DNA of 46,076 bases, taken from contig DASPGW010000043.1 of NCBI GenBank assembly GCA_035620395.1, positions 1 through 46,076 of the forward strand, read 5' to 3'. This stretch comes from Desulfuromonadales bacterium (GTDB taxonomy: Bacteria; Desulfobacterota; Desulfuromonadia; Desulfuromonadales; DASPGW01). A model generated the notes under the pieces. That model did not search any database, was not told the origin of the DNA, and saw nothing but the letters and a program-made list of their open reading frames with translations. A program made the translations under genes and the position numbers. Of the stretch, positions 1 to 46,076 are shown piece after piece (position 1 is the first letter of the stretch; each line of letters opens with the position of its first letter).

Positions 1-180
1 GTGCAGACCCAGCGGAGCTCCGGGCCCGGAATGGCACATGACGCAACGGGCCCGCAAAACAGGTTCGAGATCGGCGTAGGTGGCCTCTTGCGCATGGACA
101 CCTGGCATCCAGGTGAAGGCGACAAATGCCGATACCGCGGAGAATAGCGCAAGGTCCCGTTTTAGCTTTCCTGGCTTCAA
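1..180 (-). CDS. c-type cytochrome, N-terminal part (gene runs off the left edge)
   Basis: The gene is open at the window edge, so it is absent from the ORF track. Reverse-strand reading from TTG (180-178), about 8 nt after GGAGG (rc of 186-193), gives MKPGKLKRDLALFSAVSAFVAFTWMPGVHAQEATYADLEPVLRARCVMCHSGPGAPLGLH. This is a Sec-type signal peptide followed by one CxxCH haem-c motif. Confidence 0.5.
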   Translation of the reverse strand, partial: MKPGKLKRDLALFSAVSAFVAFTWMPGVHAQEATYADLEPVLRARCVMCHSGPGAPLGLH

Positions 181-218
181 AATATCTCCCTCCTCATGGT
201 TAGCTCTGGGTAATCCCC

Positions 219-1349
219 TCACCACCCCTTAGGATTCTGCGGCTCCAGTTTCACCAGTTCGTACCGGCGGCTCCCCATGCCGAGCTTTTCGGCGTGGGTG
301 AGAGTCGTCTCCCAGTCGATGTCGGGATGAACGCCGCGAAACTTGTCGCCGCCCGCCTCATAGCCGCTCGCCAGGGCGGTGCCGGCAAAGCCGCTGGCCT
401 GGTTGACGAGGTCGGCGCAGGCCTGGTCGAGGGCGACGGGATCGAGAGAGGCGAGGATTCCGAGGTCGGGCACGATCGGCGCGTCGGAGTGGCCGTAGCA
501 ATCGCAGGCGGGGGAGACCTGGGTGACGAAGTTGACGAAGAGGGCTTTGCCCGCTTTGCCGTGCAGCGCACCCATGGCGTACTCGGCCATCTTCTTCATC
601 ACCAGCGCCGGCGCCTCGTTCCACTGGATCTTGATCGCCGTCTCTTCGCAGACGGTGATGCAGCGGCCGCAGCCGGTGCATTTCTCGGCGGCGATGCGGG
701 CCTTGCCCTCGAAAAAAGTGATCGCGCCGTGGGCGCAGGCCTTGAAGCAGGCTGCGCAGGCGGTGCAGAACTTTTCCGCCACCACTGGGGCGACGCTCGA
801 GTGCTGCTCCATTTTCCCCTCGCGGCTCGAGCAGCCCATGCCCAGGTTCTTCAGCGCTCCGCCGAAGCCGGTCAGCTCGTGGCACTTGAAATGGGAGACG
901 GTGATCAGGACGTCGGCTTCGAGGATGCCGAGGGCGATATCGACCGTTTCCAGAATTTCTCCGGCGACTTCGACGCGTTTGGCGGCGTGGCCGCGCAGGC
1001 CGTCGCACATGATCAGCGGCGCTCCGGCCACGGCAAAGGCGAAGCCGTTCTCAATGCCGCAGGTCAGCGCCGAGACGGCTTCTTTGCGCTCGCCGGGATA
1101 GAGGGTGCAGGAGTCGGTGAGGAACGGTTTGCCGCCGGCGGTTTTGACCTTGTCGACGATGCGCCGCAGAAAGGTGGGGCGGATGTAGGCGTGTCCCCCC
1201 TTCTCGCCGAAATGGACCTTGATGGCGGCAAGGTCGCCGCGGCCGACGATTTGCTCGATCCCCGCCGCTTCGAGCAGGCGCACCAGCTTGGTGTGGAGAT
1301 TCTCCCGATTGCCGGCGCGCAGGTCGGCGAGATAAACGGTGCTGGTCAT
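219..1349 (-). CDS. DUF362 domain protein with inserted 2x[4Fe-4S] ferredoxin segment
   Basis: ORF track 219..1406. I moved the start to ATG 1349 (MTSTVYLADL), which has GGAGGAGAC just upstream. The DUF362-like core includes AIKVHFGE, PFLTDS and VSHFKCHELTGFGGALKNLGMGC. Two Cys clusters are present (CTACAACFKAC and CTGCGRCITVC). Confidence 0.85.
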   Translation of the reverse strand: MTSTVYLADLRAGNRENLHTKLVRLLEAAGIEQIVGRGDLAAIKVHFGEKGGHAYIRPTFLRRIVDKVKTAGGKPFLTDSCTLYPGERKEAVSALTCGIENGFAFAVAGAPLIMCDGLRGHAAKRVEVAGEILETVDIALGILEADVLITVSHFKCHELTGFGGALKNLGMGCSSREGKMEQHSSVAPVVAEKFCTACAACFKACAHGAITFFEGKARIAAEKCTGCGRCITVCEETAIKIQWNEAPALVMKKMAEYAMGALHGKAGKALFVNFVTQVSPACDCYGHSDAPIVPDLGILASLDPVALDQACADLVNQASGFAGTALASGYEAGGDKFRGVHPDIDWETTLTHAEKLGMGSRRYELVKLEPQNPKGW

Positions 1350-1564
1350 GGTCTCCTCCTTCGTTTCGGCTGCGGGCGGGTGCGGACCGCATTCCCGGGA
1401 CCGCACCGCAAAACGTTAGCACAGGCTGGTTATGGAAGCAATTTGGGCTCGGTAAACAATGTTTTACAATAACAAGAAATGGTATTGGCAGCAGAACGAA
1501 TTTTCAGGTTGCGATAGATATTCAACTGATTTATAACGGAAAAATAAAAAAGTTTGTAAAATGG

Positions 1565-1573
1565 TGTTATAAT
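1565..1573 (+). promoter_or_regulatory. candidate extended -10 promoter element for the SPFH operon
   Basis: TGtTATAAT (TG 1565-1566, TATAAT 1568-1573) lies in the AT-rich divergent intergenic region, about 25 nt upstream of the GTG start. I see no convincing -35. Confidence 0.35.
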
Positions 1574-1597
1574 TCTAAAAAATAAAGGAGGTAGCGC

Positions 1598-2608
1598 GTG
1601 GAGCCGGAACAACGCTTTCGCCTGTTGCAGCGGGCCAGGGTCAAGACGCTGCTGAAGAGGGGGTTCCTCCTGGTGCTGGCCGGAGCCCTGCTCTACAATG
1701 TCGTGGCGCTGGTCTATGCCACCAAGACCATCTACAAGGTCCGCCGCAACTATGCGGTGATCATGGAGGACCTCTCCGGCGACCGGCGGGTGGTGGCGGA
1801 TGTCGGCTGGCATGCCCGGCTGCCGTTCTTCACCCGGATCGAGCTGGAAGTGCCGCTGATGAACCAGGAGCTCTACCTCGGCGGAACGGCCGAGGCTCAG
1901 CGCATCATGACGCAGGGGAACGTCGCCCTCTGGACCAGCGCCATGCTGACCTTCCGCATCCGTGACCTGCAGCGCTGGGGGATCGAGAACAAGGCGCCGC
2001 AGAACCTGCTGCAGAACGACTACGACGGCATCGTCAAGGACATCATGCAGGGGCGCTCGGTCGACGAGCTGGTCTCCGACCGCGAGCGGATCAAGGAAGT
2101 CATCTTCCGGGATCTCAAGGACCGGCCGATCAACGAGGGGGGGCCGACCCTGGAGCAGAAGTACGGCATCGAAGTCGTCTCCTTCGTCCTGCGCGATACC
2201 CGCTTCGGCGAGAAGCTGGCCGAGGCGAGCGAAGAGAAGAAGCGGCGCGAGCTGATCGCCGAGGCGGAGAACTATGCCGCCGACCAGGAGGCGAGCCGCA
2301 CCCGCAAGCTTTACACCGCCTACAGCGAGTCGATCCGCGACTTTCGCAACGCCCTGGGGCTGCAGGCGGACCACGACCGGTTTCTCTTTGAATTTCTCAA
2401 CCAGCAGAAATGGGCCACCGCCTACGAGAAGAACCAGCAGGGGCAGAACACTTTCGTACTCAATAACACTCTCGGTTCGCCCTCCGTCACCCTGCCGGCA
2501 CCGCCGGCGGGGGTGAGAAAGGATGCTGCAGCGGAAAATGGCAAATCCCCGCAAGACCAGAAGCCCAATCTACGTCAGACTCTCGGAAAAGCGGATCAGG
2601 CAGATTGA
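1598..2608 (+). CDS. SPFH/band-7 (stomatin-prohibitin-flotillin-HflK/C) family membrane protein
   Basis: GTG start with AAAGGAGG upstream. An N-terminal TM helix (GFLLVLAGALLYNVVALVYA) is followed by an SPFH-like core (VALWTSAMLTFRIRDL, KYGIEVVSFVLRDTRF). A charged helical tail follows (EKLAEASEEKKRRELIAEAENYAADQEASR), then a low-complexity C-terminus. Confidence 0.8.
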   Translation: MEPEQRFRLLQRARVKTLLKRGFLLVLAGALLYNVVALVYATKTIYKVRRNYAVIMEDLSGDRRVVADVGWHARLPFFTRIELEVPLMNQELYLGGTAEAQRIMTQGNVALWTSAMLTFRIRDLQRWGIENKAPQNLLQNDYDGIVKDIMQGRSVDELVSDRERIKEVIFRDLKDRPINEGGPTLEQKYGIEVVSFVLRDTRFGEKLAEASEEKKRRELIAEAENYAADQEASRTRKLYTAYSESIRDFRNALGLQADHDRFLFEFLNQQKWATAYEKNQQGQNTFVLNNTLGSPSVTLPAPPAGVRKDAAAENGKSPQDQKPNLRQTLGKADQAD

Positions 2609-5600
2609 GTCGCTGGCCGCGGGGTGGAGCTTTGAAACCCGCCTCTTCGTCCTGCGCCGGCTTCGCCAGTACAACCCCTCCCGCTCTCCCTTCGAGCTGC
2701 TGCGCGGCTGGCTGCGCCGATTGCTCAAGCCGGCCGAGCGCAGCTTCCAGATCCTGCGCGACCCGGAACTGCTCAACGACTGGCGGCGGCGCTTCGAGGT
2801 CGCCGGGTCGCCGAGCGCCTCGGCGGCCTGGAACCGGATTCTCGACCGCGAACTCGACTGGCACGACTATCAGTACCTGACCTACCTGCTGGAGCGACAG
2901 ACCGCCGACATCTTCGCCCCGCCGGCCTTCCTTGACATTTTCCGTAGAATCTATCGTGCCCATATCCTCAAGGAGTACACCGAGGACCCGAACGTGCCGC
3001 GGGCGCCGCTGGTGCTGGTCATCGGCAGCAGCGGCAGCGGCAAGAGCGCCACCGTCAAGCAGGCGATCGAGGAGGCGATCTTCGCCTCCGAGGTGCGGCC
3101 GGTGGTCGATCTGCAGGCCAAGCGCGACGAAATGCTCGCCGACCAGCCATTCTGGCGCACCCTCGAAGACGTCGACCCGGAGCTGGCCGTGCGTATCGAA
3201 CGCCGCCGCAAGGTCGAGCGGCTGCGGTTCATCTCGCGCCTGCCGCTGATCAAGTACCTATTCCGCGAGCGGATCAGCCACGCCCTTTCCTCATTGGAGG
3301 AGGAGGGGGTCTGGGTCGATTACGCCATGATCACTCCCAACGACTATCAGACCGCCTGGGCCGGCGAGCCCGGCAACTACCTGCGCAAGGCGATGGGGGA
3401 TCCGCGGCGCACTTCCATCCGTCATCTTGAGGAGGCGCACTCGGCGCTGGGCCGGGCCGATCAGATGAGCACCGTCAAGGGGCAGCAGGCGACGCTCGTC
3501 GATGCAGCCAACATCATTCTTGACGAGATCGCCTACGGGCGCCGCGACTGTCTGCTGATTGCCACGACCGACCAGCCCGAGCAGTTCGATGCCGCCATCT
3601 ACCGGCGCTTCGTCGAACGGGGGCTGGTCATCGACATCGGCGAGATGTGGGATGAGCCGGAAAACCTGCGCGAGGTGGTGCGCATGGAGCTGCAACGCAA
3701 GAACTTCTCCTTCGGTCCAGCCGCCGGGGAAGCCGGCAGCCGGGTGCTGCCCGAAACGGTTCTGGCCGAGACGGTGCAGAAGCTCTACCCCATATTCCGG
3801 GAACGCAGCCTGCGCATCACGCCGGCCTACGTCCGTCGCCTGATCGATTCCATTCTTGCCCTCAGGGAGGAGTTCTCCGCGGCGTGCCTCGACGATCAGT
3901 ACCTGGTCCGGGATGCTCTCAAGGCGGTGGCCCGCAACGTCCACGGTTCCCTCTACAAGAAAGTGGCGGGGCACATGGATCGCTCCATCCATTGGGAGGA
4001 TTACATCGGCGGCATCAAGAACGAGTTCTCCGAAATGGCCAACAACGCCCTCTACTACCATGTCAGCGATGAGAAGGGGGTAGTGCTGACCGGTCCGCCC
4101 GGCTCGGGCAAGACCTACATGGTGCGGGCCTGGCTGGGGGACAACCGGGAAGTCGCCGACCTCGTGGTCAATCTCAATGACCTGACCGACCCGATGCAGC
4201 CGATCGAAGGGATGGTCGCCAATCTGGAGCGGGTCTACGACATCGCCAAAATGATTTCTCCGTCCATGGTTTTCTTCGACGAGGGAGACGCCGTGGCGCC
4301 GCGCCGTTCGCAACAGGGAGGAAGCCCCTACGACAAGGTGACCAACAAGTTTCTCTCGATCATCGACGGCGAGTCTCCGCTCTCCCGCGTCTTTACCGTG
4401 CTGACCACCAACCGTCTCGATATCCTCGATCCGGCCCTGATTCGTTCCAAACGCCTCAAGGTACTCAACGTCACCGGCCACATGCGGGACGATGACGCCC
4501 TGCGCATCATGCGCAAGGAGCTGCACGACATCCCTCTGGATGAGGGGTTGAGCTTCGAGGAGATGGTGCGGGTCGCCCGGGTGCTTTGCGAAACCCCCGC
4601 CGATTTCACCGCCTTCGCCGAAAAGGTGCGCAGCCTGCGCACCACCGAAATGGAGGTGCTGGCCAAGCTGATGGAGGCGGTGCAGCAGTCGGCGGAGGAG
4701 CGGGCCCGCTTCGTCCGCTTCAATTACAAAACCCTGGTGGGGCTGCTCGAAGGGGGCGGTGGTGAACCGAGCCTGGCGCTCAAGGCGCGGCACGGCGAGG
4801 AAGGGCTCTTGAGCTGCCTCGATGAGGCCGCTGCCCGCCTCGCCCGGGTGCGCGACCTCGGCCTCTACCCGGTAACCCGCTGGCATCTGCACAGCGCCCG
4901 CCAGCAGATGGCCGGCAGTCCGATGCGCAAGGGGAAACAGCAGCTCGACGAGTTTCTCGAGACCGAGCTCTCCCGCGAGCCGCAGGTCGGCTTCGTCGTG
5001 GGGGTGGGCGCCAACGACACCAGCGGGGTGCTGCTGCCGATCGCCTCCTCCCTGGTCTACCGGATGTTTCCCGAGAAGATCGTGGTGACCGGCGCCGTCT
5101 CCTCCGCCGCCCCCGGCGCGGCGGAGCTCGACCTGGCCGTGCAGATGACCCACCAGAGCGCCCGCGAAGCGCTGACCCTGGTGGAGAACTACCTGCAGTC
5201 CCTCTGCCCCTCGCGCAACGTGCCGCGTATCCTCGGCGAGTTCCTCGAGGGCTACTCGCTGCACCATCAGCTGCTTTCCGCCTCCTACAGCGTCGGTGGA
5301 CCATCGGCCGGATTTGCCCTGGCCATCAACACCCTGTCGGTGCTGCTCTGTCTGCCGGTCCTCAACGATTTCGGCATTACCGGGGCGCCCTGGATCAAGG
5401 GGGCGCAGCGCGGCGAGGTCGGCGCCTCGGTGATCATCGGCGGCCATCGCAAGAAGGCGGAAAAGGTCCTGCAGTATCTGCCCCGCATGTACATGCCGAT
5501 GCAGAACTATCAGGACCTCGAGCCCGAGCTGCTGGAAGCCTACAGGCTGGAGGGGCGGGATATCCGGGGCGTTCGCAGCTTTTCGGCGCTGGTCCCCGAG

Positions 5601-5888
5601 GTCTTTTTCTTCGACGACCTGCAGCAGCGGCGGCTGGGCGAATATCTGCGGCTCCGTCTGGATCTCGACCGCAAGGCGGATCTGCCTGAAGGGCTGTCGG
5701 CTTCGGCGAAGAAGGGGGAGCTCGAACGGCGGGAGGCGGAGCTGCGCAGCCAGGCGGAGGAGGAAATCCGCCGCCGGATCGAAGCGATCTGTCTGTGCGT
5801 GGAAAACGGTGGGGCGGTCTACGGAAGCATGGAAGACCTTTTCCGGCTGTCGCCGAAAGCCGTCCAGCGGCAGGAGGACGTGCGCTGA
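2523..5888 (+). CDS. tandem AAA+ ATPase fused to a Lon-type (S16) Ser-Lys protease domain, 1121 aa
   Basis: AAA module 1 has Walker A GSSGSGKS (3024-3047) and LLIATTDQPEQFDAAIYRRF. AAA module 2 is of the classical clade: GPPGSGKT (4092-4115), Walker B MVFFDEGD and SRH-like TTNRLDILDPALIRSKRL. The C-terminal Lon proteolytic domain has GGPSAGFALAINTL (Ser codon 5304-5306) and IIGGHRKKAEK (Lys). The protein ends in a Glu/Arg-rich tail. The start could be ATG 2523 or ATG 2538; both overlap the SPFH gene. Confidence 0.8.
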   Translation: MLQRKMANPRKTRSPIYVRLSEKRIRQIESLAAGWSFETRLFVLRRLRQYNPSRSPFELLRGWLRRLLKPAERSFQILRDPELLNDWRRRFEVAGSPSASAAWNRILDRELDWHDYQYLTYLLERQTADIFAPPAFLDIFRRIYRAHILKEYTEDPNVPRAPLVLVIGSSGSGKSATVKQAIEEAIFASEVRPVVDLQAKRDEMLADQPFWRTLEDVDPELAVRIERRRKVERLRFISRLPLIKYLFRERISHALSSLEEEGVWVDYAMITPNDYQTAWAGEPGNYLRKAMGDPRRTSIRHLEEAHSALGRADQMSTVKGQQATLVDAANIILDEIAYGRRDCLLIATTDQPEQFDAAIYRRFVERGLVIDIGEMWDEPENLREVVRMELQRKNFSFGPAAGEAGSRVLPETVLAETVQKLYPIFRERSLRITPAYVRRLIDSILALREEFSAACLDDQYLVRDALKAVARNVHGSLYKKVAGHMDRSIHWEDYIGGIKNEFSEMANNALYYHVSDEKGVVLTGPPGSGKTYMVRAWLGDNREVADLVVNLNDLTDPMQPIEGMVANLERVYDIAKMISPSMVFFDEGDAVAPRRSQQGGSPYDKVTNKFLSIIDGESPLSRVFTVLTTNRLDILDPALIRSKRLKVLNVTGHMRDDDALRIMRKELHDIPLDEGLSFEEMVRVARVLCETPADFTAFAEKVRSLRTTEMEVLAKLMEAVQQSAEERARFVRFNYKTLVGLLEGGGGEPSLALKARHGEEGLLSCLDEAAARLARVRDLGLYPVTRWHLHSARQQMAGSPMRKGKQQLDEFLETELSREPQVGFVVGVGANDTSGVLLPIASSLVYRMFPEKIVVTGAVSSAAPGAAELDLAVQMTHQSAREALTLVENYLQSLCPSRNVPRILGEFLEGYSLHHQLLSASYSVGGPSAGFALAINTLSVLLCLPVLNDFGITGAPWIKGAQRGEVGASVIIGGHRKKAEKVLQYLPRMYMPMQNYQDLEPELLEAYRLEGRDIRGVRSFSALVPEVFFFDDLQQRRLGEYLRLRLDLDRKADLPEGLSASAKKGELERREAELRSQAEEEIRRRIEAICLCVENGGAVYGSMEDLFRLSPKAVQRQEDVR

Positions 5889-5920
5889 GGTAAACCAGGG
5901 TGCGGCAACGGCCACCGGCG

Positions 5921-7717
5921 TCAGGTCCGGTCGGAGTGGCGCCCCAACTGGACCGTGAAGGTAAACAGGCTGCCGCTTCCCTCCTCGCTCTCGACCCGGA
6001 TTTCTCCTCCCATGCGGGCCACGATCTCCTTGCAGATGGCCAGGCCGAGGCCGGTTCCCTTGAACCGGCGGGTATGAGAATCATCCACCTGGCTGAAGGC
6101 CTGGAACAGGCGCCGTTGTCCCTCGGCGGAGATGCCGATTCCGGTGTCGCGCACCGAAAAGAGGAGCCGGTGCCGGTCGTCGCCGGTCTGCTGCGGGCAA
6201 GAGCGGACGTGGACCGATATCTCGCCCTTCTCGGTGAACTTGATGGCGTTGCCGATGAGGTTGAACAACACCTGGCGCAGCCGGTCAGGGTCGCCGACGA
6301 CTATTTCCGGCCCTTCTGGATCGATGTCGAGCTTCAACTCGAGTCCTTTCTGCCGGGCCTTCAGGGAGAGCAGATCGACGGTGCCGCTGAGGCACTCGCG
6401 CAGGCTGAAGGGTTCGTTCGCGAAGACGAGCTTCTTCGCTTCGATGCGGGAAAAATCGAGGATGTCGTTGATGACCTGCAGCAGGGATTCAGCAGCATCC
6501 CTGGCTATTTCCAGATAGCGGCGCTGCACGGCCGTGAGATTGGTGTCGAGGACCAGCTCGAGCATCCCCATGACGCCACTCATCGGCGTGCGGATTTCGT
6601 GGCTCATGTTGGCAAGGAACTGGCTTTTCACCCGGTTCGCCTTTTCGGCGGCCTCCTTGGCGCCCAGGAGTTCCGCCTGCACTCGCTCGCGCTCGGTGAT
6701 GTCGTGCCCGTAAAAATTGACGTAGTTGTTCTCGACTATCGGAACGAGCGTGAATGACAGCTGGCGCCCATCGCAGCAGATCCTCAACTCCTGGCGGACA
6801 GCGTTTTCCAGCGCCGTTTCCAGCGCTTGCTTCACCTCTACCGGCACTTGCCTGCCAAGCTGGCATTCCCACTGCTCAAGCAGCGCCCTGGCCGAGCTAT
6901 TGGCGAACAACAGGGTCCCGTCCTGAGCCACCCGCAGAACAGGGAACGGGTTCTGCTCGGGAAACAATGCCGCGCTCCGGATATGTTCCTCCGCCCGCTT
7001 GCGGTCGGTGATGTCCTGGACCGTACCGAACCCACCGATCAGCATCTCCTGCCGATCGAACTCCAGCTCGGCCCTTTCGCGAACCCACTTCACTTCGCTG
7101 CCGACGACGATCCGGTGCTCGATCTCGCACGGCTCCCCGCGCCGGGCTGCCCGCCACGACCGGTCCACGAAATCCCGGTCATCCGGGTGAACGGCCGCGA
7201 GAAACGTCTCATACGTCAAGGGCGTATCCTTGGGGATTCCGAATATCCGGTAGTTTTCGTCGGACCAGAGCAATTCGTTTCGCCCAACATTCAATCGCCA
7301 GCTGCCGGTTTTTGCCACGGCCTGGGCACGGTTCAGGTCCTCCTCTCGCTCCTGCAGTGCCTGCTGGACGGCTCTGCGCTGAGTGATGTCGATGAAGAAG
7401 ACGGCCAGCCCGTCGGTGGCAGGGTGGACGCGGACCTCGAACCAGGAGTCGAAGGGGGCGTAGAAGCCTTCGAACACCTTCGCCGTTCCCTCCGCCAGGG
7501 ACTTCTCGTACTCGGTGTGGAAGATTGTCCCGATCGCGTCGGGGTACTCGGTCCAGATATGTCTGCCGATCAGTTCCGCACGGCAACGCCGCAGGAGGCG
7601 TTCTGCCTGGCTGTTGACGTAGGTGAAGCGACCCTTCCGGTCGAGGCTGAAGAAGGCATCGGAGATTCTCTCCAGGATGTCGAGGGCTCGGTCCGGGTGA
7701 AAGTCCCACTTGCTCAT
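5921..7717 (-). CDS. cytoplasmic multi-PAS sensor histidine kinase
   Basis: ORF track 5921..7798. I moved the start to ATG 7717 (MSKWDFHPDR). At least three PAS-like segments are present. The HisKA H-box is MSHEIRTPMSGVMG. HATPase boxes are LFNLIGNAIKFT, DTGIGI and GTGLGLAICKEIV. There is no TM segment and no receiver domain. Confidence 0.9.
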   Translation of the reverse strand: MSKWDFHPDRALDILERISDAFFSLDRKGRFTYVNSQAERLLRRCRAELIGRHIWTEYPDAIGTIFHTEYEKSLAEGTAKVFEGFYAPFDSWFEVRVHPATDGLAVFFIDITQRRAVQQALQEREEDLNRAQAVAKTGSWRLNVGRNELLWSDENYRIFGIPKDTPLTYETFLAAVHPDDRDFVDRSWRAARRGEPCEIEHRIVVGSEVKWVRERAELEFDRQEMLIGGFGTVQDITDRKRAEEHIRSAALFPEQNPFPVLRVAQDGTLLFANSSARALLEQWECQLGRQVPVEVKQALETALENAVRQELRICCDGRQLSFTLVPIVENNYVNFYGHDITERERVQAELLGAKEAAEKANRVKSQFLANMSHEIRTPMSGVMGMLELVLDTNLTAVQRRYLEIARDAAESLLQVINDILDFSRIEAKKLVFANEPFSLRECLSGTVDLLSLKARQKGLELKLDIDPEGPEIVVGDPDRLRQVLFNLIGNAIKFTEKGEISVHVRSCPQQTGDDRHRLLFSVRDTGIGISAEGQRRLFQAFSQVDDSHTRRFKGTGLGLAICKEIVARMGGEIRVESEEGSGSLFTFTVQLGRHSDRT

Positions 7718-7877
7718 GGCTTGCCTTCTTCGTGGGGAGCGGCATGTCTGGCGAAAGGCAGAAAAGCACGGGAAGGCTCTGCCCGCCAGGTAAAGCAAAT
7801 TCTAAACCGGGAGGAGAATTTCCCGCAATGAGCACTTTGGAAATGTTACCCGAAAATCCCGATTTCCGCCGGGAAAG

Positions 7878-7910
7878 ACAAAAAAACGGGAGGGGTCTCC
7901 CCATCCCGTT
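7878..7910 (-). terminator. rho-independent terminator downstream of the usp gene
   Basis: On the minus strand, a GC-rich hairpin (ACGGGAUGGGG / CCCCUCCCGU, one mismatch) is followed by a U-run (A-run 7879-7885 on the plus strand). Confidence 0.7.
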
Positions 7911-7934
7911 TTTGCCGGCGAGCCGTGCAGGACT

Positions 7935-8429
7935 CTATTCCACGACCCATACCGCACACCCCCGGGCGTGGCGTACGACCCGCTCGGAGACGCTGCCGAT
8001 GAAGAACTCCTTGACCGAGGAGCGCCCCTGCCGGCCCAGGCAGATCGCCTCGTAGCCGCCCTTTTCGGCTGCCAGGATGATCTCGGTGGGGATGTTCTGC
8101 ACGTCGGCGGAAAACCGGGTGTCGACCTGCTCGGGCTTCAGCCCCTGCTGCTCGGCCCGGTGCTTGAGATAGCGGAACATCTCCGCATCGGCCTGCGCTT
8201 CCTTTTTCTCGTATTTTTCGACATCCTTGCGGTGCTTTTCCAGCTTTTCGTCCCACTCGCCCTTGCCCGGCAGTTTGTCGTACTCCATGACGTTGACGGG
8301 GATCGGTTCCCCGACGTGGAAAATCGTCAGTTGGGCATCGCCGAGGTCGCGGGCCATCTTCGCCGCGTACTCCAGTGCCCGTTCCGAAGCCCCCGAACCG
8401 TCAACCGCCACCAGAATTTTGTGTGTCAT
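7935..8429 (-). CDS. universal stress protein (UspA family)
   Basis: MTHKILVAVDGSGASERALEYAA at the N-terminus and GSVSERVVRHARCAVWVV at the C-terminus are typical Usp ATP-binding-fold signatures. GGGAGG SD upstream. Confidence 0.9.
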   Translation of the reverse strand: MTHKILVAVDGSGASERALEYAAKMARDLGDAQLTIFHVGEPIPVNVMEYDKLPGKGEWDEKLEKHRKDVEKYEKKEAQADAEMFRYLKHRAEQQGLKPEQVDTRFSADVQNIPTEIILAAEKGGYEAICLGRQGRSSVKEFFIGSVSERVVRHARGCAVWVVE

Positions 8430-8627
8430 CGTTTGCCTCCCCGCGGGATTTGAACCTCTTTATGAACCCAGTATAGCATTGCACTCCGGCATTGCAACGC
8501 GCGGAAAAGACGACAGTTTGGCGCAATGGACCGTCTTTTGCGCCGCCGCAGGGAGGCTCGGCCGGAAAGATTGAAGCGCCGCCTCCTTCTGTTAAGCTGT
8601 TCTAAAATCCCTTGCGGAGGCAATGCC

Positions 8628-11030
8628 ATGGCGCGCAAAGATCTCATCCTGTGGTTCGACCAGATCGGCATGAAGGATGTCCTCCGGGTGGGCGGCAAGA
8701 ACGCCTCGCTGGGGGAGATGGTCCGCAGCCTCTCGCCCGCGGGGGTGAGAATCCCCGATGGCTTCGCGGTGACTGCCGATGCCTACCGTTTCTTCATCGC
8801 AGCGGCCGGGCTTGAGCCGAAGTTGCGGGAGCTGCTCGGCAAGCTCGACACGGAGACGATGGACAATCTATCCGCCATCGGCCGCCGGGCGCGCCGATTG
8901 CTGCGCTCCGCCCCGCTTCCCGACGCTCTGGAGGAGGCGATCCGCCAGGCCTATCGACAGCTTGAGGCAAAGTACGGGGAGGAGTGTGACGTGGCGGTGC
9001 GCTCCAGCGCCACCGCCGAAGATCTGCCGGAGGCCTCCTTTGCCGGCCAGCAGGAGAGCTACCTGAATATCCGCGGCGAGGAGGAGCTGCTCGAGGCAGT
9101 TCGGCGCTGCTTCGCTTCGCTCTTCACCAACCGGGCCATCTCCTACCGTCACGATCAGGGGTTCGGCCATTTCGAGGTGGCCCTTTCGGTCGGTGTGCAG
9201 AAGATGGTGCGCGCCGACAAGGGATGTGCCGGGGTGCTGTTCACCATCGACACCGAATCGGGTTTTCCCGACGTGGTGCTGATCAACGCCGCCTGGGGGC
9301 TCGGCGAAAACGTGGTGCGCGGGGCGGTCAATCCCGACGAATACTACGTCTTCAAACCGACCCTCAAGAAAGGGTGCCGGCCGATTATCGGCAAGAACCT
9401 GGGGAGCAAGGAGAAGAAGATCGTCTACACCGAGGAGGGGGGCAAAGGAACCACCCGGGAGGTGGAGGTTGCCGCCGAGGACCGGCGGCGCTTCTGTCTG
9501 GCGGATGCAGAGGTTCTCGAACTGGCGCGCCTCGCCTGCACCATCGAGGACCACTACGGCCGGCCGATGGACATCGAGTGGGGGCGCGACGGCGAGACCG
9601 GCGAGCTCTACATTCTCCAGGCGCGGCCGGAGACCGTCCAGTCGCTGCGGCAAAAGAGCACGCTGGAGAGCTACCGGCTGCAAGGGGAGGGGGAGGTTCT
9701 GGCCCGCGGCAAGAGCGTCGGCAGCAAGATCGGCGCCGGACGCGCCATGGTGATCAGGGACGCGCACCAGATCGAACGCTTCGAGAAGGGGTGCGTCCTG
9801 GTCACCGGCATGACCGACCCGGACTGGGAGCCGGTGATGAAGAAGGCGGCCGCCATCGTCACCAACCGCGGCGGCCGCACCTGCCATGCCGCCATCGTCA
9901 GCCGCGAGTTGGGGATCCCCTGCGTCATCGGCACCGGCGACGGGACGGAGAAAATTCCGGACGGCGGCGAAGTGACCGTCTCCTGCGCGCAGGGAGAGTC
10001 GGGTCTCGTCTACCGCGGGCGTCTCGAGTACGCGGTGGAGAGAACCGATCTCGCCGAACTGGCGCGGCCCCGCACCGCCATCATGATGAACCTCGGCGAC
10101 CCGGGGCAGGCCTTTGCCCTCTCCCGCATCCCCAACGACGGGGTCGGTCTCGCCCGTCTCGAGTTCATCATCAACACCGCCATCCAGGCGCATCCGCTCG
10201 CCCTGCTGCATCCGGAGCGGGTCGAGGAGAACACGGTGCGGCGGCGTCTGGCCGAGCTGACCGCCGGTTATGCGGACGGCGGCGCGTTCTTCGTCGACCG
10301 GCTGGCCCGGGGGGTGGCGACCATCGCCGCCGCCTTCTTTCCCCGCGACGTGATCGTGCGGATGAGTGACTTCAAGACCAACGAGTACGCAGGCCTGCTC
10401 GGCGGGTCGGCCTTCGAACCGGCCGAGGCCAACCCGATGATCGGTTTCCGCGGCGCCTCCCGCTACTACGACGAGCGCTACCGGGAGGGGTTCCTGCTCG
10501 AATGCGCCGCGATGCGCCAGGTGCGTGAGGAGATGGGGCTGACCAACGTCAAGCTGATGATCCCCTTCTGCCGCACGGTGGAGGAGGGAAAGAAGGTGCT
10601 GGCGGTGATGGCGGAGGCAGGGCTCAAGCGGGGCAGGGACGGCCTCGAGGTCTACGTCATGTGCGAGATCCCGTCCAACGTCATCCTTGCCGAGGAGTTC
10701 GCGGAAATTTTCGACGGCTTCTCCATCGGCTCCAACGACCTCACCCAGCTCATTCTCGGCCTCGACCGGGATTCGGAGATCGTCGCCCATCTCTACGACG
10801 AGCGCAACACCGCGGTGAAGCGCATGGTCGCCGATGGCATCGCCCGGGTGAAGCAGGCCGGGCGCAAGATCGGCATCTGCGGCCAGGCGCCCAGCGATTA
10901 TCCCGAGTTCGCCGAATTTCTCGTCGAGTGCGGCATCGACAGCATCTCCCTCAATCCCGACACGGTCCTGCCGACCACCCTGCGGATCCTGGAGGTAGAG
11001 AAGAAGCTGGCGGCAAAGACCGGTCTCTGA
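8628..11030 (+). CDS. ppsA: phosphoenolpyruvate synthase (pyruvate, water dikinase)
   Basis: ORF track 8526..11030. I moved the start to ATG 8628 (MARKDLILWF) after GGAGG. The N-terminal ATP-grasp has VGGKNASLGEM. The swivel His motif is GGRTCHAAIVSRELGIPCV. The C-terminal PEP/pyruvate domain has GICGQAPSD. Confidence 0.93.
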   Translation: MARKDLILWFDQIGMKDVLRVGGKNASLGEMVRSLSPAGVRIPDGFAVTADAYRFFIAAAGLEPKLRELLGKLDTETMDNLSAIGRRARRLLRSAPLPDALEEAIRQAYRQLEAKYGEECDVAVRSSATAEDLPEASFAGQQESYLNIRGEEELLEAVRRCFASLFTNRAISYRHDQGFGHFEVALSVGVQKMVRADKGCAGVLFTIDTESGFPDVVLINAAWGLGENVVRGAVNPDEYYVFKPTLKKGCRPIIGKNLGSKEKKIVYTEEGGKGTTREVEVAAEDRRRFCLADAEVLELARLACTIEDHYGRPMDIEWGRDGETGELYILQARPETVQSLRQKSTLESYRLQGEGEVLARGKSVGSKIGAGRAMVIRDAHQIERFEKGCVLVTGMTDPDWEPVMKKAAAIVTNRGGRTCHAAIVSRELGIPCVIGTGDGTEKIPDGGEVTVSCAQGESGLVYRGRLEYAVERTDLAELARPRTAIMMNLGDPGQAFALSRIPNDGVGLARLEFIINTAIQAHPLALLHPERVEENTVRRRLAELTAGYADGGAFFVDRLARGVATIAAAFFPRDVIVRMSDFKTNEYAGLLGGSAFEPAEANPMIGFRGASRYYDERYREGFLLECAAMRQVREEMGLTNVKLMIPFCRTVEEGKKVLAVMAEAGLKRGRDGLEVYVMCEIPSNVILAEEFAEIFDGFSIGSNDLTQLILGLDRDSEIVAHLYDERNTAVKRMVADGIARVKQAGRKIGICGQAPSDYPEFAEFLVECGIDSISLNPDTVLPTTLRILEVEKKLAAKTGL

Positions 11031-11092
11031 ACGAAAATGTGATAAAATTCAATTGTCTGCAATCCGCAGGCCGCTCTTCAGGCCGATTGCCT

Positions 11093-14077
11093 ATGACCCG
11101 GATTCTGCTTTCAGCTTTCATGGCGTTTCTGCTCTGCCTCGGGTGTACGGCAAGGGTTTTCGGGAAAAGCCTGCCGACCCTGAGTCACGCCTCGGCCGCT
11201 CCGGCCGGGACGCCCTCCGCCCATCCCGAATCCCTGCCCCCTCCCGAGATTCTGCGTCAGTGGATCGCCCAGATGAAAGAGGCCCCACGGGGCCCTTTCC
11301 AGCGCCTCCGCTGGTTCTGTAAGGATGGCACCATTTTCCCCCCCCAACCCTACGCCTGCCAGGATCACGGCGGGGGGGTACAGCACGGCGAATGGAGCGA
11401 TCGGGTCAAGCTGCTGCGCTCCCACGGGTACCGGATCGCCAATGTGCTTGCCGCTGTCGATCCGGCCTCTTTCAGGAAAGACTCCGATTGGCTGCCGACC
11501 CTCAAGCAGATGCTTCTCGAGCAGTTTCTCATCGAAGCCGACGACGGCTGGATCTATCGTCAGGCCCGTTATTACCCGGGGGCTCTCCAGACCGAAAATG
11601 AAAATGCTTACGGGCGGGCGCTGCTTCTGGATCTGTTGACCGACCGCCGCATGCACAACGAAAATTTCCTGGTGATGCGGGAGGCTGTGCGCCTGCTTCC
11701 GCACGGTCGTCGGGGAGTCCCCCTCATAGAGATGCGTCAATTGGCCCGGACCATCGAGGACAAGGATCCGAATTTCACCCCATTGCGGGTCAAACTCCAT
11801 GTCCGTCCCGATTCGGGGGACGCCGGCCGCGTCCGGACTTATGCCGCCGGCAAGGGGAAGCCCGCTCTGGCCGGGGAGTACTATAATCTGGCCGCGGTCA
11901 TCGACGAGGTCTACACCTCCCGGAATATCGTGGAGGGGTTGCACCAGGCGGCTTCCCGGAGTAGAGACGCCGGTCTGGCCCGGTCGCTCAAACAGGCTGC
12001 GGCTTTGCTGGCGGTGGAGCTGGACCCGGTCCGCCGTTTTGCCACGGTCGCCGCGGCAATGTTCGAAATTCGCCAGACCTTTTCCCGGCCCGGCAGCGCC
12101 ACGCGGATGCTGGAGCTGCTGGATCTCAGCCTCGATCTCGAGCAGGAAGCCTTCCAGCTCGGCAACCAGTGGCTCGACCGCCTGGCCGAGACCGACCGCC
12201 GGGGGCGCCTGGACTGGCTGCAGGGCAGTTCCCGGGTCATTTACGGGATGGGCCTGATTTCCCGGCGGGAGCTCGACGCGCTGGGGGAGAGTTTCCGCCA
12301 GCTTGAAGCCGCCCCGCTGGCGGCCGGCACCTATAAGGCCGAACTCGATTATCTGGCACGAATCTCCGAATGGGCAGAGAATACCCTGCATTTTCACTTC
12401 CAGCAGTCGATCGACCATCTGGCCACCCTCGATCCGCTGTTCGAGCGGTATATCCCCGACCGGCTCCGGGGCAGCCCTCTGGTCTGCCTGATCAGCGTGC
12501 TCGACAGCCTGAGGCTGGATGCCGGCAGGCTGGTCGGCATCCGTCACCAGGTGTTCGGTTCCCCGGTGAGCAGCGGGCTGCGCGCCCTCAACCCCGGGCT
12601 GGCCCGCGGCACACTGCGCTTCTATCGCCCGGAGGCCGGGTGGGAGCGGGAGGCGATCTACCTGCTGCCGGAAACCCTGGCCGAGCTTCCCCCGCTGGCG
12701 GGCATGCTGACCGAGGGGAGAGGCAATGCCCTCTCCCACGTGCAACTGCTGGCCCGCAACCTGGGGATTCCCAATGTCGCCGTCGAGCACCAGCTGGCGG
12801 CGAAGCTGAGGTCCCGGGAGGGGCAGCCGGTGGTCCTGGCGGCCAGCCCCGCCGGGGTGGTCGAACTGGCCGAAGACGGCCGCCGCTGGGATCAAATCTT
12901 TCAGGGTGAACAAGCCTCCGCCGATCTGCTCATCCATCCCGACCTGGCAAAGCTCGATCTGGCCACCCGCGATTTTCTCCCGCTGCGGGACCTCCGGGCG
13001 GCCGCTTCGGGGCGGATCGTCGGGCCCAAGGCGGCCAATCTCGGCGAGCTGAAAAGCCTCTACCCCGACCTGGTGACCGAGGGCCTGGCCATCCCCTTCG
13101 GGCTTTTCCGCCAGCATCTGGAGCAGCCCATCGAGCCCGGCGGCCCGACAGCGTTCCAGTGGATGCAGGAGCAATACGCGGCGCTCCGGCGGATCGAGGA
13201 CCCCCGGGCTCGAGCCTTGGGGGAGACGGGTTTTCTCCATAGTCTGCGGGAGTGGATCATCACCAGCGATCCGGGCCGGAAATTCACCGGCAACCTGCGG
13301 GCGGCCATGGCCCGAACCTTCGGGCCGGAGGGGAGCTACGGCGTTTTCGTCCGCAGCGACACCAACGTGGAAGACCTGCCGGGGTTCTCCGGAGCCGGCC
13401 TGAATCTGACCGTGCCGCACGTGGTCGGCTTCGAAAACGTCCTGCGGGCCATCCTCCAGGTGTGGGCCTCCCCCTTCACCGAGCGGGCCTACGCCTGGCG
13501 TCAGGGACATATGGAGCAGCCCGAGCAGGTCTACGTATCGGTTCTGCTGATGCGAAGCGTTCCGGCGGAAAAGTCGGGGGTCATGGTCACTGCCGACATC
13601 GAGACGGGGAATCGGGACTGGGTGACCGTGGCGGTGAACGAGGGGGTGGGCGGCGCCGTAGAGGGGCAGCGGGCCGAGGAACTCCTGATCGACCGGCGCA
13701 GCGGCCGGGTCCGTCTGCTGGCCCAGGCTGCCGAACCGCTCAAACGGGTTCTGCGTCCCGGGGGCGGCGTCGGCAAGGTCCCCGCCAGCGGGGTGGAGAG
13801 CATTTTATCCAGCGAGGAAATCCGGACCCTGGTACAGATGGCCGACAGTCTCCCCGGGCGTTTCCCGAGCCAGGTCGATGCCGGCGGAAAATCGGCGCCG
13901 GCGGACATCGAATTCGGTTTTGTCGACAACCGCTTCGTCCTGTTCCAGATCCGCCCCTTCCTGGAAAGTTCCCGGGCCCGCCGCAGCCTTTATCTGCAGC
14001 GGCTCGACGCGCAGATGGAAGGAGCCGGCGCCCGCACCGTCGATCTGGAAGAAATTCCCCGGGAGGGCGGGTCATGA
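11093..14077 (+). CDS. secreted PEP-utilising-family dikinase-like protein with permuted (GWD-like) domain order
   Basis: The ORF-track frame opens at 10661, inside ppsA. The first plausible start is ATG 11093 (MTRILLSAFMAFLLCLGCTARVFG, a signal peptide). About 500 aa of the N-terminal region carry no motif I recognise. The phospho-His swivel domain has GRGNALSHVQLLARNLGIPNV (His codon 12737-12739). The C-terminal PPDK_N/ATP-grasp domain has GPKAANLGEL, VFVRSDTNVEDLPGFSGAGL, EKSGVMVTAD and DIEFGFVDNRFVLFQIRP. No PEP/pyruvate TIM-barrel domain is present. Confidence 0.8.
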   Translation: MTRILLSAFMAFLLCLGCTARVFGKSLPTLSHASAAPAGTPSAHPESLPPPEILRQWIAQMKEAPRGPFQRLRWFCKDGTIFPPQPYACQDHGGGVQHGEWSDRVKLLRSHGYRIANVLAAVDPASFRKDSDWLPTLKQMLLEQFLIEADDGWIYRQARYYPGALQTENENAYGRALLLDLLTDRRMHNENFLVMREAVRLLPHGRRGVPLIEMRQLARTIEDKDPNFTPLRVKLHVRPDSGDAGRVRTYAAGKGKPALAGEYYNLAAVIDEVYTSRNIVEGLHQAASRSRDAGLARSLKQAAALLAVELDPVRRFATVAAAMFEIRQTFSRPGSATRMLELLDLSLDLEQEAFQLGNQWLDRLAETDRRGRLDWLQGSSRVIYGMGLISRRELDALGESFRQLEAAPLAAGTYKAELDYLARISEWAENTLHFHFQQSIDHLATLDPLFERYIPDRLRGSPLVCLISVLDSLRLDAGRLVGIRHQVFGSPVSSGLRALNPGLARGTLRFYRPEAGWEREAIYLLPETLAELPPLAGMLTEGRGNALSHVQLLARNLGIPNVAVEHQLAAKLRSREGQPVVLAASPAGVVELAEDGRRWDQIFQGEQASADLLIHPDLAKLDLATRDFLPLRDLRAAASGRIVGPKAANLGELKSLYPDLVTEGLAIPFGLFRQHLEQPIEPGGPTAFQWMQEQYAALRRIEDPRARALGETGFLHSLREWIITSDPGRKFTGNLRAAMARTFGPEGSYGVFVRSDTNVEDLPGFSGAGLNLTVPHVVGFENVLRAILQVWASPFTERAYAWRQGHMEQPEQVYVSVLLMRSVPAEKSGVMVTADIETGNRDWVTVAVNEGVGGAVEGQRAEELLIDRRSGRVRLLAQAAEPLKRVLRPGGGVGKVPASGVESILSSEEIRTLVQMADSLPGRFPSQVDAGGKSAPADIEFGFVDNRFVLFQIRPFLESSRARRSLYLQRLDAQMEGAGARTVDLEEIPREGGS

Positions 14078-15327
14078 AACGGCGGCTGGCGTTCCTGGGA
14101 ATTCTGGTGTTTTTGCTCGCCGCCTGGCCAGCATGGTCCTACCCGGTCGACGGGGAAGATTACACCGGCATTTCCCGTCTGGAAGGATACCGCCGCGCGC
14201 AGCAGCGGCTCCTGCCCAAGGGGGCGCGGCTCCCCCTGAAGGAAGTCGACCTGCGCCTGACGGACCGGCGGGATTTGGCGCTCCCCCCCAGCGACCCGGA
14301 ATTCAGCCGCCAGATCCTCCGCCTGCTGGGGGAGGAGGCCGACCGCTACGCCATTGCCGTGCTCGACCTTTCCGACCCGGACCAGCCCCGCTATGCCGAG
14401 CATCGGGGGGAAGTCAACCACAATCCCGGCAGCGTCGGCAAGCTGGTCATTGCCCTGGGGGTTTTCCAGGCACTGGCCGACCTTTACCCGGATGACATCG
14501 CCGCCCGGGAACGGGTGCTCCGGCAGACGATGGTGACCGCCGACGCTTTTATCCTCTCCGATCATCACAAGGTCCCCTTCTGGAACCCTGCCGAGCAGCG
14601 CATCAACTCCCGGCCCCTGCAGGTCGGCGATCGGGCCAGCCTCTGGGCCTGTCTCGACTGGATGCTCTCGGCCAGTTCCAACGCGGCGGCGAGCATGGTG
14701 TTGAAGGAGCTGCTGCTGCTGAACCACTTTGGCCGGGACTATCCGGTCGGCAAGACCAGGGAAGAAAAGTTCTGGCGGGAAACGGGCAAGCGGGAGCTTT
14801 CCGCGCTCCTCACCCGCAGCCTGCAGGATCCCGTTTCCCACAACGGCCTGGACCTCGACCAACTGCGGCAGGGAGGCTTCTTTACCTGGAAGGGGAAACA
14901 ACTGGTCCCCGGAACCAGCAGCCGCGCCTCGCCGAGGATGCTGATGGAGTATCTGGTGCGGCTGGAGCAGGGGAGGCTGGTGGACGAGTTCTCCAGCCGC
15001 GAAATCAAGCGGCTGCTCTACATGACCCAGCGCCGGATCCGTTATGCCTCAAGTCCGGCGCTGGCCGAGGCGGCAGTCTACTTCAAGTCGGGATCGTTGT
15101 ACCGGTGCAAGCCGGAGCCGGGCTTCGTCTGCCGAAAATACCAGGGCAACGTCGAGAACCTGTTGAATTCGGTGGCGATCGTCGAACACCCCGCGGGCGA
15201 GCGGCGGCTGCATTATCTGGTGGTGGTGATGTCGAACGTGTTGAGGAAGAATTCGGCGGTGGAGCACCAGAGCCTGGCGACCCGGGTGCACCGCCTCATC
15301 GAGGTCAGCCGCGGGGACGGCAGATGA
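14074..15327 (+). CDS. secreted class-A beta-lactamase-fold serine hydrolase
   Basis: ATG 14074 overlaps the upstream TGA (ATGA). The signal peptide is MKRRLAFLGILVFLLAAWPAWS. Motifs present are SxxK (SVGK), SxN (MLSASSNAAA) and KSG (YFKSGSL). Confidence 0.75.
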   Translation: MKRRLAFLGILVFLLAAWPAWSYPVDGEDYTGISRLEGYRRAQQRLLPKGARLPLKEVDLRLTDRRDLALPPSDPEFSRQILRLLGEEADRYAIAVLDLSDPDQPRYAEHRGEVNHNPGSVGKLVIALGVFQALADLYPDDIAARERVLRQTMVTADAFILSDHHKVPFWNPAEQRINSRPLQVGDRASLWACLDWMLSASSNAAASMVLKELLLLNHFGRDYPVGKTREEKFWRETGKRELSALLTRSLQDPVSHNGLDLDQLRQGGFFTWKGKQLVPGTSSRASPRMLMEYLVRLEQGRLVDEFSSREIKRLLYMTQRRIRYASSPALAEAAVYFKSGSLYRCKPEPGFVCRKYQGNVENLLNSVAIVEHPAGERRLHYLVVVMSNVLRKNSAVEHQSLATRVHRLIEVSRGDGR

Positions 15328-16183
15328 GATTGTCGAGGGAGACGATGAGCTTGCTGAGCCATTGCCCGCCGTCCGGGTCTTTGGCCAGGGCGACGGCGAT
15401 GTAGCGGTGCCCGTCGTGTTCGATGATGCCGCTGTCGGCGTGAAAATTTTGCCAGGTCCCGGATTTGCGGTAGATCTTCGCAGCACGCCCGGCCTGCTCG
15501 AGCCCCTTGACGAACTTGTGGTGAATGGCCGGCTGGCCGAGAATTTCCTTCATTTCCCGGCTCATTTCGGGGGAAACCAGGCGACCGGTTTCGAGCAGGT
15601 AGTAAAACCGGGCGACCTGGAAGGCGGTGGCGCCATGGGAGAGGTTGTGCAGCGGGTCGCGTTTCCAGGCGGAGGCCTTGCCGTAGTCCTTGCCGACCCA
15701 GAGCCCGCCGTTCATTTCGGGGTCGTAGAGGCGGTAGCGGGGCGATTCCAGGAGGCGGGCCAGGTAGTCCTTGCCGACCAGGTTCAGCATTTCGGTGGCG
15801 GCCTGGTTGGAGGAGTTGCGGATCATCCGGGTCAGCTTCTCCCGGAGGGCGCCGGTCAGGGTCAGCTCCCCCTTCTCGATCCGGTCGAAAGCTCCGAACA
15901 GGATGGCGATTTTCGGCAGGCTGGCGGCATACATCATCCTGTCGCCGTTGACCGACGCCAGGCGCGGCGACTCGGGATCGGTGATGTCGACCAGCGCTAC
16001 GCAGAGGGATTTGTTGCGGACGGCCTGGTCCAGCTTGAGGGCTGCCAGAGAATCTTCCAGCCCCTGCTGCAGAACCTGGTCGGCACAGGCCTCCAGAGGC
16101 GGCAGCGGGGCCTGGGCCCGAGCCGGCAGGATCGAGAAAACGAGCAGAATCACCAGCAGGATACGCAGCATCGGAAAAATCAT
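15305..16183 (-). CDS. secreted class-A beta-lactamase-fold serine hydrolase (paralogue, convergent)
   Basis: ORF track 15305..16225. The start is ambiguous: ATG 16183 (MIFPMLRILL) or ATG 16171 (MLRILL). A signal peptide is present. Motifs are SLPK, IRNSSNQAAT (SxN) and IYRKSGTW (KSG). The 3' end overlaps the convergent gene by 23 nt. Confidence 0.75.
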   Translation of the reverse strand: MIFPMLRILLVILLVFSILPARAQAPLPPLEACADQVLQQGLEDSLAALKLDQAVRNKSLCVALVDITDPESPRLASVNGDRMMYAASLPKIAILFGAFDRIEKGELTLTGALREKLTRMIRNSSNQAATEMLNLVGKDYLARLLESPRYRLYDPEMNGGLWVGKDYGKASAWKRDPLHNLSHGATAFQVARFYYLLETGRLVSPEMSREMKEILGQPAIHHKFVKGLEQAGRAAKIYRKSGTWQNFHADSGIIEHDGHRYIAVALAKDPDGGQWLSKLIVSLDNLICRPRG

Positions 16184-16215
16184 AGGGGCGGATTGTACCG
16201 AATTCTCGAGGGAAA

Positions 16216-17490
16216 ATGCAACCAATTGATTTGAAAAAAGAGCCGGAGAAGGGTGCCGCCCGGGAGTCTAATCTCCGCACCTTGCAGGTAAGGGCCTGTT
16301 TTCTTTTCCTGAATTTCCTGCTGATCATCATGGCCCTTTATCAGCTGAAGCCGGCCAGTCGCTCGCTGTTCATCCAGTTTCTGGGCGCGGACCAGCTTCC
16401 CTACGTCTGGATCGGGACGGCTGTGGTCATGGGGGCACTGATTACCTGGTACCATCGGCTGGTCGAGCGGCATGCGCGGGTGCGGGTGGTCTTCGGCAGC
16501 TGTCTTCTGTTCGGCGCGCTGCTGGTTCTTTTCCGGCTGCTCTTCAACCGCCCGCATCCGGCGACGGCCATCGCCTTTTACATTTTTGTCGACATCCTCA
16601 GCGTGGTCCTGGTAGAGCAGTTCTGGAGCCTGACCAACTCCATCTACAGCACGCGGGAAGGCAAGGCCTGGTACGGTTTCATCGGCACCGGTGGCCTTTT
16701 GGGAGGCGTGCTCGGTGGCGGCGCCGGGGTCCTGCTTCTCAAATATACCCCGTTGCAGACGCCGGATCTGCTCCTCGTGGCTGCCGGCAGTATCCTGCTC
16801 ATTATGGCGCTAACCTGGGTAATGGGACGGCTCGGGATCTATCGCGAAGTGGCTAAGCGGGGGCGCCCCACCCGCTTCGAAGGAGGCTGGCGGGCGTTGC
16901 AGCAGAACCGTTACCTGCTGCTGATCGCCGGCATCCTGCTGCTCGCCCAGCTGGTCGACCCCATCGTGGAATACCAGTTCCTGAAAACGGTCGAAGTCCA
17001 TTATGCCGAACTGGAGGCGCGCACCACCTTTCTCTCGGGTTTTTTCGGTGTCCTCGGCATGGTTGCCATCGCCGTCAACCTTGGCCTTACCCCCCTGGTG
17101 CATCGCTATCTTGGCGTGATTGCCGGTCTGTTGATCCAGCCGCTGGCGTTGGGCGCCTGCTCTTTGGGTTTCTTCGCCAACCCCACCCTGCTTTTCGGGG
17201 CGGCAGCCAAGATCAGCGACCGGGGGCTCTCCTATTCCATCAATCGGGCCTCCAAGGAACTGCTCTACGTCCCTACCGACTCGGTGCTGATCTACCAGGC
17301 CAAAGCCTGGATCGATATGTTCGGTTACCGCCTGTTCAAGATCTTCGGGTCCTTTGTCATTCTCATCTTCACCCGGTGGCTTCCCTTTTCCGTCGAGGTT
17401 CCCCAGCTCAGCTGGTTCACCGTCGGCATCTGCGTTCTCTGGGTCGTGCTCATCGTGGCCCTTCGCCGGGACTACGTGAAGTTCGCCTGA
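16216..17490 (+). CDS. polytopic membrane carrier, TLC/Npt-like (ADP/ATP-translocase family) MFS-type
   Basis: About 11-12 hydrophobic segments are visible. The N-terminal LFLNFLLIIMALYQLKPASRSLFIQFLGADQLPYVW resembles the conserved start of COG3202/TLC carriers. Being a membrane transporter is near certain; the family assignment is tentative. Confidence 0.6.
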   Translation: MQPIDLKKEPEKGAARESNLRTLQVRACFLFLNFLLIIMALYQLKPASRSLFIQFLGADQLPYVWIGTAVVMGALITWYHRLVERHARVRVVFGSCLLFGALLVLFRLLFNRPHPATAIAFYIFVDILSVVLVEQFWSLTNSIYSTREGKAWYGFIGTGGLLGGVLGGGAGVLLLKYTPLQTPDLLLVAAGSILLIMALTWVMGRLGIYREVAKRGRPTRFEGGWRALQQNRYLLLIAGILLLAQLVDPIVEYQFLKTVEVHYAELEARTTFLSGFFGVLGMVAIAVNLGLTPLVHRYLGVIAGLLIQPLALGACSLGFFANPTLLFGAAAKISDRGLSYSINRASKELLYVPTDSVLIYQAKAWIDMFGYRLFKIFGSFVILIFTRWLPFSVEVPQLSWFTVGICVLWVVLIVALRRDYVKFA

Positions 17491-17531
17491 AAAGGAGAAC
17501 GGCGCAATCGTTTCTGCCGGGACAAGATTTC

Positions 17532-17559
17532 TTGACAGCCGGAGCTGGATGATTATCCT
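17532..17559 (+). promoter_or_regulatory. candidate promoter of hsp20
   Basis: TTGACA (17532-17537), 16-nt spacer, TATCCT (17554-17559). The -35 sits in the context CTTGACA, which also resembles the sigma-32 -35 element (CTTGAAA), but no CCCCAT-type -10 is present. Confidence 0.35.
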
Positions 17560-17583
17560 TGGAAAATCGTGCCCTTCACCTTG

Positions 17584-17601
17584 TCCGGCAAACGTTTGCC
17601 G
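17584..17601 (+). promoter_or_regulatory. 18-nt perfect palindrome in the hsp20 leader
   Basis: CCGGCAAACGTTTGCCGG lies about 30 nt upstream of the hsp20 start codon, between the candidate promoter and the SD. Confidence 0.4.
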
Positions 17602-17632
17602 GAAGCGGCGAAGGAATCCCCGGGAGGAGTCT

Positions 17633-18076
17633 ATGGCGATCGTGAAATGGGACCCGCTGCGCGAGCTGCGGGCGATGCAGGAGCAGATGAACCGGTTGTT
17701 CGAGATGAGCCGCGACCGCACTTTTGGCGAACCCTTCGAACAGGGGCTCTGGCAGCCGCCGGTCGACATCTACGAGGACGACCGGGAGGTGGTGGTGAAG
17801 ATGGAGGTGCCCGAGGTCGAACAGAAAGACATCGACGTGCACATCGAGGAGGGAACCCTGATCATCCAGGGGGAGCGCAAGCTCGAGCGGGAGGAGAAAA
17901 AGCAAAATTACCACCGCATCGAACGCAGCTACGGCACCTTCCGCCGCAGCTTTTCCCTGCCGGGCACCGTGGATCAGGGGGAGGTCAGCGCCACCTGCGA
18001 AAAAGGGGTGCTCAAGGTCGTGCTGCCGAAAAAGGGGGCCGGCCAGTCGCGGCACATCGAGGTGGAAATTAAATAA
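17633..18076 (+). CDS. Hsp20/alpha-crystallin small heat-shock protein
   Basis: ORF track 17549..18076. I moved the start to ATG 17633 (MAIVKWDPLREL) after GGGAGGAG. The alpha-crystallin core includes PPVDIYEDDREVVVKMEVPEV, YGTFRRSFSLPG and GVLKVVLPK. Confidence 0.93.
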   Translation: MAIVKWDPLRELRAMQEQMNRLFEMSRDRTFGEPFEQGLWQPPVDIYEDDREVVVKMEVPEVEQKDIDVHIEEGTLIIQGERKLEREEKKQNYHRIERSYGTFRRSFSLPGTVDQGEVSATCEKGVLKVVLPKKGAGQSRHIEVEIK

Positions 18077-18085
18077 GACCTTGGA

Positions 18086-19204
18086 CTAGATATTCTCCCC
18101 CGCCGGGGCCGGCAGCCTGTCGGTTTCTTTCCCCTGCAGGTAAACCGTGCGGCTGGGAAAGGCGATCTCCAGCCCCATGCCTTCCAGAATCTCCATGATC
18201 TTCAGACAGACATCCTCGCGTATTTCCAGGTGCTCGGGGAGTGCCGCGGTGAAGGTGAAGCACTGGACAAGAATGTCCAGCGAGGAAGCCCCGAACTCGG
18301 TGAAGCGAACGAGGATGTTCTCCTTGTCGATGGCGGGGTGCGCCGCGAGCATGGCGCGGATGAGTTCCACCGCCTGGCGCATCTGGGTCGGCGTGGTGTC
18401 GTAGGTGACGCCGACGGTGAAGCGGATGCGGCGCTGGGTCATGCGGCTGAGGTTGTTGATCGCCATGTTGGTGATGACGCTGTTGGGGACGCTGATCAGG
18501 CTCTTGTCGAAGGTGCGGATCTTGGTCGAGCGGAAGCCGACCTCCTCCACCGTTCCCTCGATATCTCCGGTCCTGATGTTCTCGCCGATGTGGAAGGGGC
18601 GGTCGACGATGATCATGATCGAGCCGAAGACGTTGGCCAGGGTATCCTTGGCCGCCAGGGCCACCGCCAGGCCGCCGATGCCGAGGGAGGCGAGCAGGCC
18701 GGAAATGGAGTAGCCGAGGTTCTGGATGGCCATCAGCACGGCCAGGAAGATGACGAAGATCCGCAGGCTCTTGCGGACGAAGGGCAGCAGGTGATCGTCG
18801 AGGGTCGACTCGGTACGGCTGACCCACTGGCCGAGGTAGGCCTCGAGCAGCGAGACCATGTTGAAGACGAACCAGGCGACGTCGAAGGTGACCAGTATCT
18901 TGAGCAGGGCGTGGGCGAAGCGCCGGACATTGACCGGTTCGGCCGGCAACTGCAGGACCTGCACGGCGACGAAAAGGCCGCCGATGACGATCAGCAATTC
19001 GGCCGGTTTCTTGAGGCCCTGAAGAAAGAGGTCGTCGTAGCGGCTGTCGGTCTTTTCGGCCAGGGGGAAGATGATGTGGGTGAAGACATGCGCCAGGACC
19101 TTTTTCAGGATCAGGGCCAGAAGCAGGATGCCGCAGGCGATGGCGTAACGCCCGAGGCCAATGCCGAGAAAGGTGCCGCTGAATATCTGTTCGATCGCTT
19201 CCAT
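18086..19204 (-). CDS. mechanosensitive ion channel, MscS family
   Basis: N-terminal TM helices are followed by the MscS pore/beta-domain signature LGIGGLAVALAAKDTLANVFGSIMIIVDRPFHIGENIRTGDIEGTVEEVGFRSTKIRT. Confidence 0.9.
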   Translation of the reverse strand: MEAIEQIFSGTFLGIGLGRYAIACGILLLALILKKVLAHVFTHIIFPLAEKTDSRYDDLFLQGLKKPAELLIVIGGLFVAVQVLQLPAEPVNVRRFAHALLKILVTFDVAWFVFNMVSLLEAYLGQWVSRTESTLDDHLLPFVRKSLRIFVIFLAVLMAIQNLGYSISGLLASLGIGGLAVALAAKDTLANVFGSIMIIVDRPFHIGENIRTGDIEGTVEEVGFRSTKIRTFDKSLISVPNSVITNMAINNLSRMTQRRIRFTVGVTYDTTPTQMRQAVELIRAMLAAHPAIDKENILVRFTEFGASSLDILVQCFTFTAALPEHLEIREDVCLKIMEILEGMGLEIAFPSRTVYLQGKETDRLPAPAGENI

Positions 19205-19299
19205 GGGTGTTCTCCTAGGGGGAAAGGCGCCTTTTTAATAGCAGAACCCCCCGGGGAATGCAAGACCTGCGGTGTCCCTGCTCCGGAACGGATCGGTCG

Positions 19300-19328
19300 T
19301 TGGACGCCGGCGGCATTTCTGCTAAAAT
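19300..19328 (+). promoter_or_regulatory. candidate sigma-70 promoter of the aconitase gene
   Basis: TTGGAC (19300-19305), 17-nt spacer, TAAAAT (19323-19328), about 35 nt upstream of the start codon. Confidence 0.45.
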
Positions 19329-19361
19329 CAGAGACTGAACGCAATCAAAGGGAGTAACCAT

Positions 19362-21299
19362 ATGGCAAAAAACCTCACGCACAAGATTCTCGAGGCGCAC
19401 CTGGCGGCAGGGCGTCTCGTTCCCGGCGAGGAGATCGCCATCAAGATCGACCAGACACTGCTGCAGGACGCCACGGGTACCATGGCGATGCTCGAATTCG
19501 AGGCGCTGGGACTTGACCGCGTCAAGGTCGACCTGGCCGCTCAGTATGTCGACCACAATCTGCTGCAGACCGACAACAAGAACGCCGACGACCACCGGTT
19601 TCTGCAGACCGCCTGCGCCCGCTACGGCATCCACTTCAGCCGGCCGGGCAACGGCGTCTCCCACCAGGTGCACATGGAGCGCTTCGGCCGCCCCGGTCTG
19701 ACCATGATCGGCGCCGACAGCCACACGCCGGGCGCTGCCGGGGTCTCGATGCTGGCCATCGGCGCCGGCGGCCTCGACGTGGCGCTGGCGATGGCCGGCC
19801 ATCCCTACCACTTCCCCTGCCCCAAGGTGCTTGGGGTGAAGCTGACGGGGAAGCTTCCCGACTGGGTGAGCGCCAAGGACGTCATCCTCGAGATGCTGCG
19901 CCGCTACGACGTCAAGGGGTGCGTCGGCAAGATCGTCGAATACTACGGGCCGGGGGTGAAGACCCTCTCCGCCACCGACCGCGAGACGATCGGCAACATG
20001 GGGACGGAGCTGGGAGCGACCACCTCCATCTTCCCCTCGGACGAACGGACCCGCGAGTACCTGCAGGCCCAGGGGCGCGGCGACGCCTGGCAGGAGCTGG
20101 CCGCCGACGACGGTTGCGCCTACGACGAGTATGAGGAAATCGACCTGTCGAAGGTCGAGCCGCTGATCGCCTGTCCCACCTCGCCGGGCAACGTCAAGAC
20201 CGTGCGCGAGGTGGCCGGCATCAAGGTCGACCAGGCGATCGTCGGCTCCTCCGTCAACTCCTCCTACCGCGACCTGATGGTGACGACGAAAATTGTCGAG
20301 GGGCGCCATTCTCACCCGGACACCTCCTTCCACATCAACCCGGGCAGCCGCCAGGTGCTGGAAAACGTGGCCGAACAGGGCGGCGTAATGGCGCTGCTGC
20401 TGGCCGGGGCGCGCATCCACCAGTCCGGCTGCCTCGGCTGCATCGGCATGGGTCAGGCGCCCGGCACCGGCCAGGTTTCCCTGCGCACCTTCCCGCGCAA
20501 CTTCCCGGGACGCTCCGGGACCAAGGACGACCAGGTCTACCTCTGCTCGCCGGAGACCGCGGCGGCGGCCGCCCTCAGGGGGGTAATCACCGATCCGCGC
20601 GACCTCGGCCGGGAGATGGCTTACCCGCGCATCCAGGACCCCGAGAAATACCTGGTCGACGAGTCGTCGATCCTCTTCCCTGCCGCCGAACTGCAGAAGA
20701 CCGAGGTGGTGCGGGGGCCCAACATCAGGAAGCTGCCCGACTTCGACCCCCTGCCTGCGGACCTGGAGGCCGAGGTGGTGCTCAGGGTCGAGGACAACAT
20801 CTCCACCGACGGCATCATGCCGGCCGGCAACAAGGTGCTGCCGCTGCGCTCCAACATCGAGGCGATCAGCGAGTTCGTCTTCTACCAGATCGCCCCGGAT
20901 TTCTCCCGGGAATGCAAGCAGAAGGGGAACGTCGTGGTCATCGGCGGCGACAACTACGGTCAGGGCTCCAGTCGCGAGCATGCCGCCCTGGCGCCCCGCT
21001 ATCTCGGCGTGCGGGCCAAGATCGTCAAGAGCTTCGCCCGCATCCACAAGGCCAACCTCTGCAATTTCGGCATCCTGCCGCTCACCTTCAAGAACCCGGA
21101 CGATTACAATTTGTTCGAAAAGGGAAAGAAGGTGGTCTTTCCGAATGTCAGGAAACACCTGGAGGCCGGGGATGTCGAGATCCCGGTCGAGATCGACGGC
21201 AAGACCGTCATCACCCTGCTGGAGGTTTCCGACCGCCAGCGCCAGCACCTGATCGCGGGGGGGACGCTGAATTTCGTGAAGAGCAGGCTGGGAAAATAG
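19362..21299 (+). CDS. aconitate hydratase (645-aa, Aquifex-type putative aconitase subfamily)
   Basis: Diagnostic peptides are IDQTLLQDATG, GADSHTPGAAG, SGCLGCIGMGQAPG (cluster Cys) and GSSREHAALAPRYLG (swivel domain). Confidence 0.9.
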   Translation: MAKNLTHKILEAHLAAGRLVPGEEIAIKIDQTLLQDATGTMAMLEFEALGLDRVKVDLAAQYVDHNLLQTDNKNADDHRFLQTACARYGIHFSRPGNGVSHQVHMERFGRPGLTMIGADSHTPGAAGVSMLAIGAGGLDVALAMAGHPYHFPCPKVLGVKLTGKLPDWVSAKDVILEMLRRYDVKGCVGKIVEYYGPGVKTLSATDRETIGNMGTELGATTSIFPSDERTREYLQAQGRGDAWQELAADDGCAYDEYEEIDLSKVEPLIACPTSPGNVKTVREVAGIKVDQAIVGSSVNSSYRDLMVTTKIVEGRHSHPDTSFHINPGSRQVLENVAEQGGVMALLLAGARIHQSGCLGCIGMGQAPGTGQVSLRTFPRNFPGRSGTKDDQVYLCSPETAAAAALRGVITDPRDLGREMAYPRIQDPEKYLVDESSILFPAAELQKTEVVRGPNIRKLPDFDPLPADLEAEVVLRVEDNISTDGIMPAGNKVLPLRSNIEAISEFVFYQIAPDFSRECKQKGNVVVIGGDNYGQGSSREHAALAPRYLGVRAKIVKSFARIHKANLCNFGILPLTFKNPDDYNLFEKGKKVVFPNVRKHLEAGDVEIPVEIDGKTVITLLEVSDRQRQHLIAGGTLNFVKSRLGK

Positions 21300-21324
21300 G
21301 AACGGGGGGTACAGTCACGCAACC

Positions 21325-21352
21325 AAAGGCGGGTCTTCGGACCCGCCTTTTC
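21325..21352 (+). terminator. rho-independent terminator of the aconitase gene
   Basis: The hairpin is AAAGGCGGGTC-ttcg-GACCCGCCTTT followed by T. Confidence 0.8.
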
Positions 21353-21579
21353 CATGTAGCGGGACCTTCTCCCTTCGGCTCCGGAATCAGTCTCTCGTGA
21401 ACGCCTTTCCAGTCAGGATGCGGACGGCTGCCTGTTGGTCTCAGAATTCTTTAGGACAGGTGGGATCGATTTCTAGACGAATTATTGGACGGGGGTTATC
21501 CGCGGAGGGGGATGGCCCTATCACTCGTGACATATTGGAAAAGCCCGCAAAGCGATCCTCCTTTTACGATTCCCTGGTC

Positions 21580-22029
21580 TCAGTATTTCTGAATCAGGAC
21601 AACCCCCGCCGCGACCATGAAGACGCCGAGGACGCGCGGCAGACTGATCGGATGAACCGGAAAGGCGAATGCGCCGAAGTGGTCAAGGAGAAGAGAGGTG
21701 AGCATCTGACCGGCCAGGACCAGGGCCAGCATGGTGGTGGCGCCGAGCTTGGGAACCAGGAAGATGGTGCTGGCGACAAAAAAAGCGCCGAGTGCGCCCC
21801 CGCTCCAGACCCACCAAGGGGCGGCGCCGAGGCCTGCCACGGGAGGAAGGGGGATACGGGTCGTGATGACGTATAGAGCCAGGCAAACTGTGCCGACAGC
21901 GAAGGAGACTCCGGCGGCGAGGGTGGGCGAACGGGTCAAGTGGCTGAGTTGGGAATTGATGCCGGCCTGGGTGGGGATACAGATCCCCGTAGCGAGAGCG
22001 AGAAGGATGTAGAGCAGGGGATTATTCAT
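21580..22029 (-). CDS. DMT-superfamily half-transporter, DUF606 (YdcZ-like)
   Basis: This is a 149-aa, five-TM protein. MNNPLLYILLALATGICIPTQAGINSQL and the C-terminal VAAGVVLIQKY are typical of DUF606. Confidence 0.75.
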   Translation of the reverse strand: MNNPLLYILLALATGICIPTQAGINSQLSHLTRSPTLAAGVSFAVGTVCLALYVITTRIPLPPVAGLGAAPWWVWSGGALGAFFVASTIFLVPKLGATTMLALVLAGQMLTSLLLDHFGAFAFPVHPISLPRVLGVFMVAAGVVLIQKY

Positions 22030-22193
22030 GAGAAATTCCGGTCGGCTCGATGATGTATCCTGTTATCGGTGATTTATCGAACGGACTTATTCTAAAGGCT
22101 CAACGTCTCGCATCACCTGCCCAGGCAAGTGGGTGAAGCCCGCCGCGGGCAGTCAGGTGCATGCAGATGATAGCTGCCGCCGCAGCCTTTTTC

Positions 22194-24284
22194 TCAGTCG
22201 CTGATGATATCGATCGCAGGGGCTTTCTGCTCGAATGGGTATTGCGGTGCTGTCAGTGGAGTCCCGCCGGTGCCTGGCAGGACCTCGAAGCCCATGTCGA
22301 ACTGGGACAGCGAGTTCTTGAGCAGGTCGTAAGGCTCACGGTTGCCCACCAGCCTGGCCTTGCCGTTGGCAATCTGCTCGTCGAAGCTGGCCTTGCCCAC
22401 CATCACCGTCTCCAGGTCGGAGCGGTTCATGGTGATGGTGAGGTCGGGATTCTTGGCCTGGAAGCCCTTGATGTTGGTCAGCGTGCTGTTGCTCAACTCA
22501 ACGACATGCTCCTCACCGTTATCGGGCGTGACGAAATTGATCACGAAGTGCTTGCCCTCGACTTTGCTCTCATCTAGGCGGATGCCCAGAAAGTCGAGCC
22601 ACAGGTCGGTGGGCATTGCCGTGATCATGTCCGGTCCGGCGGACTTGGGCGAGGTGCCCTTGGGAATGCCATGGCGCAACTCGAAGGCACCGGCAAGGAA
22701 GCTGTTTCGCACACTGGCGCTTTCTTGCTGGTAGCCGATCTGCTCGTAGACATCGGCCAGCAGGCTCCTAGCCGCCTGATTGTTCGGTTCGGCAAACACC
22801 AGCTTGTTGAGGATCTCCACCGCGTACAGGTACTTGCCTTGGTCGTAAAGATCCTTACCCCTGGCCACGATCCTGTCGGCGCCTCCCATCATTTCCACAT
22901 ATAGCGGGGCGGAGTCGCGCGGTGACAGCGGGATCAGGTTGGCCGGATTGGCATCCCAGTATCCGATGTATTTGTTGACCACCGCACGGCTGTTGTTCGC
23001 CTCGGAGCCGTGATAGCTGTGTGCCGCCCAGTTCTGTTCCAGGCTCTTGGGAAGGCGGTACACGTTGTGGATTTCGTTGATGGTCACGCCCTGGTTGACG
23101 AGGTGCAGGACCTGGTTGTTCAGGTTGGCGTAAACGTCACGCTGGGTACGCATCACCTCCTGGATACGGTCGTTGCCCCAGCGCGGCCAGTTGTGGGCGG
23201 CGAACATCACTTGCGCCTCGCCGCCGAAGCGATACAGTGCCTCGTTGATCTCCTTGGACCACCTCAGGGCATCGCGCACCGGGGCACCCCGCAGGGTGTA
23301 GATGTTATGAATGGAGCCGACGATGTTCTCCGCCGCCCAGAAGGCCTTTAGGTCCGGGAACCAGGTATTCATCTCGGCAGGGGCCTCGGTGCCCGGGGTG
23401 TTCTGGAATACCATCTTCACGCCGTCCACGGTTAGTTCTTCAATATCGTCCCTGATGACCACGTTGGGCGGAATCAGGCCCAGGTTGCCGGCGGCGGTGT
23501 TCTTGCCGATGGCCTGGTCGACGTGGCCGAAGGGGCTGCGCGGCAGGAGCACGCCGTATTGATAGAACATGCGGCGGGTCATGGCGTTGCCGGCATAGAC
23601 GTTTTCGGCCACGGCATGCTGCATGAAACCCACGGGGGCGATCAGCTTGACCTTGCCGCTCTTCACGTCTTCCTCATCCACCACGCCGCGCACTCCACCG
23701 AAGTGGTCGCCGTGGGAGTGGGAGTAGACCACCGCCACCACCGGGAGCTTGCCGACTTTCTCGTTGATGAAATCCAGAGCAGCCTTGGCGGTTTCCTTGC
23801 ACGTAAGCGGGTCAAAAACAATCCAGCCGGTATCGCCCTTAATAAAGGAGATGTTGGCCAGATCGTAGCCACGCACCTGGTAGATTCTCCCAAACACGAC
23901 CTCGTAAAGGCCAAAGCCCATGTTCAGGATCGCCTGACGTTGTAGCGAGGGGTGAATGCTGTCGAAGTCCTTGCCGTCAAGCAGGAACTCGTAGCTCCCG
24001 ATATCCCAGGCCACGTTGCCAGCCTCGGCCATGATCTGCTTGTAGGGTGGCGCAGCAATGAAGCCCTGCTTGGACTCCTCGAAGTCGCGCTTGTCCTCGA
24101 ATGGCAGGGATTTGCGCAGCCCATTCTGCAATTCGATGGTGAATTTCGACGGCATCTTCCCCATGGGATCGAAGTGCTTGGTCGTGTCGGCGGTAATAAC
24201 CGCCCCGCCACCGGCAGCAAGACTTGTGACGGCCATGGCAATCATTGCAATCGCGAGGCAGACTGTTTTGGGGGAAATTTTCAT
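22194..24284 (-). CDS. secreted MBL-fold alkyl/aryl-sulfatase (SdsA1/YjcS/BDS1 family)
   Basis: A signal peptide is present. The metallo-beta-lactamase motif is VVYSHSHGDHFGG. A long C-terminal dimerisation/SCP2-like region typical of the family follows. Lower G+C than the flanks (31/60 on the line at 22801). Confidence 0.88.
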   Translation of the reverse strand: MKISPKTVCLAIAMIAMAVTSLAAGGGAVITADTTKHFDPMGKMPSKFTIELQNGLRKSLPFEDKRDFEESKQGFIAAPPYKQIMAEAGNVAWDIGSYEFLLDGKDFDSIHPSLQRQAILNMGFGLYEVVFGRIYQVRGYDLANISFIKGDTGWIVFDPLTCKETAKAALDFINEKVGKLPVVAVVYSHSHGDHFGGVRGVVDEEDVKSGKVKLIAPVGFMQHAVAENVYAGNAMTRRMFYQYGVLLPRSPFGHVDQAIGKNTAAGNLGLIPPNVVIRDDIEELTVDGVKMVFQNTPGTEAPAEMNTWFPDLKAFWAAENIVGSIHNIYTLRGAPVRDALRWSKEINEALYRFGGEAQVMFAAHNWPRWGNDRIQEVMRTQRDVYANLNNQVLHLVNQGVTINEIHNVYRLPKSLEQNWAAHSYHGSEANNSRAVVNKYIGYWDANPANLIPLSPRDSAPLYVEMMGGADRIVARGKDLYDQGKYLYAVEILNKLVFAEPNNQAARSLLADVYEQIGYQQESASVRNSFLAGAFELRHGIPKGTSPKSAGPDMITAMPTDLWLDFLGIRLDESKVEGKHFVINFVTPDNGEEHVVELSNSTLTNIKGFQAKNPDLTITMNRSDLETVMVGKASFDEQIANGKARLVGNREPYDLLKNSLSQFDMGFEVLPGTGGTPLTAPQYPFEQKAPAIDIISD

Positions 24285-24716
24285 GGCTCACGCTCCCTGT
24301 GGTTTGCACCTCGGTGGTTACATTTCTGCAATATCAATCGATGATCGACTTTAGCTGGTTTTCATGCTTCTACAGCACCTGCAATCCACAAAAGTAGCTT
24401 TGTGGTCAATCCTTAGGCACTAAGTGGGTGGGAACAGGCTGGCACGGATCAGTATTGTCATCCAAGAAGTTGTCTCACAGAAAATGACGGCGGTCAGCGA
24501 GCTACCGCGAAGCGTTTCACGTATTCACAGGGACATACGAAAAGCCCACGGTGCCAAGATCATGGGCTTTTCTTGTGCGGCGGGAGAAATGTGATTGGCG
24601 CGGGCCGTTTAATAAATATGATAGAGAAGCCAGGCTCTTTTCGCGGCAACCGTCCCTCTTGTCGTTTCCATAGCCCATATCAGGCGGGCTTGTTGTTCCT
24701 CGTCAGATAATGTTCG

Positions 24717-24911
24717 TTAATACGGAGCGCGTCGCTCGAACCCTGAGTAATCTGCATTTCCACCTGGGTTCCTCAATGTCCCGGTTTCGATGTTTACCCA
24801 TCCCTCAGTGCGCTCGAAGCTGTCAATCGCCTTGCTGGCAATCAGCTTCTTCAGCTCGTGGGGACGTACCAGCCGTTTTTGTCCGTCAGTGTACTTAATT
24901 TGGATCATCAT
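24717..24911 (-). CDS. small conserved hypothetical protein (64 aa), possibly GSU3473-like family
   Basis: ORF track 24717..24971. I moved the start to ATG 24911 (MMIQIKYTDGQKRLVRPHELKKLIASKAIDSFERTEGWVNIETGTLRNPGG...), preceded by GGAAGGAGAG. The family name is from memory and is tentative. Confidence 0.6.
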   Translation of the reverse strand: MMIQIKYTDGQKRLVRPHELKKLIASKAIDSFERTEGWVNIETGTLRNPGGNADYSGFERRAPY

Positions 24912-25160
24912 GGATCTTCTCTCCTTCCAAAAAAACTTCTCTTTTAGATCCATTATACATTCCCCCAGCATTAAGATGGTTGTCGTGTAAACCTCCGGAG
25001 ATTAGTCCCACATTCCCTCCATTGTGAGAACCCCGATCAAAGCCAGCTTGGGGAATGAATGGCAGAAACAAGCGGTGCCAAATTGGCCCCAATTTGTTGC
25101 CATTTTGGTACCACTATGTTAGTCTTGCAGCAGATCAGCCTATACACGGAGGTAGACATC

Positions 25161-25430
25161 ATGGCTGCAAAGGTCGAAACACGCATTTCAGCACGAGTGC
25201 CCGAGCACGTTTACGAGACTCTCACCCGCGCGGCCGAGCTGTGCGGAGCGACAATTAATCAATTTCTAGTTCAATCTGCACTCGATCGAGCGCGGACAGT
25301 GATCGAGGAGGAGAGTCTTATTCGCTTGGACGTGGAGGCAGCGAGGCGGTTTTTCGACGCGATCGAGAACCCACCAGCGCCGAACGAGAAATTGCTAGCG
25401 GCCTTCCGCATTCATAAGGAGCGGCTATAA
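25161..25430 (+). CDS. DUF1778 (TacA-like, RHH) antitoxin
   Basis: ORF track 25059..25430. I moved the start to ATG 25161 (MAAKVETRISARVPEHVYETLTRAAELCGATINQFLVQSAL) after GGAGG. The stop lies 1 nt before the toxin ATG. Confidence 0.85.
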   Translation: MAAKVETRISARVPEHVYETLTRAAELCGATINQFLVQSALDRARTVIEEESLIRLDVEAARRFFDAIENPPAPNEKLLAAFRIHKERL

Positions 25431-25431
25431 A

Positions 25432-25941
25432 ATGCTTCGCATCGAACTTCTTTCGCGGGGACACGACCGCGAAGGCTTTAGCTGCGGCGAGCGGGACTTG
25501 GACGACTATCTCAAAAGGACCGCTCGCCAGCACAATGACAAAGGGATCTCGCGCACCTTCGTCCTCGTCGATTCGGATGAGCCGGCGAAGATCCTGGGCT
25601 TTTTCACTCTGGCGAGCTACGCCGTCGTGGCGGCGGAACTGCCGCCCGAATACGCGAAAAAATACCCTTGCAAAGCGCCCGCTGCCAAACTGGCCCGCTT
25701 GGCGGTAGCGAGGGATCAGCAACGCCAAGGGTTCGGTGGTCTCATGATGGTCGAGGCCATGCGGCGCACCCTTGCCGTTGCCGAAAACATCGGGATCATC
25801 GGCTTTTTCGTGGATGCGAAGAACCAGGGCGCCCGCGAGTATTACGAGCAGTATGGCTTTGTAGCCCTGCCCGACCATCCGCTCGCCCTCTTTTTGCCGC
25901 TGGCCACGCTGGCTGCTGCGGTTGAGTCGCTTGGCAATTGA
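25432..25941 (+). CDS. GNAT-family acetyltransferase toxin (TacT/AtaT-like)
   Basis: The N-terminus has HDREGFSCGERDLDDYLKRTA. The acetyl-CoA loop is ARDQQRQGFGGLMMVEAM. The C-terminal part has AREYYEQYGFVAL. Pairing with a DUF1778 gene is diagnostic for this TA class. Confidence 0.85.
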   Translation: MLRIELLSRGHDREGFSCGERDLDDYLKRTARQHNDKGISRTFVLVDSDEPAKILGFFTLASYAVVAAELPPEYAKKYPCKAPAAKLARLAVARDQQRQGFGGLMMVEAMRRTLAVAENIGIIGFFVDAKNQGAREYYEQYGFVALPDHPLALFLPLATLAAAVESLGN

Positions 25942-25988
25942 GATGGCTACAGGCCCGGTCAACACTGGCCAGGGGGCGCCCACCACGT

Positions 25989-26033
25989 ACAATAATGGCC
26001 ATCCCGTGCATCCCCCGGGGTGGCCATTATTGT
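25989..26033. repeat. 13-bp perfect inverted repeat with 19-nt spacer
   Basis: ACAATAATGGCCA (25989-26001) and TGGCCATTATTGT (26021-26033) lie between the convergent toxin and tautomerase genes. A third ATGGCCA occurs about 25 nt further on. Confidence 0.6.
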
Positions 26034-26108
26034 GTCTGAAATATATCCATCAATCAGAATGGCCAATTTTGTCTCTAAGCCGGTGTGTTATGAGAAGAGG
26101 CCGGGAAA

Positions 26109-26312
26109 CTATTTCCCAGCCTTGCGTCTGACTGTGACCGTCTCACCCGCAATTCCCCAGTTGTCAGTGTCTACCTCGTCGATGACGACGACGGTCGTCG
26201 CCGGGTTCTTGCCAAGCACGTCGACCAGCAACTGGGTCGCCCCTTTGATCAACAGGGCCTTCTGCTCGGCGGTGGCCCCTTCCTTGGTGATTTTGATATT
26301 GACGTACGGCAT
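26109..26312 (-). CDS. 4-oxalocrotonate tautomerase family protein
   Basis: This is a 67-aa protein. MPYVNIKITKEGATAEQKALLIKGATQLLVDVLGK carries the catalytic Pro1 context. Confidence 0.88.
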   Translation of the reverse strand: MPYVNIKITKEGATAEQKALLIKGATQLLVDVLGKNPATTVVVIDEVDTDNWGIAGETVTVRRKAGK

Positions 26313-26326
26313 GATGCGGTTCCTTT

Positions 26327-27535
26327 CTATGGCTTGTGGAGTTGATAACGCCTATCCAGGGCGATGAACAGGCATCCAAGAGTCACACTGGCTGCTGCAA
26401 GAAGGAGAGGCATCGCAAACCCGTCCTGACGGTCGGCCAGCATCCCGGCTATGACCGGCCCAAGCATCTGGCCGACACTGAAGCTCGCTGTCAAGAACGC
26501 AGCCGCCCGCCGTCCCTCCTTGCCCATGCGCAGGTTCCCCTCCGCCATGGTCAAAGCAACGATCCCCAGGAAGGTGCCGCCGAATGTAACGGCGGCAAAT
26601 ATCACTTCGAAAACAGAAGTAGCGTGCCTGCTGACCAGGATGCCGGCAATCTGGATGGCATAGGCTGCCAGCAGTGCCCGCTTGTTGCCGATGCGCCGTG
26701 CCAAATACGGCCAGAGGATTGTTGACGGAACTGCGGCAAGACCGACCGCAACCCAGCTAGAGGGGGCAAAGGTTTCCAGACCAGGAGTCGTCGCGATGAT
26801 GGCGACAATGAACGTCGCGGTGACGATATAGCCGAGACCTTCCAGAAAATAGGCCATCGCCAATAGCAGGATACTGACCAACCTACCGGTATGATCCGGG
26901 TTTTCGGCAACAATCGACGGAGAGTAATCCCGCGTTCGGCCAAGAGCCATTCCGGCAATGGCACAGAAGACCGCAAGACCTCCGATCCCCGTCCAGGCAG
27001 CGCTCCACCCGCCCGCCTTGTCCAGGTGGGGGACAATGAGGCCGCTGAGGGCGATGCCGAGACCGATCCCTCCGTACAGGGCGCCGAACCAGTGCCCGTA
27101 ACCGCGCCGCGCAAGGGACTCACCCACTTCGGCGGAGATGATGATGAAGAGGATGGAGCTGGCAACGCCTCCAACCAAGCGCATGATCCCCCACCAGAAC
27201 GGCGAGAGTGTCACTCCCATGAAGATGGTGGTGGCAAGGCTCAGCGCTAAGGCCCCGGCCCCGACTACCTGGGAACGGAGAAGTTTTGGAGCGATGGTGC
27301 ACGCAATGGCCCCAGCCAGATAGCCCAGGTAGTTCAAACCTGCGAGCCAACCGGCGACCGAATGGCTCATCCCGAGGTCGCGTTGCATGAGGGGGAGAAT
27401 CGGGGTGAAGGCGAACCGCCCGATACCCATGGCAACCACCATGCCGAGCATGCCGCCTGCCAGGATATTGAAGGCAGCCCAATCCCTGGAGGAGGAAACG
27501 TGGTTTCTTGTGCGGCCTGTATCCATGATTGACAT
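26327..27535 (-). CDS. MFS transporter, YbfB/YjiJ family
   Basis: Twelve TM segments. GIGRFAFTPILPLMQRDLGMSHSVAGWLAGLNYLGYLAGA is typical of the YbfB/YjiJ subfamily. Confidence 0.85.
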   Translation of the reverse strand: MSIMDTGRTRNHVSSSRDWAAFNILAGGMLGMVVAMGIGRFAFTPILPLMQRDLGMSHSVAGWLAGLNYLGYLAGAIACTIAPKLLRSQVVGAGALALSLATTIFMGVTLSPFWWGIMRLVGGVASSILFIIISAEVGESLARRGYGHWFGALYGGIGLGIALSGLIVPHLDKAGGWSAAWTGIGGLAVFCAIAGMALGRTRDYSPSIVAENPDHTGRLVSILLLAMAYFLEGLGYIVTATFIVAIIATTPGLETFAPSSWVAVGLAAVPSTILWPYLARRIGNKRALLAAYAIQIAGILVSRHATSVFEVIFAAVTFGGTFLGIVALTMAEGNLRMGKEGRRAAAFLTASFSVGQMLGPVIAGMLADRQDGFAMPLLLAAASVTLGCLFIALDRRYQLHKP

Positions 27536-27609
27536 ACTACCCCTCGAAAGATATCATTACAAATGAAATATAAAGATATTATCCATCACAAAAAAGGATG
27601 TGTTTGTCT

Positions 27610-28464
27610 ATGGAGATCAGTGAACTGAAAATCTTCCTGGCGGTTGCCCAAAAGGGCAGCATTTCAAGAGCAGCGGAAGAACTTCACTGCGTGCAATCCA
27701 ACGTGACTGCCCGCATCAAACAACTGGAAGAGCGCCTTGGCACCATTCTCTTCCATCGAAAGAGCAAAGGCGTCACCCTCGCCCCCTCCGGGCACTTGCT
27801 GCTGGACTATGCCGAGCGCATCCTCCGCCTTGCGAGGGAGGCTGAAGAAGCAATCACCAATCAGGATGAGCCAAGGGGCAAGCTACTCATCGGCTCGATG
27901 GAAACGACAGCCGCAGTCCGCCTGCCGCCGCTCCTAGCCGCCTATCATCGCTCTTACCCCAATGTCGAATTGAACCTGGTGACAGGTCCCTCCGAGGAAT
28001 CGCTGAGGCGGCTTCTTGATTTCCAGATCGATGGCGCTTTCGTTGCCGGCGAGCTTGTCAATGAGGCAGTGACCGCGGACAAGGCCTTTGACGAGGAACT
28101 GGTGCTGGTTGCTCCCCCTGACATCAATTCGCTAGAGCAGGTTGCCCATCAGAAGATTCTAGTTTTTCGAACGGGCTGTAGCTATCGGGCACAACTGGAA
28201 GCGTGGCTCAGGAAAACGGGGAGGCTCCCCTACCAGGTGATGGAATTTGGCTCGATCGAGGGGATCATCGGGTGCATTTCCGCTGGGATGGGTGTCAGCA
28301 TCCTGCCGCGCTCAGTCGTCGAACGGCCGCAGTATCAAGACAACTGCTCCTTGCACAGTCTGCCGAGAGAGGTCGGCATCATGACCACCTGGTTTGTGCG
28401 CCGCCGTCATGAAAAACCCGGCAAGGCCATGCAGGCATTTATGGACCTGATCGTTTCGAAGTAA
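27610..28464 (+). CDS. LysR-family transcriptional regulator (divergent from the MFS gene)
   Basis: ORF track 27598..28464. Start at ATG 27610 (MEISELKIFLAVAQKGSISRAAEELHCVQSNVTARIKQLE, a wHTH). A LysR substrate-binding domain follows. Confidence 0.9.
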   Translation: MEISELKIFLAVAQKGSISRAAEELHCVQSNVTARIKQLEERLGTILFHRKSKGVTLAPSGHLLLDYAERILRLAREAEEAITNQDEPRGKLLIGSMETTAAVRLPPLLAAYHRSYPNVELNLVTGPSEESLRRLLDFQIDGAFVAGELVNEAVTADKAFDEELVLVAPPDINSLEQVAHQKILVFRTGCSYRAQLEAWLRKTGRLPYQVMEFGSIEGIIGCISAGMGVSILPRSVVERPQYQDNCSLHSLPREVGIMTTWFVRRRHEKPGKAMQAFMDLIVSK

Positions 28465-28623
28465 AATCTGACGAGGAGATTGCCAGAGGGGCGCGGCCGA
28501 TATCTGACTTGGATGTTGTGTCTGATTGTCTGGCAAGGCACCATCTGACGGGAACAGCCACCGTCTAAAATATCCTGCATTACAGAAAGGCCCATCCACG
28601 CTGAGGCCTCAGAGGACCCACAG

Positions 28624-29064
28624 TCAAGCCGAGGTGGGTGAACCACCCAGGGCGACGAAGGTCCCGAGCAGCACCCGCGGAGCCGGTCGGCGACGGCTGC
28701 GAATCGCCACGACCATTTCGGTGAAAAGGGGGATGGTGGCGATGATCAGGGCGGCGTGGGAGGTCGTGGTGTGTTTGAGACCAAAGTTTTCAAAGCCGAA
28801 ATAAAGGGTGACGCCGGCAATGCCCAAAGAGCAGACCGGAAGCCGGTCCTGGCGGTCAATCCGTTTCGGGAATTTACGCGTGAGGGGCCAGACCAGGCAA
28901 GCGGCCAGGAAAAGTCGGGCAAAGGCCAGGGACAGGGGCGGGATCTCCTGCACCGCCGGCCGGGTGACCGGATAAGACAGCCCCCAGACCAGGATGCAGA
29001 ACAGCACCATGGCCAAGGCGCGCCAGGGAAAGGACCGGCGGGAAGGAACTGGTTGGTTTTTCAT
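28624..29064 (-). pseudogene. truncated EamA/DMT transporter (first EamA half only)
   Basis: The 146-aa product covers one EamA domain (VWGLSYPVTRPAVQEIPPLSLAFARL ... ALIIATIPLFTEMVVAI). It stops within what should be TM5 (GTFVALGGSPTSA*). Full-length family members have two EamA repeats (about 290 aa). Composition changes just downstream. Confidence 0.5.
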
Positions 29065-29290
29065 GGAAAGGGGCCGGACAACGCCATTATGGGGACCGAC
29101 AGGACCAGGGTGTGTTCCATGTCACCGGGACACAAAAAAACGCCGGGTCGGGGCAACCTGCGGACACCGCCCGCAATTTCTTCCCGCATAGTGAAGGCGG
29201 ATGGTGCTGGGCGTAACGGGTTCTCCTTTCGCTGGTTGGCGCCGCAAATGGCCCTCTGTAGTTGAACGGTACAGGAACGATCAGCCTGGG

Positions 29291-30436
29291 TCAGGCGCAC
29301 CGACCCTTGAGAAAAGCCGCCAGCCGCAGCAGCAGCCCCTGGCGGGTGAGCAGGGCGCCGTACGGACAGAGTTCCTGGCAGCAGAAGCAGCGGATGCAGC
29401 GCTGGTAGTCGATCTGTAGCTTGTCGTCGTCGATTCGCATCGCTTGTGGCGGACAGGCTTCGATGCAGATGCCGCAGCGCTTGCAAAGCTGAAAGTCGGG
29501 GACGGGGCGGGCGGTGAGGGAATCCTTGAGGACGTTTTTCAGCAGCGGCGGCAGGCCGAAATTGACGTCGGTGACTTTGGCCGGCCGGAAACCGCGGACG
29601 CGCAGCTTTTCCAGTGAATCGCCGAGGATTTCTACCTGCTCCAGGCGGCATCCCGGCCGTCCCGTCTGCAGGGCTAACCGCTGCGTCCAGACCGCTTCCG
29701 GGGAGAGCCCGACCAGGGCGGTGGCGACGGTGTCGACGGCCAGCGGCGAGGCGCCGGCGAGCAGGGCGCCGACATGGACCGGATCGCCGCTGCCGGGACC
29801 TTCGCCCTCCATGGCGGTGATGGCGTCGACCAGGGTCAGGGCGGGGCGGATCTGCTCGGCCAGCTCCAGCAGCATCAGGGCGAAAAAGGCCTTGTCGGTG
29901 CCGGCCTGCAGGTGCAGGCGCGGCTTGCGGATGCCGACCACGGCGCCGAACAGGTTCTTGACGCCGGCGGTCAGGCCCATCATCTGGTGGGTCTTGAGCT
30001 TGGGGAGATTGATGACGACGTCGGCGTCGAGCAGGTCGCGAGCGATCTCCAGCTCATGAAAGGTGCCGCCCCGGGGGCGGATCCTGACCGATTCGGCAAA
30101 GGGGGCGAAGGCGGCGCCGGTCTCCTCGATCACCGGCAGGATGCCGCAGCGTTTGGCCACCTGCAAGGGGGAACCGATGCCGGGCGAGTCGCCGACGGCG
30201 ACGACCCCGCCGGCCTGCTGCGCCAGGCGAATGACGGCGCGGACGATCTCCGGATGGGTGGTCACCGCCTTCTCCGGCTCCTTGCCGGCGAGCATGTTCG
30301 GCTTGAGCAGCACCTTCTGCCCGGGCCGGACGAAGGCCGCCATCCCGCCCAGGGGGGCGAGCAGGCACTCGACGGCGGCTTCGACCTGCGGCCGGGCGTA
30401 ACCGGCGGCGGCCTGCAGGACGACCCGCTCCTTCAT
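29291..30436 (-). CDS. DUF362 domain protein with C-terminal 2x[4Fe-4S] ferredoxin domain
   Basis: ORF track 29291..30508 opens with a TTG. I prefer ATG 30436 (MKERVVLQAA), which overlaps the yjbQ stop (ATGA). Diagnostic peptides are KVLLKPNML, VGDSPG, PKLKTHQMMGLTGAVKNLFG, CKRCGICIEACP and CIRCFCCQELCP. Confidence 0.85.
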   Translation of the reverse strand: MKERVVLQAAAGYARPQVEAAVECLLAPLGGMAAFVRPGQKVLLKPNMLAGKEPEKAVTTHPEIVRAVIRLAQQAGGVVAVGDSPGIGSPLQVAKRCGILPVIEETGAAFAPFAESVRIRPRGGTFHELEIARDLLDADVVINLPKLKTHQMMGLTAGVKNLFGAVVGIRKPRLHLQAGTDKAFFALMLLELAEQIRPALTLVDAITAMEGEGPGSGDPVHVGALLAGASPLAVDTVATALVGLSPEAVWTQRLALQTGRPGCRLEQVEILGDSLEKLRVRGFRPAKVTDVNFGLPPLLKNVLKDSLTARPVPDFQLCKRCGICIEACPPQAMRIDDDKLQIDYQRCIRCFCCQELCPYGALLTRQGLLLRLAAFLKGRCA

Positions 30437-30828
30437 CCGGCAACGATCCGGAGGTGCAGCCGGCGGTGGCGCGGGCCGTCGAACTCGCAGAAGTAGATTC
30501 CCTGCCAAGTGCCGAGGACCGGCTCCCCCTTCTCGATCAGCAGCGTCTCGCTCGCCCCCACCAGACTGCTCTTGAGGTGGGCGGCGCTGTTTCCCTCGGC
30601 GTGCCGGTAGTGGTCGTCGAAGGGGACGATCTTGTTCAGCTCCATGAGCATGTCCCGCAGCACGTCGGGGTCGGCATTCTCGTTGATGGTGACCGCCGCG
30701 GTGGTGTGGGGGACGAACAGCACCGCCAGCCCAGCGTCGATGCCGGCCCTGCGGATGGCCTGGCGTACCTCGCCCGTGATATCGAGCATTTCCACCCGCT
30801 GCCGGCTTTCGACCTCGAGGGTGATCAC
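30433..30828 (-). CDS. yjbQ: YjbQ/UPF0047 family protein (secondary thiamine-phosphate synthase)
   Basis: GTG start. Diagnostic peptides are FVPHTTAAVTINENADPDV, AAHLKSSLVG and GTWQGIYFCEFDGPR. Confidence 0.88.
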   Translation of the reverse strand: MITLEVESRQRVEMLDITGEVRQAIRRAGIDAGLAVLFVPHTTAAVTINENADPDVLRDMLMELNKIVPFDDHYRHAEGNSAAHLKSSLVGASETLLIEKGEPVLGTWQGIYFCEFDGPRHRRLHLRIVAG

Positions 30829-31658
30829 GGCTGCTCCTCCGTCAGGGCGTCGATCAGGGTCTCGAAGGCGCGCGGATGGTAGAGCAGGGAAGCATGCCCG
30901 ATGCCGGCCAAGGCCACGTTTTCGGCCTCTGGCAGCTGCCCCGACTCGAAGGGGATGACCATGTTGTCGTGCCGGCTGTAGACGGCGGTGAACTGGACGC
31001 CGGCGGGCAACGGCGCCCCGGCCAGCTCCCGCAGAAAGTCCGAGCCGGGCAGCAGCAGCTTGCCCAGTGGGGACAGGGCGAAGGGGGCCAGTTTCGACCC
31101 GTGGTTGGGAGCAGCCAGCAGGATGCAGCGGGCGACCTTCTCGGCGCCGTCGCCCAGCTGCACGAAGTTGCGGGCGATGATCCCGCCCATCGAGTGCCCG
31201 ACCAGATGCACCTTGTCGCTGCCGCTGGCGTGCCGCAGCTCATCGACCTTGCGGGACACCTGCTCCGTCAGGAATTCCAGCTCGTACCAGGGCGGCAGAT
31301 TGATCGTATAGACGTTGGGCACTCCCCGGCGGCGCAGGCGGTACCGGGTCCAGAGCCAGCAGGCGCGGTTGTGAAAGAGGCCGTGCAGCAGCAGCACGGG
31401 GGTGCCGCTGCCGTATTCAGGCGATGTTGCGGTCGTCTTGAACCAGCCCAGGGGATACAGCAGCACGGTGATGAAAAGACAGGCCCACTCCTGCACCATG
31501 AGCCAGGCGGCCAGGCGGAGGTTTTCCGGGTTGAAGCGATTTTCAACCACCCCGGGGTCGGCGTTGGCGCGCTCGTACCAGACAATGGCGTAGCTCAGCA
31601 GGGCCACCAGGGCGACGGCGCCGGCAATAAGCGTTAAAACGGCGAAAACAATGGACAT
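30825..31658 (-). CDS. membrane-anchored alpha/beta hydrolase (lipase/esterase-like)
   Basis: ORF track 30825..31871. I moved the start to ATG 31658 (MSIVFAVLTLIAGAVALVALLSYAIVWY, an N-terminal TM). The nucleophile elbow is VGHSMGG. GTGA overlap with the yjbQ start. Confidence 0.8.
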   Translation of the reverse strand: MSIVFAVLTLIAGAVALVALLSYAIVWYERANADPGVVENRFNPENLRLAAWLMVQEWACLFITVLLYPLGWFKTTATSPEYGSGTPVLLLHGLFHNRACWLWTRYRLRRRGVPNVYTINLPPWYELEFLTEQVSRKVDELRHASGSDKVHLVGHSMGGIIARNFVQLGDGAEKVARCILLAAPNHGSKLAPFALSPLGKLLLPGSDFLRELAGAPLPAGVQFTAVYSRHDNMVIPFESGQLPEAENVALAGIGHASLLYHPRAFETLIDALTEEQP

Positions 31659-31821
31659 GCGGACCCCCTGTGAAAGGCCCCCATTATGGCACGGGCATCC
31701 CTGAGCGTCAACGCCGCCAACACTCCGCCAACACGCCGGCAGACAAACCCGGCGAAGAAAGGCATCGGTTCCACCCCGTTCTGTGCTATAAAAAAGCAGC
31801 AGCCTTTGCCAAGGAGGATCC

Positions 31822-32718
31822 GTGCAGGAGCAGATCGCCCGTTTCGACAAGCACCTGGCCGTCGAGCGCAACGTTTCGGAGCATACCCGCCGCGCCTACC
31901 GGCAGGACCTGGAGGCCTTCCGGCTCTTTTTGCGCGAGGAGCTGAAGTGGCCCGAGCAAGGGATGCTCGAGCGGATCGACAACCTCGTTTTGCGCCGCTA
32001 TCTGGCGGCTTTGCACAAGCAGAACAAGAAGTCGACCATCGGGCGCAAGCTGGCCGCGCTGCGCACCTTTTTCCGTTTCCTGGTGCGGGAGGGGGTACTC
32101 AGGCTCAACCCCGGCGAGCTGGTGGCGACCCCCAAGCAGGGGAAGTATCTCCCCCGCACCCTCACCGTCGACGAATCCTTCGCCCTGATGGAGCAGGGCG
32201 GCGGCGCCGGCCTCCTCTCCGGACGGGACCGCGCCATCGTCGAAACCCTCTACTCCTGCGGACTGCGCGTCAGCGAACTGACCGGCCTCAACGTCGGCAG
32301 CGTCGACCTGCGCGAGGGGCTGGTGCGGGTGCTCGGCAAGGGACGCAAGGAGCGGATCGTCCCGATCGGCCGCAAGGCACGGGAGGCCCTCGGCGAGTAC
32401 CTGGCGGCGCGCGGCAATCCGGCCGACGAGGAACCGCTCTTTCTCAACCAGCGCGGCGGCCGGCTCACCTCCCGCAGCGTCGAGCGCAATCTCAAGGTCC
32501 AGCTGCTCAAGGCCGGCATCCTCAAGGACGCCACCCCCCACGCCCTGCGCCACTCCTTCGCCACCCACCTGCTCGACGGCGGCGCCGACCTGCGCGCCAT
32601 CCAGGAGCTGCTCGGCCACGCCTCTCTCTCGACCACCCAGAAATACACCCAGGTCAGCGTCGACCACCTGATGCACGTCTACGACCAAGCCCATCCTCGC
32701 AGCCGCAAGAAATCCTGA
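31822..32718 (+). CDS. xerC: tyrosine site-specific recombinase, XerC/XerD family
   Basis: GTG start after AAGGAGG. The N-terminal SAM-like domain has [19 protein letters not shown]. Catalytic motifs are [44 protein letters not shown] (R..HxxR..Y). Confidence 0.8.
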
Positions 32719-32788
32719 GGCTTTGCAATGAGACAGAATTGCTCAGAAAGAACTCCGCATAAAAATGACAAAATCGGTCATATATGGC

Positions 32789-32816
32789 TTGACAGCTCCC
32801 GCTCGTCAGGTACACT
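32789..32816 (+). promoter_or_regulatory. candidate sigma-70 promoter of the peroxiredoxin gene
   Basis: TTGACA (32789-32794), 16-nt spacer, TACACT (32811-32816). It is flanked by palindromes ATGAC-N7-GTCAT (32765-32781) and TTGACAGGTCAA (32827-32838). Confidence 0.5.
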
Positions 32817-32867
32817 GAAGCGCAATTTGACAGGTCAACCGACTAAACGAGCGAAAGGAGTTTTGCC

Positions 32868-33470
32868 ATGAGTGTACTGGTAGGCAAGAAAGCCCCTGAT
32901 TTCACGGCTGCCGCGGTGATGCCCGACGGGGCGATCAATAGCAGCTTCAGCCTTTCCGATTACAAGGGCAGATACATCGTGCTGTTTTTCTACCCCCTCG
33001 ATTTCACCTTCGTCTGCCCGACGGAACTGATCGCCTTCAGCCGGCGTATCGACGAGTTCGAAAGCCGCGGTGTGCAGGTGATCGGTTGTTCCATCGATTC
33101 CCAGTTCACCCACGTCGCCTGGCGCAATACGCCGATCGAAGATGGCGGGATAGGAGCAGTGACCTATCCGCTGGTGGCGGACGTCAAGCATGAGGTCTGC
33201 AAGGCCTACGATGTCGAGTTCGAGCAGGCCGGCGTCGCTTTTCGCGGTTCCTTCCTCATCGACGAGAACGGCATCGTCCGGCATCAGGTGGTCAACGATC
33301 TGCCGCTGGGCCGCAACGTCGACGAGATGCTGCGCATGATCGACGCCCTGCAGTTCACCGAGAAGTACGGCGAAGTCTGTCCGGCCGGCTGGAACAAGGG
33401 GGACAAGGGGATGGTGCCCAACAAGGAAGGGGTGGCTTCCTACCTGGCTTCGGAGGCGGGAAAGCTCTGA
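32868..33470 (+). CDS. typical 2-Cys peroxiredoxin (AhpC/Tsa family)
   Basis: The peroxidatic Cys context is FFYPLDFTFVCPTE. The resolving Cys context is GEVCPAGW. Confidence 0.93.
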   Translation: MSVLVGKKAPDFTAAAVMPDGAINSSFSLSDYKGRYIVLFFYPLDFTFVCPTELIAFSRRIDEFESRGVQVIGCSIDSQFTHVAWRNTPIEDGGIGAVTYPLVADVKHEVCKAYDVEFEQAGVAFRGSFLIDENGIVRHQVVNDLPLGRNVDEMLRMIDALQFTEKYGEVCPAGWNKGDKGMVPNKEGVASYLASEAGKL

Positions 33471-33493
33471 GTAAACAACCATTCCGATGCATC

Positions 33494-33530
33494 AAGAGGC
33501 GGTCCTTTGGGGCCGCCTCTTCGCGTTTAT
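33494..33530 (+). terminator. hairpin terminator between convergent prx and glycosyltransferase genes
   Basis: AAGAGGCGG ... CCGCCTCTT (9-bp arms, extendable), followed by TCGCGTTT. Confidence 0.6.
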
Positions 33531-33561
33531 GGTGGGCAGGCAGGTTTTCCCATCGATAGCC

Positions 33562-34581
33562 TCACCCGACGTGCGCTCCAAGTGCCTCCCGGTAGATGGC
33601 TTCCAGTCTCTCCGCCTCGGTGGCCGGATCGAAAGCTTCAGGCTGCGGTCGGGACAGCTTCCGGCGCAGCCCCCGGTTATCGAACAGGGCCAGGGCGTGA
33701 CGGATGAATTCGTCCTCCGTCCGGTACAGCAGGCCATTGATCCCCGGTTCGACCACCGCCGCGTTGCCGGGGATGTCCCGCGCCAGGATCGGTCTGCCCA
33801 GGGCAGCGGCCTCGATGAGAGTATTCGGCAGCCCTTCACTCAGCGAGTGGTTGAGAACCACATCTGTCTCGCTCAGAGCAGCGGGCATTGCCGTCGTCGG
33901 GATGACATCGAGATAGAGCGCCCAGGGGCGCAGCGAAATTTCCGCCATGAAGCGTTTGGCGTAAGCGGCATCCAGCGCCGGGCCGCAGAAGGCGATCCGG
34001 CACCCGGGCCGCACGCCCGCCACCCGGTCGAAGAGCCGCAGCAGTTCGAGGTTCCCTTTGACCGGCCGGAGTCCGGCCGGGTGCAGGAATAGCAGTGCAT
34101 CCGCCGCGATGCCGTGCAACCGGCGCAGGGGATAGGGGGCGTCGCCAAGGACGATCCCCGGCGGCAGATAGCGGACCCGGCCGGCCCAGGCCGTCGGTTG
34201 TTTGCTCAGATTCTCGGCGGTGATTCTGTTCTGGGTGATCACCGCTGCCGCCCGCTGCAGGACCGCGCGGATGACCGCCCCTTCCGCGGGGATCGAACAG
34301 CCCTCATGGATGTCGGTTCCGGTCAGAGTGACGACGCAGGGGGCGGCAGATTCCGCACGGCAGGCGAGCCAGGACCGACCGCTTCGGTAAGCGTGCAGCA
34401 GGTGAACCAGATCGGGGCGAAACGTGCCCAGGGCGTGCCGCAGCGCCGCCGGATTTTCCTCGTCGGTGGCGGTCAAATGGACCTCGTGACCCCGTCGCGT
34501 CAGGTAGTCATGGTGGCGCGTGGCGGTGACCTGGTTGCCGGTTGCCAGGGGCTGCCGGGGGGTGACGATCAGGATGCGCAA
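33562..34581 (-). CDS. GT-B fold glycosyltransferase (GT4-like)
   Basis: The N-terminus is MRILIVTPRQPLATGNQVTA. The C-terminal donor-binding motif is SLSEGLPNTLIEAAALGRPILARDIPGN. Confidence 0.8.
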   Translation of the reverse strand: MRILIVTPRQPLATGNQVTATRHHDYLTRRGHEVHLTATDEENPAALRHALGTFRPDLVHLLHAYRSGRSWLACRAESAAPCVVTLTGTDIHEGCSIPAEGAVIRAVLQRAAAVITQNRITAENLSKQPTAWAGRVRYLPPGIVLGDAPYPLRRLHGIAADALLFLHPAGLRPVKGNLELLRLFDRVAGVRPGCRIAFCGPALDAAYAKRFMAEISLRPWALYLDVIPTTAMPAALSETDVVLNHSLSEGLPNTLIEAAALGRPILARDIPGNAAVVEPGINGLLYRTEDEFIRHALALFDNRGLRRKLSRPQPEAFDPATEAERLEAIYREALGAHVG

Positions 34582-35405
34582 GCAAGTTCTCCGAAATGGA
34601 TCAGTTGAATCTGTCGTTGTCCGACCAGCTCTCGAATGCCTGGCGAAGTCAGTGCAGCCACCTCGGTCTCCCGTTCGCGAGTGGCAAAGGGGTCTGCGGG
34701 GTTGCAGCCGCCGGGGTGCACCATCAATTCCCAGGTGCCCGGAGGCAGAGAGTTCAGGATGGCAGCAAGCGCGGATTCGTCGAGGCGGTTGAGAGAGGCC
34801 ATGCCCCAGAGGCCGTCCGGCGTGACGAGACCGCTGGTCTGAAGCGTTCGGGCGATGTTCGGGGCGAGACTTCGGTAGAGTGCCAGTTCGTTGCCGAGGA
34901 GCCCGGCCGGATCCGCTGCCGCCGGCTCTTGCGGTAGCGGCAGGCGGGCGGCGTTGATGCCGAACCGGCCGACGACCTCGAGGATCGCTTGCGCAACGTT
35001 CGGAAAGAGGAATGCGTGCTGGTGCGTGTCAAAATGGTCGGGCTGCAGCCCTGCATCGACAAGTCTGCCGATCTGGGCGGAGATTTCGGCACGGAGATTC
35101 TGGGCGCTCACCGCCCCGGACGCCAGGCGCCGGCGGGTCTCCGCCTTGCCGGGAAACTCGCCGTTGGCGGTGGTCAGGCCGCGAATCTCTCCGCTCAGCG
35201 AAGGACCCTCGGCCAGGTTCAGATGCACCCCGACCGGTAGCCCCTGGGCGCGGGCTTCGCGGGCCGCATCGGCAAAGGACGGGCCGTTGGCCAGCAGCGA
35301 GGCGCTGGTGACGATCCCGTCGCGAAAGGCGCAGAAGAGGCCCCGGTCCATGGCGGCGCCGCGTCCGAGGTCGTCGGCGTTGACGATCAGGCGGATTTTA
35401 TGCAT
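34569..35405 (-). CDS. ChbG/HpnK/YdjC-family carbohydrate deacetylase
   Basis: Diagnostic peptides are IRLIVNADDLG, GVHLNL and DTHQHAF (metal/His motifs of the YdjC family). It overlaps the GT4 gene by 13 nt. Confidence 0.85.
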   Translation of the reverse strand: MHKIRLIVNADDLGRGAAMDRGLFCAFRDGIVTSASLLANGPSFADAAREARAQGLPVGVHLNLAEGPSLSGEIRGLTTANGEFPGKAETRRRLASGAVSAQNLRAEISAQIGRLVDAGLQPDHFDTHQHAFLFPNVAQAILEVVGRFGINAARLPLPQEPAAADPAGLLGNELALYRSLAPNIARTLQTSGLVTPDGLWGMASLNRLDESALAAILNSLPPGTWELMVHPGGCNPADPFATRERETEVAALTSPGIRELVGQRQIQLIHFGELACAS

Positions 35406-35464
35406 ATGCGGAGGATCGGCGGCAGAGTTTTAGCCTGTAGAAGGAAAGCGGCATCAATTTTGCG

Positions 35465-35938
35465 CTACCATTCGATGGTGACGGTGATGACATCGCTGTA
35501 GCTGCCGACCGGGACATTCTGACCGGCCGGAATGCGGCCGAAGATAATGGCATTCCAGGGGATAGTGCGAGTGACGAGGTTGGTCTGCGTCTGGGAGCCG
35601 CCGCTGCCGTCACCCCAGACCGTGGAAAATGAGGGGGTGGTGAAAAGGTTGTAGGCCAGCGTCGAGCCTGGCCCCTGCATCCTCCGCTGGGCATAGGCTC
35701 CCGAGTTCCCCGGACTGAGGGAGATGATGACGGGAATGGGCGCGTTCGGGTTCTGGGGCGGTGCGTTACAGGTGACGGTGATGGTGGCAGTCGAATCCCG
35801 GGGAATGGCGGAGAAAACATCATAACTGCCGAAGCTGAGGCCGGTGACGTTGACATTGCAGTTGAAGGCGCCTGCCGGCAGGGCAAAGGCCAGCAGGCAG
35901 ATAGCCGTCGTGATACCGGCCGGGATCTGAATCTTCAT
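35465..35938 (-). CDS. spore-coat-U (SCPU) domain pilus subunit 3 (distal gene)
   Basis: ORF track 35465..35971. I moved the start to ATG 35938 (MKIQIPAGITTAICLLAFALPAGA, a signal peptide). A Cys pair is present (FNCNVN ... VTCNAP). The C-terminal strand is GSYSDVITVTIEW. Confidence 0.8.
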   Translation of the reverse strand: MKIQIPAGITTAICLLAFALPAGAFNCNVNVTGLSFGSYDVFSAIPRDSTATITVTCNAPPQNPNAPIPVIISLSPGNSGAYAQRRMQGPGSTLAYNLFTTPSFSTVWGDGSGGSQTQTNLVTRTIPWNAIIFGRIPAGQNVPVGSYSDVITVTIEW

Positions 35939-35986
35939 CTTACTCACCATAGTCTTGGGCCACATTGCCACGCTCCGTCAAGCATA

Positions 35987-38900
35987 TCAATTCTCTTGCA
36001 CCTTGAACAGCAGCAAGACGGCTCGCCGGTTTCGCCGCAGGCAGTCCTCACTCGTTTCCGGGCACAGGGGCCGGTGTTCACCATGACTGCTCAATTGCAA
36101 AATCCGACGAGGGGCGACTCCCGTCTCGACCAGATACTTTCGGAGGGTCTCGGCCCGGCGTTGCCCGAGGCGGTTGTTGTAGCTTTCGCTTCCCAGTCGG
36201 CAGGTGTGCCCCTCAATAGCCACTGCGACCTCAGGATGGGCCAACAGGCTGTCCGTCACTGCAGCCAGTAATGACATGTCCGCTGCAACTGGCGTGGCCC
36301 GGTCGAAAGGGAAGTGGATCGCCGCCTGGCTTTGTTCCTCGAATGGCTCGCGGACGGAATCTTCGTAGACTTTTGGTTCGGCTGGTTCGTCTGGTCCGGT
36401 GGCGTTCCCGACTTTCGCTGGCGGCTGAGAGCGGGCCGAGCTGGCCGTGTCTCGCTGATCGGCCGGAGCCGAGGCCACCGAAGGCGACGGAGTGGTGATT
36501 GTAACGGTACGCTTCGCCGAGCCAGAGGCCGAAAAAACCTGCAGAACGATTTCACCTAGTTCGGCGAACTGATCCGACACCGGGGGGATGGTCATCTCGG
36601 TCTGGAATTTGCGCCCTCCCTGCTTGACGGTAAGCGGATAAACTCCGGCAGGCAGGAATGCCCCTGGCACTTTCCCTAGCGCCTCGCATCCCTGATGGGC
36701 TTCCAGGTCGAATTCGACTTGCTGGCTGTCGAGGTAGAATTCCCCATCACTCCCCGTCCAGAAGGTGACGGGTCCCGCCTGGGTTTCGAGGCTCAGTTCG
36801 GCATAAGCAAGCGGCGCGCGCCCATCTGTATCCTCCACGTTCAGGGTGCCGGTAAAGGCCTGGTATTTCTGCAACGGGAAGTTGATGCACGAGCCGCTGC
36901 GCAAGGGTGGCGAGATATTGAGCCGGACCCGGGGCATCAGAAAGTCGAGAGGGATGTCCTTGTCTTCGATGGAGATCTGGTTTTCGTAGTAGGAAGAGAG
37001 ATCGGGGATGACCACTTTCCCTCGGCGATTGGTCCGCCCGGAGGTCTGGCCGTTGACGTACACCCCCACGCCTTCGGCATCGCCGATGCTGACCAGGGCA
37101 AAGCTGTCGGTCACCGGCCGGGTCGGGGCGACGGTGTCGCCGATCTGCACCAGGGCGCCGGCCAGGGAGAGACGCAGATCTTCAGTGGTGAGCGTCTCGC
37201 TGCGGCCCAGACTGAAGTCGCCGCGCAGGATGGCATGCCGGGCGTTGTGCTGTGCCACAGAGTTGAGCAGATAGGTCTGGCTCCCCTCCCGTTGGGTACG
37301 CTCGCCCCGCACGTTCCACCCCGTCCCTTCGCCGGCGGGGGTGTTCCGCCGGGCTTCGAGCACCTGGATGCTCGCTCCCCGCTCGCGGCGTAAGGCACCG
37401 GAAACGGAATGATCCCGGTCGAAATACCAGGTGAGATTGACACCGGCCTCATGCGTGGTTTCGTTTTCTCGTATCTGGCGAAATGTGGCGTTGACGTACG
37501 TCCTTTTCCAGAGGCGGCGCGACCAGGAGAGGGTCAGGGTTTCGCGCTCTGGTCCGTTATGGCTTTCGCTTCGGGCGAGGTCGAGGCCAAAGGAGCCAAG
37601 TTGCGGGGTCACGTAGCCGATTCCCGCGAGGATGTTGAGTTTTCTCCTGAGAGTGGTTGCGTCCATATCGCCCAGGGTCCGGAACCCGGAGGAAAAACCC
37701 TGCAAGGCCAGGCGGCCGCGAAACCGGCGGTTGTAATATTCGTAGCTGAGGAAGCCGGCGGCGCCGGAATCTTCACCACTGCGACTGCCGGCCCCTTCGA
37801 GTCGCAGCAGGCCAACGCTGCCGGTTTTCATCGCCGATTCGATGCCGAGATTGGTCAGCCCGTCTCCGGCCTCGCCGCGCAGACCGAGGTTGAGGGAATC
37901 GGTCAGCCCGTAGCGGTGGAAAGCGGAGAACGCCAGGTCGGAGTAGCTGCTGCTCTCCTGCCCGAAGTCGCGCCGCAAAAGACCCATATTGTAGCTGTAC
38001 TCATGCAGGCCCCGGCGCAGGATCTGGTCGGTGAAATAGAAGGGGGAGACAATCCGCTGTTCCCGGCCGAGAGCATCCCGGACGACCACCTCGATGGTCT
38101 GGGCGCCGCCGATGCTCTGGAAGTTGCGCAGCTCGAACTCTCCGGGAGCGAAGCGCTCGGAGCGCACCCGTACACCGTCGACGTAGAGTTCGACGTCGGA
38201 GGGGAGCGACGCCATGCCGCTGAAGTCGAACAGGGGATAGCGGATGAAGTACGGGTCGATGCGGTAGAGCTTGGAGAAGCTCAGCCCTCCCATCTGTACC
38301 CGGCTGCCCAGTTCCCCCGAAAGGGCGAAGAAATCGCCGCCGATAACCCGGCGCAGCGTCTGGCGATCATCCCAGGTCAGACTGGTATTGAGGCGGACGA
38401 AGCGGGCGTCGTCGGGCGAGTCGGAGTAGAGGGTGTCGGTGAGCAGCAGCAGATCGCGATAGCGCACGCCGAGTTCGTTGCTGAGGGTCAGCCCCTCGAA
38501 GACAAAGTCGTCGCCGCCAGCCGAGTAGTCGATGCCGTAGTTAAGGAAAATGCTGCGGTCGCGGGGATATATGACATCGGTATGCCTGGTCGGCATCAGG
38601 TTGAGGGTGGTCTTTGCAAGAAGATCAGGGGTGGCAGTGAGCTCAAGGGTAAGAGTGTTCTCATCGAAGTGGTAGGCGACCCCTTCCATTGACTTCAGAG
38701 AGAGGTAGGCCGACCCTTCAATTTCGATCTGAGCGCCGGGCAGGTGAGTGAAATCCATAGCCGCGAGGTCGGCGGTTCGAACAAGAAAATCTCCGTCTTC
38801 GCCAAGTAGAACGAAAAAATCGCCCTTTGGCTGTTGGTTTAGCGTTATTGCGGTGATTATGGGTTCGTTTGCGTAGGTCGAAAGAGGGAAAAACAGAAAC

Positions 38901-39016
38901 AAGCAAAAGACCAAACAGCAAAACGCCGCTCTGCAGGTATTGAAAGAAGTGACTCTTTTACGAAACCATAGACAAGCAGGTCTACGGGGTAAGGCACATT
39001 GCCTTGTCCACATCAA
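35987..39016 (-). CDS. fimbrial outer-membrane usher fused to a C-terminal OmpA-like domain
   Basis: The 1009-aa protein has a signal-like N-terminus and an usher-like body of about 800 aa (repeated aromatic-terminated beta-strand pattern, position between chaperone and subunit genes). A Ser/Pro/Ala linker follows. The OmpA_C motif is VAIEGHTCRLGSESYNNRLGQRRAETLRKYL (35987 to about 36370). Confidence 0.8.
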   Translation of the reverse strand: MMWTRQCALPRRPACLWFRKRVTSFNTCRAAFCCLVFCLFLFFPLSTYANEPIITAITLNQQPKGDFFVLLGEDGDFLVRTADLAAMDFTHLPGAQIEIEGSAYLSLKSMEGVAYHFDENTLTLELTATPDLLAKTTLNLMPTRHTDVIYPRDRSIFLNYGIDYSAGGDDFVFEGLTLSNELGVRYRDLLLLTDTLYSDSPDDARFVRLNTSLTWDDRQTLRRVIGGDFFALSGELGSRVQMGGLSFSKLYRIDPYFIRYPLFDFSGMASLPSDVELYVDGVRVRSERFAPGEFELRNFQSIGGAQTIEVVVRDALGREQRIVSPFYFTDQILRRGLHEYSYNMGLLRRDFGQESSSYSDLAFSAFHRYGLTDSLNLGLRGEAGDGLTNLGIESAMKTGSVGLLRLEGAGSRSGEDSGAAGFLSYEYYNRRFRGRLALQGFSSGFRTLGDMDATTLRRKLNILAGIGYVTPQLGSFGLDLARSESHNGPERETLTLSWSRRLWKRTYVNATFRQIRENETTHEAGVNLTWYFDRDHSVSGALRRERGASIQVLEARRNTPAGEGTGWNVRGERTQREGSQTYLLNSVAQHNARHAILRGDFSLGRSETLTTEDLRLSLAGALVQIGDTVAPTRPVTDSFALVSIGDAEGVGVYVNGQTSGRTNRRGKVVIPDLSSYYENQISIEDKDIPLDFLMPRVRLNISPPLRSGSCINFPLQKYQAFTGTLNVEDTDGRAPLAYAELSLETQAGPVTFWTGSDGEFYLDSQQVEFDLEAHQGCEALGKVPGAFLPAGVYPLTVKQGGRKFQTEMTIPPVSDQFAELGEIVLQVFSASGSAKRTVTITTPSPSVASAPADQRDTASSARSQPPAKVGNATGPDEPAEPKVYEDSVREPFEEQSQAAIHFPFDRATPVAADMSLLAAVTDSLLAHPEVAVAIEGHTCRLGSESYNNRLGQRRAETLRKYLVETGVAPRRILQLSSHGEHRPLCPETSEDCLRRNRRAVLLLFKVQEN

Positions 39017-39761
39017 TCTTCCCGCTCAAATGAATTCGGTCGGAAGTGACCTGTATGTCGATGTCACGGAGCTTCGTGCAAACATCTTCAGAAAGGATCG
39101 TCCCAAAGATGCGTTCAGTCCCGGCTAGAAGATACCCACCGTCCAGTTCTTGAGAAAAAATTTGAGCCCCACTTGCGTTCTTTCCTGACAGCTTTATCTT
39201 CGCGATGCGAAAATGGACATTCCCGAGGTTCCGCAGGTCAATTTTCAGAGCCCCTTGCTGGATTATCGTCTGAGCAATCGCCCCCTTGACATCTTCAACT
39301 GGAGGCTTGGAAAAAATGGGCACCCCAAAGCGTATGGCGATCGCAACAGTAGTTCCGGACCGTTCTTCAGGTGGAACCTCCTGCTTGATAAAAAGCCGGT
39401 AGGATTTTTCCATCTTCACAGCGGGGGCCTTTATCCCGACCCTGATGATTCTTTCCGCGTGTGGATCTATACTGAGAACCTTTGGGAAAAACAGGAGATC
39501 CCCGGTCTCAGTGTACTGATCTTTCCCTTCTTCGTTCTGGACCCACTCTCGAGCATCAATGCTGAAACTGATTTTCTCATCACTATCGTTGGTTATTGTG
39601 ACAACGCCGCTACGAGACCGCTGATCAAATTCAAGACGTATGGGTATGACCCGCCAGGTACCGCTGTGCGCGGCCTCATCTGGCAGGATGATCGATAGCA
39701 GCAAGGTACATACGAGCAGTTTGCAAAGGACAGAGATTATTTTTAAAGAATAGTCAAGCAT
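38982..39761 (-). CDS. periplasmic pilus chaperone (PapD/CsuC-like)
   Basis: A signal peptide is followed by WRVIPIRLEFDQRSRSGVVTITNDSDEKISF and LLFFPKVLSIDPHAERIIRVG, typical of a two-Ig-domain chaperone. The 3' end overlaps the usher start by about 35 nt. Confidence 0.85.
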   Translation of the reverse strand: MLDYSLKIISVLCKLLVCTLLLSIILPDEAAHSGTWRVIPIRLEFDQRSRSGVVTITNDSDEKISFSIDAREWVQNEEGKDQYTETGDLLFFPKVLSIDPHAERIIRVGIKAPAVKMEKSYRLFIKQEVPPEERSGTTVAIAIRFGVPIFSKPPVEDVKGAIAQTIIQQGALKIDLRNLGNVHFRIAKIKLSGKNASGAQIFSQELDGGYLLAGTERIFGTILSEDVCTKLRDIDIQVTSDRIHLSGKIDVDKAMCLTP

Positions 39762-39869
39762 GGTGGCAAGTTAACTCAGACGAAAAGGTTTTTCAACAGT
39801 GAAAACGATCTGTCGCATTTAGTGTCACATAAGCAGAGATTGTGAGGTTGGAAAGCTGAAGCGAACTGT

Positions 39870-40355
39870 TCAAGGATTAATGGTGAGGACGACGAGATCG
39901 GTGTATGTTCCAGCGTAGGCCATGCGGAAATCGTTGGCGAGAACCGTTCCGGTAATGGTCAGGGGAAGATTAGCCCCTTTGGGGACGCTGTCAGTCGCTG
40001 GTGCCACGCTGAAAGTGTATGGAAGGAAAGCCGCAGGAAACGTGCTGTGTTGCATCCGGTTGCCGTTGGCTTGGCTCTCGTGCAGACCGTCATCATCTAT
40101 AGCAAAATATGTTGCAGGGTCGTCCTTGCCGTTGCATACAAACTGGATCGTAGTCTGACGGGTCACATCCAGCGCCGGTGCTGCAAGCGGATCAAGAATA
40201 CCGAATGCCAGTTCGGCTGACTTGGTATTAAATTTACATTGGCTCTTCGAAAGGATGGTGGCAGACACCGAAACCGTTGTCGAACCAGCGAAACAGGACG
40301 TTGTCGCGCCAATCAGGGTCAGCAGAACGCAGAAAATTTTTCCGGAGTTATGCAT
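39870..40355 (-). CDS. SCPU-domain pilus subunit 2
   Basis: ORF track 39870..40373. Start at ATG 40355 (MHNSGKIFCVLLTLIGATTSCFAG). The Cys pair is SQCKFN ... FVCNGK. The C-terminal strand is GTYTDLVVLTINP. Confidence 0.8.
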   Translation of the reverse strand: MHNSGKIFCVLLTLIGATTSCFAGSTTVSVSATILSKSQCKFNTKSAELAFGILDPLAAPALDVTRQTTIQFVCNGKDDPATYFAIDDDGLHESQANGNRMQHSTFPAAFLPYTFSVAPATDSVPKGANLPLTITGTVLANDFRMAYAGTYTDLVVLTINP

Positions 40356-40385
40356 GTTAACCCTTCGCGCCATTAGAAGAATAAG

Positions 40386-40416
40386 AGAGGGAGGGGGCGT
40401 CCTCTCCCCTCCCTCT
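40386..40416 (-). promoter_or_regulatory. intercistronic 11-bp GC-rich stem-loop after the first pilin gene
   Basis: AGAGGGAGGGG (40386-40396) and CCCCTCCCTCT (40406-40416) form perfect 11-bp arms with a 9-nt loop. The element sits between the subunit-1 stop and the subunit-2 start. Confidence 0.6.
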
Positions 40417-40432
40417 GCTCAGGCCGGAAATA

Positions 40433-40876
40433 TCAGGGATTGATATCGATGGTGAAAGAGTCGGAGTAAACGTCGGCGGCTGCAACCTGATAGACGCCGT
40501 CGGCGATCCTGCCGGTGACGGTGACGTTCTGGGTGAGCCCGTTACCCAGGCCGTTAAGGGTGTAGCCGTCGATGGAGTACGCCATGTTCGTTCCAGTGAA
40601 GGCACCGGCCATCGTCTTGGCGTTCGCCTCGTTATCGAGGGTCCAGGTCGTACCGTTGGAACAGGTGAACGCGAGATTCACGGAAGCTGTCCTGTCGCCG
40701 GTACCCGCGGGGTCGATTTCCCCGAAAGCCATGTTGTAGCTAGTGGTGTCAAACGCGCAGGTCCCCAGTACCGTTGCCGATACGTTGATGGTGGCGGTAT
40801 CCGCAGCCAAAGCGTTGCCGGCCGTCAGAACGCCGACGAGAGATAGAGCCAGTGCCGCCAGTTTCATCTTCTTCAT
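40433..40876 (-). CDS. SCPU-domain pilus subunit 1 (probable major subunit)
   Basis: MKKMKLAALALSLVGVLTAGNALA is the signal peptide, with AAGGAGG SD 7 nt upstream. The Cys pair is GTCAFD ... FTCSNG. The C-terminal strand is DVYSDSFTIDINP. Confidence 0.85.
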   Translation of the reverse strand: MKKMKLAALALSLVGVLTAGNALAADTATINVSATVLGTCAFDTTSYNMAFGEIDPAGTGDRTASVNLAFTCSNGTTWTLDNEANAKTMAGAFTGTNMAYSIDGYTLNGLGNGLTQNVTVTGRIADGVYQVAAADVYSDSFTIDINP

Positions 40877-40978
40877 TGTGTTGCCTCCTTGTTCCTGCTG
40901 AGTGAATAATCAAGTGTGTTTCTACTTCCAGCCCATCTGGATGCGAACCCGGCAAACCGGTAATGCCGGAAAATCTGC

Positions 40979-41015
40979 ACAAAAAAGCGCCCATCTTCTG
41001 CCGAAGACGGGCGCT
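40979..41015 (-). terminator. intrinsic terminator forming the expression platform of riboswitch 1
   Basis: The minus-strand RNA reads GCGCCCGUCUUC-GGCA-GAAGAUGGGCGC followed by UUUUUUGUG. It lies between the aptamer and the pilin start codon. Confidence 0.8.
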
Positions 41016-41047
41016 CGAATTTGTGAAGAATACGGGTTCGCGCACCC

Positions 41048-41148
41048 GTCTCTTCGGCAACCCGGCTATCCGTGCCATCTGTTCGATGACCGAGGACCCG
41101 TGGCTTTGCGTCACCGGATTACTCCGGTTTTGCCAGTGTCGGAGACTT
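41048..41148 (-). promoter_or_regulatory. GEMM-I (c-di-GMP-I class) riboswitch aptamer, copy 1
   Basis: The minus-strand RNA is GUCUCCGACACUGGCAAAACCGGAGUAAUCCGGUGACGCAAAGCCACGGGUCCUCGGUCAUCGAACAGAUGGCACGGAUAGCCGGGUUGCCGAAGAGAC. It carries the GEMM-I hallmarks: GGCAAA(A)CC, a GNRA-capped hairpin, GACGCAAAGCC and ACGGAUAGCCGGGUU.CCGAA. Confidence 0.85.
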
Positions 41149-41167
41149 ACTCATTAAGATTTTGGTG

Positions 41168-41196
41168 AATCTAAATCGGCGTTCTGCCTTCGTCAA
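41168..41196 (-). promoter_or_regulatory. candidate sigma-70 promoter driving riboswitch 1 and the pilus operon
   Basis: On the minus strand: TTGACG (rc of 41191-41196), 17-nt spacer, TAGATT (rc of 41168-41173). The predicted start is about 10-15 nt before the aptamer. Confidence 0.55.
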
Positions 41197-41366
41197 GAGT
41201 TTATTGCAGGCGCGTGACAATTTTTTGTCTTGCGCTCAGTTGTTTCACATAGAGCAAAGGGCGTGCCATTTGGTTGGAGGGGCGAGGACATGAGGATGTT
41301 GCCCAGATAGATGCGGATTCAGGCGAATGCTCAAGCAGGCATGCATCGCCTTGTTGGGATTTGGCT

Positions 41367-41402
41367 GACTTTTTTTGTCATGCAGTGATGACAAAAAAAG
41401 TC
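41367..41402. repeat. AT-rich perfect 15-bp palindrome (hairpin)
   Basis: GACTTTTTTTGTCAT-gcagtg-ATGACAAAAAAAGTC lies 32 nt downstream of the stop of the 149-aa gene. An adjacent GTCA-N6-TGAC element follows. Confidence 0.7.
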
Positions 41403-41433
41403 ATATTTTTGACTTTCCGGAGGTTCTGATCCC

Positions 41434-41883
41434 TCAATACGCCACCGGCACCAAGGCGACCTGAAGCGGGTAGATTCCTTCGTGAACATCTGCCGGCAGC
41501 ACGATCCGCATGTCGAGCACCCGGGTAATCAGTAAGCCTGGATGCTCTCCTGCCAGCCTGACCGCATCTGTCAATCCGTTATCCGTCTGAAGCAGGATTT
41601 TTTCCGGTCCGCCACTGGCGACGTCAAAGCGGATTTCCTCTCGGATGTTGGTCTGCATCTGGATGGTGATGGACTGGGGAAGATCGATGTGTCCCCGGCG
41701 GATGTCTTCGGCTGTTACCCGGTAGCTGTTTGCCGGCTGGGTGGCGGAAAACTTGAGCCAGGGGCGAATGGTGGCCTGCACGCGTACAACCGCGCTTGCC
41801 GAAGTGGCTTGGGCCGGGACAGCCCAAGGATGGGCTGTTGCAAGTGCCAGAATCCCCGCGACTGCGAATTTCGCGACTCTCAT
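41434..41883 (-). CDS. secreted 149-aa protein of unknown function, possibly a divergent pilin-like subunit
   Basis: ORF track 41434..41922. I moved the start to ATG 41883 (MRVAKFAVAGILALATAHPWAVPAQA, a signal peptide). The protein looks beta-rich. The C-terminal EGIYPLQVALVPVAY resembles the G-x-Y-x-x-x-hydrophobic C-terminal strand of the three SCPU subunits. It has no Cys pair. Confidence 0.7.
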   Translation of the reverse strand: MRVAKFAVAGILALATAHPWAVPAQATSASAVVRVQATIRPWLKFSATQPANSYRVTAEDIRRGHIDLPQSITIQMQTNIREEIRFDVASGGPEKILLQTDNGLTDAVRLAGEHPGLLITRVLDMRIVLPADVHEGIYPLQVALVPVAY

Positions 41884-41891
41884 GGCGTTCA

Positions 41892-41997
41892 CTCCCTTCG
41901 GGAACCCGGCTATCCGTCCCACCTTCGCTGAGGCTTCGGTGGGCGAGGACCCGTGGCTTTGCGTCGCCGGATTTCTCCGGGTTTGCCGTTATCGGTG
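41892..41997 (-). promoter_or_regulatory. GEMM-I riboswitch aptamer, copy 2 (abuts the SD and start codon)
   Basis: The minus-strand RNA is CACUUCACCGAUAACGGCAAACCCGGAGAAAUCCGGCGACGCAAAGCCACGGGUCCUCGCCCACCGAAGCCUCAGCGAAGGUGGGACGGAUAGCCGGGUUCCCGAAGGGAGUGAACGCCAUG. The GGGAG SD lies inside the 3' closing region of the aptamer. Confidence 0.85.
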
Positions 41998-42082
41998 AAG
42001 TGTGAAGTGACGTTTGTTCTGATCAGTTGTAATTGTGATGGTCGTTTTCCGGTTCCGCTAATCCTCCTTGTCAGTGAATGCC

Positions 42083-42122
42083 CACCAAACACAAATGCCT
42101 ATCTTCATGTCCGAAGATAGGC
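42083..42122 (-). terminator. intrinsic terminator forming the expression platform of riboswitch 3
   Basis: The minus-strand RNA reads GCCUAUCUUC-GGACAU-GAAGAUAGGC followed by AUUUGUGUUUGG. Confidence 0.7.
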
Positions 42123-42166
42123 ACAGGCGCCAGCCCGGAAGTTTCCAGGCGCAACAAATGTCTGGC

Positions 42167-42275
42167 TTCTCTTCGGAGACCCGGCTATCCGTCCCGCCTT
42201 AGCTGTTGCTTCGGTGGGCGAGGACCCGTGGTTTTGCGTCGCCGGATTTCTCCGGGTTTGCCGTTTCGGAGACTT
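42167..42275 (-). promoter_or_regulatory. GEMM-I riboswitch aptamer, copy 3 (upstream member of the tandem pair)
   Basis: The minus-strand RNA is GUCUCCGAAACGGCAAACCCGGAGAAAUCCGGCGACGCAAAACCACGGGUCCUCGCCCACCGAAGCAACAGCUAAGGCGGGACGGAUAGCCGGGUCUCCGAAGAGAAG. It is near-identical to copy 2 over about 58 nt. It reads GCAAAACC instead of GCAAAGCC. Confidence 0.8.
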
Positions 42276-42297
42276 GAAACTTTACTCGTACGCCCAA

Positions 42298-42325
42298 AAT
42301 ATACCGCAGGTAAAAATGCTGTCAA
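42298..42325 (-). promoter_or_regulatory. candidate sigma-70 promoter of the tandem-riboswitch transcript
   Basis: On the minus strand: TTGACA (rc of 42320-42325), 16-nt spacer, TATATT (rc of 42298-42303), about 20 nt before aptamer 3. Confidence 0.6.
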
Positions 42326-42352
42326 GTAAATAATTTTTTGACGAAATTTCGA

Positions 42353-42385
42353 ACAAAAAAACCCCTCCGGTGTCCCGGAGGGGTG
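42353..42385 (-). terminator. strong rho-independent terminator of the CoA-transferase gene
   Basis: The minus-strand RNA reads ACCCCUCCGG-gaca-CCGGAGGGGU followed by UUUUUUU. Confidence 0.85.
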
Positions 42386-42416
42386 TCTGCACTGCATCGC
42401 AGGTGAATGGTCAGAA

Positions 42417-44012
42417 TTATTCGCAGAGGTCGATCTTGACGTCCCAGTTCTTGATCTTCATGGTACCGTTCTTCTCGAGGTTGAGATGCATCTTGAAGGC
42501 GCGGTCCCAGAGTTGCGGCTCGTGGCCGACCTTGCGGCGCAGGCAGTCGGCCTTGGCCATTTCGAAGTACTCGGTGAGAATCGGCTTGTAGTCCGGGTGG
42601 GCGCACTTGTCGATGATGACTTTGGCGCGGTCGCGCGGGCAGAGGCCACGCACGTCGGCCAGGCCCTGCTCGGTAATCACACAGTCCAGGTCATGCTCGG
42701 TGTGGTCGATGTGCGAGCAGTGCGGCACGACGCAGGAGATACCGGTCGGGTCGGTCTTGGACGGACGGCTCGAGGGGGTGTGCATCATCTTCAGGAAGCC
42801 GTTGCGGAGGAAGTCGCCCGAGCCGCCGAGGCCGTTGATCATGCGGGTGCCGCCGACCAGAGTCGAGTTGGCGTGCGCGTAGATGTCGATCTCGACCGGA
42901 GTGTTCATGGCGATGCACCCGAGACGGCGGATCGGCTCAGGCGCATTGGAGATCGACAGGGGGCGCAGGGTGCACTTGCCGAAGTACTTGTCCCAGTTGT
43001 CGAAGAAGCGGGGGAAGCCCGGGCTTTCGGACAGGGAGAGGGAGCAGGCGGAGGCGGCATCGCACTTGCCGGCGTCGAACAGGTCGAGAATGGTGTCCTG
43101 CAGCACCTCGGTGTAGACGGTCAGGTTCTTGAAGGGGCCCTTGGCCAGTCCGCCGATAACGGCGTTGGCGATGGAGCCGACGCCCGACTGGATCGGCAGC
43201 AGGTTTTTCGGGAGACGGCCAGCTTTCACTTCCGTCTGGAAGAAATCGATGATGTGGTTGGCGATCGCTTCGGAGGTGTCGTCCTGCTCGGCAAAGGCGC
43301 GGCCCTTGTCGCGGAGCTTCGACTCGACGACGGCAATGACCTTGCTCGGGTCGCAGGGGACGAAGGTGGTCCCGACGCGATCGTCGGTTCTGGTGATGCC
43401 TATGACCTGACGGTTCGGCGGGTTATTGGAGCAGATGATGTCGTGAATCCCTTCGAAGGAGGGCTGGCCGATGTTGACCTCGAGGATGATCTTGTCGCAC
43501 ATCATCAGGATTTCGGGAATGACGCCGCAGGAAGAGGTCGGCACCAGGCCGCCGTCCTCGGTGATCGCCGAAACCTCGATGATGCCGATGTCGAGCTTGC
43601 CGGTCGGGGAGTCCTTGGTGTAGAAGCCGTAGCCGAGGTCCTGGGCGAAGAGGGAGAGGTGCTTGTCGCCCATGCGGATGCGGCCTTCGTTGATACCGGC
43701 GGCGATATTCTTGCCGGTCTGATAGGGCCAGCGGCGGTCGATCATGTCGAGGGTCGCCCAGCGGTCCTCGGTCTCGGCGCCGACCGAGGCCCCGATGAAG
43801 AGATTGAACTTCCACTTGCCCTGCAGGTTGTTCTTCTCGACGTGGTTGGCCAGCGCGATGGGGACCACTTTCGGGTAACCGGCGGGGGTGAAGCCGGACC
43901 AGCCGAGATTCATCCCGGGTTTGAAGAACTGGACGGTCTGCTCAGGGGTCATCACCTTGTTGAGCAGCGACTTGCAACGTACCCGGTCTTGCAGTGTACC
44001 GTAATCAGACAT
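42417..44012 (-). CDS. acetyl-CoA hydrolase/transferase family enzyme (succinyl-CoA:acetate CoA-transferase-like)
   Basis: The 531-aa protein has NLGWSGFTPAGYPKVVP, IQSGVGSIANAV and INGLGGSGDFLRNG, typical of the AcetylCoA_hydro N/C domains (Ach1/AarC/Cat1-like). Confidence 0.85.
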   Translation of the reverse strand: MSDYGTLQDRVRCKSLLNKVMTPEQTVQFFKPGMNLGWSGFTPAGYPKVVPIALANHVEKNNLQGKWKFNLFIGASVGAETEDRWATLDMIDRRWPYQTGKNIAAGINEGRIRMGDKHLSLFAQDLGYGFYTKDSPTGKLDIGIIEVSAITEDGGLVPTSSCGVIPEILMMCDKIILEVNIGQPSFEGIHDIICSNNPPNRQVIGITRTDDRVGTTFVPCDPSKVIAVVESKLRDKGRAFAEQDDTSEAIANHIIDFFQTEVKAGRLPKNLLPIQSGVGSIANAVIGGLAKGPFKNLTVYTEVLQDTILDLFDAGKCDAASACSLSLSESPGFPRFFDNWDKYFGKCTLRPLSISNAPEPIRRLGCIAMNTPVEIDIYAHANSTLVGGTRMINGLGGSGDFLRNGFLKMMHTPSSRPSKTDPTGISCVVPHCSHIDHTEHDLDCVITEQGLADVRGLCPRDRAKVIIDKCAHPDYKPILTEYFEMAKADCLRRKVGHEPQLWDRAFKMHLNLEKNGTMKIKNWDVKIDLCE

Positions 44013-44234
44013 CTCTCTCCTCCTGCTGTAGTGTGGCGGTGGCGCCCGAAATGGTGCGTTCCGAACAGGTTCACTCGGGCCAATTTAAGGCAGATTCAAA
44101 TGCTTTCAGGAAAACCGGCTCTGGGAGCCGAATATCATTAAAAACAGGAATTTATAAATAAAATCACCAGGTAGGGCGTGGCGGCGAAATCGGCTCGGCG
44201 ACGATTTTAAAATTCCGTTATACGAATGCCGTTT

Positions 44235-44263
44235 TTTATATAATGGCGTAAACGGCAAGTCAA
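44235..44263 (-). promoter_or_regulatory. candidate sigma-70 promoter of the CoA-transferase gene (implies a leader of about 210 nt)
   Basis: On the minus strand: TTGACT (rc of 44258-44263), 17-nt spacer, TATAAA (rc of 44235-44240). Confidence 0.45.
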
Positions 44264-44325
44264 GCAAAAAGAGTTCTTATCCCATTTGTGGTATTCGGTC
44301 AGCCTGAATTTTTTCCTGGGGCGGA

Positions 44326-44358
44326 AAATAAAAAAAGCGCCATTATCTGCATGGCGCT
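44326..44358 (-). terminator. rho-independent terminator of bamD
   Basis: The minus-strand RNA reads GCGCCAU-gcagaua-AUGGCGC followed by UUUUUUUAUUUU. Confidence 0.8.
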
Positions 44359-44381
44359 TTCGGGTGGCTGGATGGCGGGGA

Positions 44382-45119
44382 TCAGTCGAGCTTGCCAGCG
44401 ATTTTTTGTGCCTCCTTGATGTATTTGCTCTGCGGGAATTCATTGAAAAGAGTGTTGAAGGCGGCGTCCGCCTGCTGGCGCTCGCCGATTTTCAGGTAGG
44501 CCTGTCCCAGGTAGAAATAGACCCGGTCCCGGTGGGCGTAGTCGGGATAGAGTGAGAAAATGCCCTGCATCCGGTGGATGGCCGCCTGGTAGGCGCCGGT
44601 ACGCAGGTAGAAGTGTCCGACCTGGAGCTCGTGTTCGGCCAGGCGGTCACGGCACCGGGCAATGAGAACTTGCGCCTCCGGCTTTTTCGGGTCGGCGGGA
44701 AATCGCTTCACCAGGCTTTCAAAGGTTGCCAAGGCGTTGCGGGTCGCCGTCTGATCCCGGTCCGCGGCGAGTATCTGGTTGTAGTAGGACATCCCCAGTT
44801 GGAAGAGGACCTGTGGGGTGCGCTCGTGGTCGGGGTGCTGCTTGAGAAAGTCTTCATAGGCCGCCGCCGCTTCGACGAACTCTTTCGCCAGAAAATGGGC
44901 CTCGGCGATCTTCAACTCCGCCACAATGTTGAGTTCGGGAGAGAAAAAGGCTTCCCGCACCTTTTCCCACGAGGCGATGGCCTGCTCGTATTGCCCATTG
45001 TCGAAATAGCGTTCGCCTTCCTGCAGATAATACTCGGCCGTTTTTGGCTGGGTGGCCTTGGTGGAGGCGCATGCGGTAGCGAGGAGCAAGAAAACCGCCA
45101 GAAAAAGCAATCGTTTCAT
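44382..45119 (-). CDS. bamD: outer-membrane protein assembly factor BamD (TPR lipoprotein)
   Basis: The signal peptide has a lipobox-like LLLATAC. TPR repeats include YYLQEGERYFDNGQYEQAIASWEKV, AEAHFLAKEFVEAAAAYEDFLKQHPDH and HFYLRTGAYQAAIHR. Confidence 0.85.
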   Translation of the reverse strand: MKRLLFLAVFLLLATACASTKATQPKTAEYYLQEGERYFDNGQYEQAIASWEKVREAFFSPELNIVAELKIAEAHFLAKEFVEAAAAYEDFLKQHPDHERTPQVLFQLGMSYYNQILAADRDQTATRNALATFESLVKRFPADPKKPEAQVLIARCRDRLAEHELQVGHFYLRTGAYQAAIHRMQGIFSLYPDYAHRDRVYFYLGQAYLKIGERQQADAAFNTLFNEFPQSKYIKEAQKIAGKLD

Positions 45120-45163
45120 CGAGGGTCTACCCTTTGCGTCAGAATTCTAACATCCCGAAGAAG

Positions 45164-46030
45164 CTAAGGGATGCGCCGGAATTTGTCAACGCCATTCGCC
45201 AGCGCTCCTTTCAACTTCTCCAGGGCGTTCTTTTCCAGCTGCCGGATTCTCTCCCGGCTTATGCCATACTCTTCAGCCAGTTCCTGGAGAGTCCGCGGGT
45301 GGTCGCTGAGGATTCGGTCGTGGACAATCCGCCGCTCCCGCTCATTGAGGCGCTCGAGGGCCTGCTGCACGCGGTCCGAGAGCAGGGTCTGCTCTTCGCG
45401 CTGCAGCAGTTGGTCCTCCTGGTTATGGCGGTCATCGGCCAGCGAATCCATCAGTGTATAGTTTTCCCCCTCATTCAGTTCAAGATCGAGAGAGGTGTCG
45501 CGGGCGCCCAGGCGCAGCGTCATCTCCGCGACCTCTTCATCTCGTACGTGCAGCCGGCGCGCCACTTCTTCCAGGTCGTCCTCGCCGCCGGTGTGCCGGC
45601 GGATCGCCTCGCGGGCCTGGCTCAGCTTGAAGAAAAGGCGCTTCTGCGCCTGGGTCGTGCCGATCTTGACCAGCGACCAGCTGCGGATGATGAAACTCTG
45701 AATGTAGGCGCGGATCCACCAGACGGCGTAGGTGATGAGGCGGATGCCACGCTCCGGATCGAACTTTTTGACCGCCATCATCAGGCCGATGTTCCCCTCC
45801 TGGACAAGGTCGAGGCCTTTCATGCCGTAGGCGCGATACTCGTTGGCAATCTTGACGACAAAGCGCAGGTTGGCGCAGATCAACCGGTGTGCAGCCTCCA
45901 GATCGCCTCGCCGCCGGTAGCGCATGGCCAGTTCGTACTCCTCTTCCCGGGAGAGCAGGTCGAAGCGGCTGATCTGGGCCAGGTAATGGTCCCAGGTGTC
46001 GATGACAACAGGCAGATGGAACGTGCTCAT
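45164..46030 (-). CDS. rpoH: RNA polymerase sigma-32 factor RpoH
   Basis: Region 2 has LRFVVKIANEYRAYGMKGLDLVQEGNIGLMMAVKKFDPERGIRLITYAVWWIRAYI. An RpoH-box-like GTTQAQKRLFFKL is present. Region 4.2 has TLQELAEEYGISRERIRQLEKNAL. Confidence 0.9.
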   Translation of the reverse strand: MSTFHLPVVIDTWDHYLAQISRFDLLSREEEYELAMRYRRRGDLEAAHRLICANLRFVVKIANEYRAYGMKGLDLVQEGNIGLMMAVKKFDPERGIRLITYAVWWIRAYIQSFIIRSWSLVKIGTTQAQKRLFFKLSQAREAIRRHTGGEDDLEEVARRLHVRDEEVAEMTLRLGARDTSLDLELNEGENYTLMDSLADDRHNQEDQLLQREEQTLLSDRVQQALERLNERERRIVHDRILSDHPRTLQELAEEYGISRERIRQLEKNALEKLKGALANGVDKFRRIP

Positions 46031-46076
46031 TGTGCTTATTTCCTCCGAAAGATCTTTAAAAACAAAAGATTAGCAC

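What the first reader, a model, noticed from the sequence alone, without database searches (positions are those of the whole stretch)
1598..5888. SPFH/band-7 membrane protein coupled to a tandem-AAA+ / Lon-protease fusion: candidate undescribed scaffold-protease system
Seen in sequence. Gene A (1598-2608) has one N-terminal TM helix, an SPFH core and a charged coiled-coil tail. Gene B (2523-5888, 1121 aa) starts inside gene A. It has an N-domain of about 150 aa, an AAA module with Walker A GSSGSGKS, and a classical-clade AAA module (GPPGSGKT, MVFFDEGD, TTNRLDILDPALIRSKRL). It then has a Lon/S16 proteolytic domain with the GPSAG serine (codon 5304-5306) and an IGGHRKKAEK lysine, plus a Glu/Arg-rich tail. 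Established knowledge. SPFH proteins typically cage or scaffold membrane proteases (HflK/C with the AAA+ protease FtsH; stomatin with the NfeD/STOPP serine protease). Canonical LonA/LonB carry a single AAA module. Inference. This pair looks like a third version of the SPFH-plus-protease theme, in which a Cdc48/p97-like double-ring unfoldase carries a Lon peptidase. It would be recruited to the membrane by the SPFH partner, since gene B has no TM segment of its own. I do not know of a characterised family with this architecture. A role in membrane-protein quality control, stress response or phage defence cannot be distinguished from sequence.
Basis: partly seen in the sequence, partly recalled or inferred. 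Interest (0 to 1): 0.8.

Follow-up and report, generated by a model that had tools for sequence, protein, structure and literature searches.

The report
SPFH scaffold paired with AAA-AAA-Lon protease
A two-gene operon, always inherited together in some sediment bacteria, CPR bacteria and DPANN archaea, encodes a membrane SPFH scaffold and a large, apparently undescribed ATP-driven protease made of two Cdc48-type motor rings fused to a Lon peptidase; it looks like a new counterpart of the FtsH–HflK/C membrane quality-control machine.

Summary
Gene A (1598-2608) is a single-pass SPFH/Band_7 protein. Gene B (2523/2538-5888) has a novel all-alpha N-domain, a divergent classical AAA module (D1), a canonical classical AAA module (D2), a Lon-fold peptidase and a helical tail. 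Ser928 and Lys978 are invariant down to 32% identity, and they align with the catalytic Ser and Lys of LonB. An AlphaFold model of the C-terminal region matches only Lon proteolytic domains among its top PDB hits.

The pair is strictly syntenic in 126 of 126 informative loci, whichever gene is used as anchor. It occurs in Desulfuromonadales, Desulfobulbales, Desulfobacterales, Marinimicrobia, CPR bacteria and DPANN archaea. No other neighbour is conserved across these lineages.

Flanking charges and signal-anchor-like N-termini predict that the SPFH domain and its C-tail lie outside the cytoplasm, as in HflK/C. The cytosolic gene B therefore probably cannot be recruited through the SPFH C-tail. 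Gene B also lacks a Cdc48-type N-domain.

I found no published description or curated family. Best reading: a new AAA+ protease family that works with a trans-membrane SPFH scaffold in membrane-protein quality control. The substrates and the physical coupling are unknown.

The parts
1565..1591 (+). Putative extended -10 promoter element (TGtTATAAT, 1565-1573) and Shine-Dalgarno AAGGAGG (1585-1591) upstream of gene A, within an AT-rich intergenic region.
   Evidence: Read directly from the sequence. The two-hexamer consensus scan found no full sigma-70 match, so the promoter call is weak. The SD sequence is strong.
1598..2608 (+). Gene A: single-pass SPFH/Band_7 membrane protein, 336 aa. Basic N-tail (aa 1-22), TM helix (aa 23-41), SPFH core (aa 47-232), charged helical region (about aa 200-260), conserved C-terminal 'QKWAxAYEK...GQNTxV...TLP' motif, then a variable low-complexity tail.
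   Evidence: Pfam Band_7 E=2.4e-17. A profile of 14 homologues hits stomatin at 1.2e-6, QmcA at 3.7e-6, HflC at 0.019 and HflK at 0.037 in PDB. TM helix and flanking charges. Alignment.
1664..1720 (+). TM helix of gene A (aa 23-41). N-flank has 6 K/R, C-flank has 4 K/R.
   Evidence: Hydropathy and charge counts in 50+ homologues. The N-flank is the more basic side in every lineage except L051, where the net flank charges tie, which predicts N-in/C-out.
2523..5888 (+). Gene B: N-domain, AAA(D1), AAA(D2), Lon peptidase and helical tail. 1121 aa from the first ATG. The probable true start is ATG 2538 (1116 aa).
   Evidence: Homologue N-termini align from Met6.
2538..3002 (+). N-domain (aa 6-160): all-alpha, 8 helices. 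Begins with a beta-alpha-alpha stretch that resembles a ribbon-helix-helix motif (aa 10-50). Contains a variable aromatic and basic amphipathic segment (aa ~50-72, FELLRGWLRRLLKP).
   Evidence: AlphaFold2 pLDDT 79.5. No PDB fold match, best E=3.2. No Pfam hit at E<=1. Alignment A5.
3000..3962 (+). D1, a divergent classical AAA module (aa ~160-480). Walker A GSSGSGKS (K174, codon 3042-3044). Insertion of about 90 aa (aa ~185-275, nt 3075-3347). Aromatic pore loop QTAW279AGE (codon 3357-3359). Walker-B-equivalent HLE303-E304 (E304 codon 3432-3434). TTD350 at the sensor-1 position. R361/R362 Arg fingers.
   Evidence: PF00004 at 26.8 bits against a gathering score of 21.2, covering profile positions 37-125. 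hhalign of D1 against D2 gives 82.7% probability. Conservation counts: K174 42/42, E304 42/42, W279 36/42, R362 42/42.
3963..4727 (+). D2, a canonical classical-clade AAA module with lid (aa 481-735). GPPGSGKT (K530, codon 4110-4112), FFD586-E587 (E587 codon 4281-4283), TTN630, R641/R644. The pore loop is non-aromatic: P-[ILY]-[ED]-G.
   Evidence: Pfam AAA E=2.6e-26. NCBIfam CDC48, PAN and FtsH partial hits. Best PDB sequence hits are Cdc48/p97/VAT D2, E~1e-35. Conservation.
4950..5552 (+). Lon/S16-fold peptidase domain (aa ~810-1010). Catalytic Ser928 is in GGPSAG (codon 5304-5306). Catalytic Lys978 is in IIGGxxK (codon 5454-5456).
   Evidence: Foldseek top 50 PDB hits are all Lon proteolytic domains (3k1j, 1xhk, 1z0e and others; probability 1.00; target-normalised TM ~0.7). 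The profile against PDB hits LonB domains at 1e-8, with Ser and Lys aligned to the catalytic residues. Lon_C hits 26/26 members. S928 and K978 are invariant in 40 genomic homologues and in members at 32-38% identity.
5610..5885 (+). C-terminal Glu/Arg-rich helical tail (aa ~1030-1121). Two long helices. A few positions are conserved across the whole family (E1079, I1082, R1085 in 1121-aa numbering).
   Evidence: AlphaFold2 secondary structure, helices at model residues 297-316 and 323-359. Invariant columns in A1.

Best explanation
The locus is a self-contained bicistronic operon for a two-component membrane proteolysis system.

Gene B:
- It is a cytosolic or peripheral, presumably hexameric, ATP-dependent processive protease.
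- A family-specific alpha-helical N-domain selects substrates or partners.
- The polypeptide is gripped by the aromatic pore loop of D1 (W279).
- It is translocated by the classical-clade AAA tandem. D2 is the canonical motor. D1 binds nucleotide and possibly hydrolyses it.
- It is delivered directly into a fused Lon-type Ser928-Lys978 peptidase chamber.

Gene A:
- It is a type-II (N-in/C-out) single-pass SPFH protein.
- Like other SPFH proteins, it oligomerises into a ring or cage, here on the outer face of the cytoplasmic membrane, and fences off a membrane patch.

Together: the two act on the same patch from opposite sides, and B extracts and degrades membrane proteins held or marked there. 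This is the functional logic of FtsH with HflK/C, but the fused protease has no TM or periplasmic domain of its own. It is built from a Cdc48-type tandem plus a Lon peptidase, not a single AAA module plus an M41 metalloprotease.

Shown:
- the domain architecture;
- the Lon fold;
- conservation of the Ser-Lys dyad and the ATPase motifs;
- absence of a TM segment in B;
- obligate synteny and co-divergence of A and B.

Inferred:
- the hexameric state;
- the topology of A;
- physical coupling of A and B;
- the substrate class.
For: - Architecture and motifs.
- Lon fold. All of the top 50 PDB matches are Lon proteolytic domains.
- Catalytic residues: S928 and K978 align to the LonB catalytic Ser and Lys. 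They are invariant across 40 genomic homologues and across members at 32-38% identity from archaea and CPR.
- ATPase residues: both catalytic Glu residues (E304, E587), both Walker A Lys residues and the Arg fingers are invariant in 42/42 sequences.
- Synteny: the SPFH gene is directly upstream on the same strand in 45/45 GTDB loci and in 7/7 distant lineages. Anchoring on the SPFH gene, B is directly downstream in 74/74 metagenome loci.
- No other neighbour is conserved across these lineages.
- The A and B identity matrices correlate at r=0.96, Mantel 0/2000.
- The genes abut or overlap in most loci, consistent with translational coupling.
- Topology: the N-flank of A's TM helix has 4-7 K/R against 2-4 in the C-flank. 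The CPR and Marinimicrobia members have signal-anchor-like N-termini followed by an acidic FFDG.
- The window neighbourhood is housekeeping.
- In one archaeal contig an FtsH gene sits directly upstream of the pair.
- Established knowledge: SPFH proteins form membrane cages that partner with proteases, namely HflK/C with FtsH and stomatin with NfeD (PMC2636767; 24-mer cage cited in PMC11188069).
Against: - There is no experimental or structural evidence that A and B touch.
- If A is N-in/C-out, only its TM helix and N-tail are accessible to B. That tail is only 3-8 residues long in the Marinimicrobia and L055 clades, so a universal docking site has not been identified.
- By sequence A is nearer to the cytoplasm-facing stomatin/QmcA group (E~1e-6) than to HflK/C (E~0.02-0.04). 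The topology call therefore rests on charge bias alone.
- The Walker-B Asp is replaced in D1 (Glu in most members, Leu/Ile/Val in 7/42) and in D2 of some distant members (Asn in 9/42). The contribution of each ring to hydrolysis is uncertain.
- The active-site loops of the Lon model have low confidence, pLDDT below 50 at model residues 185-192 and 220-238.
- No substrate is known.
Confidence: 0.55

Rival explanations
1. The SPFH domain of A faces the cytoplasm, as in QmcA, stomatin and flotillin. It forms a cytoplasmic cage or platform that directly binds gene B, through the cage wall or the C-terminal region, and so recruits or encloses it at the membrane.
For: The profile of A is closest to stomatin and QmcA, which are cytoplasm-facing (orientation of YbbK/QmcA stated in PMC2636767). 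A large contact surface would readily explain the obligate pairing and the co-divergence.
Against: This geometry would require moving an N-tail carrying 5-7 Lys/Arg and no acidic residues across the membrane. In the CPR and Marinimicrobia clades the N-terminus has the n-region/h-region layout of a signal-anchor, with an acidic residue directly after it. The extreme C-tail of A is variable and is missing in some members.
Confidence: 0.17
2. Gene A is itself the main substrate. Gene B is a dedicated disassembly and turnover machine that extracts SPFH subunits from the membrane by their cytosolic N-termini and degrades them. This would reset or remodel the SPFH cage, in the way Vps4 acts on ESCRT-III or the STOPP/NfeD protease cleaves stomatin.
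For: Strict 1:1 gene coupling. In most lineages the only cytosol-exposed part of A is a basic, probably unstructured N-tail of about 20 aa that could act as an initiation site. Precedent: the stomatin-specific protease PH1510 cleaves its operon partner (PMC3795559).
Against: The N-tail is only 3-8 aa in two clades, which is too short for engagement by an AAA pore. Co-translation of an enzyme with its only substrate at fixed stoichiometry would be wasteful. There is no direct evidence.
Confidence: 0.12
3. An anti-phage or abortive-infection module, analogous to IetAS (AAA ATPase plus serine protease) or other ATPase-protease defence pairs, with the SPFH protein acting as membrane sensor or effector.
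For: The distribution is patchy and crosses domains, indicating horizontal transfer. D2 gives weak PADLOC hits to IetA (35.8 bits) and TRIP13.
Against: The PADLOC hits cover only the generic AAA core, and nothing matches gene A or any system-specific component. There are no defence, integrase or transposase genes around the pair in the window or in the distant loci. Within Desulfuromonadales the pair sits at a partly conserved chromosomal position next to a DUF362 Fe-S gene, and its divergence tracks taxonomy.
Confidence: 0.08
4. The Lon-like domain is a non-catalytic oligomerisation or ring-forming module, as in RadA/Sms or ComM. Gene B would then be only an unfoldase or segregase.
For: The full-length Lon_C Pfam score is below threshold. 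The modelled active-site loops have low confidence.
Against: GGPSAG Ser928 and GGxxK Lys978 are invariant across 40 close and 9 distant members, and they align with the catalytic dyad of LonB structures. Inactive Lon-like domains typically lose these residues (established knowledge).
Confidence: 0.04

Closest known systems
FtsH with HflK/HflC (bacterial membrane AAA+ protease inside an SPFH cage)
   Same: A classical-clade AAA+ motor fused to a peptidase works with a single-pass, N-in SPFH scaffold whose bulk is predicted to be extracytoplasmic. The presumed role is membrane-protein quality control. In one archaeal contig an ftsH gene lies next to the pair.
   Different: FtsH has one AAA module, an M41 zinc metalloprotease, two TM helices and a periplasmic domain that sits inside the cage. 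Gene B has two AAA modules, a Ser-Lys Lon peptidase and no TM or periplasmic part. There is one SPFH gene here, not the HflK/HflC pair, and it is closer in sequence to stomatin/QmcA. The genes are strictly co-operonic, unlike ftsH and hflKC in E. coli (own knowledge).
LonB / LonA (MEROPS S16 ATP-dependent proteases)
   Same: The peptidase domain has the Lon fold and the Ser-Lys dyad. The best sequence and structure matches are archaeal LonB proteolytic domains. The GPSAG motif is the one seen in LonA. An AAA+ motor is fused in the same chain.
   Different: Lon uses a single HCLR-clade AAA+ module. LonA has a PUA-like/helical N-domain and LonB has a TM insertion. Gene B has a tandem of classical-clade AAA modules (best matches Cdc48, PAN and FtsH), a different N-domain, no TM segment, and NCBIfam Lon scores of 27-32 bits against cut-offs of 500-720.
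Cdc48/p97/VAT (and actinobacterial Cpa) with the 20S proteasome
   Same: A tandem D1-D2 of classical AAA modules. The NCBIfam CDC48 alignment spans the end of D1 through D2. The best PDB sequence hits are Cdc48, p97 and VAT. The unfoldase feeds a self-compartmentalised peptidase.
   Different: There is no CDC48_N double-psi barrel N-domain. The CDC48 model scores 83.7 bits against a cut-off of 802. The peptidase is fused in cis and is Lon-type, not a separate proteasome. The aromatic pore loop is in D1, not in D2 as in p97 (own knowledge). D1 carries an insertion of about 90 aa.
Stomatin with NfeD/STOPP (e.g. PH1511/PH1510, QmcA/YbbJ)
   Same: An SPFH protein of the stomatin-like kind sits in a conserved operon with a serine protease that uses a Ser-Lys dyad (PMC3795559, PMC2636767).
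   Different: The partner here is not an NfeD/ClpP-fold membrane protease. It is a soluble ATP-dependent protease of about 125 kDa. No NfeD gene is present in any locus examined. The predicted orientation of the SPFH domain is the opposite.
IetAS (AAA ATPase plus S8 protease defence pair)
   Same: An AAA ATPase is coupled to a serine protease. There is weak IetA profile similarity over D2.
   Different: The components are separate genes, the protease is subtilisin-like, there is no SPFH partner, and the context is a defence island. None of these is seen here.

Membership tests
Lon proteases (MEROPS S16; LonA/LonB) | Lon proteolytic-domain fold | tested here: met
   The Foldseek top 50 PDB hits are all Lon proteolytic domains, probability 1.00. 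Lon_C hits 26/26 members.
Lon proteases (MEROPS S16; LonA/LonB) | Conserved catalytic Ser-Lys dyad | tested here: met
   S928 and K978 are invariant and align to the catalytic Ser and Lys of LonB structures.
Lon proteases (MEROPS S16; LonA/LonB) | Single HCLR-clade AAA+ module immediately N-terminal of the peptidase | tested here: not met
   There are two AAA modules. Both match PF00004 and the classical clade (Cdc48/PAN/FtsH). NCBIfam lon and LonB models score 27-32 bits against cut-offs of 516-723.
Lon proteases (MEROPS S16; LonA/LonB) | LonA N-terminal substrate-binding domain, or LonB TM insertion | tested here: not met
   The N-domain has no Pfam hit and no PDB fold match. There is no TM segment.
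Cdc48/p97/VAT | Tandem classical AAA D1-D2 | tested here: met
   The CDC48 model aligns aa 338-727. PDB best hits. D1 passes the PF00004 threshold.
Cdc48/p97/VAT | CDC48_N double-psi barrel / beta-clam N-domain | tested here: not met
   The N-domain is all-alpha in the model. No CDC48_N Pfam hit. No PDB match.
Cdc48/p97/VAT | Full-length match to the curated CDC48 family model | tested here: not met
   83.7 bits against a cut-off of 802.65.
FtsH-HflK/C type SPFH-protease supercomplex | SPFH scaffold with N-in/C-out topology (extracytoplasmic cage) | tested here: inconclusive
   The charge bias and the signal-anchor-like N-termini predict it in all lineages. Sequence is closer to the cytoplasm-facing stomatin/QmcA group. 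No experimental topology is available.
FtsH-HflK/C type SPFH-protease supercomplex | Protease with its own TM helices and an extracytoplasmic domain held inside the cage | tested here: not met
   Gene B has no TM segment and no signal peptide.
FtsH-HflK/C type SPFH-protease supercomplex | Physical complex between scaffold and protease | not testable with these tools
   Only genetic linkage (126/126 loci) and co-divergence (r=0.96) could be shown.
Stomatin-NfeD/STOPP operon | NfeD-family partner gene adjacent to the SPFH gene | tested here: not met
   No NfeD domain appears in the called neighbours of nine loci or in the window.
IetAS anti-phage system | IetA ATPase with an IetS subtilisin-like protease, in a defence-island context | tested here: not met
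   Only partial IetA hits over the AAA core at 35.8 bits, no IetS, and no hit for gene A. The neighbourhood is housekeeping.

The most novel reading that the evidence does not exclude
Gene B founds an independent, so far unrecognised lineage of prokaryotic AAA+ proteases. It is a chimera of a Cdc48-type double ring and a Lon peptidase. It would act as a one-polypeptide 'dislocase-protease': it pulls membrane proteins out of the bilayer, like Cdc48 in ERAD, and degrades them directly. It would work in obligate partnership with an extracytoplasmic SPFH cage that marks or confines the substrates from the other side of the membrane. The module has moved horizontally between Desulfobacterota, CPR bacteria and DPANN archaea.
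Probability: 0.35. Interest if true: 0.8.

Novelty: new variant of a known kind. Interest (0 to 1): 0.62.

Why it matters
The accepted set of prokaryotic energy-dependent proteases is small: ClpXP/ClpAP/ClpCP, HslUV, Lon, FtsH and the proteasome with its ATPases. In that set each peptidase type is tied to one kind of AAA+ motor. Here a Lon peptidase is driven by a classical-clade tandem motor, which shows that motor and peptidase modules have been recombined in nature.

The pair would also be a third, independent case of the SPFH-plus-protease theme, after HflK/C with FtsH and stomatin with NfeD. That strengthens the view that SPFH cages are general organisers of membrane proteolysis.

Because the protease has no TM segment, the system poses a clear mechanistic question: how does an external cage communicate with a cytosolic machine? 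The module also occurs in DPANN archaea and CPR bacteria, whose reduced genomes retain few quality-control systems.

Cultured hosts exist and make experiments feasible:
- Desulfuromonas versatilis
- Desulfuromonas sp. DDH964
- Malonomonas rubra DSM 5091
- Geothermobacter hydrogeniphilus HR-1

Tried and rejected
1. RHH idea for the start of gene B. The sequence pattern (beta, helix, helix) at aa 10-50 suggested a ribbon-helix-helix motif. The monomer AlphaFold model leaves the strand as coil, and Foldseek found nothing with the whole N-domain. Pfam is silent. The idea is neither supported nor excluded and is not used.
2. phmmer of gene A alone against PDB gave no hit. A 14-sequence profile was needed.
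3. The search for related loci with the 14-sequence SPFH alignment failed because no stretch was conserved enough. It worked after the most distant members were dropped. The reciprocal synteny test therefore covers only SPFH relatives at 59% identity or more.
5. The sigma-70 and terminator scan of the operon gave no promoter, and the only terminator-like sites were two minus-strand matches inside gene B, fewer than the shuffled expectation.
6. A's cytosolic N-tail as a universal docking site for B was rejected, because the tail is 3-8 aa in two clades with well-supported start codons.
7. Defence-system membership was considered and rejected.
8. Six full-text literature searches and five papers read (PMC11188069, PMC9239133, PMC2636767, PMC11237479, PMC7159879) did not turn up this architecture. 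The library is incomplete, so absence there is not proof of novelty.
9. A third conserved gene was looked for in all loci and none was found. A TFIIS-type Zn-ribbon gene downstream is shared only by two closely related Woesearchaeota-type contigs.


Full report
**Observation**

Both ORFs are present as described. Gene A (1598-2608, +, 336 aa) starts at a GTG preceded by AAGGAGG at 1585-1591. It matches Pfam Band_7 (E=2.4e-17, aa 47-232) and has one hydrophobic helix at aa 23-41.

Gene B is the 1121-aa ORF 2523-5888. The NCBI protein for this contig (P0001, 1116 aa, 100% identical, 'AAA family ATPase [Desulfuromonadales bacterium]', contig length 46076) starts at Met6 (nt 2538), and so do the aligned homologues. 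Either start lies inside gene A, with an overlap of 71-86 nt.

The genes on both sides are on the opposite strand: 219-1406 (DUF362/4Fe-4S) and 5921-7798 (PAS histidine kinase). A-B is therefore an isolated bicistronic unit.

**Anatomy of gene B**

1. N-domain, aa ~6-160.
   - AlphaFold2, using a 29-sequence alignment, gives an all-alpha domain of eight helices with pLDDT 79.5.
   - Foldseek finds no PDB match (best E=3.2), and Pfam finds nothing at E<=1.
   - It is not the Cdc48 N-domain.
   - A segment at aa ~50-72 (FELLRGWLRRLLKP) is variable in sequence but aromatic and basic in all lineages. It could be an in-plane membrane helix. This is an inference.
2. D1, aa ~160-480.
   - Scanned alone, it passes the PF00004 gathering score (26.8 against 21.2 bits) over profile positions 37-125.
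   - hhalign links its sensor-1/Arg-finger region to that of D2 at 82.7% probability.
   - Walker A Lys174 is invariant (42/42).
   - An insertion of about 90 aa follows Walker A.
   - The pore loop is aromatic, QT[AM]W279[AY]GE, in 36/42 sequences.
   - The Walker-B Asp position is Glu303 in 35/42 and Leu/Ile/Val in the rest (Asp in one further representative, P0124). The catalytic Glu304 and Arg362 are invariant, and Arg361 is present in 41/42.
   - The sensor-1 Asn position is Asp350 in the window lineage.
3. D2, aa 481-735.
   - This is a canonical classical-clade module (Pfam AAA E=2.6e-26).
   - The best PDB sequence matches are Cdc48, p97 and VAT D2 at about 1e-35.
   - NCBIfam gives partial hits to CDC48, PAN and FtsH, all far below their cut-offs.
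   - Its pore-loop position is non-aromatic, P-[ILY]-[ED]-G.
4. Lon domain, aa ~810-1010.
   - Lon_C is sub-threshold in the full-length scan (19.9 bits) but passes when the region is scanned alone (23.7 against 21.1 bits). It hits 26/26 diverse members.
   - A profile of the region finds LonB proteolytic domains in PDB (1xhk at 1.2e-8, 1z0b/1z0e, 3k1j). Ser928 sits on the catalytic Ser and Lys978 on the Lys of GGxxxK.
   - The AlphaFold2 model has pLDDT 75 and pTM 0.71. Its active-site loops are low-confidence.
   - In Foldseek the model's top 50 PDB hits are all Lon proteolytic domains, with probability 1.00 and target-normalised TM of about 0.7.
   - Ser928 and Lys978 are invariant in 40 full-length genomic homologues and in nine representatives at 32-53% identity.
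5. Helical Glu/Arg-rich tail.

Gene B has no TM segment. Its hydropathy maximum, at aa 929-947, is the core helix that follows the catalytic Ser.

**Family and distribution**

An exhaustive HMMER search of 1.84 billion representatives finds only about ten full-length clusters at 50% identity, reaching down to 34% identity. After that, scores fall to generic Cdc48-like proteins at 170 bits or less.

Close members, at 67% identity or more, are from Desulfuromonadales: Desulfuromonas versatilis, Desulfuromonas sp. DDH964, Geoalkalibacter, Geothermobacter, Malonomonas rubra and Geopsychrobacter. Members at about 52-56% identity are from Desulfobulbales.

Members at 34-47% identity come from the following groups (taxonomy as named by the sources):
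- Woesearchaeota, Nanoarchaeota and other archaeal MAGs;
- Falkowbacteria and Parcubacteria;
- Marinimicrobia.

A Desulfobacterales member is at about 52% identity to the window protein.

All are annotated only as 'AAA family ATPase' or with similarly generic labels.

**Synteny**

| Test | Result |
|---|---|
| GTDB loci with upstream DNA | SPFH gene directly upstream, same strand, in 45/45; junctions mostly abut or overlap, range -155 to +95 nt |
| Distant lineages (CPR, Marinimicrobia, Desulfobacterales, four archaeal or unassigned contigs) | 7/7 |
| Reciprocal search of metagenome contigs with SPFH patterns only | gene B directly downstream in 74/74 informative loci |

No other neighbour is conserved across these lineages. 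Pairwise identities of A and of B correlate at r=0.96, Mantel 0/2000. Shared phylogeny contributes to this correlation, but the cross-domain spread implies that the pair is transferred as a unit.

**The SPFH partner and its topology**

A profile of 14 partners hits stomatin (1.2e-6), QmcA (3.7e-6), PH stomatin (1.4e-5), HflC (0.019) and HflK (0.037). Gene A alone hits nothing in PDB. A C-terminal 'QKWAxAYEK..GQNTxV...TLP' motif is kept in all lineages, while the extreme C-tail is variable or absent.

In every lineage except L051, where the net flank charges tie, the N-flank of the TM helix carries more Lys/Arg (4-7, no acidic residues) than the C-flank (2-4, often with acidic residues). The Marinimicrobia and L055 members have genuine short N-termini, supported by a good SD and an in-frame stop 9-10 codons upstream. 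These N-termini read MKK or MIK, then a long hydrophobic run, then FFDG, which is the layout of a signal-anchor.

By the positive-inside rule (established knowledge), this predicts N-in/C-out, the HflK/C orientation and not the QmcA one (orientations as stated in PMC2636767). I put this at roughly 75-80%. It is a prediction, not a measurement.

**Consequence for mechanism**

Gene B is an ATPase without a signal peptide or TM segment, so it must be cytosolic.

What remains is the FtsH-HflK/C geometry: the scaffold outside and the motor-protease inside, acting on one membrane patch. The coupling element is unidentified. A's N-tail is too short in two clades to be universal. The candidates are A's TM ring, together with the aromatic and basic segments of gene B's N-domain and D1 insertion. 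This is an inference.

I favour membrane-protein extraction and degradation as the function. The rivals are:
- turnover of the SPFH protein itself;
- a defence role;
- a non-catalytic Lon domain.

Defence is disfavoured for three reasons. PADLOC has no system-level match. The window context is housekeeping: DUF362 Fe-S protein, PAS kinase, Usp, PEP synthase, aconitase. The chromosomal position is partly conserved within Desulfuromonadales.

**Comparison with known systems**

Gene B shares the peptidase fold and dyad with Lon but fails Lon's motor and N-domain criteria. It shares the AAA tandem with Cdc48/VAT but fails the N-domain and full-length criteria. As a pair it works like FtsH-HflK/C and like stomatin-NfeD, but it is a member of neither.

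Six literature searches and five papers read did not turn up this architecture. The survey of prokaryotic SPFH operons (PMC2636767) lists only NfeD and FtsH links. A PSP-system survey (PMC11237479) reports Band-7 proteins next to other AAA+ types, none with a Lon domain.

**Verdict**

I rate it a new variant of a known kind: a new AAA+ protease architecture with an obligate SPFH partner. Interest is 0.62.

Noticed in passing
P0178 (representative protein; not in the window): A 595-aa protein fuses a caspase-like Peptidase_C14 domain (E=5.5e-18) to a homologue of this family's Lon-like C-terminal region plus helical tail (35% identity over aa 809-1112). The GGPSAG and GGxxK motifs are altered (ATTSIG / IGDQIK). 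It may be a second architecture that reuses this Lon-like module.
   Followed up: partly
L057:1674-3863 (archaeal contig JAIYMQ010000023.1): An FtsH gene (AAA + Peptidase_M41) lies directly upstream of the Band_7 / gene-B pair on the same strand. The contig also carries archaeal translation genes (eIF2-gamma, S6e, aIF-2). This pair is unusually close to the bacterial ones (A 41%, B 47% identity to the window), which suggests recent inter-domain transfer.
   Followed up: partly
window 2538-2660 (gene B aa 6-50): The extreme N-terminus of gene B (RKTRSPIYVRLSEKRIRQIESLAAGWSFETRLFVLRRLRQY) has the strand-helix-helix pattern of a ribbon-helix-helix motif, conserved in all lineages. Pfam and Foldseek gave no support, and the monomer model leaves the strand as coil.
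   Followed up: partly
window 11129-14077 (+): A protein of about 980 aa directly after PEP synthase has a hydrophobic, signal-peptide-like N-terminus (MTRILLSAFMAFLLCLGCTARVFG). It carries a PPDK_N (pyruvate phosphate dikinase ATP-binding) domain only at its C-terminus (E=6.4e-30). This is an odd combination for an apparently exported protein.
   Followed up: no
window 16216-17490 (+): A 424-aa membrane protein gives a Pfam TLC ATP/ADP-transporter hit (E=1.8e-16), stronger than its sub-threshold MFS_1 hit. This family is best known from obligate intracellular bacteria and plastids.
   Followed up: no
gene B family, D1/D2 Walker B (window codons 3429-3434 and 4278-4283): The Walker-B Asp is not conserved in either ring across the family. 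In D1 it is Glu in most members, Asp in one representative and Leu/Ile/Val in 7/42. In D2 it is Asn in 9/42 of the aligned set, and Gln in two other representatives. The catalytic Glu is invariant in both rings. One clade (P0125-like) lacks the Asp in both rings.
   Followed up: partly
L049:3901-5421 and L054:8420-9903: In two Woesearchaeota-type contigs, gene B is followed by the same three small genes (about 214 aa unknown, a TFIIS-type Zn-ribbon protein, about 168 aa unknown). This is probably only local synteny between close relatives.
   Followed up: no

Follow-up and report, generated by a model that had tools for sequence, protein, structure and literature searches.

How could an ATP-dependent enzyme work in the periplasm, a compartment that is thought to be free of ATP? 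This question is raised by a dikinase gene in the 46,076-nt stretch of Desulfuromonadales DNA analysed here (the window; all coordinates are counted from its first letter). A preliminary description of the locus regarded the gene product as an exported dikinase with the domain order of plant glucan, water dikinase (GWD), encoded next to a canonical ppsA. Below we analyse the protein, its family and its gene neighbourhood, and suggest how ATP may reach it.

Domain architecture and conservation of the dikinase

The dikinase gene (11093..14077, plus strand, stop codon included) is an open reading frame whose translation is identical to the 994-aa protein quoted previously. According to Pfam and to an AlphaFold2 (AF2) model covering the entire protein (pLDDT 82.8, pTM 0.81), a predicted signal peptide is followed by an all-helical domain of approximately 440 aa, a phospho-histidine swivel domain and a C-terminal ATP-grasp domain, while Pfam revealed no PEP-utilizers_C TIM barrel in the 994 aa. 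The claimed succession of a substrate-side domain, a His domain and a C-terminal ATP-grasp domain without TIM barrel is thus real.

The swivel domain (aa 483-612; 12539..12928, plus strand) was recognized by Pfam, by its conservation and by a beta-rich fold in the AF2 model. The Pfam match to PEP-utilizers at aa 524-569 is weak, its 21.9 bits being just under the gathering cut-off of 23.1. His549 (CAC codon, 12737-12739) is located within ALSHVQLLARNLGIP, and S548-H549 is kept in 94 of 96 divergent representatives, showing that the swivel histidine pointed out earlier is conserved. The same is true for the ATP site of the ATP-grasp nucleotide-binding domain (aa 640-963; 13010..13981, plus strand), in which K646, R754, D938, E940, Q952 and R954 are each retained by 93 or more of the 96 sequences. 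We take the spacing of D938/E940/Q952/R954 to be the same as that of D321/E323/Q335/R337 in PPDK. This domain matches Pfam PPDK_N at aa 642-963 (E 6.6e-30), and with Foldseek it was found to resemble rifampin phosphotransferase (5hv1, E 1.9e-13) and the isolated ATP domain of that enzyme (5hv6_B, TM 0.86). Domain order and conserved catalytic residues are observed properties.

The N-terminal domain (aa 44-481; 11222..12535, plus strand) comprises a small beta subdomain, marked by the motif RGPFxRxRWFCxDG...YAC...GGGVQHGEW, and after it approximately 20 alpha-helices (pLDDT 87.6 in an AF2 model of aa 44-502). The N-terminal 500 aa or so had been called unrecognised, and we agree: aa 1-520 have no Pfam match, and the structure search that had been proposed for this region, conducted here with Foldseek, detected no PDB relative, with the best match in PDB and BFVD no better than E 0.3. 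In a search of 1.84 billion representatives, the domain was found solely at the N-terminus of proteins of about 970-1000 aa. Six of its residues (G67, W74, Q97, W153, E170 and R327) are present in 96/96 sequences and H236 in 95/96. Presumably, this domain binds the acceptor.

The dikinase family is uncharacterised so far. Its members occur in the genomes of no fewer than 599 species and fall into 609 clusters at 50% identity. Its hosts are Desulfobacterota, sulfur-oxidising Gammaproteobacteria, Nitrospirae and Myxococcota. No full-length member was found on the 72,556 plasmids searched.

Prediction of export

The first 24 aa (MTRILLSAFMAFLLCLGCTARVFG; 11093..11164, plus strand) are predicted to be a Sec-type signal peptide, with a basic n-region, a hydrophobic N-terminus and small residues at positions -3 and -1. 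This call was made with a simple heuristic based on hydropathy, charge and an AxA site, along with inspection of the N-termini. Of 118 homologues whose N-terminus is intact, 114 showed signal-peptide character in the heuristic scan, though the sequence itself varies. By this measure the signal peptide noticed earlier in the single protein is a conserved trait of the family, and export itself stays a prediction. In the AF2 model aa 17-42 are disordered. The signal peptide has no lipobox, since the Cys residues in this segment vary among homologues. The first methionine past the hydrophobic segment, M61, sits within a conserved LRxWIxxMK helix, and therefore a downstream start of the dikinase is excluded. 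A start beyond the hydrophobic segment had been named in the preliminary description among the outcomes that would speak against it; none of these outcomes was observed.

The mature dikinase contains three Cys residues, compared to 17 in the neighbouring PpsA. Two of them, Cys76 (11318-11320) and Cys89 (11357-11359; the pair spans 11318..11359, plus strand), are invariant in 31/31 aligned members and in 95/96 sequences. No other Cys is conserved, and seven of the 31 aligned members have no Cys besides these two. This pair likely forms a disulfide. Judging from these features of the sequence, and from the signal peptides of the two hydrolase partners and the invariant Cys pair of BLA1 described below, the dikinase is predicted to be exported by the Sec system to the periplasm.

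The adjacent ppsA gene is not part of the conserved locus

The dikinase gene starts 62 nt downstream of a canonical ppsA (8526..11030, plus strand; NF005057 1200.8 bits, cut-off 598) and on the same strand. Together with the frequent automatic annotation of its relatives as 'phosphoenolpyruvate synthase', this could suggest an ordinary cytoplasmic PEP synthase paralogue acting as a partner of PpsA. However, the dikinase lacks the TIM barrel and has a reversed domain order, whereas PpsA shows the order ATP-grasp, His, TIM barrel in the same Pfam scan. With 88.9 bits for NF005057 (cut-off 598), the dikinase is far under every PpsA cut-off, and the homologues are likewise distinct from ordinary PpsA paralogues, as none of them attains any NCBIfam cut-off. 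Further, when 82 homologue loci were searched by tblastn with the PpsA of the window, no true ppsA was found beside the dikinase gene, and the matches fell only within the ATP-grasp part of the dikinase itself. The reported vicinity of ppsA thus holds for the window, but it is not conserved (0/82 homologue loci). The adjacency is coincidental, and ppsA represents context outside the conserved module. Domain order, family scores and the context of the homologue loci refute the PEP synthase paralogue, to which we assign a negligible chance.

A conserved module of four genes

The conserved unit at this locus, which was missing from the preliminary description, consists of four genes: the dikinase gene, an overlapping gene for a beta-lactamase-fold hydrolase (BLA1), a gene for a paralogous hydrolase (BLA2) and a gene for a TLC/NTT carrier. 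Counting the gene families around the dikinase (79 loci) revealed BLA1 in 65, the TLC carrier in 54 and BLA2 in 54 loci, with the next commonest family in 12. When only the 55 loci with enough flanking sequence are considered, BLA1 is present in 53, BLA2 in 48 and the TLC carrier in 51, and 46 contain all three; BLA1 directly adjoins the dikinase gene on the same strand in 50 of them, and no TLC gene was found within 8 kb in four. In the reciprocal test, which required no less than 5.5 kb upstream of TLC, the dikinase gene was found in 33 of 33 TLC-seeded metagenome loci. The linkage persists across several gene orders and a swap to a second TLC subfamily, the module occupies varied chromosomal contexts, and the module partners are 53-79% identical between orders and phyla.

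BLA1 (14074..15327, plus strand) encodes a 417-aa serine hydrolase of the beta-lactamase fold (Beta-lactamase2 40.5 bits, cut-off 22), and its start overlaps the stop codon of the dikinase gene (ATGA). It has a signal peptide and is predicted to be exported. Invariant among 13 orthologues are S120-x-x-K123, S199xS201S202N, K338-S-G340 and the Cys pair 345/353. BLA2 (15305..16183, minus strand, with an alternative TTG start at 16225) corresponds to a 292-aa beta-lactamase/PBP-A-like serine hydrolase (Beta-lactamase2, PF13354, 74.6 bits, cut-off 22), which also has a signal peptide and is also predicted to be exported. Here S88-L-P-K91, S124xN126 and K240-S-G242 are invariant among 12 orthologues. 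A weak match of BLA2 to Tll2115 (PDB 2j7v) was obtained (E 1.2e-3), and hhalign indicates that BLA2 is a paralogue of BLA1 (97.7% probability). For BLA1 and BLA2, NCBIfam gave no match, and profile searches of the PDB were empty.

The fourth gene (16216..17490, plus strand) encodes an inner-membrane carrier of 424 aa with about 11-12 predicted transmembrane segments, eleven of which appear as segments in the hydropathy profile. It matches Pfam TLC (PF03219) with 60.4 bits (cut-off 21), while its score for TIGR00769 (NTP/NDP exchange transporter), 44.9 bits, is well under the cut-off of 387.2. Its sole PDB relative is 9j3n, 'ADP,ATP carrier protein 1' (E 1.8e-6), with which it has the motifs FW..N and KE..Y.P.D...KA.ID in common. 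By these sequence criteria the carrier appears as a distant branch of the TLC/NTT family. Because the dikinase gene is nearly always beside the carrier gene, the carrier may supply ATP to the dikinase.

Proposed function and alternative explanations

We propose, with confidence and doubt in about equal parts, that the dikinase is a periplasmic 'acceptor, water dikinase' which is fed ATP by the co-encoded carrier and acts on an envelope substrate together with the two hydrolases. After export by the Sec system, ATP would be bound by the C-terminal ATP-grasp domain and its beta-phosphate would be received by His549 on the swivel, with release of AMP and Pi. The swivel would then hand the phosphate on to the acceptor, which the all-helical N-terminal domain would hold, the mechanism presumably being that of plant glucan, water dikinase without the starch-binding modules. 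The TLC/NTT carrier would deliver ATP across the inner membrane and probably take back the adenine-nucleotide product in return, which would remove the paradox that an enzyme depends on ATP in a place poor in it. Both hydrolases of the PBP-A/class-A-beta-lactamase fold would act on the envelope substrate of the dikinase. The most likely candidate for this substrate is a peptidoglycan-related or another D-aminoacyl/ester-containing component; since the N-terminal domain has no detectable relative, nothing ties the acceptor to peptidoglycan. The gene linkage is observed; we infer export, which way the carrier moves nucleotides and what the acceptor is.

It is tempting to go one step further and to speculate that the carrier exports ATP to fuel an exported GWD-like dikinase, which phosphorylates an envelope polymer (e.g. 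peptidoglycan) and thereby primes it for the PBP-like hydrolases, comparable to the way in which GWD prepares starch for amylases. This extended scheme is tentative, and we doubt it somewhat more than we believe it. If true, free-living diderm bacteria would have a dedicated system for ATP-driven chemistry beyond the cytoplasm, with the first route to be defined by which ATP enters the periplasm and with a dikinase that would be the first in this compartment. The route of ATP into the periplasm is an acknowledged open question (PMC7432876). Several points speak against the periplasmic dikinase proposed above: ATP released there may leak via porins or be hydrolysed by periplasmic phosphatases (PMC7432876), the carrier is a distant member of its family, whose characterised carriers import nucleotides, four of the 55 informative loci show no TLC gene within 8 kb, and the Pfam match of the swivel domain stays under the gathering cut-off.

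An exported and active dikinase could also obtain ATP or other NTPs from leakage, lysis or neighbouring cells, with a TLC protein that is no ATP exporter and instead salvages AMP/ADP or imports external nucleotides. To our knowledge, every characterised TLC/NTT carrier serves nucleotide uptake, and the tight linkage fits product salvage equally. Moreover, extracellular or periplasmic ATP has been reported at nanomolar to micromolar levels, and periplasmic Lig E is believed to draw on it. Nevertheless we regard this possibility as unlikely: in sediments ATP is likely scarce and a source on which a conserved, housekeeping-like module could hardly rely, exchange carriers can run either way and follow the gradients, which here favour ATP moving out and AMP/ADP moving in, and the exclusive one-to-one link (33/33) suits a stoichiometric partner better than general salvage. 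Slightly less probable still is the inactivation of an antibiotic or toxin in the periplasm, by which the dikinase would phosphorylate a drug as rifampin phosphotransferase (Rph) does, and the two beta-lactamase homologues would bind or hydrolyse this compound or one related to it. The closest solved structures to the ATP-grasp domain are indeed rifampin phosphotransferases, and the partners belong to Beta-lactamase2 with intact SxxK, SxN and KSG. However, the N-terminal domain is unrelated to the rifampin-binding domain of Rph, the domain order differs, and no PADLOC or NCBIfam resistance model matches. The module's presence in no fewer than 599 species, at chromosomal sites of varied context and with no full-length member on the plasmids searched, also speaks against it, and the partners are so similar across orders and phyla (53-79% identity) that the module looks like a conserved physiological function and not like a mobile resistance trait.

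Other alternatives concern the location of the catalytic domains and the direction of the reaction. The N-terminal segment could be an uncleaved anchor or an annotation artefact, leaving the dikinase tethered to the membrane with its catalytic domains in the cytoplasm, where ATP-dependent chemistry normally takes place. The export call is based on a crude heuristic; still, basic residues precede the hydrophobic core, so that by the positive-inside rule most of the protein lies outside, this core is followed by AxA-type sites in most homologues, and conservation excludes a downstream start. Further, few Cys and a single invariant pair, as seen here, are typical of proteins that are exported, the two hydrolase partners have signal peptides and belong to exported enzyme types, and an enzyme in the cytoplasm would have no use for a dedicated nucleotide carrier. 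In our view this makes a cytoplasmic dikinase improbable. Less probable still is a module running in reverse, in which the dikinase would form ATP out of AMP and Pi with the help of a high-energy phosphoryl donor in the periplasm, and the TLC carrier would import this ATP. As far as we know, PPDK-type dikinases are reversible and TLC carriers classically import ATP, and the hosts are energy-limited sediment anaerobes and sulfur oxidisers. Such a module would, however, require a donor with a group-transfer potential like that of PEP, of which none is known in the periplasm, and it would have no role for the two serine hydrolases. Moreover, GWD-type enzymes run irreversibly in the forward direction (PMC13553574).

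Comparison with known systems

The periplasmic acceptor, water dikinase that we propose is most readily compared with GWD1 and PWD (EC 2.7.9.4 and 2.7.9.5; potato StGWD1). Potato GWD1 has a central all-alpha domain, a 4-aa loop, a His domain and an ATP-binding domain (PMC13553574). The order of a helical domain, a His domain and a C-terminal ATP-grasp domain without TIM barrel is found in both enzymes. The all-alpha domain of GWD1 is described as having approximately 20 helices; in the AF2 model of the dikinase about 20 helices span aa 50-481, and a link of about four residues joins them to the strand with which the His domain starts. The published layout therefore bears out the GWD-like order that had been suggested, but homology to GWD specifically is not shown. 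In size and topology class the helices fit the description of the GWD1 central domain; the PDB entries of that GWD domain, 9HA9 and 9QVI, were absent among the Foldseek matches. The Pfam scan (E <= 0.1) gave only PEP-utilizers and PPDK_N and not the GWD-type phosphohistidine family PF22973, whose presence in the searched copy is unconfirmed. The His motif LSHV...ARN of the dikinase resembles LSHVSVRARN in GWD fragments, and alignment of the family His domain with GWD His-domain fragments by hhalign was marginal (E 1.1e-4, probability 56.7%). The expected chemistry is also alike (ATP + acceptor + H2O -> AMP + acceptor-P + Pi via His-P). In contrast to GWD, the dikinase is bacterial, has a predicted signal peptide and a small beta subdomain with a Cys pair, and lacks CBM45 or CBM20 starch-binding modules, which were found neither by Pfam in aa 1-520 nor in the model, where a small two-strand subdomain and helices are present but no beta-sandwich. 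The acceptor almost certainly differs from starch.

With PpsA and PPDK the dikinase shares a homologous ATP-grasp domain with the same Lys/Arg/Asp/Glu/Gln/Arg set and a swivelling phospho-His domain. It differs from them by the permuted order with the His domain ahead of ATP-grasp, by the missing TIM barrel and by its predicted export, and it scores 78.2 bits for TIGR01418 (cut-off 739.75). The Rph family, including flavonoid phosphate synthetase and PigC/RedH, provides the closest solved structures to its ATP-grasp domain (5hv1) and likewise consists of two-function dikinases without TIM barrel that phosphorylate a non-pyruvate acceptor. Rph, however, is a cytoplasmic enzyme with the order ATP-grasp, substrate domain and C-terminal His domain, and the acceptor domain of the dikinase is unrelated. 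Accordingly, only the ATP-grasp part aligns with NF041857 (Rph; 82.5 bits, cut-off 999).

Similarly to PBP-A/class A beta-lactamase-like DD-peptidases such as Thermosynechococcus Tll2115 (PDB 2j7v), BLA1 and BLA2 have the SxxK, SxN and KSG motifs and signal peptides, but they are very distant from these enzymes, and BLA1 carries large insertions along with an additional Cys pair. A precedent is known from Gram-negative bacteria, in which another enzyme that needs ATP has a signal peptide and poses the same question of the ATP source; its fold and chemistry are unrelated, and the part of its description considered here does not mention a dedicated nucleotide carrier. Finally, the carrier belongs to Pfam TLC and resembles the TLC/NTT nucleotide transporters (TC 2.A.12) of Chlamydiae, Rickettsiales and plastids in its family motifs and in its approximately 11-12 transmembrane segments. 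It is, however, a shorter and distant relative from free-living sediment bacteria, and the ATP export to the periplasm proposed here would be the opposite of the classical role of these transporters in energy parasitism.

Domain order and active-site residues of the dikinase

The ORF at 11093-14077 (+) translates into the 994-aa protein quoted in the preliminary description. By Pfam, aa 642-963 form a PPDK_N ATP-grasp domain (E 6.6e-30), which is preceded at aa 524-569 by a PEP-utilizers swivel domain that scored 21.9 bits and thus slightly below the gathering score of 23.1 bits. The PEP-utilizers_C TIM barrel was absent from the Pfam scan, and aa 1-520 gave no Pfam match. Together with an AlphaFold2 model, these data confirmed the domain order read earlier from the sequence (swivel ahead of ATP-grasp, TIM barrel missing), and the swivel His549 is indeed encoded by the CAC codon at 12737-12739.

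The AlphaFold2 models were confident for the full protein (pLDDT 82.8, pTM 0.81) and for aa 44-502 (pLDDT 87.6). The predicted signal peptide is followed by a disordered linker and by a small beta subdomain, which holds a Cys pair and the near-invariant motif RGPFxRxRWFCxDG...YAC...GGGVQHGEW. Then come about 20 alpha-helices, reaching as far as residue 481; roughly 4 residues link them to the beta-rich His domain, and the ATP-grasp domain is last. With the whole model, Foldseek matched ATP-grasp domains only, among them those of rifampin phosphotransferase (Rph; 5hv1, E 1.9e-13; 5hv6_B, TM 0.86), PEP synthase (PpsA; 2ols) and HpeI (9goj), the PPDKs being more distant. The isolated N-domain (aa 44-481, presumed to bind the acceptor) had a best E of 0.32 in the PDB (to April 2026) and no match better than 0.3 in BFVD, and sequence and profile searches of the PDB with this domain returned nothing.

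Residue conservation was assessed in an alignment of 95 divergent full-length representatives and the window protein (n = 96). The swivel Ser-His (S548-H549) is kept in 94 of the 96 sequences, so that the conservation of this histidine, on which the earlier reading depended, is confirmed. In the ATP-grasp domain, K646, R754, D938, E940, Q952 and R954 are each kept in at least 93. The D-x-E-x11-Q-x-R spacing is that of D321/E323/Q335/R337 in PPDK, and structures of the PPDK mutants K22A and R337A were among the Foldseek matches. Based on the conservation of these residues and of S548-H549, both the nucleotide site and the phospho-carrier histidine are intact. The protein is a His-swivel dikinase with the domain order of plant alpha-glucan, water dikinase (GWD).

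The upstream gene ppsA (8526-11030; NF005057, 1200.8 bits) has the order ATP-grasp, His domain, TIM barrel. To the NCBIfam models of PpsA, Rph and PigC, the dikinase aligns solely via its ATP-grasp domain, and its scores stay well short of the cut-offs (88.9 bits versus 598 for PpsA, for example); the view that it is an ordinary PpsA paralogue is refuted. The neighbouring ppsA, pointed out in the preliminary description, was rejected as a functional partner, because 82 homologue loci revealed no true ppsA next to the dikinase gene.

As listed, the ppsA ORF opens at 8526 with an Arg-rich extension of 34 aa (MDRLLRRRREARPERLKRR...). Since PpsA family models align with its product only from about residue 37-40, the true start, as judged from the sequence, is probably the Met near 8628 (MARKDLILWF; window 8526-8630). 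Third-position GC is 0.75 in the dikinase ORF and 0.70 in the ORF spanning BLA1, the next gene, versus 0.78-0.90 in neighbouring genes and 0.86 in ppsA. The lower values in 11093-15327 may point to weaker expression or to a separate history.

Conserved signal peptide and cysteine pair

The N-terminus varies in sequence and keeps its character: one or two basic residues come first, and a hydrophobic core and AxA-like sites follow. Signal-peptide character was scored by a simple heuristic and is present in 114 of the 118 homologues whose N-terminus is intact, and the four exceptions resemble truncated gene calls. The predicted signal peptide is conserved across the family. A start downstream of the hydrophobic segment, which would have removed it, is excluded, since the next Met (M61) is located inside the conserved helix LRxWIxxMK. 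A lipoprotein was also considered, given the lipobox-like LLCLGC, and rejected, since even homologues with 82-85% identity do not keep the Cys.

The homologues are Cys-poor (2-6 Cys per ~980 aa) and have exactly one invariant Cys pair, C76/C89 (31/31; 95/96 sequences). The neighbouring cytoplasmic PpsA has 17 Cys in 834 aa. One conserved pair in a Cys-depleted protein is the expectation for a disulfide-bonded exported protein, and the pattern seen in the dikinase sequences would match it.

Three partner genes

Directly 3' of the dikinase gene lie BLA1, BLA2 and the gene for a TLC carrier. BLA1 (14074-15327, +) encodes a 417-aa protein of the Beta-lactamase2 family with a signal peptide and an invariant Cys pair of its own; the start codon of BLA1 and the stop codon of the dikinase gene overlap (ATGA). 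BLA2 (15305-16183, -) encodes a paralogue of BLA1 (hhalign 97.7%) of 292 aa, also with a signal peptide. The SxxK, SxN and KSG motifs are invariant in both. Profile searches of the PDB gave nothing useful for the two hydrolases; the only PDB relatives of BLA2 were Tll2115 (2j7v), a cyanobacterial PBP-A, and BlaB. The TLC carrier (16216-17490, +; 424 aa, about 11 hydrophobic segments) belongs to PF03219 (60.4 bits, cut-off 21), the TLC family of ATP/ADP translocases, while its match to TIGR00769 (NTP/NDP exchange transporter) is weak (44.9 bits, cut-off 387). Its sole PDB match was 'ADP,ATP carrier protein 1' (9j3n), with which it has the family motifs FW..N and KE..Y.P.D...KA.ID in common.

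The 3' ends of BLA1 and BLA2 show a convergent overlap of 23 bp (15305-15327). The start codons of BLA2 and the TLC gene are divergent and only about 32 bp apart (16183-16216), and therefore their promoters must sit within coding sequence. A consensus scan revealed no promoters there, and promoter and terminator scanning of 10900-17700 gave nothing above the shuffled expectation.

Distribution of the family and conservation of the module

A word-indexed search brought up over 600 relatives of the dikinase. The best 120 are 52-89% identical to it, and 117 of them have 960-1011 aa, the remaining three being shorter; if named at all, relatives are called 'hypothetical protein' or 'PEP/pyruvate-binding domain-containing protein'. 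One genome per species was scanned, and relatives turned up in no fewer than 599 species. Most of these are Desulfobacterales, Desulfuromonadales or other Desulfobacterota, and the others include Gammaproteobacteria (Ectothiorhodospiraceae, Sedimenticolaceae, Methylococcaceae), Nitrospirae, Myxococcota and one spirochaete MAG. An exhaustive HMMER search of 1.84 billion representatives with the N-domain alone yielded 609 clusters. In every one of the best 150 of these the domain is at the N-terminus, and it was therefore found in no other architecture; 95 of the 150 are near-full-length proteins (900-1051 aa).

No full-length member was present in 72,556 plasmids, and a plasmid or mobile origin was rejected. 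The same applies to a role in anti-phage defence, since the four module proteins had no PADLOC match. We found no curated NCBIfam or PADLOC model covering the family or the module.

The four genes occur together, with unrelated outer flanks, in the complete genome of Desulfuromonas versatilis (locus DESUT3_19820) and on a 965-kb MAG contig. Of 55 species loci reaching at least 4.5 kb downstream, 53 contain BLA1 (50 of them on the same strand and directly adjacent to the dikinase gene), 48 BLA2 and 42 a close TLC orthologue, with a second TLC subfamily (also PF03219) in a further 9; 46 loci had all three partners. Unsupervised clustering of the ORFs from the 82 loci and the window revealed only these four gene families as conserved (79, 65, 54 and 54 loci), the next most frequent being found in 12. 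The linkage is retained in at least four different gene orders; for example, TLC may be upstream of the dikinase gene (L041, L056) or between BLA1 and BLA2 (L026, L035, L038, L080), and BLA2 may be upstream (L045, L050, L058). In the reciprocal test, a metagenome scan seeded with the TLC carrier, the dikinase was found in 33/33 loci with at least 5.5 kb upstream, and each hydrolase in 32/33. Where 1.2 kb or more was available upstream, BLA2 was present in 57/58 loci. These counts show a carrier subfamily that is dedicated to the module. The dikinase is genetically linked to a carrier of the TLC family and to two exported serine hydrolases that have the PBP/beta-lactamase fold.

In 66 of the 69 loci with BLA1, identity to the window proteins is higher for the partners detected than for the dikinase (exceptions L018, L023 and L081): it is about 53-79% for BLA1, BLA2 and close TLC orthologues and 47-54% for the dikinase. 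In D. versatilis the values are 72%, 79% and 76% for BLA1, BLA2 and TLC versus 54% for the dikinase. BLA2 is only 44-45% identical in L026, L035, L038 and L081.

The second TLC subfamily is divergent (22-26% identity to the window carrier) and substitutes for the usual carrier in 10 loci (L034, L045-L047, L050, L051, L058, L065, L074, L078), in three of which (L045, L050, L058) BLA2 is upstream of the dikinase gene. Its member at 12449-14032 in L050 (527 aa, 28 bits) scores above the PF03219 gathering score. In a Desulfobacterium MAG (L030, 12361-17034), dikinase and BLA1 genes are followed by genes for a HAMP histidine kinase, a sigma-54 response regulator and a Na/Pi cotransporter with PhoU, BLA2 and TLC being missing there; these neighbours hint at a link to phosphate handling.

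Possible function of the module

Going beyond sequence, model and synteny, we infer that the dikinase works in the periplasm. The TLC carrier would supply it with cytoplasmic ATP and take the adenine-nucleotide product in exchange, and the beta-phosphate would be passed via His549 to an acceptor that the helical N-domain holds. BLA1 and BLA2 may act on the same envelope component, and because of the nature of these partners our best guess for the acceptor is a peptidoglycan-related or other D-aminoacyl/ester substrate. It is tempting to speculate that, by analogy to GWD, phosphorylation could open a polymer to the hydrolases.

The periplasm is commonly regarded as free of ATP. According to a review, the route by which ATP passes the inner membrane into the periplasm is unknown, and no homologue of the ATP/ADP translocase is known from Gram-negative bacteria (PMC7432876); the proposed ATP supply fits this acknowledged gap. 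The same question of the ATP source is raised by Lig E, a periplasmic ATP-dependent ligase.

Since classical TLC carriers import nucleotides, it is plausible that the carrier serves nucleotide salvage and exports no ATP, but this is a poorer fit to its one-to-one linkage with the dikinase. Should the N-terminal segment be an uncleaved anchor, the catalytic domains would be cytoplasmic. Its charge distribution and AxA sites, the Cys pattern, the exported partners BLA1 and BLA2 and the very existence of the carrier argue against such a topology. A dikinase running in reverse as an ATP-harvesting device is thermodynamically implausible without a PEP-like donor.

Rph-like chemistry next to beta-lactamase homologues would also suit a module that inactivates antibiotics. 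However, the dikinase is chromosomal and present in at least 599 species, full-length members are absent from the plasmids searched, and the partners, 53-79% identical across phyla, are more conserved than the dikinase itself in 66 of the 69 loci with BLA1.

The chemistry of the dikinase is of a known kind. We found no description in the literature of the family, its periplasmic targeting or its dedicated nucleotide carrier, and full-text searches on periplasmic dikinases, TLC-borne ATP export to the periplasm, bacterial GWD homologues and NTT structures brought up no paper that deals with the family or the module. There is a substantial chance that the whole module, as an ATP-supplied periplasmic phosphorylation system, represents a new kind of system. 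In hundreds of free-living Gram-negative species a gene of the translocase family is locked to a predicted exported enzyme with a fully conserved ATP site. If the proposal is true, it defines a mechanism of ATP supply to the periplasm, places His-swivel dikinase chemistry in the cell envelope, and implies that sulfate reducers and sulfur oxidisers abundant in sediments contain a phosphorylated envelope component. It would further suggest a free-living, non-parasitic role of TLC/NTT carriers and bear on the origin of the transporters of energy parasites. The module is open to experiment, since D. versatilis, which carries it, is in culture and fully sequenced.

Other features of the window

Three c-di-GMP-I-class riboswitch aptamers are located within 1.2 kb on the minus strand (41052-41143, 41897-41997 and 42172-42272), where they precede the minus-strand ORFs around 40433-40876. 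The GGC variant model RF03167 matches one of them (65.9 bits), and RF01051 matches the other two (65.7 and 57.4 bits). A cluster or tandem of such aptamers suggests an organism akin to Geobacter/Desulfuromonas. At 1598-5888 (+), a gene for an SPFH/Band-7 protein (336 aa) overlaps the next gene, which encodes a 1121-aa protein with STAND/AAA_16-like and AAA ATPase domains and a weak Lon C-terminal protease domain, an unusual pairing.

Comparison with plant GWD

Potato GWD1 consists of five domains, including two CBM45 modules and an all-alpha central domain, and has a 4-residue loop ahead of its His domain (H992); its C-terminal ATP-binding domain aligns best with that of Listeria Rph (PMC13553574, 2026 JBC). 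Apart from the CBMs, the dikinase has the same layout, and it resembles GWD1 in the size of the helical domain and in the shortness of the link that leads to the His domain. Around the histidine, LSHVQLLARN is similar to LSHVSVRARN of GWD. The GWD-like domain order that was claimed at the outset stands. Homology to GWD proper is no more than a possibility: CBM modules are missing from the dikinase, Pfam reported no match to the GWD-specific His-domain family PF22973, and the profile-profile match between the His domains of the two families is marginal (probability 56.7%, E 1.1e-4), the GWD side comprising only short His-domain exon fragments. That the dikinase works like a GWD is, as an analogy, well supported by its anatomy, and if the proposal on the whole module is true, GWD-type architecture reaches from plastids into bacteria.

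Follow-up and report, generated by a model that had tools for sequence, protein, structure and literature searches.

What is a dikinase with an export signal doing beside a putative nucleotide carrier, and where would it find its ATP? The periplasm is usually regarded as an ATP-free compartment, and any ATP in it would be expected to leak through porins and to be a target for the phosphatases and nucleotidases of the periplasm. How ATP could get there at all is an acknowledged open question. The locus that raises it here lies at positions 11093–17490 of the window, a 46,076-nucleotide stretch of contig DASPGW010000043.1 from a Desulfuromonadales bacterium, and holds four genes: a dikinase (DK), two acyl-serine enzymes (BL1 and BL2) and a TLC/NTT-family carrier (Table 1). 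The gene set and junctions are those given in the initial annotation. The DK stop and the BL1 start share an ATGA (14074–14077), which is predicted to couple BL1 translationally to DK; BL1 and BL2 are convergent, with 23 nt shared at their 3' ends (15305–15327); and the carrier starts on the opposite strand, 32 nt from the BL2 ATG (annotated as about 30 nt). For BL2, the open reading frame list begins at an upstream TTG (16225), and we took the ATG at 16183 as the likelier start. As set out below, the region carries one copy of an envelope module of four genes that is widely conserved and uncharacterised.

Table 1. Genes of the module and predicted features of DK (positions in the window).
Feature	Coordinates	Strand	Description	Basis or remark
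DK	11093..14077	+	predicted exported His-swivel dikinase, 994 aa	Pfam, NCBIfam
DK Sec signal peptide (predicted)	11093..11164	+	MTRILLSAFMAFLLCLGCTARVFG	cleavage site approximate
DK N-terminal domain, aa 45-485	11225..12547	+	about 22 helices and a small beta unit	
DK His549 codon	12737..12739	+	predicted phospho-carrier, motif GNALSHVQLLARNLGIPN	inside PF00391 match
DK ATP-grasp (PPDK_N), aa 640-994	13010..14074	+	GPK646, VRSDTNVEDLPGF (R754), ADIEFGF (E940), FQIRP (Q952, R954)	
BL1	14074..15327	+	predicted exported SxxK acyl-serine enzyme, 417 aa	PF13354
BL2	15305..16183	-	predicted exported SxxK acyl-serine enzyme, 292 aa	PF13354
Carrier	16216..17490	+	TLC/NTT-family inner-membrane carrier, 424 aa	PF03219

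Conservation of the four-gene unit

The initial annotation had offered the linkage of these genes as hypothesis only; it proved to be strongly conserved in many species of several phyla. When loci were anchored on DK, BL1 was found in 45 and BL2 in 42 of the 49 genome loci with 6 kb or more of downstream sequence, a TLC-like carrier in 35 and the complete four-gene set in 34; counted gene by gene over DK-anchored loci, BL1 was present in 60/67, BL2 in 52/61 and the carrier orthologue in 45/55. From the carrier side, DK was found at all 32 metagenome loci with enough flank, 31 of which have the identical order DK> BL1> <BL2 TLC>, and carrier-anchored loci contain BL2 in 57 of 58 and BL1 in 46 of 49 cases. 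All four genes are retained even where their order has been rearranged, and the record titles span Desulfobacterota, Gammaproteobacteria, Nitrospirota, Myxococcota, Spirochaetales and Opitutales. Because it recurs in dozens of unrelated genomes, the arrangement is far beyond chance.

The homologous loci that we compared share no conserved neighbours beyond the four genes, and ppsA, located just upstream in the window, was excluded from the module because its adjacency is not kept among them. Conserved as a chromosomal unit, the cluster comes mostly from metagenome-assembled genomes, and sediment is named as the source for only a few contigs.

But what about loci that depart from this pattern? 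At loci without the orthologous carrier, other TLC-like carriers adjoin the module, comprising distant ones of 24–27% identity and NTT-HEAT types. At one locus (L039), DK and a TLC-like carrier occur together in the absence of any BL gene, linking the carrier to DK and not to what the hydrolases produce; at another (L150), the orthologous carrier is accompanied by a paralogue of DK (31% identity) and by a further protein of PF13354. At 14 of the 49 DK loci, such as L060 from Halieaceae, no TLC-like gene lies within 10 kb.

A dikinase with an export signal and an unusual N-domain

DK is composed of a signal peptide, a helical N-domain of ~440 aa, a phosphohistidine swivel domain and a C-terminal PPDK_N ATP-grasp domain. 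At its N-terminus, MTRILLSAFMAFLLCLGCTARVFG shows a positive n-region, a hydrophobic core and a small-residue cleavage motif. This Sec-type layout, called from hydropathy and by eye rather than by SignalP or another trained predictor, recurs in nearly all of the 67 displayed orthologue N-termini, and orthologues feature classical AxA cleavage motifs. Together with invariant cysteine pairs, in DK Cys76 and Cys89 in the small beta unit of the N-domain, these signals support the earlier claim of an exported enzyme, and we predict that DK is exported by the Sec pathway. In the window's own copy, MTR precedes the hydrophobic segment and RVFGK follows it, an ambiguous charge pattern that would be compatible with a cytoplasmic DK anchored in the membrane by its N-terminus. 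This is part of a rival reading which also allows that the four genes are functionally unrelated neighbours. The cleavage motifs of the orthologues, the predicted DK–BL1 coupling and a complete carrier-side linkage that persists through rearrangement across phyla all argue against such a reading, making it extremely unlikely.

The catalytic motifs of DK are intact. PF01326 (PPDK_N) matches aa 642–963 with 105 bits, and PF00391, the mobile His domain, matches aa 524–569 with 21.9 bits, slightly below its gathering score of 23.1. His549 is invariant across 75 aligned homologues, as are the ATP-grasp residues of Table 1 in the homologues, and the ATP-site stretches align with their counterparts in PEP synthase and rifampin phosphotransferase (RPH) of the PDB. 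There are more than 609 full-length homologues. An AF2 model of DK (pLDDT 84.7, pTM 0.82) found Foldseek matches via the ATP-grasp domain only, namely RPH (5hv2, E 7e-14) and PpsA (2ols). The N-domain, modelled with a pLDDT of 89.4 and a pTM of 0.88, has no PDB fold match in Foldseek (best E 0.31) and no Pfam match, and was found in no other architecture: among the best 150 of 567 clusters, the full-length matches (about 920–1050 aa) are all DK-like. We presume that it is the acceptor-binding domain.

In layout, DK most resembles the plant and algal glucan, water dikinases GWD1/PWD, whose core domains are of similar size and follow the same order, with an all-helical central domain of ~440 aa ahead of a phosphohistidine domain and a C-terminal PPDK-type ATP-binding domain. 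The LSH at the catalytic His of DK resembles the VLSH of GWD (V989, L990 and H992 from the literature). The likeness of the N-domain is one of layout; the GWD central-domain entries 9HA9 and 9QVI were not among the Foldseek or sequence matches. Unlike GWD, DK lacks CBM45/CBM20 and carries a predicted Sec signal peptide instead of a plastid transit peptide. RPH, phenolic phosphate synthetase, PEP synthase and PPDK share with DK the ATP-grasp fold, the ATP-site residues and a swivelling phosphohistidine domain, but are cytoplasmic, whereas DK is predicted to be exported. RPH differs further in its permuted order of ATP-grasp, substrate domain and His domain, and PEP synthase and PPDK in their PEP/pyruvate TIM barrel, which is missing from DK; Pfam detects no PEP-binding domain.

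Two acyl-serine enzymes

BL1 and BL2 match PF13354 with E-values of 2.5e-10 and 9e-21, respectively, and are distant paralogues, 23% identical to each other (E 4e-8). BL1 carries the motifs S120-V-G-K, S-S-N and K-S-G; in its homologues S120, K123, S201-S-N203 and K338-S-G are invariant, as is the pair Cys345/Cys353. In BL2 the motifs are S88-L-P-K, S-S-N and K-S-G, with S88, K91, S124-x-N126 and K240-S-G invariant. The SxxK, SxN and KxG motifs and PF13354 are shared with PBP-A (Tll2115) and the class-A beta-lactamase-like penicillin-binding proteins, and both proteins are assigned to this fold; both are also predicted to be exported. At the sequence level, PBP-A Tll2115 is the nearest solved protein to BL2, with marginal similarity (E 1e-3), while sequence comparison detected no solved relative of BL1. 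BL1 further differs from PBP-A by the Cys pair and by about 90 additional, conserved residues at its N-terminus.

Does this gene content describe an antibiotic-inactivation cluster, as the initial annotation had considered? On this reading, which may be extended to xenobiotics, a phosphotransferase akin to RPH/PPS and a pair of beta-lactamase-like hydrolases would detoxify compounds in the periplasm. RPH is the closest structure to the ATP-grasp domain, RPH relatives phosphorylate diverse phenolics, and PF13354 is a beta-lactamase family. However, RPH equivalogs score only 67–82 bits against NCBIfam cut-offs of 999–1700 (82 versus 999 in one case), neither BL1 nor BL2 matches any NCBIfam model in a library that includes NCBI's beta-lactamase models, the domain order of DK is unlike that of RPH, and the rifampin-binding domain of RPH is not matched by the N-domain in Foldseek. 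Furthermore, the unit is chromosomal, with no DK family member among the 72,556 plasmids searched, and a dedicated carrier would be left unexplained. Nothing in the analysis pointed to a resistance cluster, and we consider inactivation quite unlikely.

The carrier and the proposed source of ATP

The carrier matches PF03219 (TLC) with 60.4 bits, above the gathering score of 21, and its best PDB match is 9j3n, 'ADP,ATP carrier protein 1' (E 1.8e-6). Hydropathy predicts about 12 TM segments and a basic central loop, and orthologues are automatically named Npt1/Npt2 family. Like Chlamydia/Rickettsia Npt1/Tlc1 and plastid NTT1, it is a genuine member of the TLC/NTT family, albeit a distant one: it has 424 aa where these have roughly 500, and reaches only 44.9 bits against the TIGR00769 cut-off of 387. 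The functionally characterised members of the family all transport nucleotides; the characterised NTTs all come from reduced-genome parasites or endosymbiotic organelles such as the plastid, where they serve uptake, and their role in free-living bacteria is unknown in the literature. The carrier described here is found in free-living bacteria, and the proposed exchange of ATP out for AMP or ADP in is undescribed.

The carrier's identity, its co-conservation with DK and the predicted export of DK make a nucleotide carrier feeding an exported dikinase the best-supported reading. We give an even chance to the full proposal, in which the carrier lets ATP out of the cytoplasm in return for AMP or ADP (plus Pi) from the periplasm and so feeds DK, which would phosphorylate an envelope substrate that the SxxK pair also processes. 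ATP would be bound by the C-terminal ATP-grasp domain, and its beta-phosphate would pass to His549 of the swivel domain, releasing AMP and Pi; the swivel domain, in a layout like that of GWD, would then hand this phosphate on to an acceptor bound by the helical N-domain, while BL1 and BL2 would form acyl-serine intermediates on the same substrate, before or after phosphorylation. The periplasmic phosphorylation system of the initial annotation thus stands as regards linkage, predicted export of DK and identity of the carrier; ATP as cargo, the direction of transport and periplasmic dikinase chemistry on an envelope polymer or peptide, possibly with D-Ala-D-Ala or glycan character, are what we infer. 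Against the proposal speak the carrier's distance from canonical NTTs, the uptake role of its characterised relatives, the DK loci without a TLC-like gene nearby, the expected loss of ATP from the periplasm and an acceptor domain without fold, Pfam or architectural relatives.

Could the module be real and the carrier still not supply ATP? Much as AmpG or UhpT do, it might instead import what the periplasmic enzymes release, a fragment that they have phosphorylated or hydrolysed, or it might only salvage AMP or adenosine nucleotides; DK would then draw its phosphoryl donor from elsewhere, for example from environmental ATP or another nucleotide. The carrier also matches MFS_1 weakly, and among the MFS families are permeases for organophosphates and muropeptides; its remoteness from canonical NTTs and its absence near some DK loci likewise fit. 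However, no alternative ATP source is apparent for an exported ATP-grasp enzyme, the one membrane protein conserved with the module comes from the only bacterial family known for ATP/ADP movement, and three distinct TLC-like subtypes accompany DK. We regard product import or salvage as unlikely, though less so than the other rival readings.

A further alternative is that DK runs in reverse and uses an energy-rich extracellular phospho-compound to turn AMP and Pi into ATP, with the NTT importing this ATP for nucleotide and energy scavenging. PPDK-type reactions are reversible, and characterised NTTs do serve nucleotide and ATP uptake. But ordinary phosphoesters are thermodynamically too weak as donors for this reaction, DK has no PEP-binding domain, and the two SxxK enzymes would be left without a role, so that we judge this very unlikely.

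Finally, we would like to place a carrier that feeds an exported dikinase into the context of known ways to supply ATP outside the cytosol. The compartment of GWD receives ATP through an NTT carrier. In the eukaryotic ER/Golgi lumen, AXER/SLC35B1 imports ATP for lumenal kinases such as Fam20C; with its unrelated protein families and its place in the eukaryotic endomembrane system, this would be a functional analogy only, that of a nucleotide exchanger feeding a kinase outside the cytosol. Our literature search found no publication describing the four-gene module. The conservation of the four genes points to a system not yet described, through which ATP-driven chemistry may reach the periplasm.

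A conserved four-gene unit

The exported dikinase (DK), two exported SxxK proteins with a class-A beta-lactamase / PBP-A fold (BL1 and BL2) and a TLC/NTT-family membrane protein (the carrier) form a conserved four-gene unit, made up of three predicted exported proteins and one polytopic carrier, with intact ATP, His and Ser/Lys sites. All four ORFs are present in the region where the initial annotation had placed them, and its account of the junctions was accurate: the DK stop overlaps the BL1 start (ATGA), the convergent BL1 and BL2 genes overlap by 23 nt at their 3' ends, and the ATG codons of BL2 (16183) and the carrier (16216) lie 32 nt apart on opposite strands. The SxxK, SxN and KSG motifs that it had read in BL1 and BL2 are there, both proteins match PF13354, and the proposed paralogy of the two holds at 23% identity.

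Whether the four genes are truly linked was the main point left open by that annotation. The linkage is real, with conserved synteny seen from both the DK and the carrier side. Across GTDB, with each species represented by one genome, at least 538 stretches encode a DK relative. The best 80 of them were taken with 10-kb flanks and searched by tBLASTn with the window proteins; nearly all of these 80 loci have the same neighbours as the window. ORF clustering at loci with enough downstream DNA recovered BL1 in 60/67, BL2 in 52/61, the orthologous carrier in 45/55 and all three partners in 40/55. Where DK is followed by at least 6 kb, BL1 occurs at 45 of 49 loci, BL2 at 42, any TLC-like carrier at 35 and the complete set at 34, leaving 14 loci with no TLC-like carrier nearby. 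The commonest order, DK+ BL1+ BL2- TLC+, was found at 29 loci, and several others keep the four genes in shuffled order. No further conserved gene family surrounds DK; whatever other "families" recur consist of shadow ORFs antisense to the four genes. In the complete genome of Desulfuromonas versatilis, the called genes read PPDK_N / Beta-lactamase2 / Beta-lactamase2(-) / TLC, between unrelated flanks. The reverse test took the carrier in metagenome contigs as its starting point: BL2 is adjacent at 57/58 loci, BL1 is found at 46/49, and DK is present at every one of the 32 loci with enough upstream DNA, 31 of them in the canonical order. The carrier is tied specifically to DK, and identity to the window proteins co-varies across loci for DK, BL1 and the carrier (r 0.7-0.8).

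Judged by record titles, which are MAG labels and in a few cases probably binning errors, the module occurs in Desulfobacterota, Gammaproteobacteria, Nitrospirota, Myxococcota, Spirochaetales and Opitutales. Its cultured hosts include D. versatilis and two members of the Gammaproteobacteria, Guyparkeria hydrothermalis and Halieaceae GM1-29. Two loci titled Nitrosopumilus sp. (L063) and Hyphomicrobiales (L011) carry a typical bacterial module of DK, BL1, BL2 and a distant carrier; the binning of the former contig as an ammonia-oxidising archaeon is probably an error, not a sign of a genuine archaeal module. In one gammaproteobacterial lineage (L040, L065, L066), a TPR-rich protein of ~907 aa with a lipoprotein-like N terminus is encoded between DK and BL1 on the opposite strand; neither BL2 nor a TLC-like gene was detected within these three loci.

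Several neighbours in the window were considered as further members and rejected. The ppsA gene, which ends 62 nt upstream of the DK start, encodes a true PEP synthase (1201 bits), but it is not a conserved neighbour of DK: of the 80 genome loci, L062 alone has it, ~8 kb away. PpsA and DK are distant relatives that share 37% identity over 121 aa, in the ATP-grasp domain only. The Hsp20 gene directly 3' of the carrier, with a sigma-70-like promoter match (10/12), and the convergent gene for an MscS-type mechanosensitive channel are likewise not conserved neighbours of DK loci; an MscS-like match was found elsewhere in L038 alone. Long antisense and overlapping ORFs on both strands were dismissed as shadow-ORF artefacts of the ~65% GC content, which cluster across loci only through the conservation of the genes that they overlap. 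Farther off, a 1121-aa ORF with two P-loop/AAA regions and weak STAND-NTPase and Lon_C protease matches has no connection with the module. Elsewhere in the window, a 1.2-kb stretch contains three GEMM-I cyclic-dinucleotide riboswitch aptamers, one of the c-di-GMP-I-GGC type (65.9 bits) and two of the c-di-GMP-I type (65.7 and 57.4 bits); they agree with the Desulfuromonadales/Geobacter-like origin to which the closest homologues point.

Coordinates of the module, its neighbours in the window and variant genes at compared loci (L-numbers)
Feature	Locus	Position (nt)	Strand	Remark
DK	window	11093-14077	+	994 aa; PPDK_N ATP-grasp aa 642-963, mobile His domain aa 524-569 (Pfam)
DK/BL1 overlap	window	14074-14077		ATGA
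BL1	window	14074-15327	+	
BL1/BL2 overlap	window	15305-15327		convergent
BL2	window	15305-16183	-	
Carrier	window	16216-17490	+	424 aa
ppsA	window	8628-11030	+	rejected as member
Hsp20 gene	window	17532-18076	+	rejected as member
Sigma-70-like promoter match	window	17532-17559		
MscS-type channel gene	window	18086-19204	-	rejected as member
Shadow ORFs	window	8868-16331	both	rejected
Shadow ORF, example	window	11111-13510	-	799 aa
Shadow ORF, example	window	15213-16331	-	
1121-aa ORF	window	2523-5888	+	
GEMM-I aptamer	window	41052-41143	-	
GEMM-I aptamer	window	41897-41997	-	
GEMM-I aptamer	window	42172-42272	-	
Distant carrier	L034	10370-11671	-	
Distant carrier	L053	15265-16647	-	
Distant carrier	L045	15373-16752	-	
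Distant carrier	L061			
NTT-HEAT-type gene	L039	7288-9483	-	sub-threshold HEAT match
NTT-HEAT-type gene	L023	18621-21008	+	
Variant cluster	L150	361-9593		
TPR-rich protein gene	L040	13903-16626	-	
TPR-rich protein gene	L065	13424-16138	-	
TPR-rich protein gene	L066	12895-15633	-	

DK defines a new family of exported dikinases

By its ATP-grasp and phosphohistidine domains, DK belongs to the His-swivel (PEP-utilising) dikinase superfamily, and dikinase chemistry is predicted. PPDK_N (PF01326) matches at 105 bits against a cut-off of 27; the mobile His domain (PF00391) scores 21.9 bits, slightly below its GA of 23.1, and also appears in the precomputed Pfam annotation of several homologues. Among 75 homologues, His549 is invariant within GNxLSHVQLLARNLGIPN, as are the ATP-site residues in GPK646, VRSDTNVEDLPGF (R754, E760, D761), ADIEFGF (E940) and FQIRP (Q952, R954); these hallmark residues align with the equivalent stretches of PEP synthase and RPH. 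More than 609 proteins of the family were found, with full-length homologues of ~976 aa that their sources name only "PEP/pyruvate-binding domain-containing protein" or "hypothetical". DK defines a new exported dikinase family.

The AF2 model of DK (pLDDT 84.7, pTM 0.82) has three parts: the helical N-terminal domain (N-domain), which includes a small beta unit, spans aa 50-480; the His domain, rich in beta structure, aa 485-600; and the ATP-grasp domain aa 640-994. With the full-length model, Foldseek retrieved RPH, PpsA, HpeI and PPDK via the ATP-grasp domain only (E 1e-13 for RPH and PpsA), and the NCBIfam models for PEP synthase, RPH and PigC match DK through this same domain at 50-100 bits against cut-offs of 600-1700. 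DK thus falls outside the equivalogs of PEP synthase (NF005057, 88.9 vs 598; TIGR01418, 78 vs 740) and of RPH (NF041857, 82.5 vs 999; NF000283, 67.5 vs 1700). PEP synthase and PPDK carry a C-terminal PEP/pyruvate TIM barrel (PF02896), for which DK has no Pfam match, and the RPH order of ATP-grasp, rifampin-binding and His domains is permuted in the DK model.

These comparisons bear on a second proposal of the initial annotation, that the cluster inactivates antibiotics. We consider this very unlikely, for xenobiotics as well. Not only do the RPH equivalog scores lie far under their cut-offs, but NCBIfam has no match for BL1 or BL2, RPH is not among the Foldseek matches of the N-domain, and a plasmid search gave only ppsA and rph matches, through the ATP-grasp domain. 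Such a function would also leave the carrier unexplained.

Unlike PpsA/PPDK and RPH, potato GWD1 has the domain order of DK. Its central domain (444 aa, 20 helices) leads through a 4-residue loop to a His domain, with H992 after V989 and L990, and then to a C-terminal ATP-binding domain (PMC13553574); the comparison sets AF2 boundaries for DK against the published description of StGWD1. The starch-binding CBM45/CBM20 of GWD/PWD have no counterpart in DK, as Pfam gave no CBM match in the full protein or the N-domain. Neither the Foldseek matches of the N-domain nor the profile matches of full-length DK (PDB, E up to 10) contained a GWD entry, though 9HA9 and 9QVI may have been missing from the sets searched.

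The N-domain is new and presumably binds the substrate. Modelled alone, it reached a pLDDT of 89.4 and a pTM of 0.88. Foldseek found no meaningful relative in the PDB (best E 0.31, TM <0.2), so the DK substrate cannot be read from the fold, and Pfam has no match for the domain. A phmmer search of 1.84 billion representative proteins returned 567 clusters; among the best 150, every full-length match (~920-1050 aa) has the same architecture, with the N-domain at ~aa 30-470, and domain context therefore gave no functional clue.

BL1, BL2 and export of the three enzymes

The active-site SxxK, SxN and KxG elements lie within the Beta-lactamase2 domain in both BL1 and BL2. Neither protein matched a curated beta-lactamase model in NCBIfam at E<0.01. 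In profile searches against PDB sequences, BL1 had no detectable relatives and BL2 showed marginal similarity to PBP-A Tll2115 alone. BL1 and BL2 define two new PBP-like families.

Nearly all of the 67 displayed DK orthologue N-termini have the layout of a signal peptide (positive n-region, hydrophobic core, AxA-type cleavage motif), and the consensus N-termini of BL1 and BL2 are likewise signal peptides, as called from hydropathy and by eye. Invariant cysteine pairs in DK (Cys76/Cys89) and BL1 (Cys345/Cys353) are in keeping with an oxidising compartment. We give almost no credence to a reading with four unrelated genes or a cytoplasmic DK: the DK signal peptides speak against it, as do the four-gene synteny (34/49) and the presence of DK at carrier loci (32/32).

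The carrier and its variants

Pfam (60.4 bits vs a gathering score of 21) and ~12 TM segments assign the carrier to the TLC/NTT family (PF03219; TC 2.A.12), with nucleotide exchange as its putative activity. Ten of the segments are strong and two weaker by hydropathy, and the central loop is basic. The closest solved relative is PDB 9j3n, "ADP,ATP carrier protein 1" (E 1.8e-6), and orthologues are automatically named "Npt1/Npt2 family nucleotide transporter" in their sources. Against TIGR00769, the characterised ATP:ADP antiporter group, the carrier scores 44.9 bits, far under the cut-off of 387.2, which places it outside that group.

Other carrier subtypes replace, or add to, the orthologous carrier beside the module. 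Where the latter is absent, a distant homologue often follows BL2 (24-27% identical, 433-460 aa, no Pfam match; L034, L045, L053 and L061). Near the module in L023 and L039 are genes for NTT-HEAT/TLC-type proteins of 731-795 aa with weak TLC matches; in L039, a locus with no BL gene, it is encoded on the other strand, upstream of DK. In L150, a 334-aa PF13354 protein is encoded after a carrier orthologue (64% identical); upstream of this carrier, on the opposite strand, are genes for a 544-aa signal-peptide protein, a DK paralogue of 1016 aa (31% identical across its whole length) and a 566-aa protein without assignment. This arrangement points to a possible second subtype.

Discussion

What could an exported dikinase do beside a nucleotide carrier? 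Tentatively, and with less than even confidence, we propose that an NTT/TLC clade of free-living diderms exports ATP to the periplasm, where it powers a dedicated exported dikinase that acts on an envelope component, which two PBP-like enzymes then process. The carrier would move cytoplasmic ATP out and periplasmic AMP or ADP (plus Pi) in; DK would autophosphorylate on His549 and then phosphorylate an acceptor held by the N-domain; BL1 and BL2 may act on the same substrate. The idea that the carrier feeds the dikinase, put forward in the initial annotation, passed every in silico test run, and its biochemical side is what we infer. Two speculative variants are both plausible, and nothing we found favours either. 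In a GWD-like variant, DK would phosphorylate an envelope polymer and thereby control its processing. In an activation variant, the group phosphorylated by DK would be the leaving group for SxxK-mediated acyl transfer, a variant drawn from the known reactivity of acyl phosphates towards beta-lactamases and DD-peptidases. For instance, the system might activate a hydroxyl or carboxyl group, allowing hydrolysis or transpeptidation that draws on no D-Ala-D-Ala energy store.

The ATP-export model has its weaknesses: periplasmic ATP is expected to leak and be hydrolysed, some loci have no nearby carrier, and we infer both the specificity and the direction of transport. A carrier that imports the product or serves salvage is the alternative on this point, and an unlikely one; that DK runs in reverse, scavenging ATP, is highly improbable.

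The system has no described bacterial counterpart; each of its parts comes from a known superfamily. Searches of the open-access literature on periplasmic dikinases, ATP in the periplasm and NTT-type exporters turned up no account of the module, and none of the four proteins matched a PADLOC defence-system model. DK and the carrier offer a bacterial parallel to the pairing of plastid NTT and glucan, water dikinase.

In the textbook view, the periplasm is free of ATP and is powered indirectly, via ABC transporters, the proton-motive force (TonB/Tol) or the energy of D-Ala-D-Ala-type precursors. If our proposal is true, the module would give the bacterial periplasm its first ATP-dependent phosphorylation system that comes with a dedicated ATP supply. 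NTTs occur widely among free-living bacteria, where their function is unknown, the characterised members all coming from parasites or organelles (Major et al. 2017, PMC5381601), and the route of ATP from cytosol to periplasm is unknown as well (Spari and Beldi 2020, PMC7432876). In many species, cultured ones included, the module places a dedicated carrier of the ATP/ADP-translocase family beside an exported enzyme whose ATP site is intact, and it thereby makes both the role of NTTs in free-living bacteria and the entry of ATP into the periplasm directly testable.

Follow-up and report, generated by a model that had tools for sequence, protein, structure and literature searches.

The leader and its surroundings

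The leader lies on the minus strand of a 46,076-nt stretch of DNA from an uncultured Desulfuromonadales bacterium (contig DASPGW010000043.1, assembly GCA_035620395.1), referred to here as the window. It separates a CoA-transferase gene from a 149-aa ORF and holds two matches to the GEMM-I riboswitch family, a distal and a proximal aptamer (Table 1). A preliminary description of this DNA had proposed two complete GEMM-I riboswitches in one leader: behind a TTGACA-N16-TATATT promoter, a first aptamer with its own intrinsic terminator, whose CCGAAGA tail is complementary to UCUUCGG in the terminator 5' arm, and a second aptamer running directly into a GGGAG Shine-Dalgarno (SD) sequence and an AUG. 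All of these features are present, at or within a few bases of the positions given for them.

Table 1. Features of the tandem leader and its neighbours (window coordinates)
Feature	Position	Strand	Remark
Succinyl-CoA:acetate CoA-transferase gene	44012-42417	-	upstream neighbour of the leader
Intrinsic terminator of the CoA-transferase gene	42384-42361	-	precedes the leader promoter
Sigma70-type promoter, TTGACA-16-TATATT	42325..42298	-	11/12 positions match
Distal c-di-GMP-I aptamer, including P1 ("aptamer 3" of the preliminary description)	42272..42168	-	RF01051 match at 42272-42172
Switching ("A") strand CCGAAGA	42176-42170	-	invariant in 8/8 tandem loci
Intrinsic terminator of the distal riboswitch	42124..42085	-	stem 42124-42095, tail UUGUGUUUGG 42094-42085
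T strand UCUUCGG in the terminator 5' arm	42117-42111	-	complement of CCGAAGA
SD-like motif AAGGAGGA in the inter-riboswitch spacer	42069..42062	-	conserved
5' strand of proximal P1 and extension, CACUUC-ACA-CUUCACCG	42009..41993	-	holds the anti-SD CUUC
Anti-SD CUUC	42000-41997	-	invariant among related leaders except L013
Proximal c-di-GMP-I aptamer ("aptamer 2" of the preliminary description)	41997..41897	-	RF01051
Proximal expression platform, P1 3' strand CGAAGGGAG	41900..41881	-	SD GGGAG inside
SD GGGAG	41896-41892	-	8 nt before AUG 41883-41881
149-aa ORF, regulated gene	41883-41434	-	signal-peptide-like N-terminus
Third GEMM-I riboswitch ("copy 1") and terminator	41143..40985	-	heads the SCPU pilus operon; outside the tandem

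The regulated gene had been described as encoding a secreted protein, in keeping with the N-terminus of the ORF. Its product matched no Pfam or NCBIfam family and no PDB sequence. An AlphaFold2 model (pLDDT 79) showed a beta-sandwich for which Foldseek returned no match at E <= 0.001, the best being a weak resemblance to chaperone-usher pilins. Used alone as a query, the protein found no match in genome contigs; a profile scan of the same kind of contigs located the family in one MAG. None of the 241 family representatives in the profile search carried a Pfam family. On the model and the N-terminus, the product is predicted to be secreted and to have a beta-sandwich fold; its family is uncharacterised.

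A third RF01051 match (41143-41052) follows the 149-aa gene and has a terminator at 41016-40985; this terminator shares its design with that of the distal unit, as had been noted. The operon that follows encodes two SCPU-domain pilins, a PapD-like chaperone and an usher with a C-terminal OmpA domain, and by this domain content is an archaic chaperone-usher pilus operon. The 149-aa gene precedes the riboswitch and the pilus operon in all loci with downstream coverage except L010, and where upstream sequence is available, its neighbour on that side is in most loci the CoA-transferase gene. An OFF response to c-di-GMP, as modelled below, would be unexpected for a gene adjoining a pilus operon and counts against the model.

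We collected 22 metagenomic relatives of the 149-aa gene, with 55-88% identity to the window protein. The tandem architecture is kept in orthologous loci: the two-aptamer leader recurs in four further lineage groups, on uncultured Desulfuromonadales-like contigs. With the window protein as reference (100%), the tandem loci are L017 (89% protein identity), L015/L016 (88%), L020 (87%), L018 (82%), L011/L012 (65%), L001-3 (63%) and L021/L022 (63%). Only the proximal aptamer is found in L004, L007, L010, L023 and L027, behind a longer and different leader, and L013/L014 have a short leader with a single aptamer.

A scan of 2.3 kb gave 4 promoter-like sites against 0.8 expected from shuffled sequence, and within the leader the sole such site precedes the distal aptamer. 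The TTGACA-16-TATATT form is kept in L015, L017, L020 and L013; L001 and L011 have TTGACA-17-TATAGT or TAAAGT at the same place. Transcription from this site would start about 20 nt upstream of the distal aptamer, and we infer that both aptamers are carried on one transcript. Were there an internal promoter in the spacer, the aptamers would sit on separate transcripts and not act in series. L004, L007 and L010 do have a TTGACA-like element about 110 nt upstream of the proximal aptamer; at the window, however, no promoter-like site was found on the minus strand between 42085 and 42000, and the 85-nt spacer between the distal terminator and the proximal aptamer is conserved in the tandem clade as RNA-like sequence. 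Separate transcripts are thus extremely unlikely. No ORF with a plausible ribosome-binding site and start was found between the two aptamers, in line with the original proposal of two riboswitches in a single leader. In an E-value-threshold Rfam scan of 40880-42420, RNA families other than GEMM-I gave chance-level matches only.

Aptamer class and ligand contacts

The preliminary description had named an RF01051 search as a check on its aptamers. In an Rfam scan at gathering threshold (35 bits for RF01051), both were returned at full length: the distal aptamer scored 57.4 bits (E 9.9e-09), 8 bits below the proximal aptamer at 65.7 bits (E 8.9e-11), and both matches span model positions 1-87. 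The two-helix fold on P1 is present, with GNRA-type loops (GAAA or GUAA) on the first helix. Pairing in the core is kept across the 8 distal orthologues through changes that include C-G to U-A, A-U to C-G and shifts among G-C, G-U and A-U. Three pairs of the distal window copy are non-canonical, namely a C.C, an A.C at the base of a helix and a second A.C in the distal helix, and its GAA/GAA internal loop is changed (GCUAAGG). The last of these mismatches, CCCACC/GGCGGG, had been pointed out before and is real. The C.C mismatch is common to both window copies, and the A.C pair at the helix base is common to the distal aptamers of the window, L015, L017 and L020.

Both aptamers carry G20, A47 and C92 at the ligand-contact positions, given here in Vc2 numbering. 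These are 42262, 42235 and 42176 in the distal aptamer and 41987, 41960 and 41901 in the proximal one. The distal and proximal aptamers of all related leaders also have G20. Position 20 is G in c-di-GMP aptamers and A in cGAMP aptamers (PMC9481103). Assignment to the cGAMP riboswitches (GEMM-Ib) was therefore rejected, since these require A20. By family match and contact bases, both window aptamers are c-di-GMP-I (GEMM-I) riboswitches, with c-di-GMP as the predicted ligand.

The c-di-GMP-I-GGC variant (RF03167) was also considered; the labels "GGC" and "UAU" of the variants were interpreted from the consensus lines of the models. In a relaxed-threshold scan the window aptamers scored 53.8 and 57.2 bits, below the threshold of 59, and the variant was rejected. 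All matches in these loci read GACGCAAA where the RF03167 consensus has GACGCGAA, in which G replaces A47. Where RF03167 gives the best score for an aptamer in a related locus, as it does for several, this is by these bases a competition between related models and no sign of a true variant.

The two window aptamers are identical over 33 + 24 nt around a single G/A difference (41957 G, 42232 A), as reported earlier, and this difference, together with the A-C mismatch, had been taken as a sign of diverging affinity. It lies at the base of the second helix, where it turns a G.U pair into an A-U pair, and the L007 aptamer ahead of the pilus operon has this A-U pair too. Judged from its place in the fold, it is a helix variant with no change to the pocket. 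With the G/A/C contacts intact in both copies, the suggestion of diverging affinity was not upheld.

These comparisons bear on whether the aptamers sense different cyclic dinucleotides, or different concentrations of one, and form a two-input or two-threshold gate. Geobacter relatives use GEMM-I variants for cGAMP (PMC9481103, PMC6456294), and among sister loci C92 varies in the distal aptamers only, being U in L015, L017 and L020 and A in L001; the contacts of the proximal aptamers are fixed as G20/A47/C92. In the window, however, both aptamers have G20/A47/C92, the A20 associated with cGAMP is absent, and the sole core difference near the pocket is the G.U to A-U change. A gate of this kind is very unlikely for the window.

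Expression platforms and predicted switching

The distal P1 pairs UCUCCG (42272-42267) with CG-AA-GAGA (42175-42168), the AA bulge being usual for GEMM-I. The terminator stem has 13 pairs followed by UUGUGUUUGG, and the hairpin folded alone reached -23.2 kcal/mol (z = -4.3). The U-tract is interrupted (UUUGUGUUU), which counts against the model. The switching strand can form a 7-bp A:T pairing, CCGAAGA:UCUUCGG, that is invariant in 8 loci. Across an alignment of 8 orthologous distal units, the P1 and antiterminator strands are likewise invariant (8/8) and show no covariation. The terminator behaves differently: 11 stem pairs are paired in 88/88 cells of the 8 sequences, and between the two tandem clades two pairs have changed on both sides (U-A to C-G) and three on one side. 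The compensatory changes in the stem bear out the terminator-first architecture proposed in the preliminary description.

Folding of partial and complete transcripts was examined using ViennaRNA. When the transcript extended to the terminator loop, the antiterminator was the minimum-energy fold (-70.2 kcal/mol), compared with -59.7 kcal/mol when P1 was enforced. For the complete distal unit the terminator was favoured (-85.1 kcal/mol), and it was retained when P1 was enforced: aptamer and terminator are compatible. The c-di-GMP OFF switch Cd1 has the order P-A-T-H, a coexisting aptamer and terminator, and an antiterminator formed by A:T pairing (PMC9262584). We read the distal unit as terminating transcription in the ligand-bound state because its layout is of this Cd1 type, unlike that of the Geobacter pilM ON switch. 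With ligand, P1 would hold CCGAAGA, the terminator hairpin and its U-rich tail would form and transcription would stop; without ligand, CCGAAGA would pair with UCUUCGG in an antiterminator and the polymerase would read on. On these models the distal unit is probably an OFF switch.

The lower score of the distal aptamer, its three non-canonical pairs and its changed internal loop could also mean that it is a decayed non-binder with its platform stuck in antiterminator read-through, so that only the proximal riboswitch works; the A at position 92 of the L001 distal aptamer suggests that loss of binding does occur in this family. Yet a score of 57.4 bits clears the 35-bit threshold by a wide margin, the contact bases G20, A47 and C92 are all present, and two of the odd pairs are not peculiar to this copy, the C.C being common to the proximal aptamer and the helix-base A.C to the distal aptamers of L015, L017 and L020. 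The P1, antiterminator and terminator strands are perfectly conserved, and the distal core was either source or recipient in a recent copying event between the two aptamers (see below). Decay of the distal unit is therefore improbable, and two binding-competent aptamers remain the preferred reading.

The proximal unit has a P1 geometry like that of the distal one, with CG/CG pairing and an AA bulge; its 5' strand is CUUCACCG, the 3' end of the aptamer is CCGAAGGGAG, and the 3' strand of P1 runs on as GGGAG. An SD embedded in the 3' strand of P1 is a classic OFF design. CUUC lies at a fixed distance 5' of P1, with GGAG 3' of it, in 11/12 distinct orthologous leaders; in L013 UUCU and GUGGG replace CUUC and GGAG. 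When the CG:CG pairs of P1 were enforced, the predicted fold extended into the CUUC:GGAG pairing. Both strands of this anti-SD:SD helix are invariant, which fits the model and leaves no covariation. Read-through transcripts would carry the proximal aptamer, and ligand-stabilised P1 (CUUCACCG paired with CGAAGGGAG) would hide the ribosome-binding site.

In the window clade a second CACUUC copy (42009-42004) lengthens the SD-sequestering helix, and folding predicts a paired SD both when P1 is enforced and when it is not (probability unpaired 0.15 vs 0.21). The direction in which P1 changes SD accessibility differs among loci, in nearest-neighbour models that ignore the tertiary structure of the aptamer. 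With a paired SD predicted for either state in this clade, the proximal switch is uncertain in its polarity and even in its effect. The placement of the SD inclines us, less firmly than for the distal unit, towards a translational OFF switch in which ligand-stabilised P1 occludes the SD.

Of the related leaders examined, only L023 and the spacerless L013 lack the spacer motif AAGGAGGA. A leader peptide translated from it was rejected, as no start codon follows at a suitable spacing; such minus-strand ORFs as the spacer has all begin within the terminator or the U-tract behind it and continue into structured RNA. A "decoy SD", in which AAGGAGGA would pair with the anti-SD when ligand is absent, was unsupported in the window clade by duplex energies: there the best anti-SD partner differs from the motif. 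In L004, L007, L010 and L011 these energies do support it, the motif region being a stronger partner for the anti-SD region than the real SD.

It is conceivable, then, that both aptamers bind and that the proximal one is not a simple SD-occluding OFF switch, acting instead as an ON switch through a helix register shift, or through access of Rho or RNase or a standby site at AAGGAGGA. The pairing of the SD in both states (CACUUC:GGAGUG and CUUC:GAAG), the conservation of the motif and its strength as a partner in those four loci point in this direction. Against it stand the classic OFF placement of the SD, the inconsistency of the decoy pairing among clades and the lack of any leader ORF after the motif. 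We regard such a proximal mechanism as unlikely and retain SD occlusion.

The leader thus holds two complete riboswitches of the same ligand class ahead of one ORF, with no ORF between them and a predicted platform for each: an intrinsic terminator closes the first unit, and the SD of the second lies inside its P1 3' strand. Our main reading, to which we assign a probability of roughly 0.7 (0.68), is a "bi-mechanism" tandem of two independent class-I c-di-GMP riboswitches controlling a single gene. The first switch apparently stops transcription and the second apparently hides the ribosome-binding site, both being predicted to turn expression OFF with c-di-GMP. For doublets of this kind one would ordinarily expect a steeper or two-level response. 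Expression would approximate the product of two binding curves, giving a steeper response, and mRNA already made could still be silenced by the proximal switch.

History of the tandem and relation to known systems

The two window aptamers are 92% identical over a 98-nt core and 87% identical over the Rfam matches. The preliminary description had explained their likeness by a recent duplication. This does not hold: the tandem is present in loci at 63-65% protein identity, and the copies there are only 67-70% identical. Within single loci the two aptamers share 69% identity in L015, 70% in L001 and 67% in L011. The window leader can be aligned along its full length, promoter and start codon included, with the leaders of L015, L017 and L020, the flanks being 79-100% identical; its distal core, however, is only 73-75% identical to theirs and carries the diagnostic bases of proximal aptamers (AAACCCGG, GAGAAAU and CCGGC). 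Because the leader is orthologous throughout and yet its distal core has proximal-type bases, the sequences indicate that the tandem is old and that gene conversion has recently homogenised the two window cores. The direction in which it ran is not clear-cut, since the L018 distal aptamer already has the window-type distal helix.

Recombination appears to have acted in L013 as well. The 5' half of its single aptamer is 86-88% identical to distal aptamers and its 3' half 85% identical to proximal ones; it looks like a chimera produced by recombination between the repeats, with the distal platform and the spacer deleted. The orthologous series thus shows a tandem in evolution, with the old arrangement, its homogenised form, a chimera left by collapse and distal copies with a substituted contact base, and it supplies natural variants that bear on position 92 and ligand choice.

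The distal U92 and A92 of the sister loci are the most interesting lead to come from this comparison; they concern relatives and not the window. If the U92 aptamers bind another cyclic dinucleotide, or bind with shifted affinity, the sister lineages would be natural two-input or two-threshold NOR gates, with the window representing a lineage set back to a single-input digital switch. It is doubtful, though conceivable, that the leader family as a whole is an evolutionarily plastic two-sensor module, in which the proximal sensor is fixed and the distal one is changed at its contact, converted (window) or lost (L013).

Tandem cyclic-dinucleotide riboswitches had been called rare in the preliminary description. 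The literature says otherwise: for c-di-GMP-I the main survey lists 347 doublets and 12 triplets, which exceeds the figures of every other class (Sherlock 2022, PMC9481103), and Geobacter sulfurreducens has several tandem GEMM-I leaders (PMC6456294). The kind of tandem seen here is already known and common, and the terminator-then-SD order of its platforms is a minor twist. Full-text literature searches found no description of an explicit mixed-platform c-di-GMP-I doublet, and Table 1 of the survey places c-di-GMP-I under "pseudo-cooperative" only, with mixed platforms unmentioned (PMC9481103). The window therefore offers a conserved example of predicted c-di-GMP control of one gene at transcription and then at translation, a two-level arrangement that the survey describes for SAM and does not list for c-di-GMP-I. 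With the third copy, three predicted c-di-GMP OFF switches are linked, in these uncultured Desulfuromonadales, to an uncharacterised secreted protein and to a chaperone-usher pilus operon of the archaic type.

Like the catalogued c-di-GMP-I doublets and the Bc3-Bc5 triplet of Bacillus thuringiensis, the window tandem consists of complete units of one class, each with its own platform and with no ORF between; as for the catalogued pseudo-cooperative tandems, a steeper dose response is expected. Unlike the c-di-GMP-I entries of the survey, its first platform is a terminator and its second a ribosome-binding site. The terminator-then-RBS ("bi-mechanism") arrangement is known from SAM-II/SAM-V and SAM-II doublets, where the proposed benefit is that a finished mRNA remains silenceable (PMC9481103). 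The window resembles SAM-II/SAM-V in having two OFF switches, predicted in this case, for one ligand. It differs from SAM-II/SAM-V in ligand and fold, its aptamers being near-identical and of the same structural class.

The distal unit is like Cd1 of Clostridioides difficile in its P-A-T-H order and in its antiterminator, formed between the P1 3' strand and the terminator 5' arm (PMC9262584). Cd1 is a single riboswitch from a different phylum, whereas the window linker carries a conserved hairpin of its own. A related group, the Desulfuromonadales, also provides the tandem GEMM-Ib leaders of G. sulfurreducens, such as the one ahead of GSU2885 (omcAHG), which likewise have two GEMM-I elements in series (PMC6456294). 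The characterised Geobacter GEMM-Ib riboswitches respond to cGAMP and have A20, pilM being an ON switch; the window aptamers, in contrast, have G20 and OFF-type platforms.

Position 92 and the second helix of the tandem aptamers

Comparison with metagenomic loci carrying relatives of the 149-aa gene (L handles) revealed changes at ligand-contact position C92 (Vc2 numbering) in distal aptamers. This residue was replaced by U in L015, L017 and L020 and by A in L001, where the C22-G45 pair had also become a compensatory U-A; all proximal aptamers kept C at position 92.

In the window, the second helix of both leader aptamers ends in a recurring cap, CCNCC-GAAGC-NNNN-GCGAA-GGNGG, with a symmetric GAA/GAA internal loop. 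L007 carries this cap in both its proximal and its pilus-operon aptamer, L023 carries it in the proximal one, and the L018 distal aptamer has a more divergent version; the remaining orthologues have unrelated caps.

Features of the leader and pilus-operon region in the window and related loci
Feature	Location	Strand	Remark
Distal aptamer, altered position 92	L015:386-482		U
Distal aptamer, altered position 92	L017:305-401		U
Distal aptamer, altered position 92	L020:1113-1209		U
Distal aptamer, altered position 92	L001:4637-4736		A
Orthologous leaders without distal aptamer	L004:4383-5000, L007:4346-5000, L010:4355-5000		
Lone leader aptamer	L013:2952-3055		distal/proximal chimera
Second-helix cap, proximal	window 41921-41945	-	
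Second-helix cap, distal	window 42196-42220	-	
SD-like motif AAGGAGGA	window 42062-42069	-	spacer
Palindrome, A/T-rich	window 41366-41403		perfect, 16-bp; TGAC-N7-GTCA half-sites
Sigma54 -24/-12 element TGGCACGCCCTTTGCT	window 41253-41268	-	perfect match
Sigma70-like TTGACG-17-TAGATT	window 41196-41168		
Pilus-operon aptamer	L013:3810-3901		G20/A47/U92
Usher gene	window 35987-39016	-	1009-aa product

Single-aptamer leaders and the spacer motif

Where the distal aptamer would stand, L004, L007 and L010 have sigma54-like GGCAYG-N4-TGGC and TTGACA elements; downstream, L010 encodes a sigma54-dependent response regulator, preceded by another GEMM-I. The lone leader aptamer of L013 showed 86-88% identity to distal aptamers in its 5' half and 85% identity to proximal aptamers in its 3' half, which includes the Shine-Dalgarno (SD) sequence. 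On these identities it is a distal/proximal chimera, as expected from recombination between tandem aptamers.

The SD-like motif upstream of the proximal aptamer was kept in all related leaders examined except L023 and L013, the latter having no spacer. Two copies each were found in L004, L007 and L010. In the window spacer the motif is not followed by a start codon; it might serve as a standby site, act as a decoy SD or bind a protein.

Upstream region and usher of the pilus operon

The sigma54 element lies upstream of the window's pilus-operon riboswitch and was kept in 8 orthologous loci, those retaining this riboswitch. The palindrome comes directly after the 149-aa gene, with the sigma54 element ~110 nt further downstream, and was kept in L015, L020, L013, L001 and L011. 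It is followed by no U-tract on the minus strand and resembles a site for an enhancer-binding protein more than it does a terminator.

The usher has an OmpA-like peptidoglycan-binding domain at its C-terminal end, and an usher-OmpA fusion was likewise annotated in related loci with an usher gene long enough for scoring. The pilus-operon aptamer of L013 lacks the U at position 20 of the c-di-GMP-I-UAU model, RF03168, and scored best against that model (70.7 bits).
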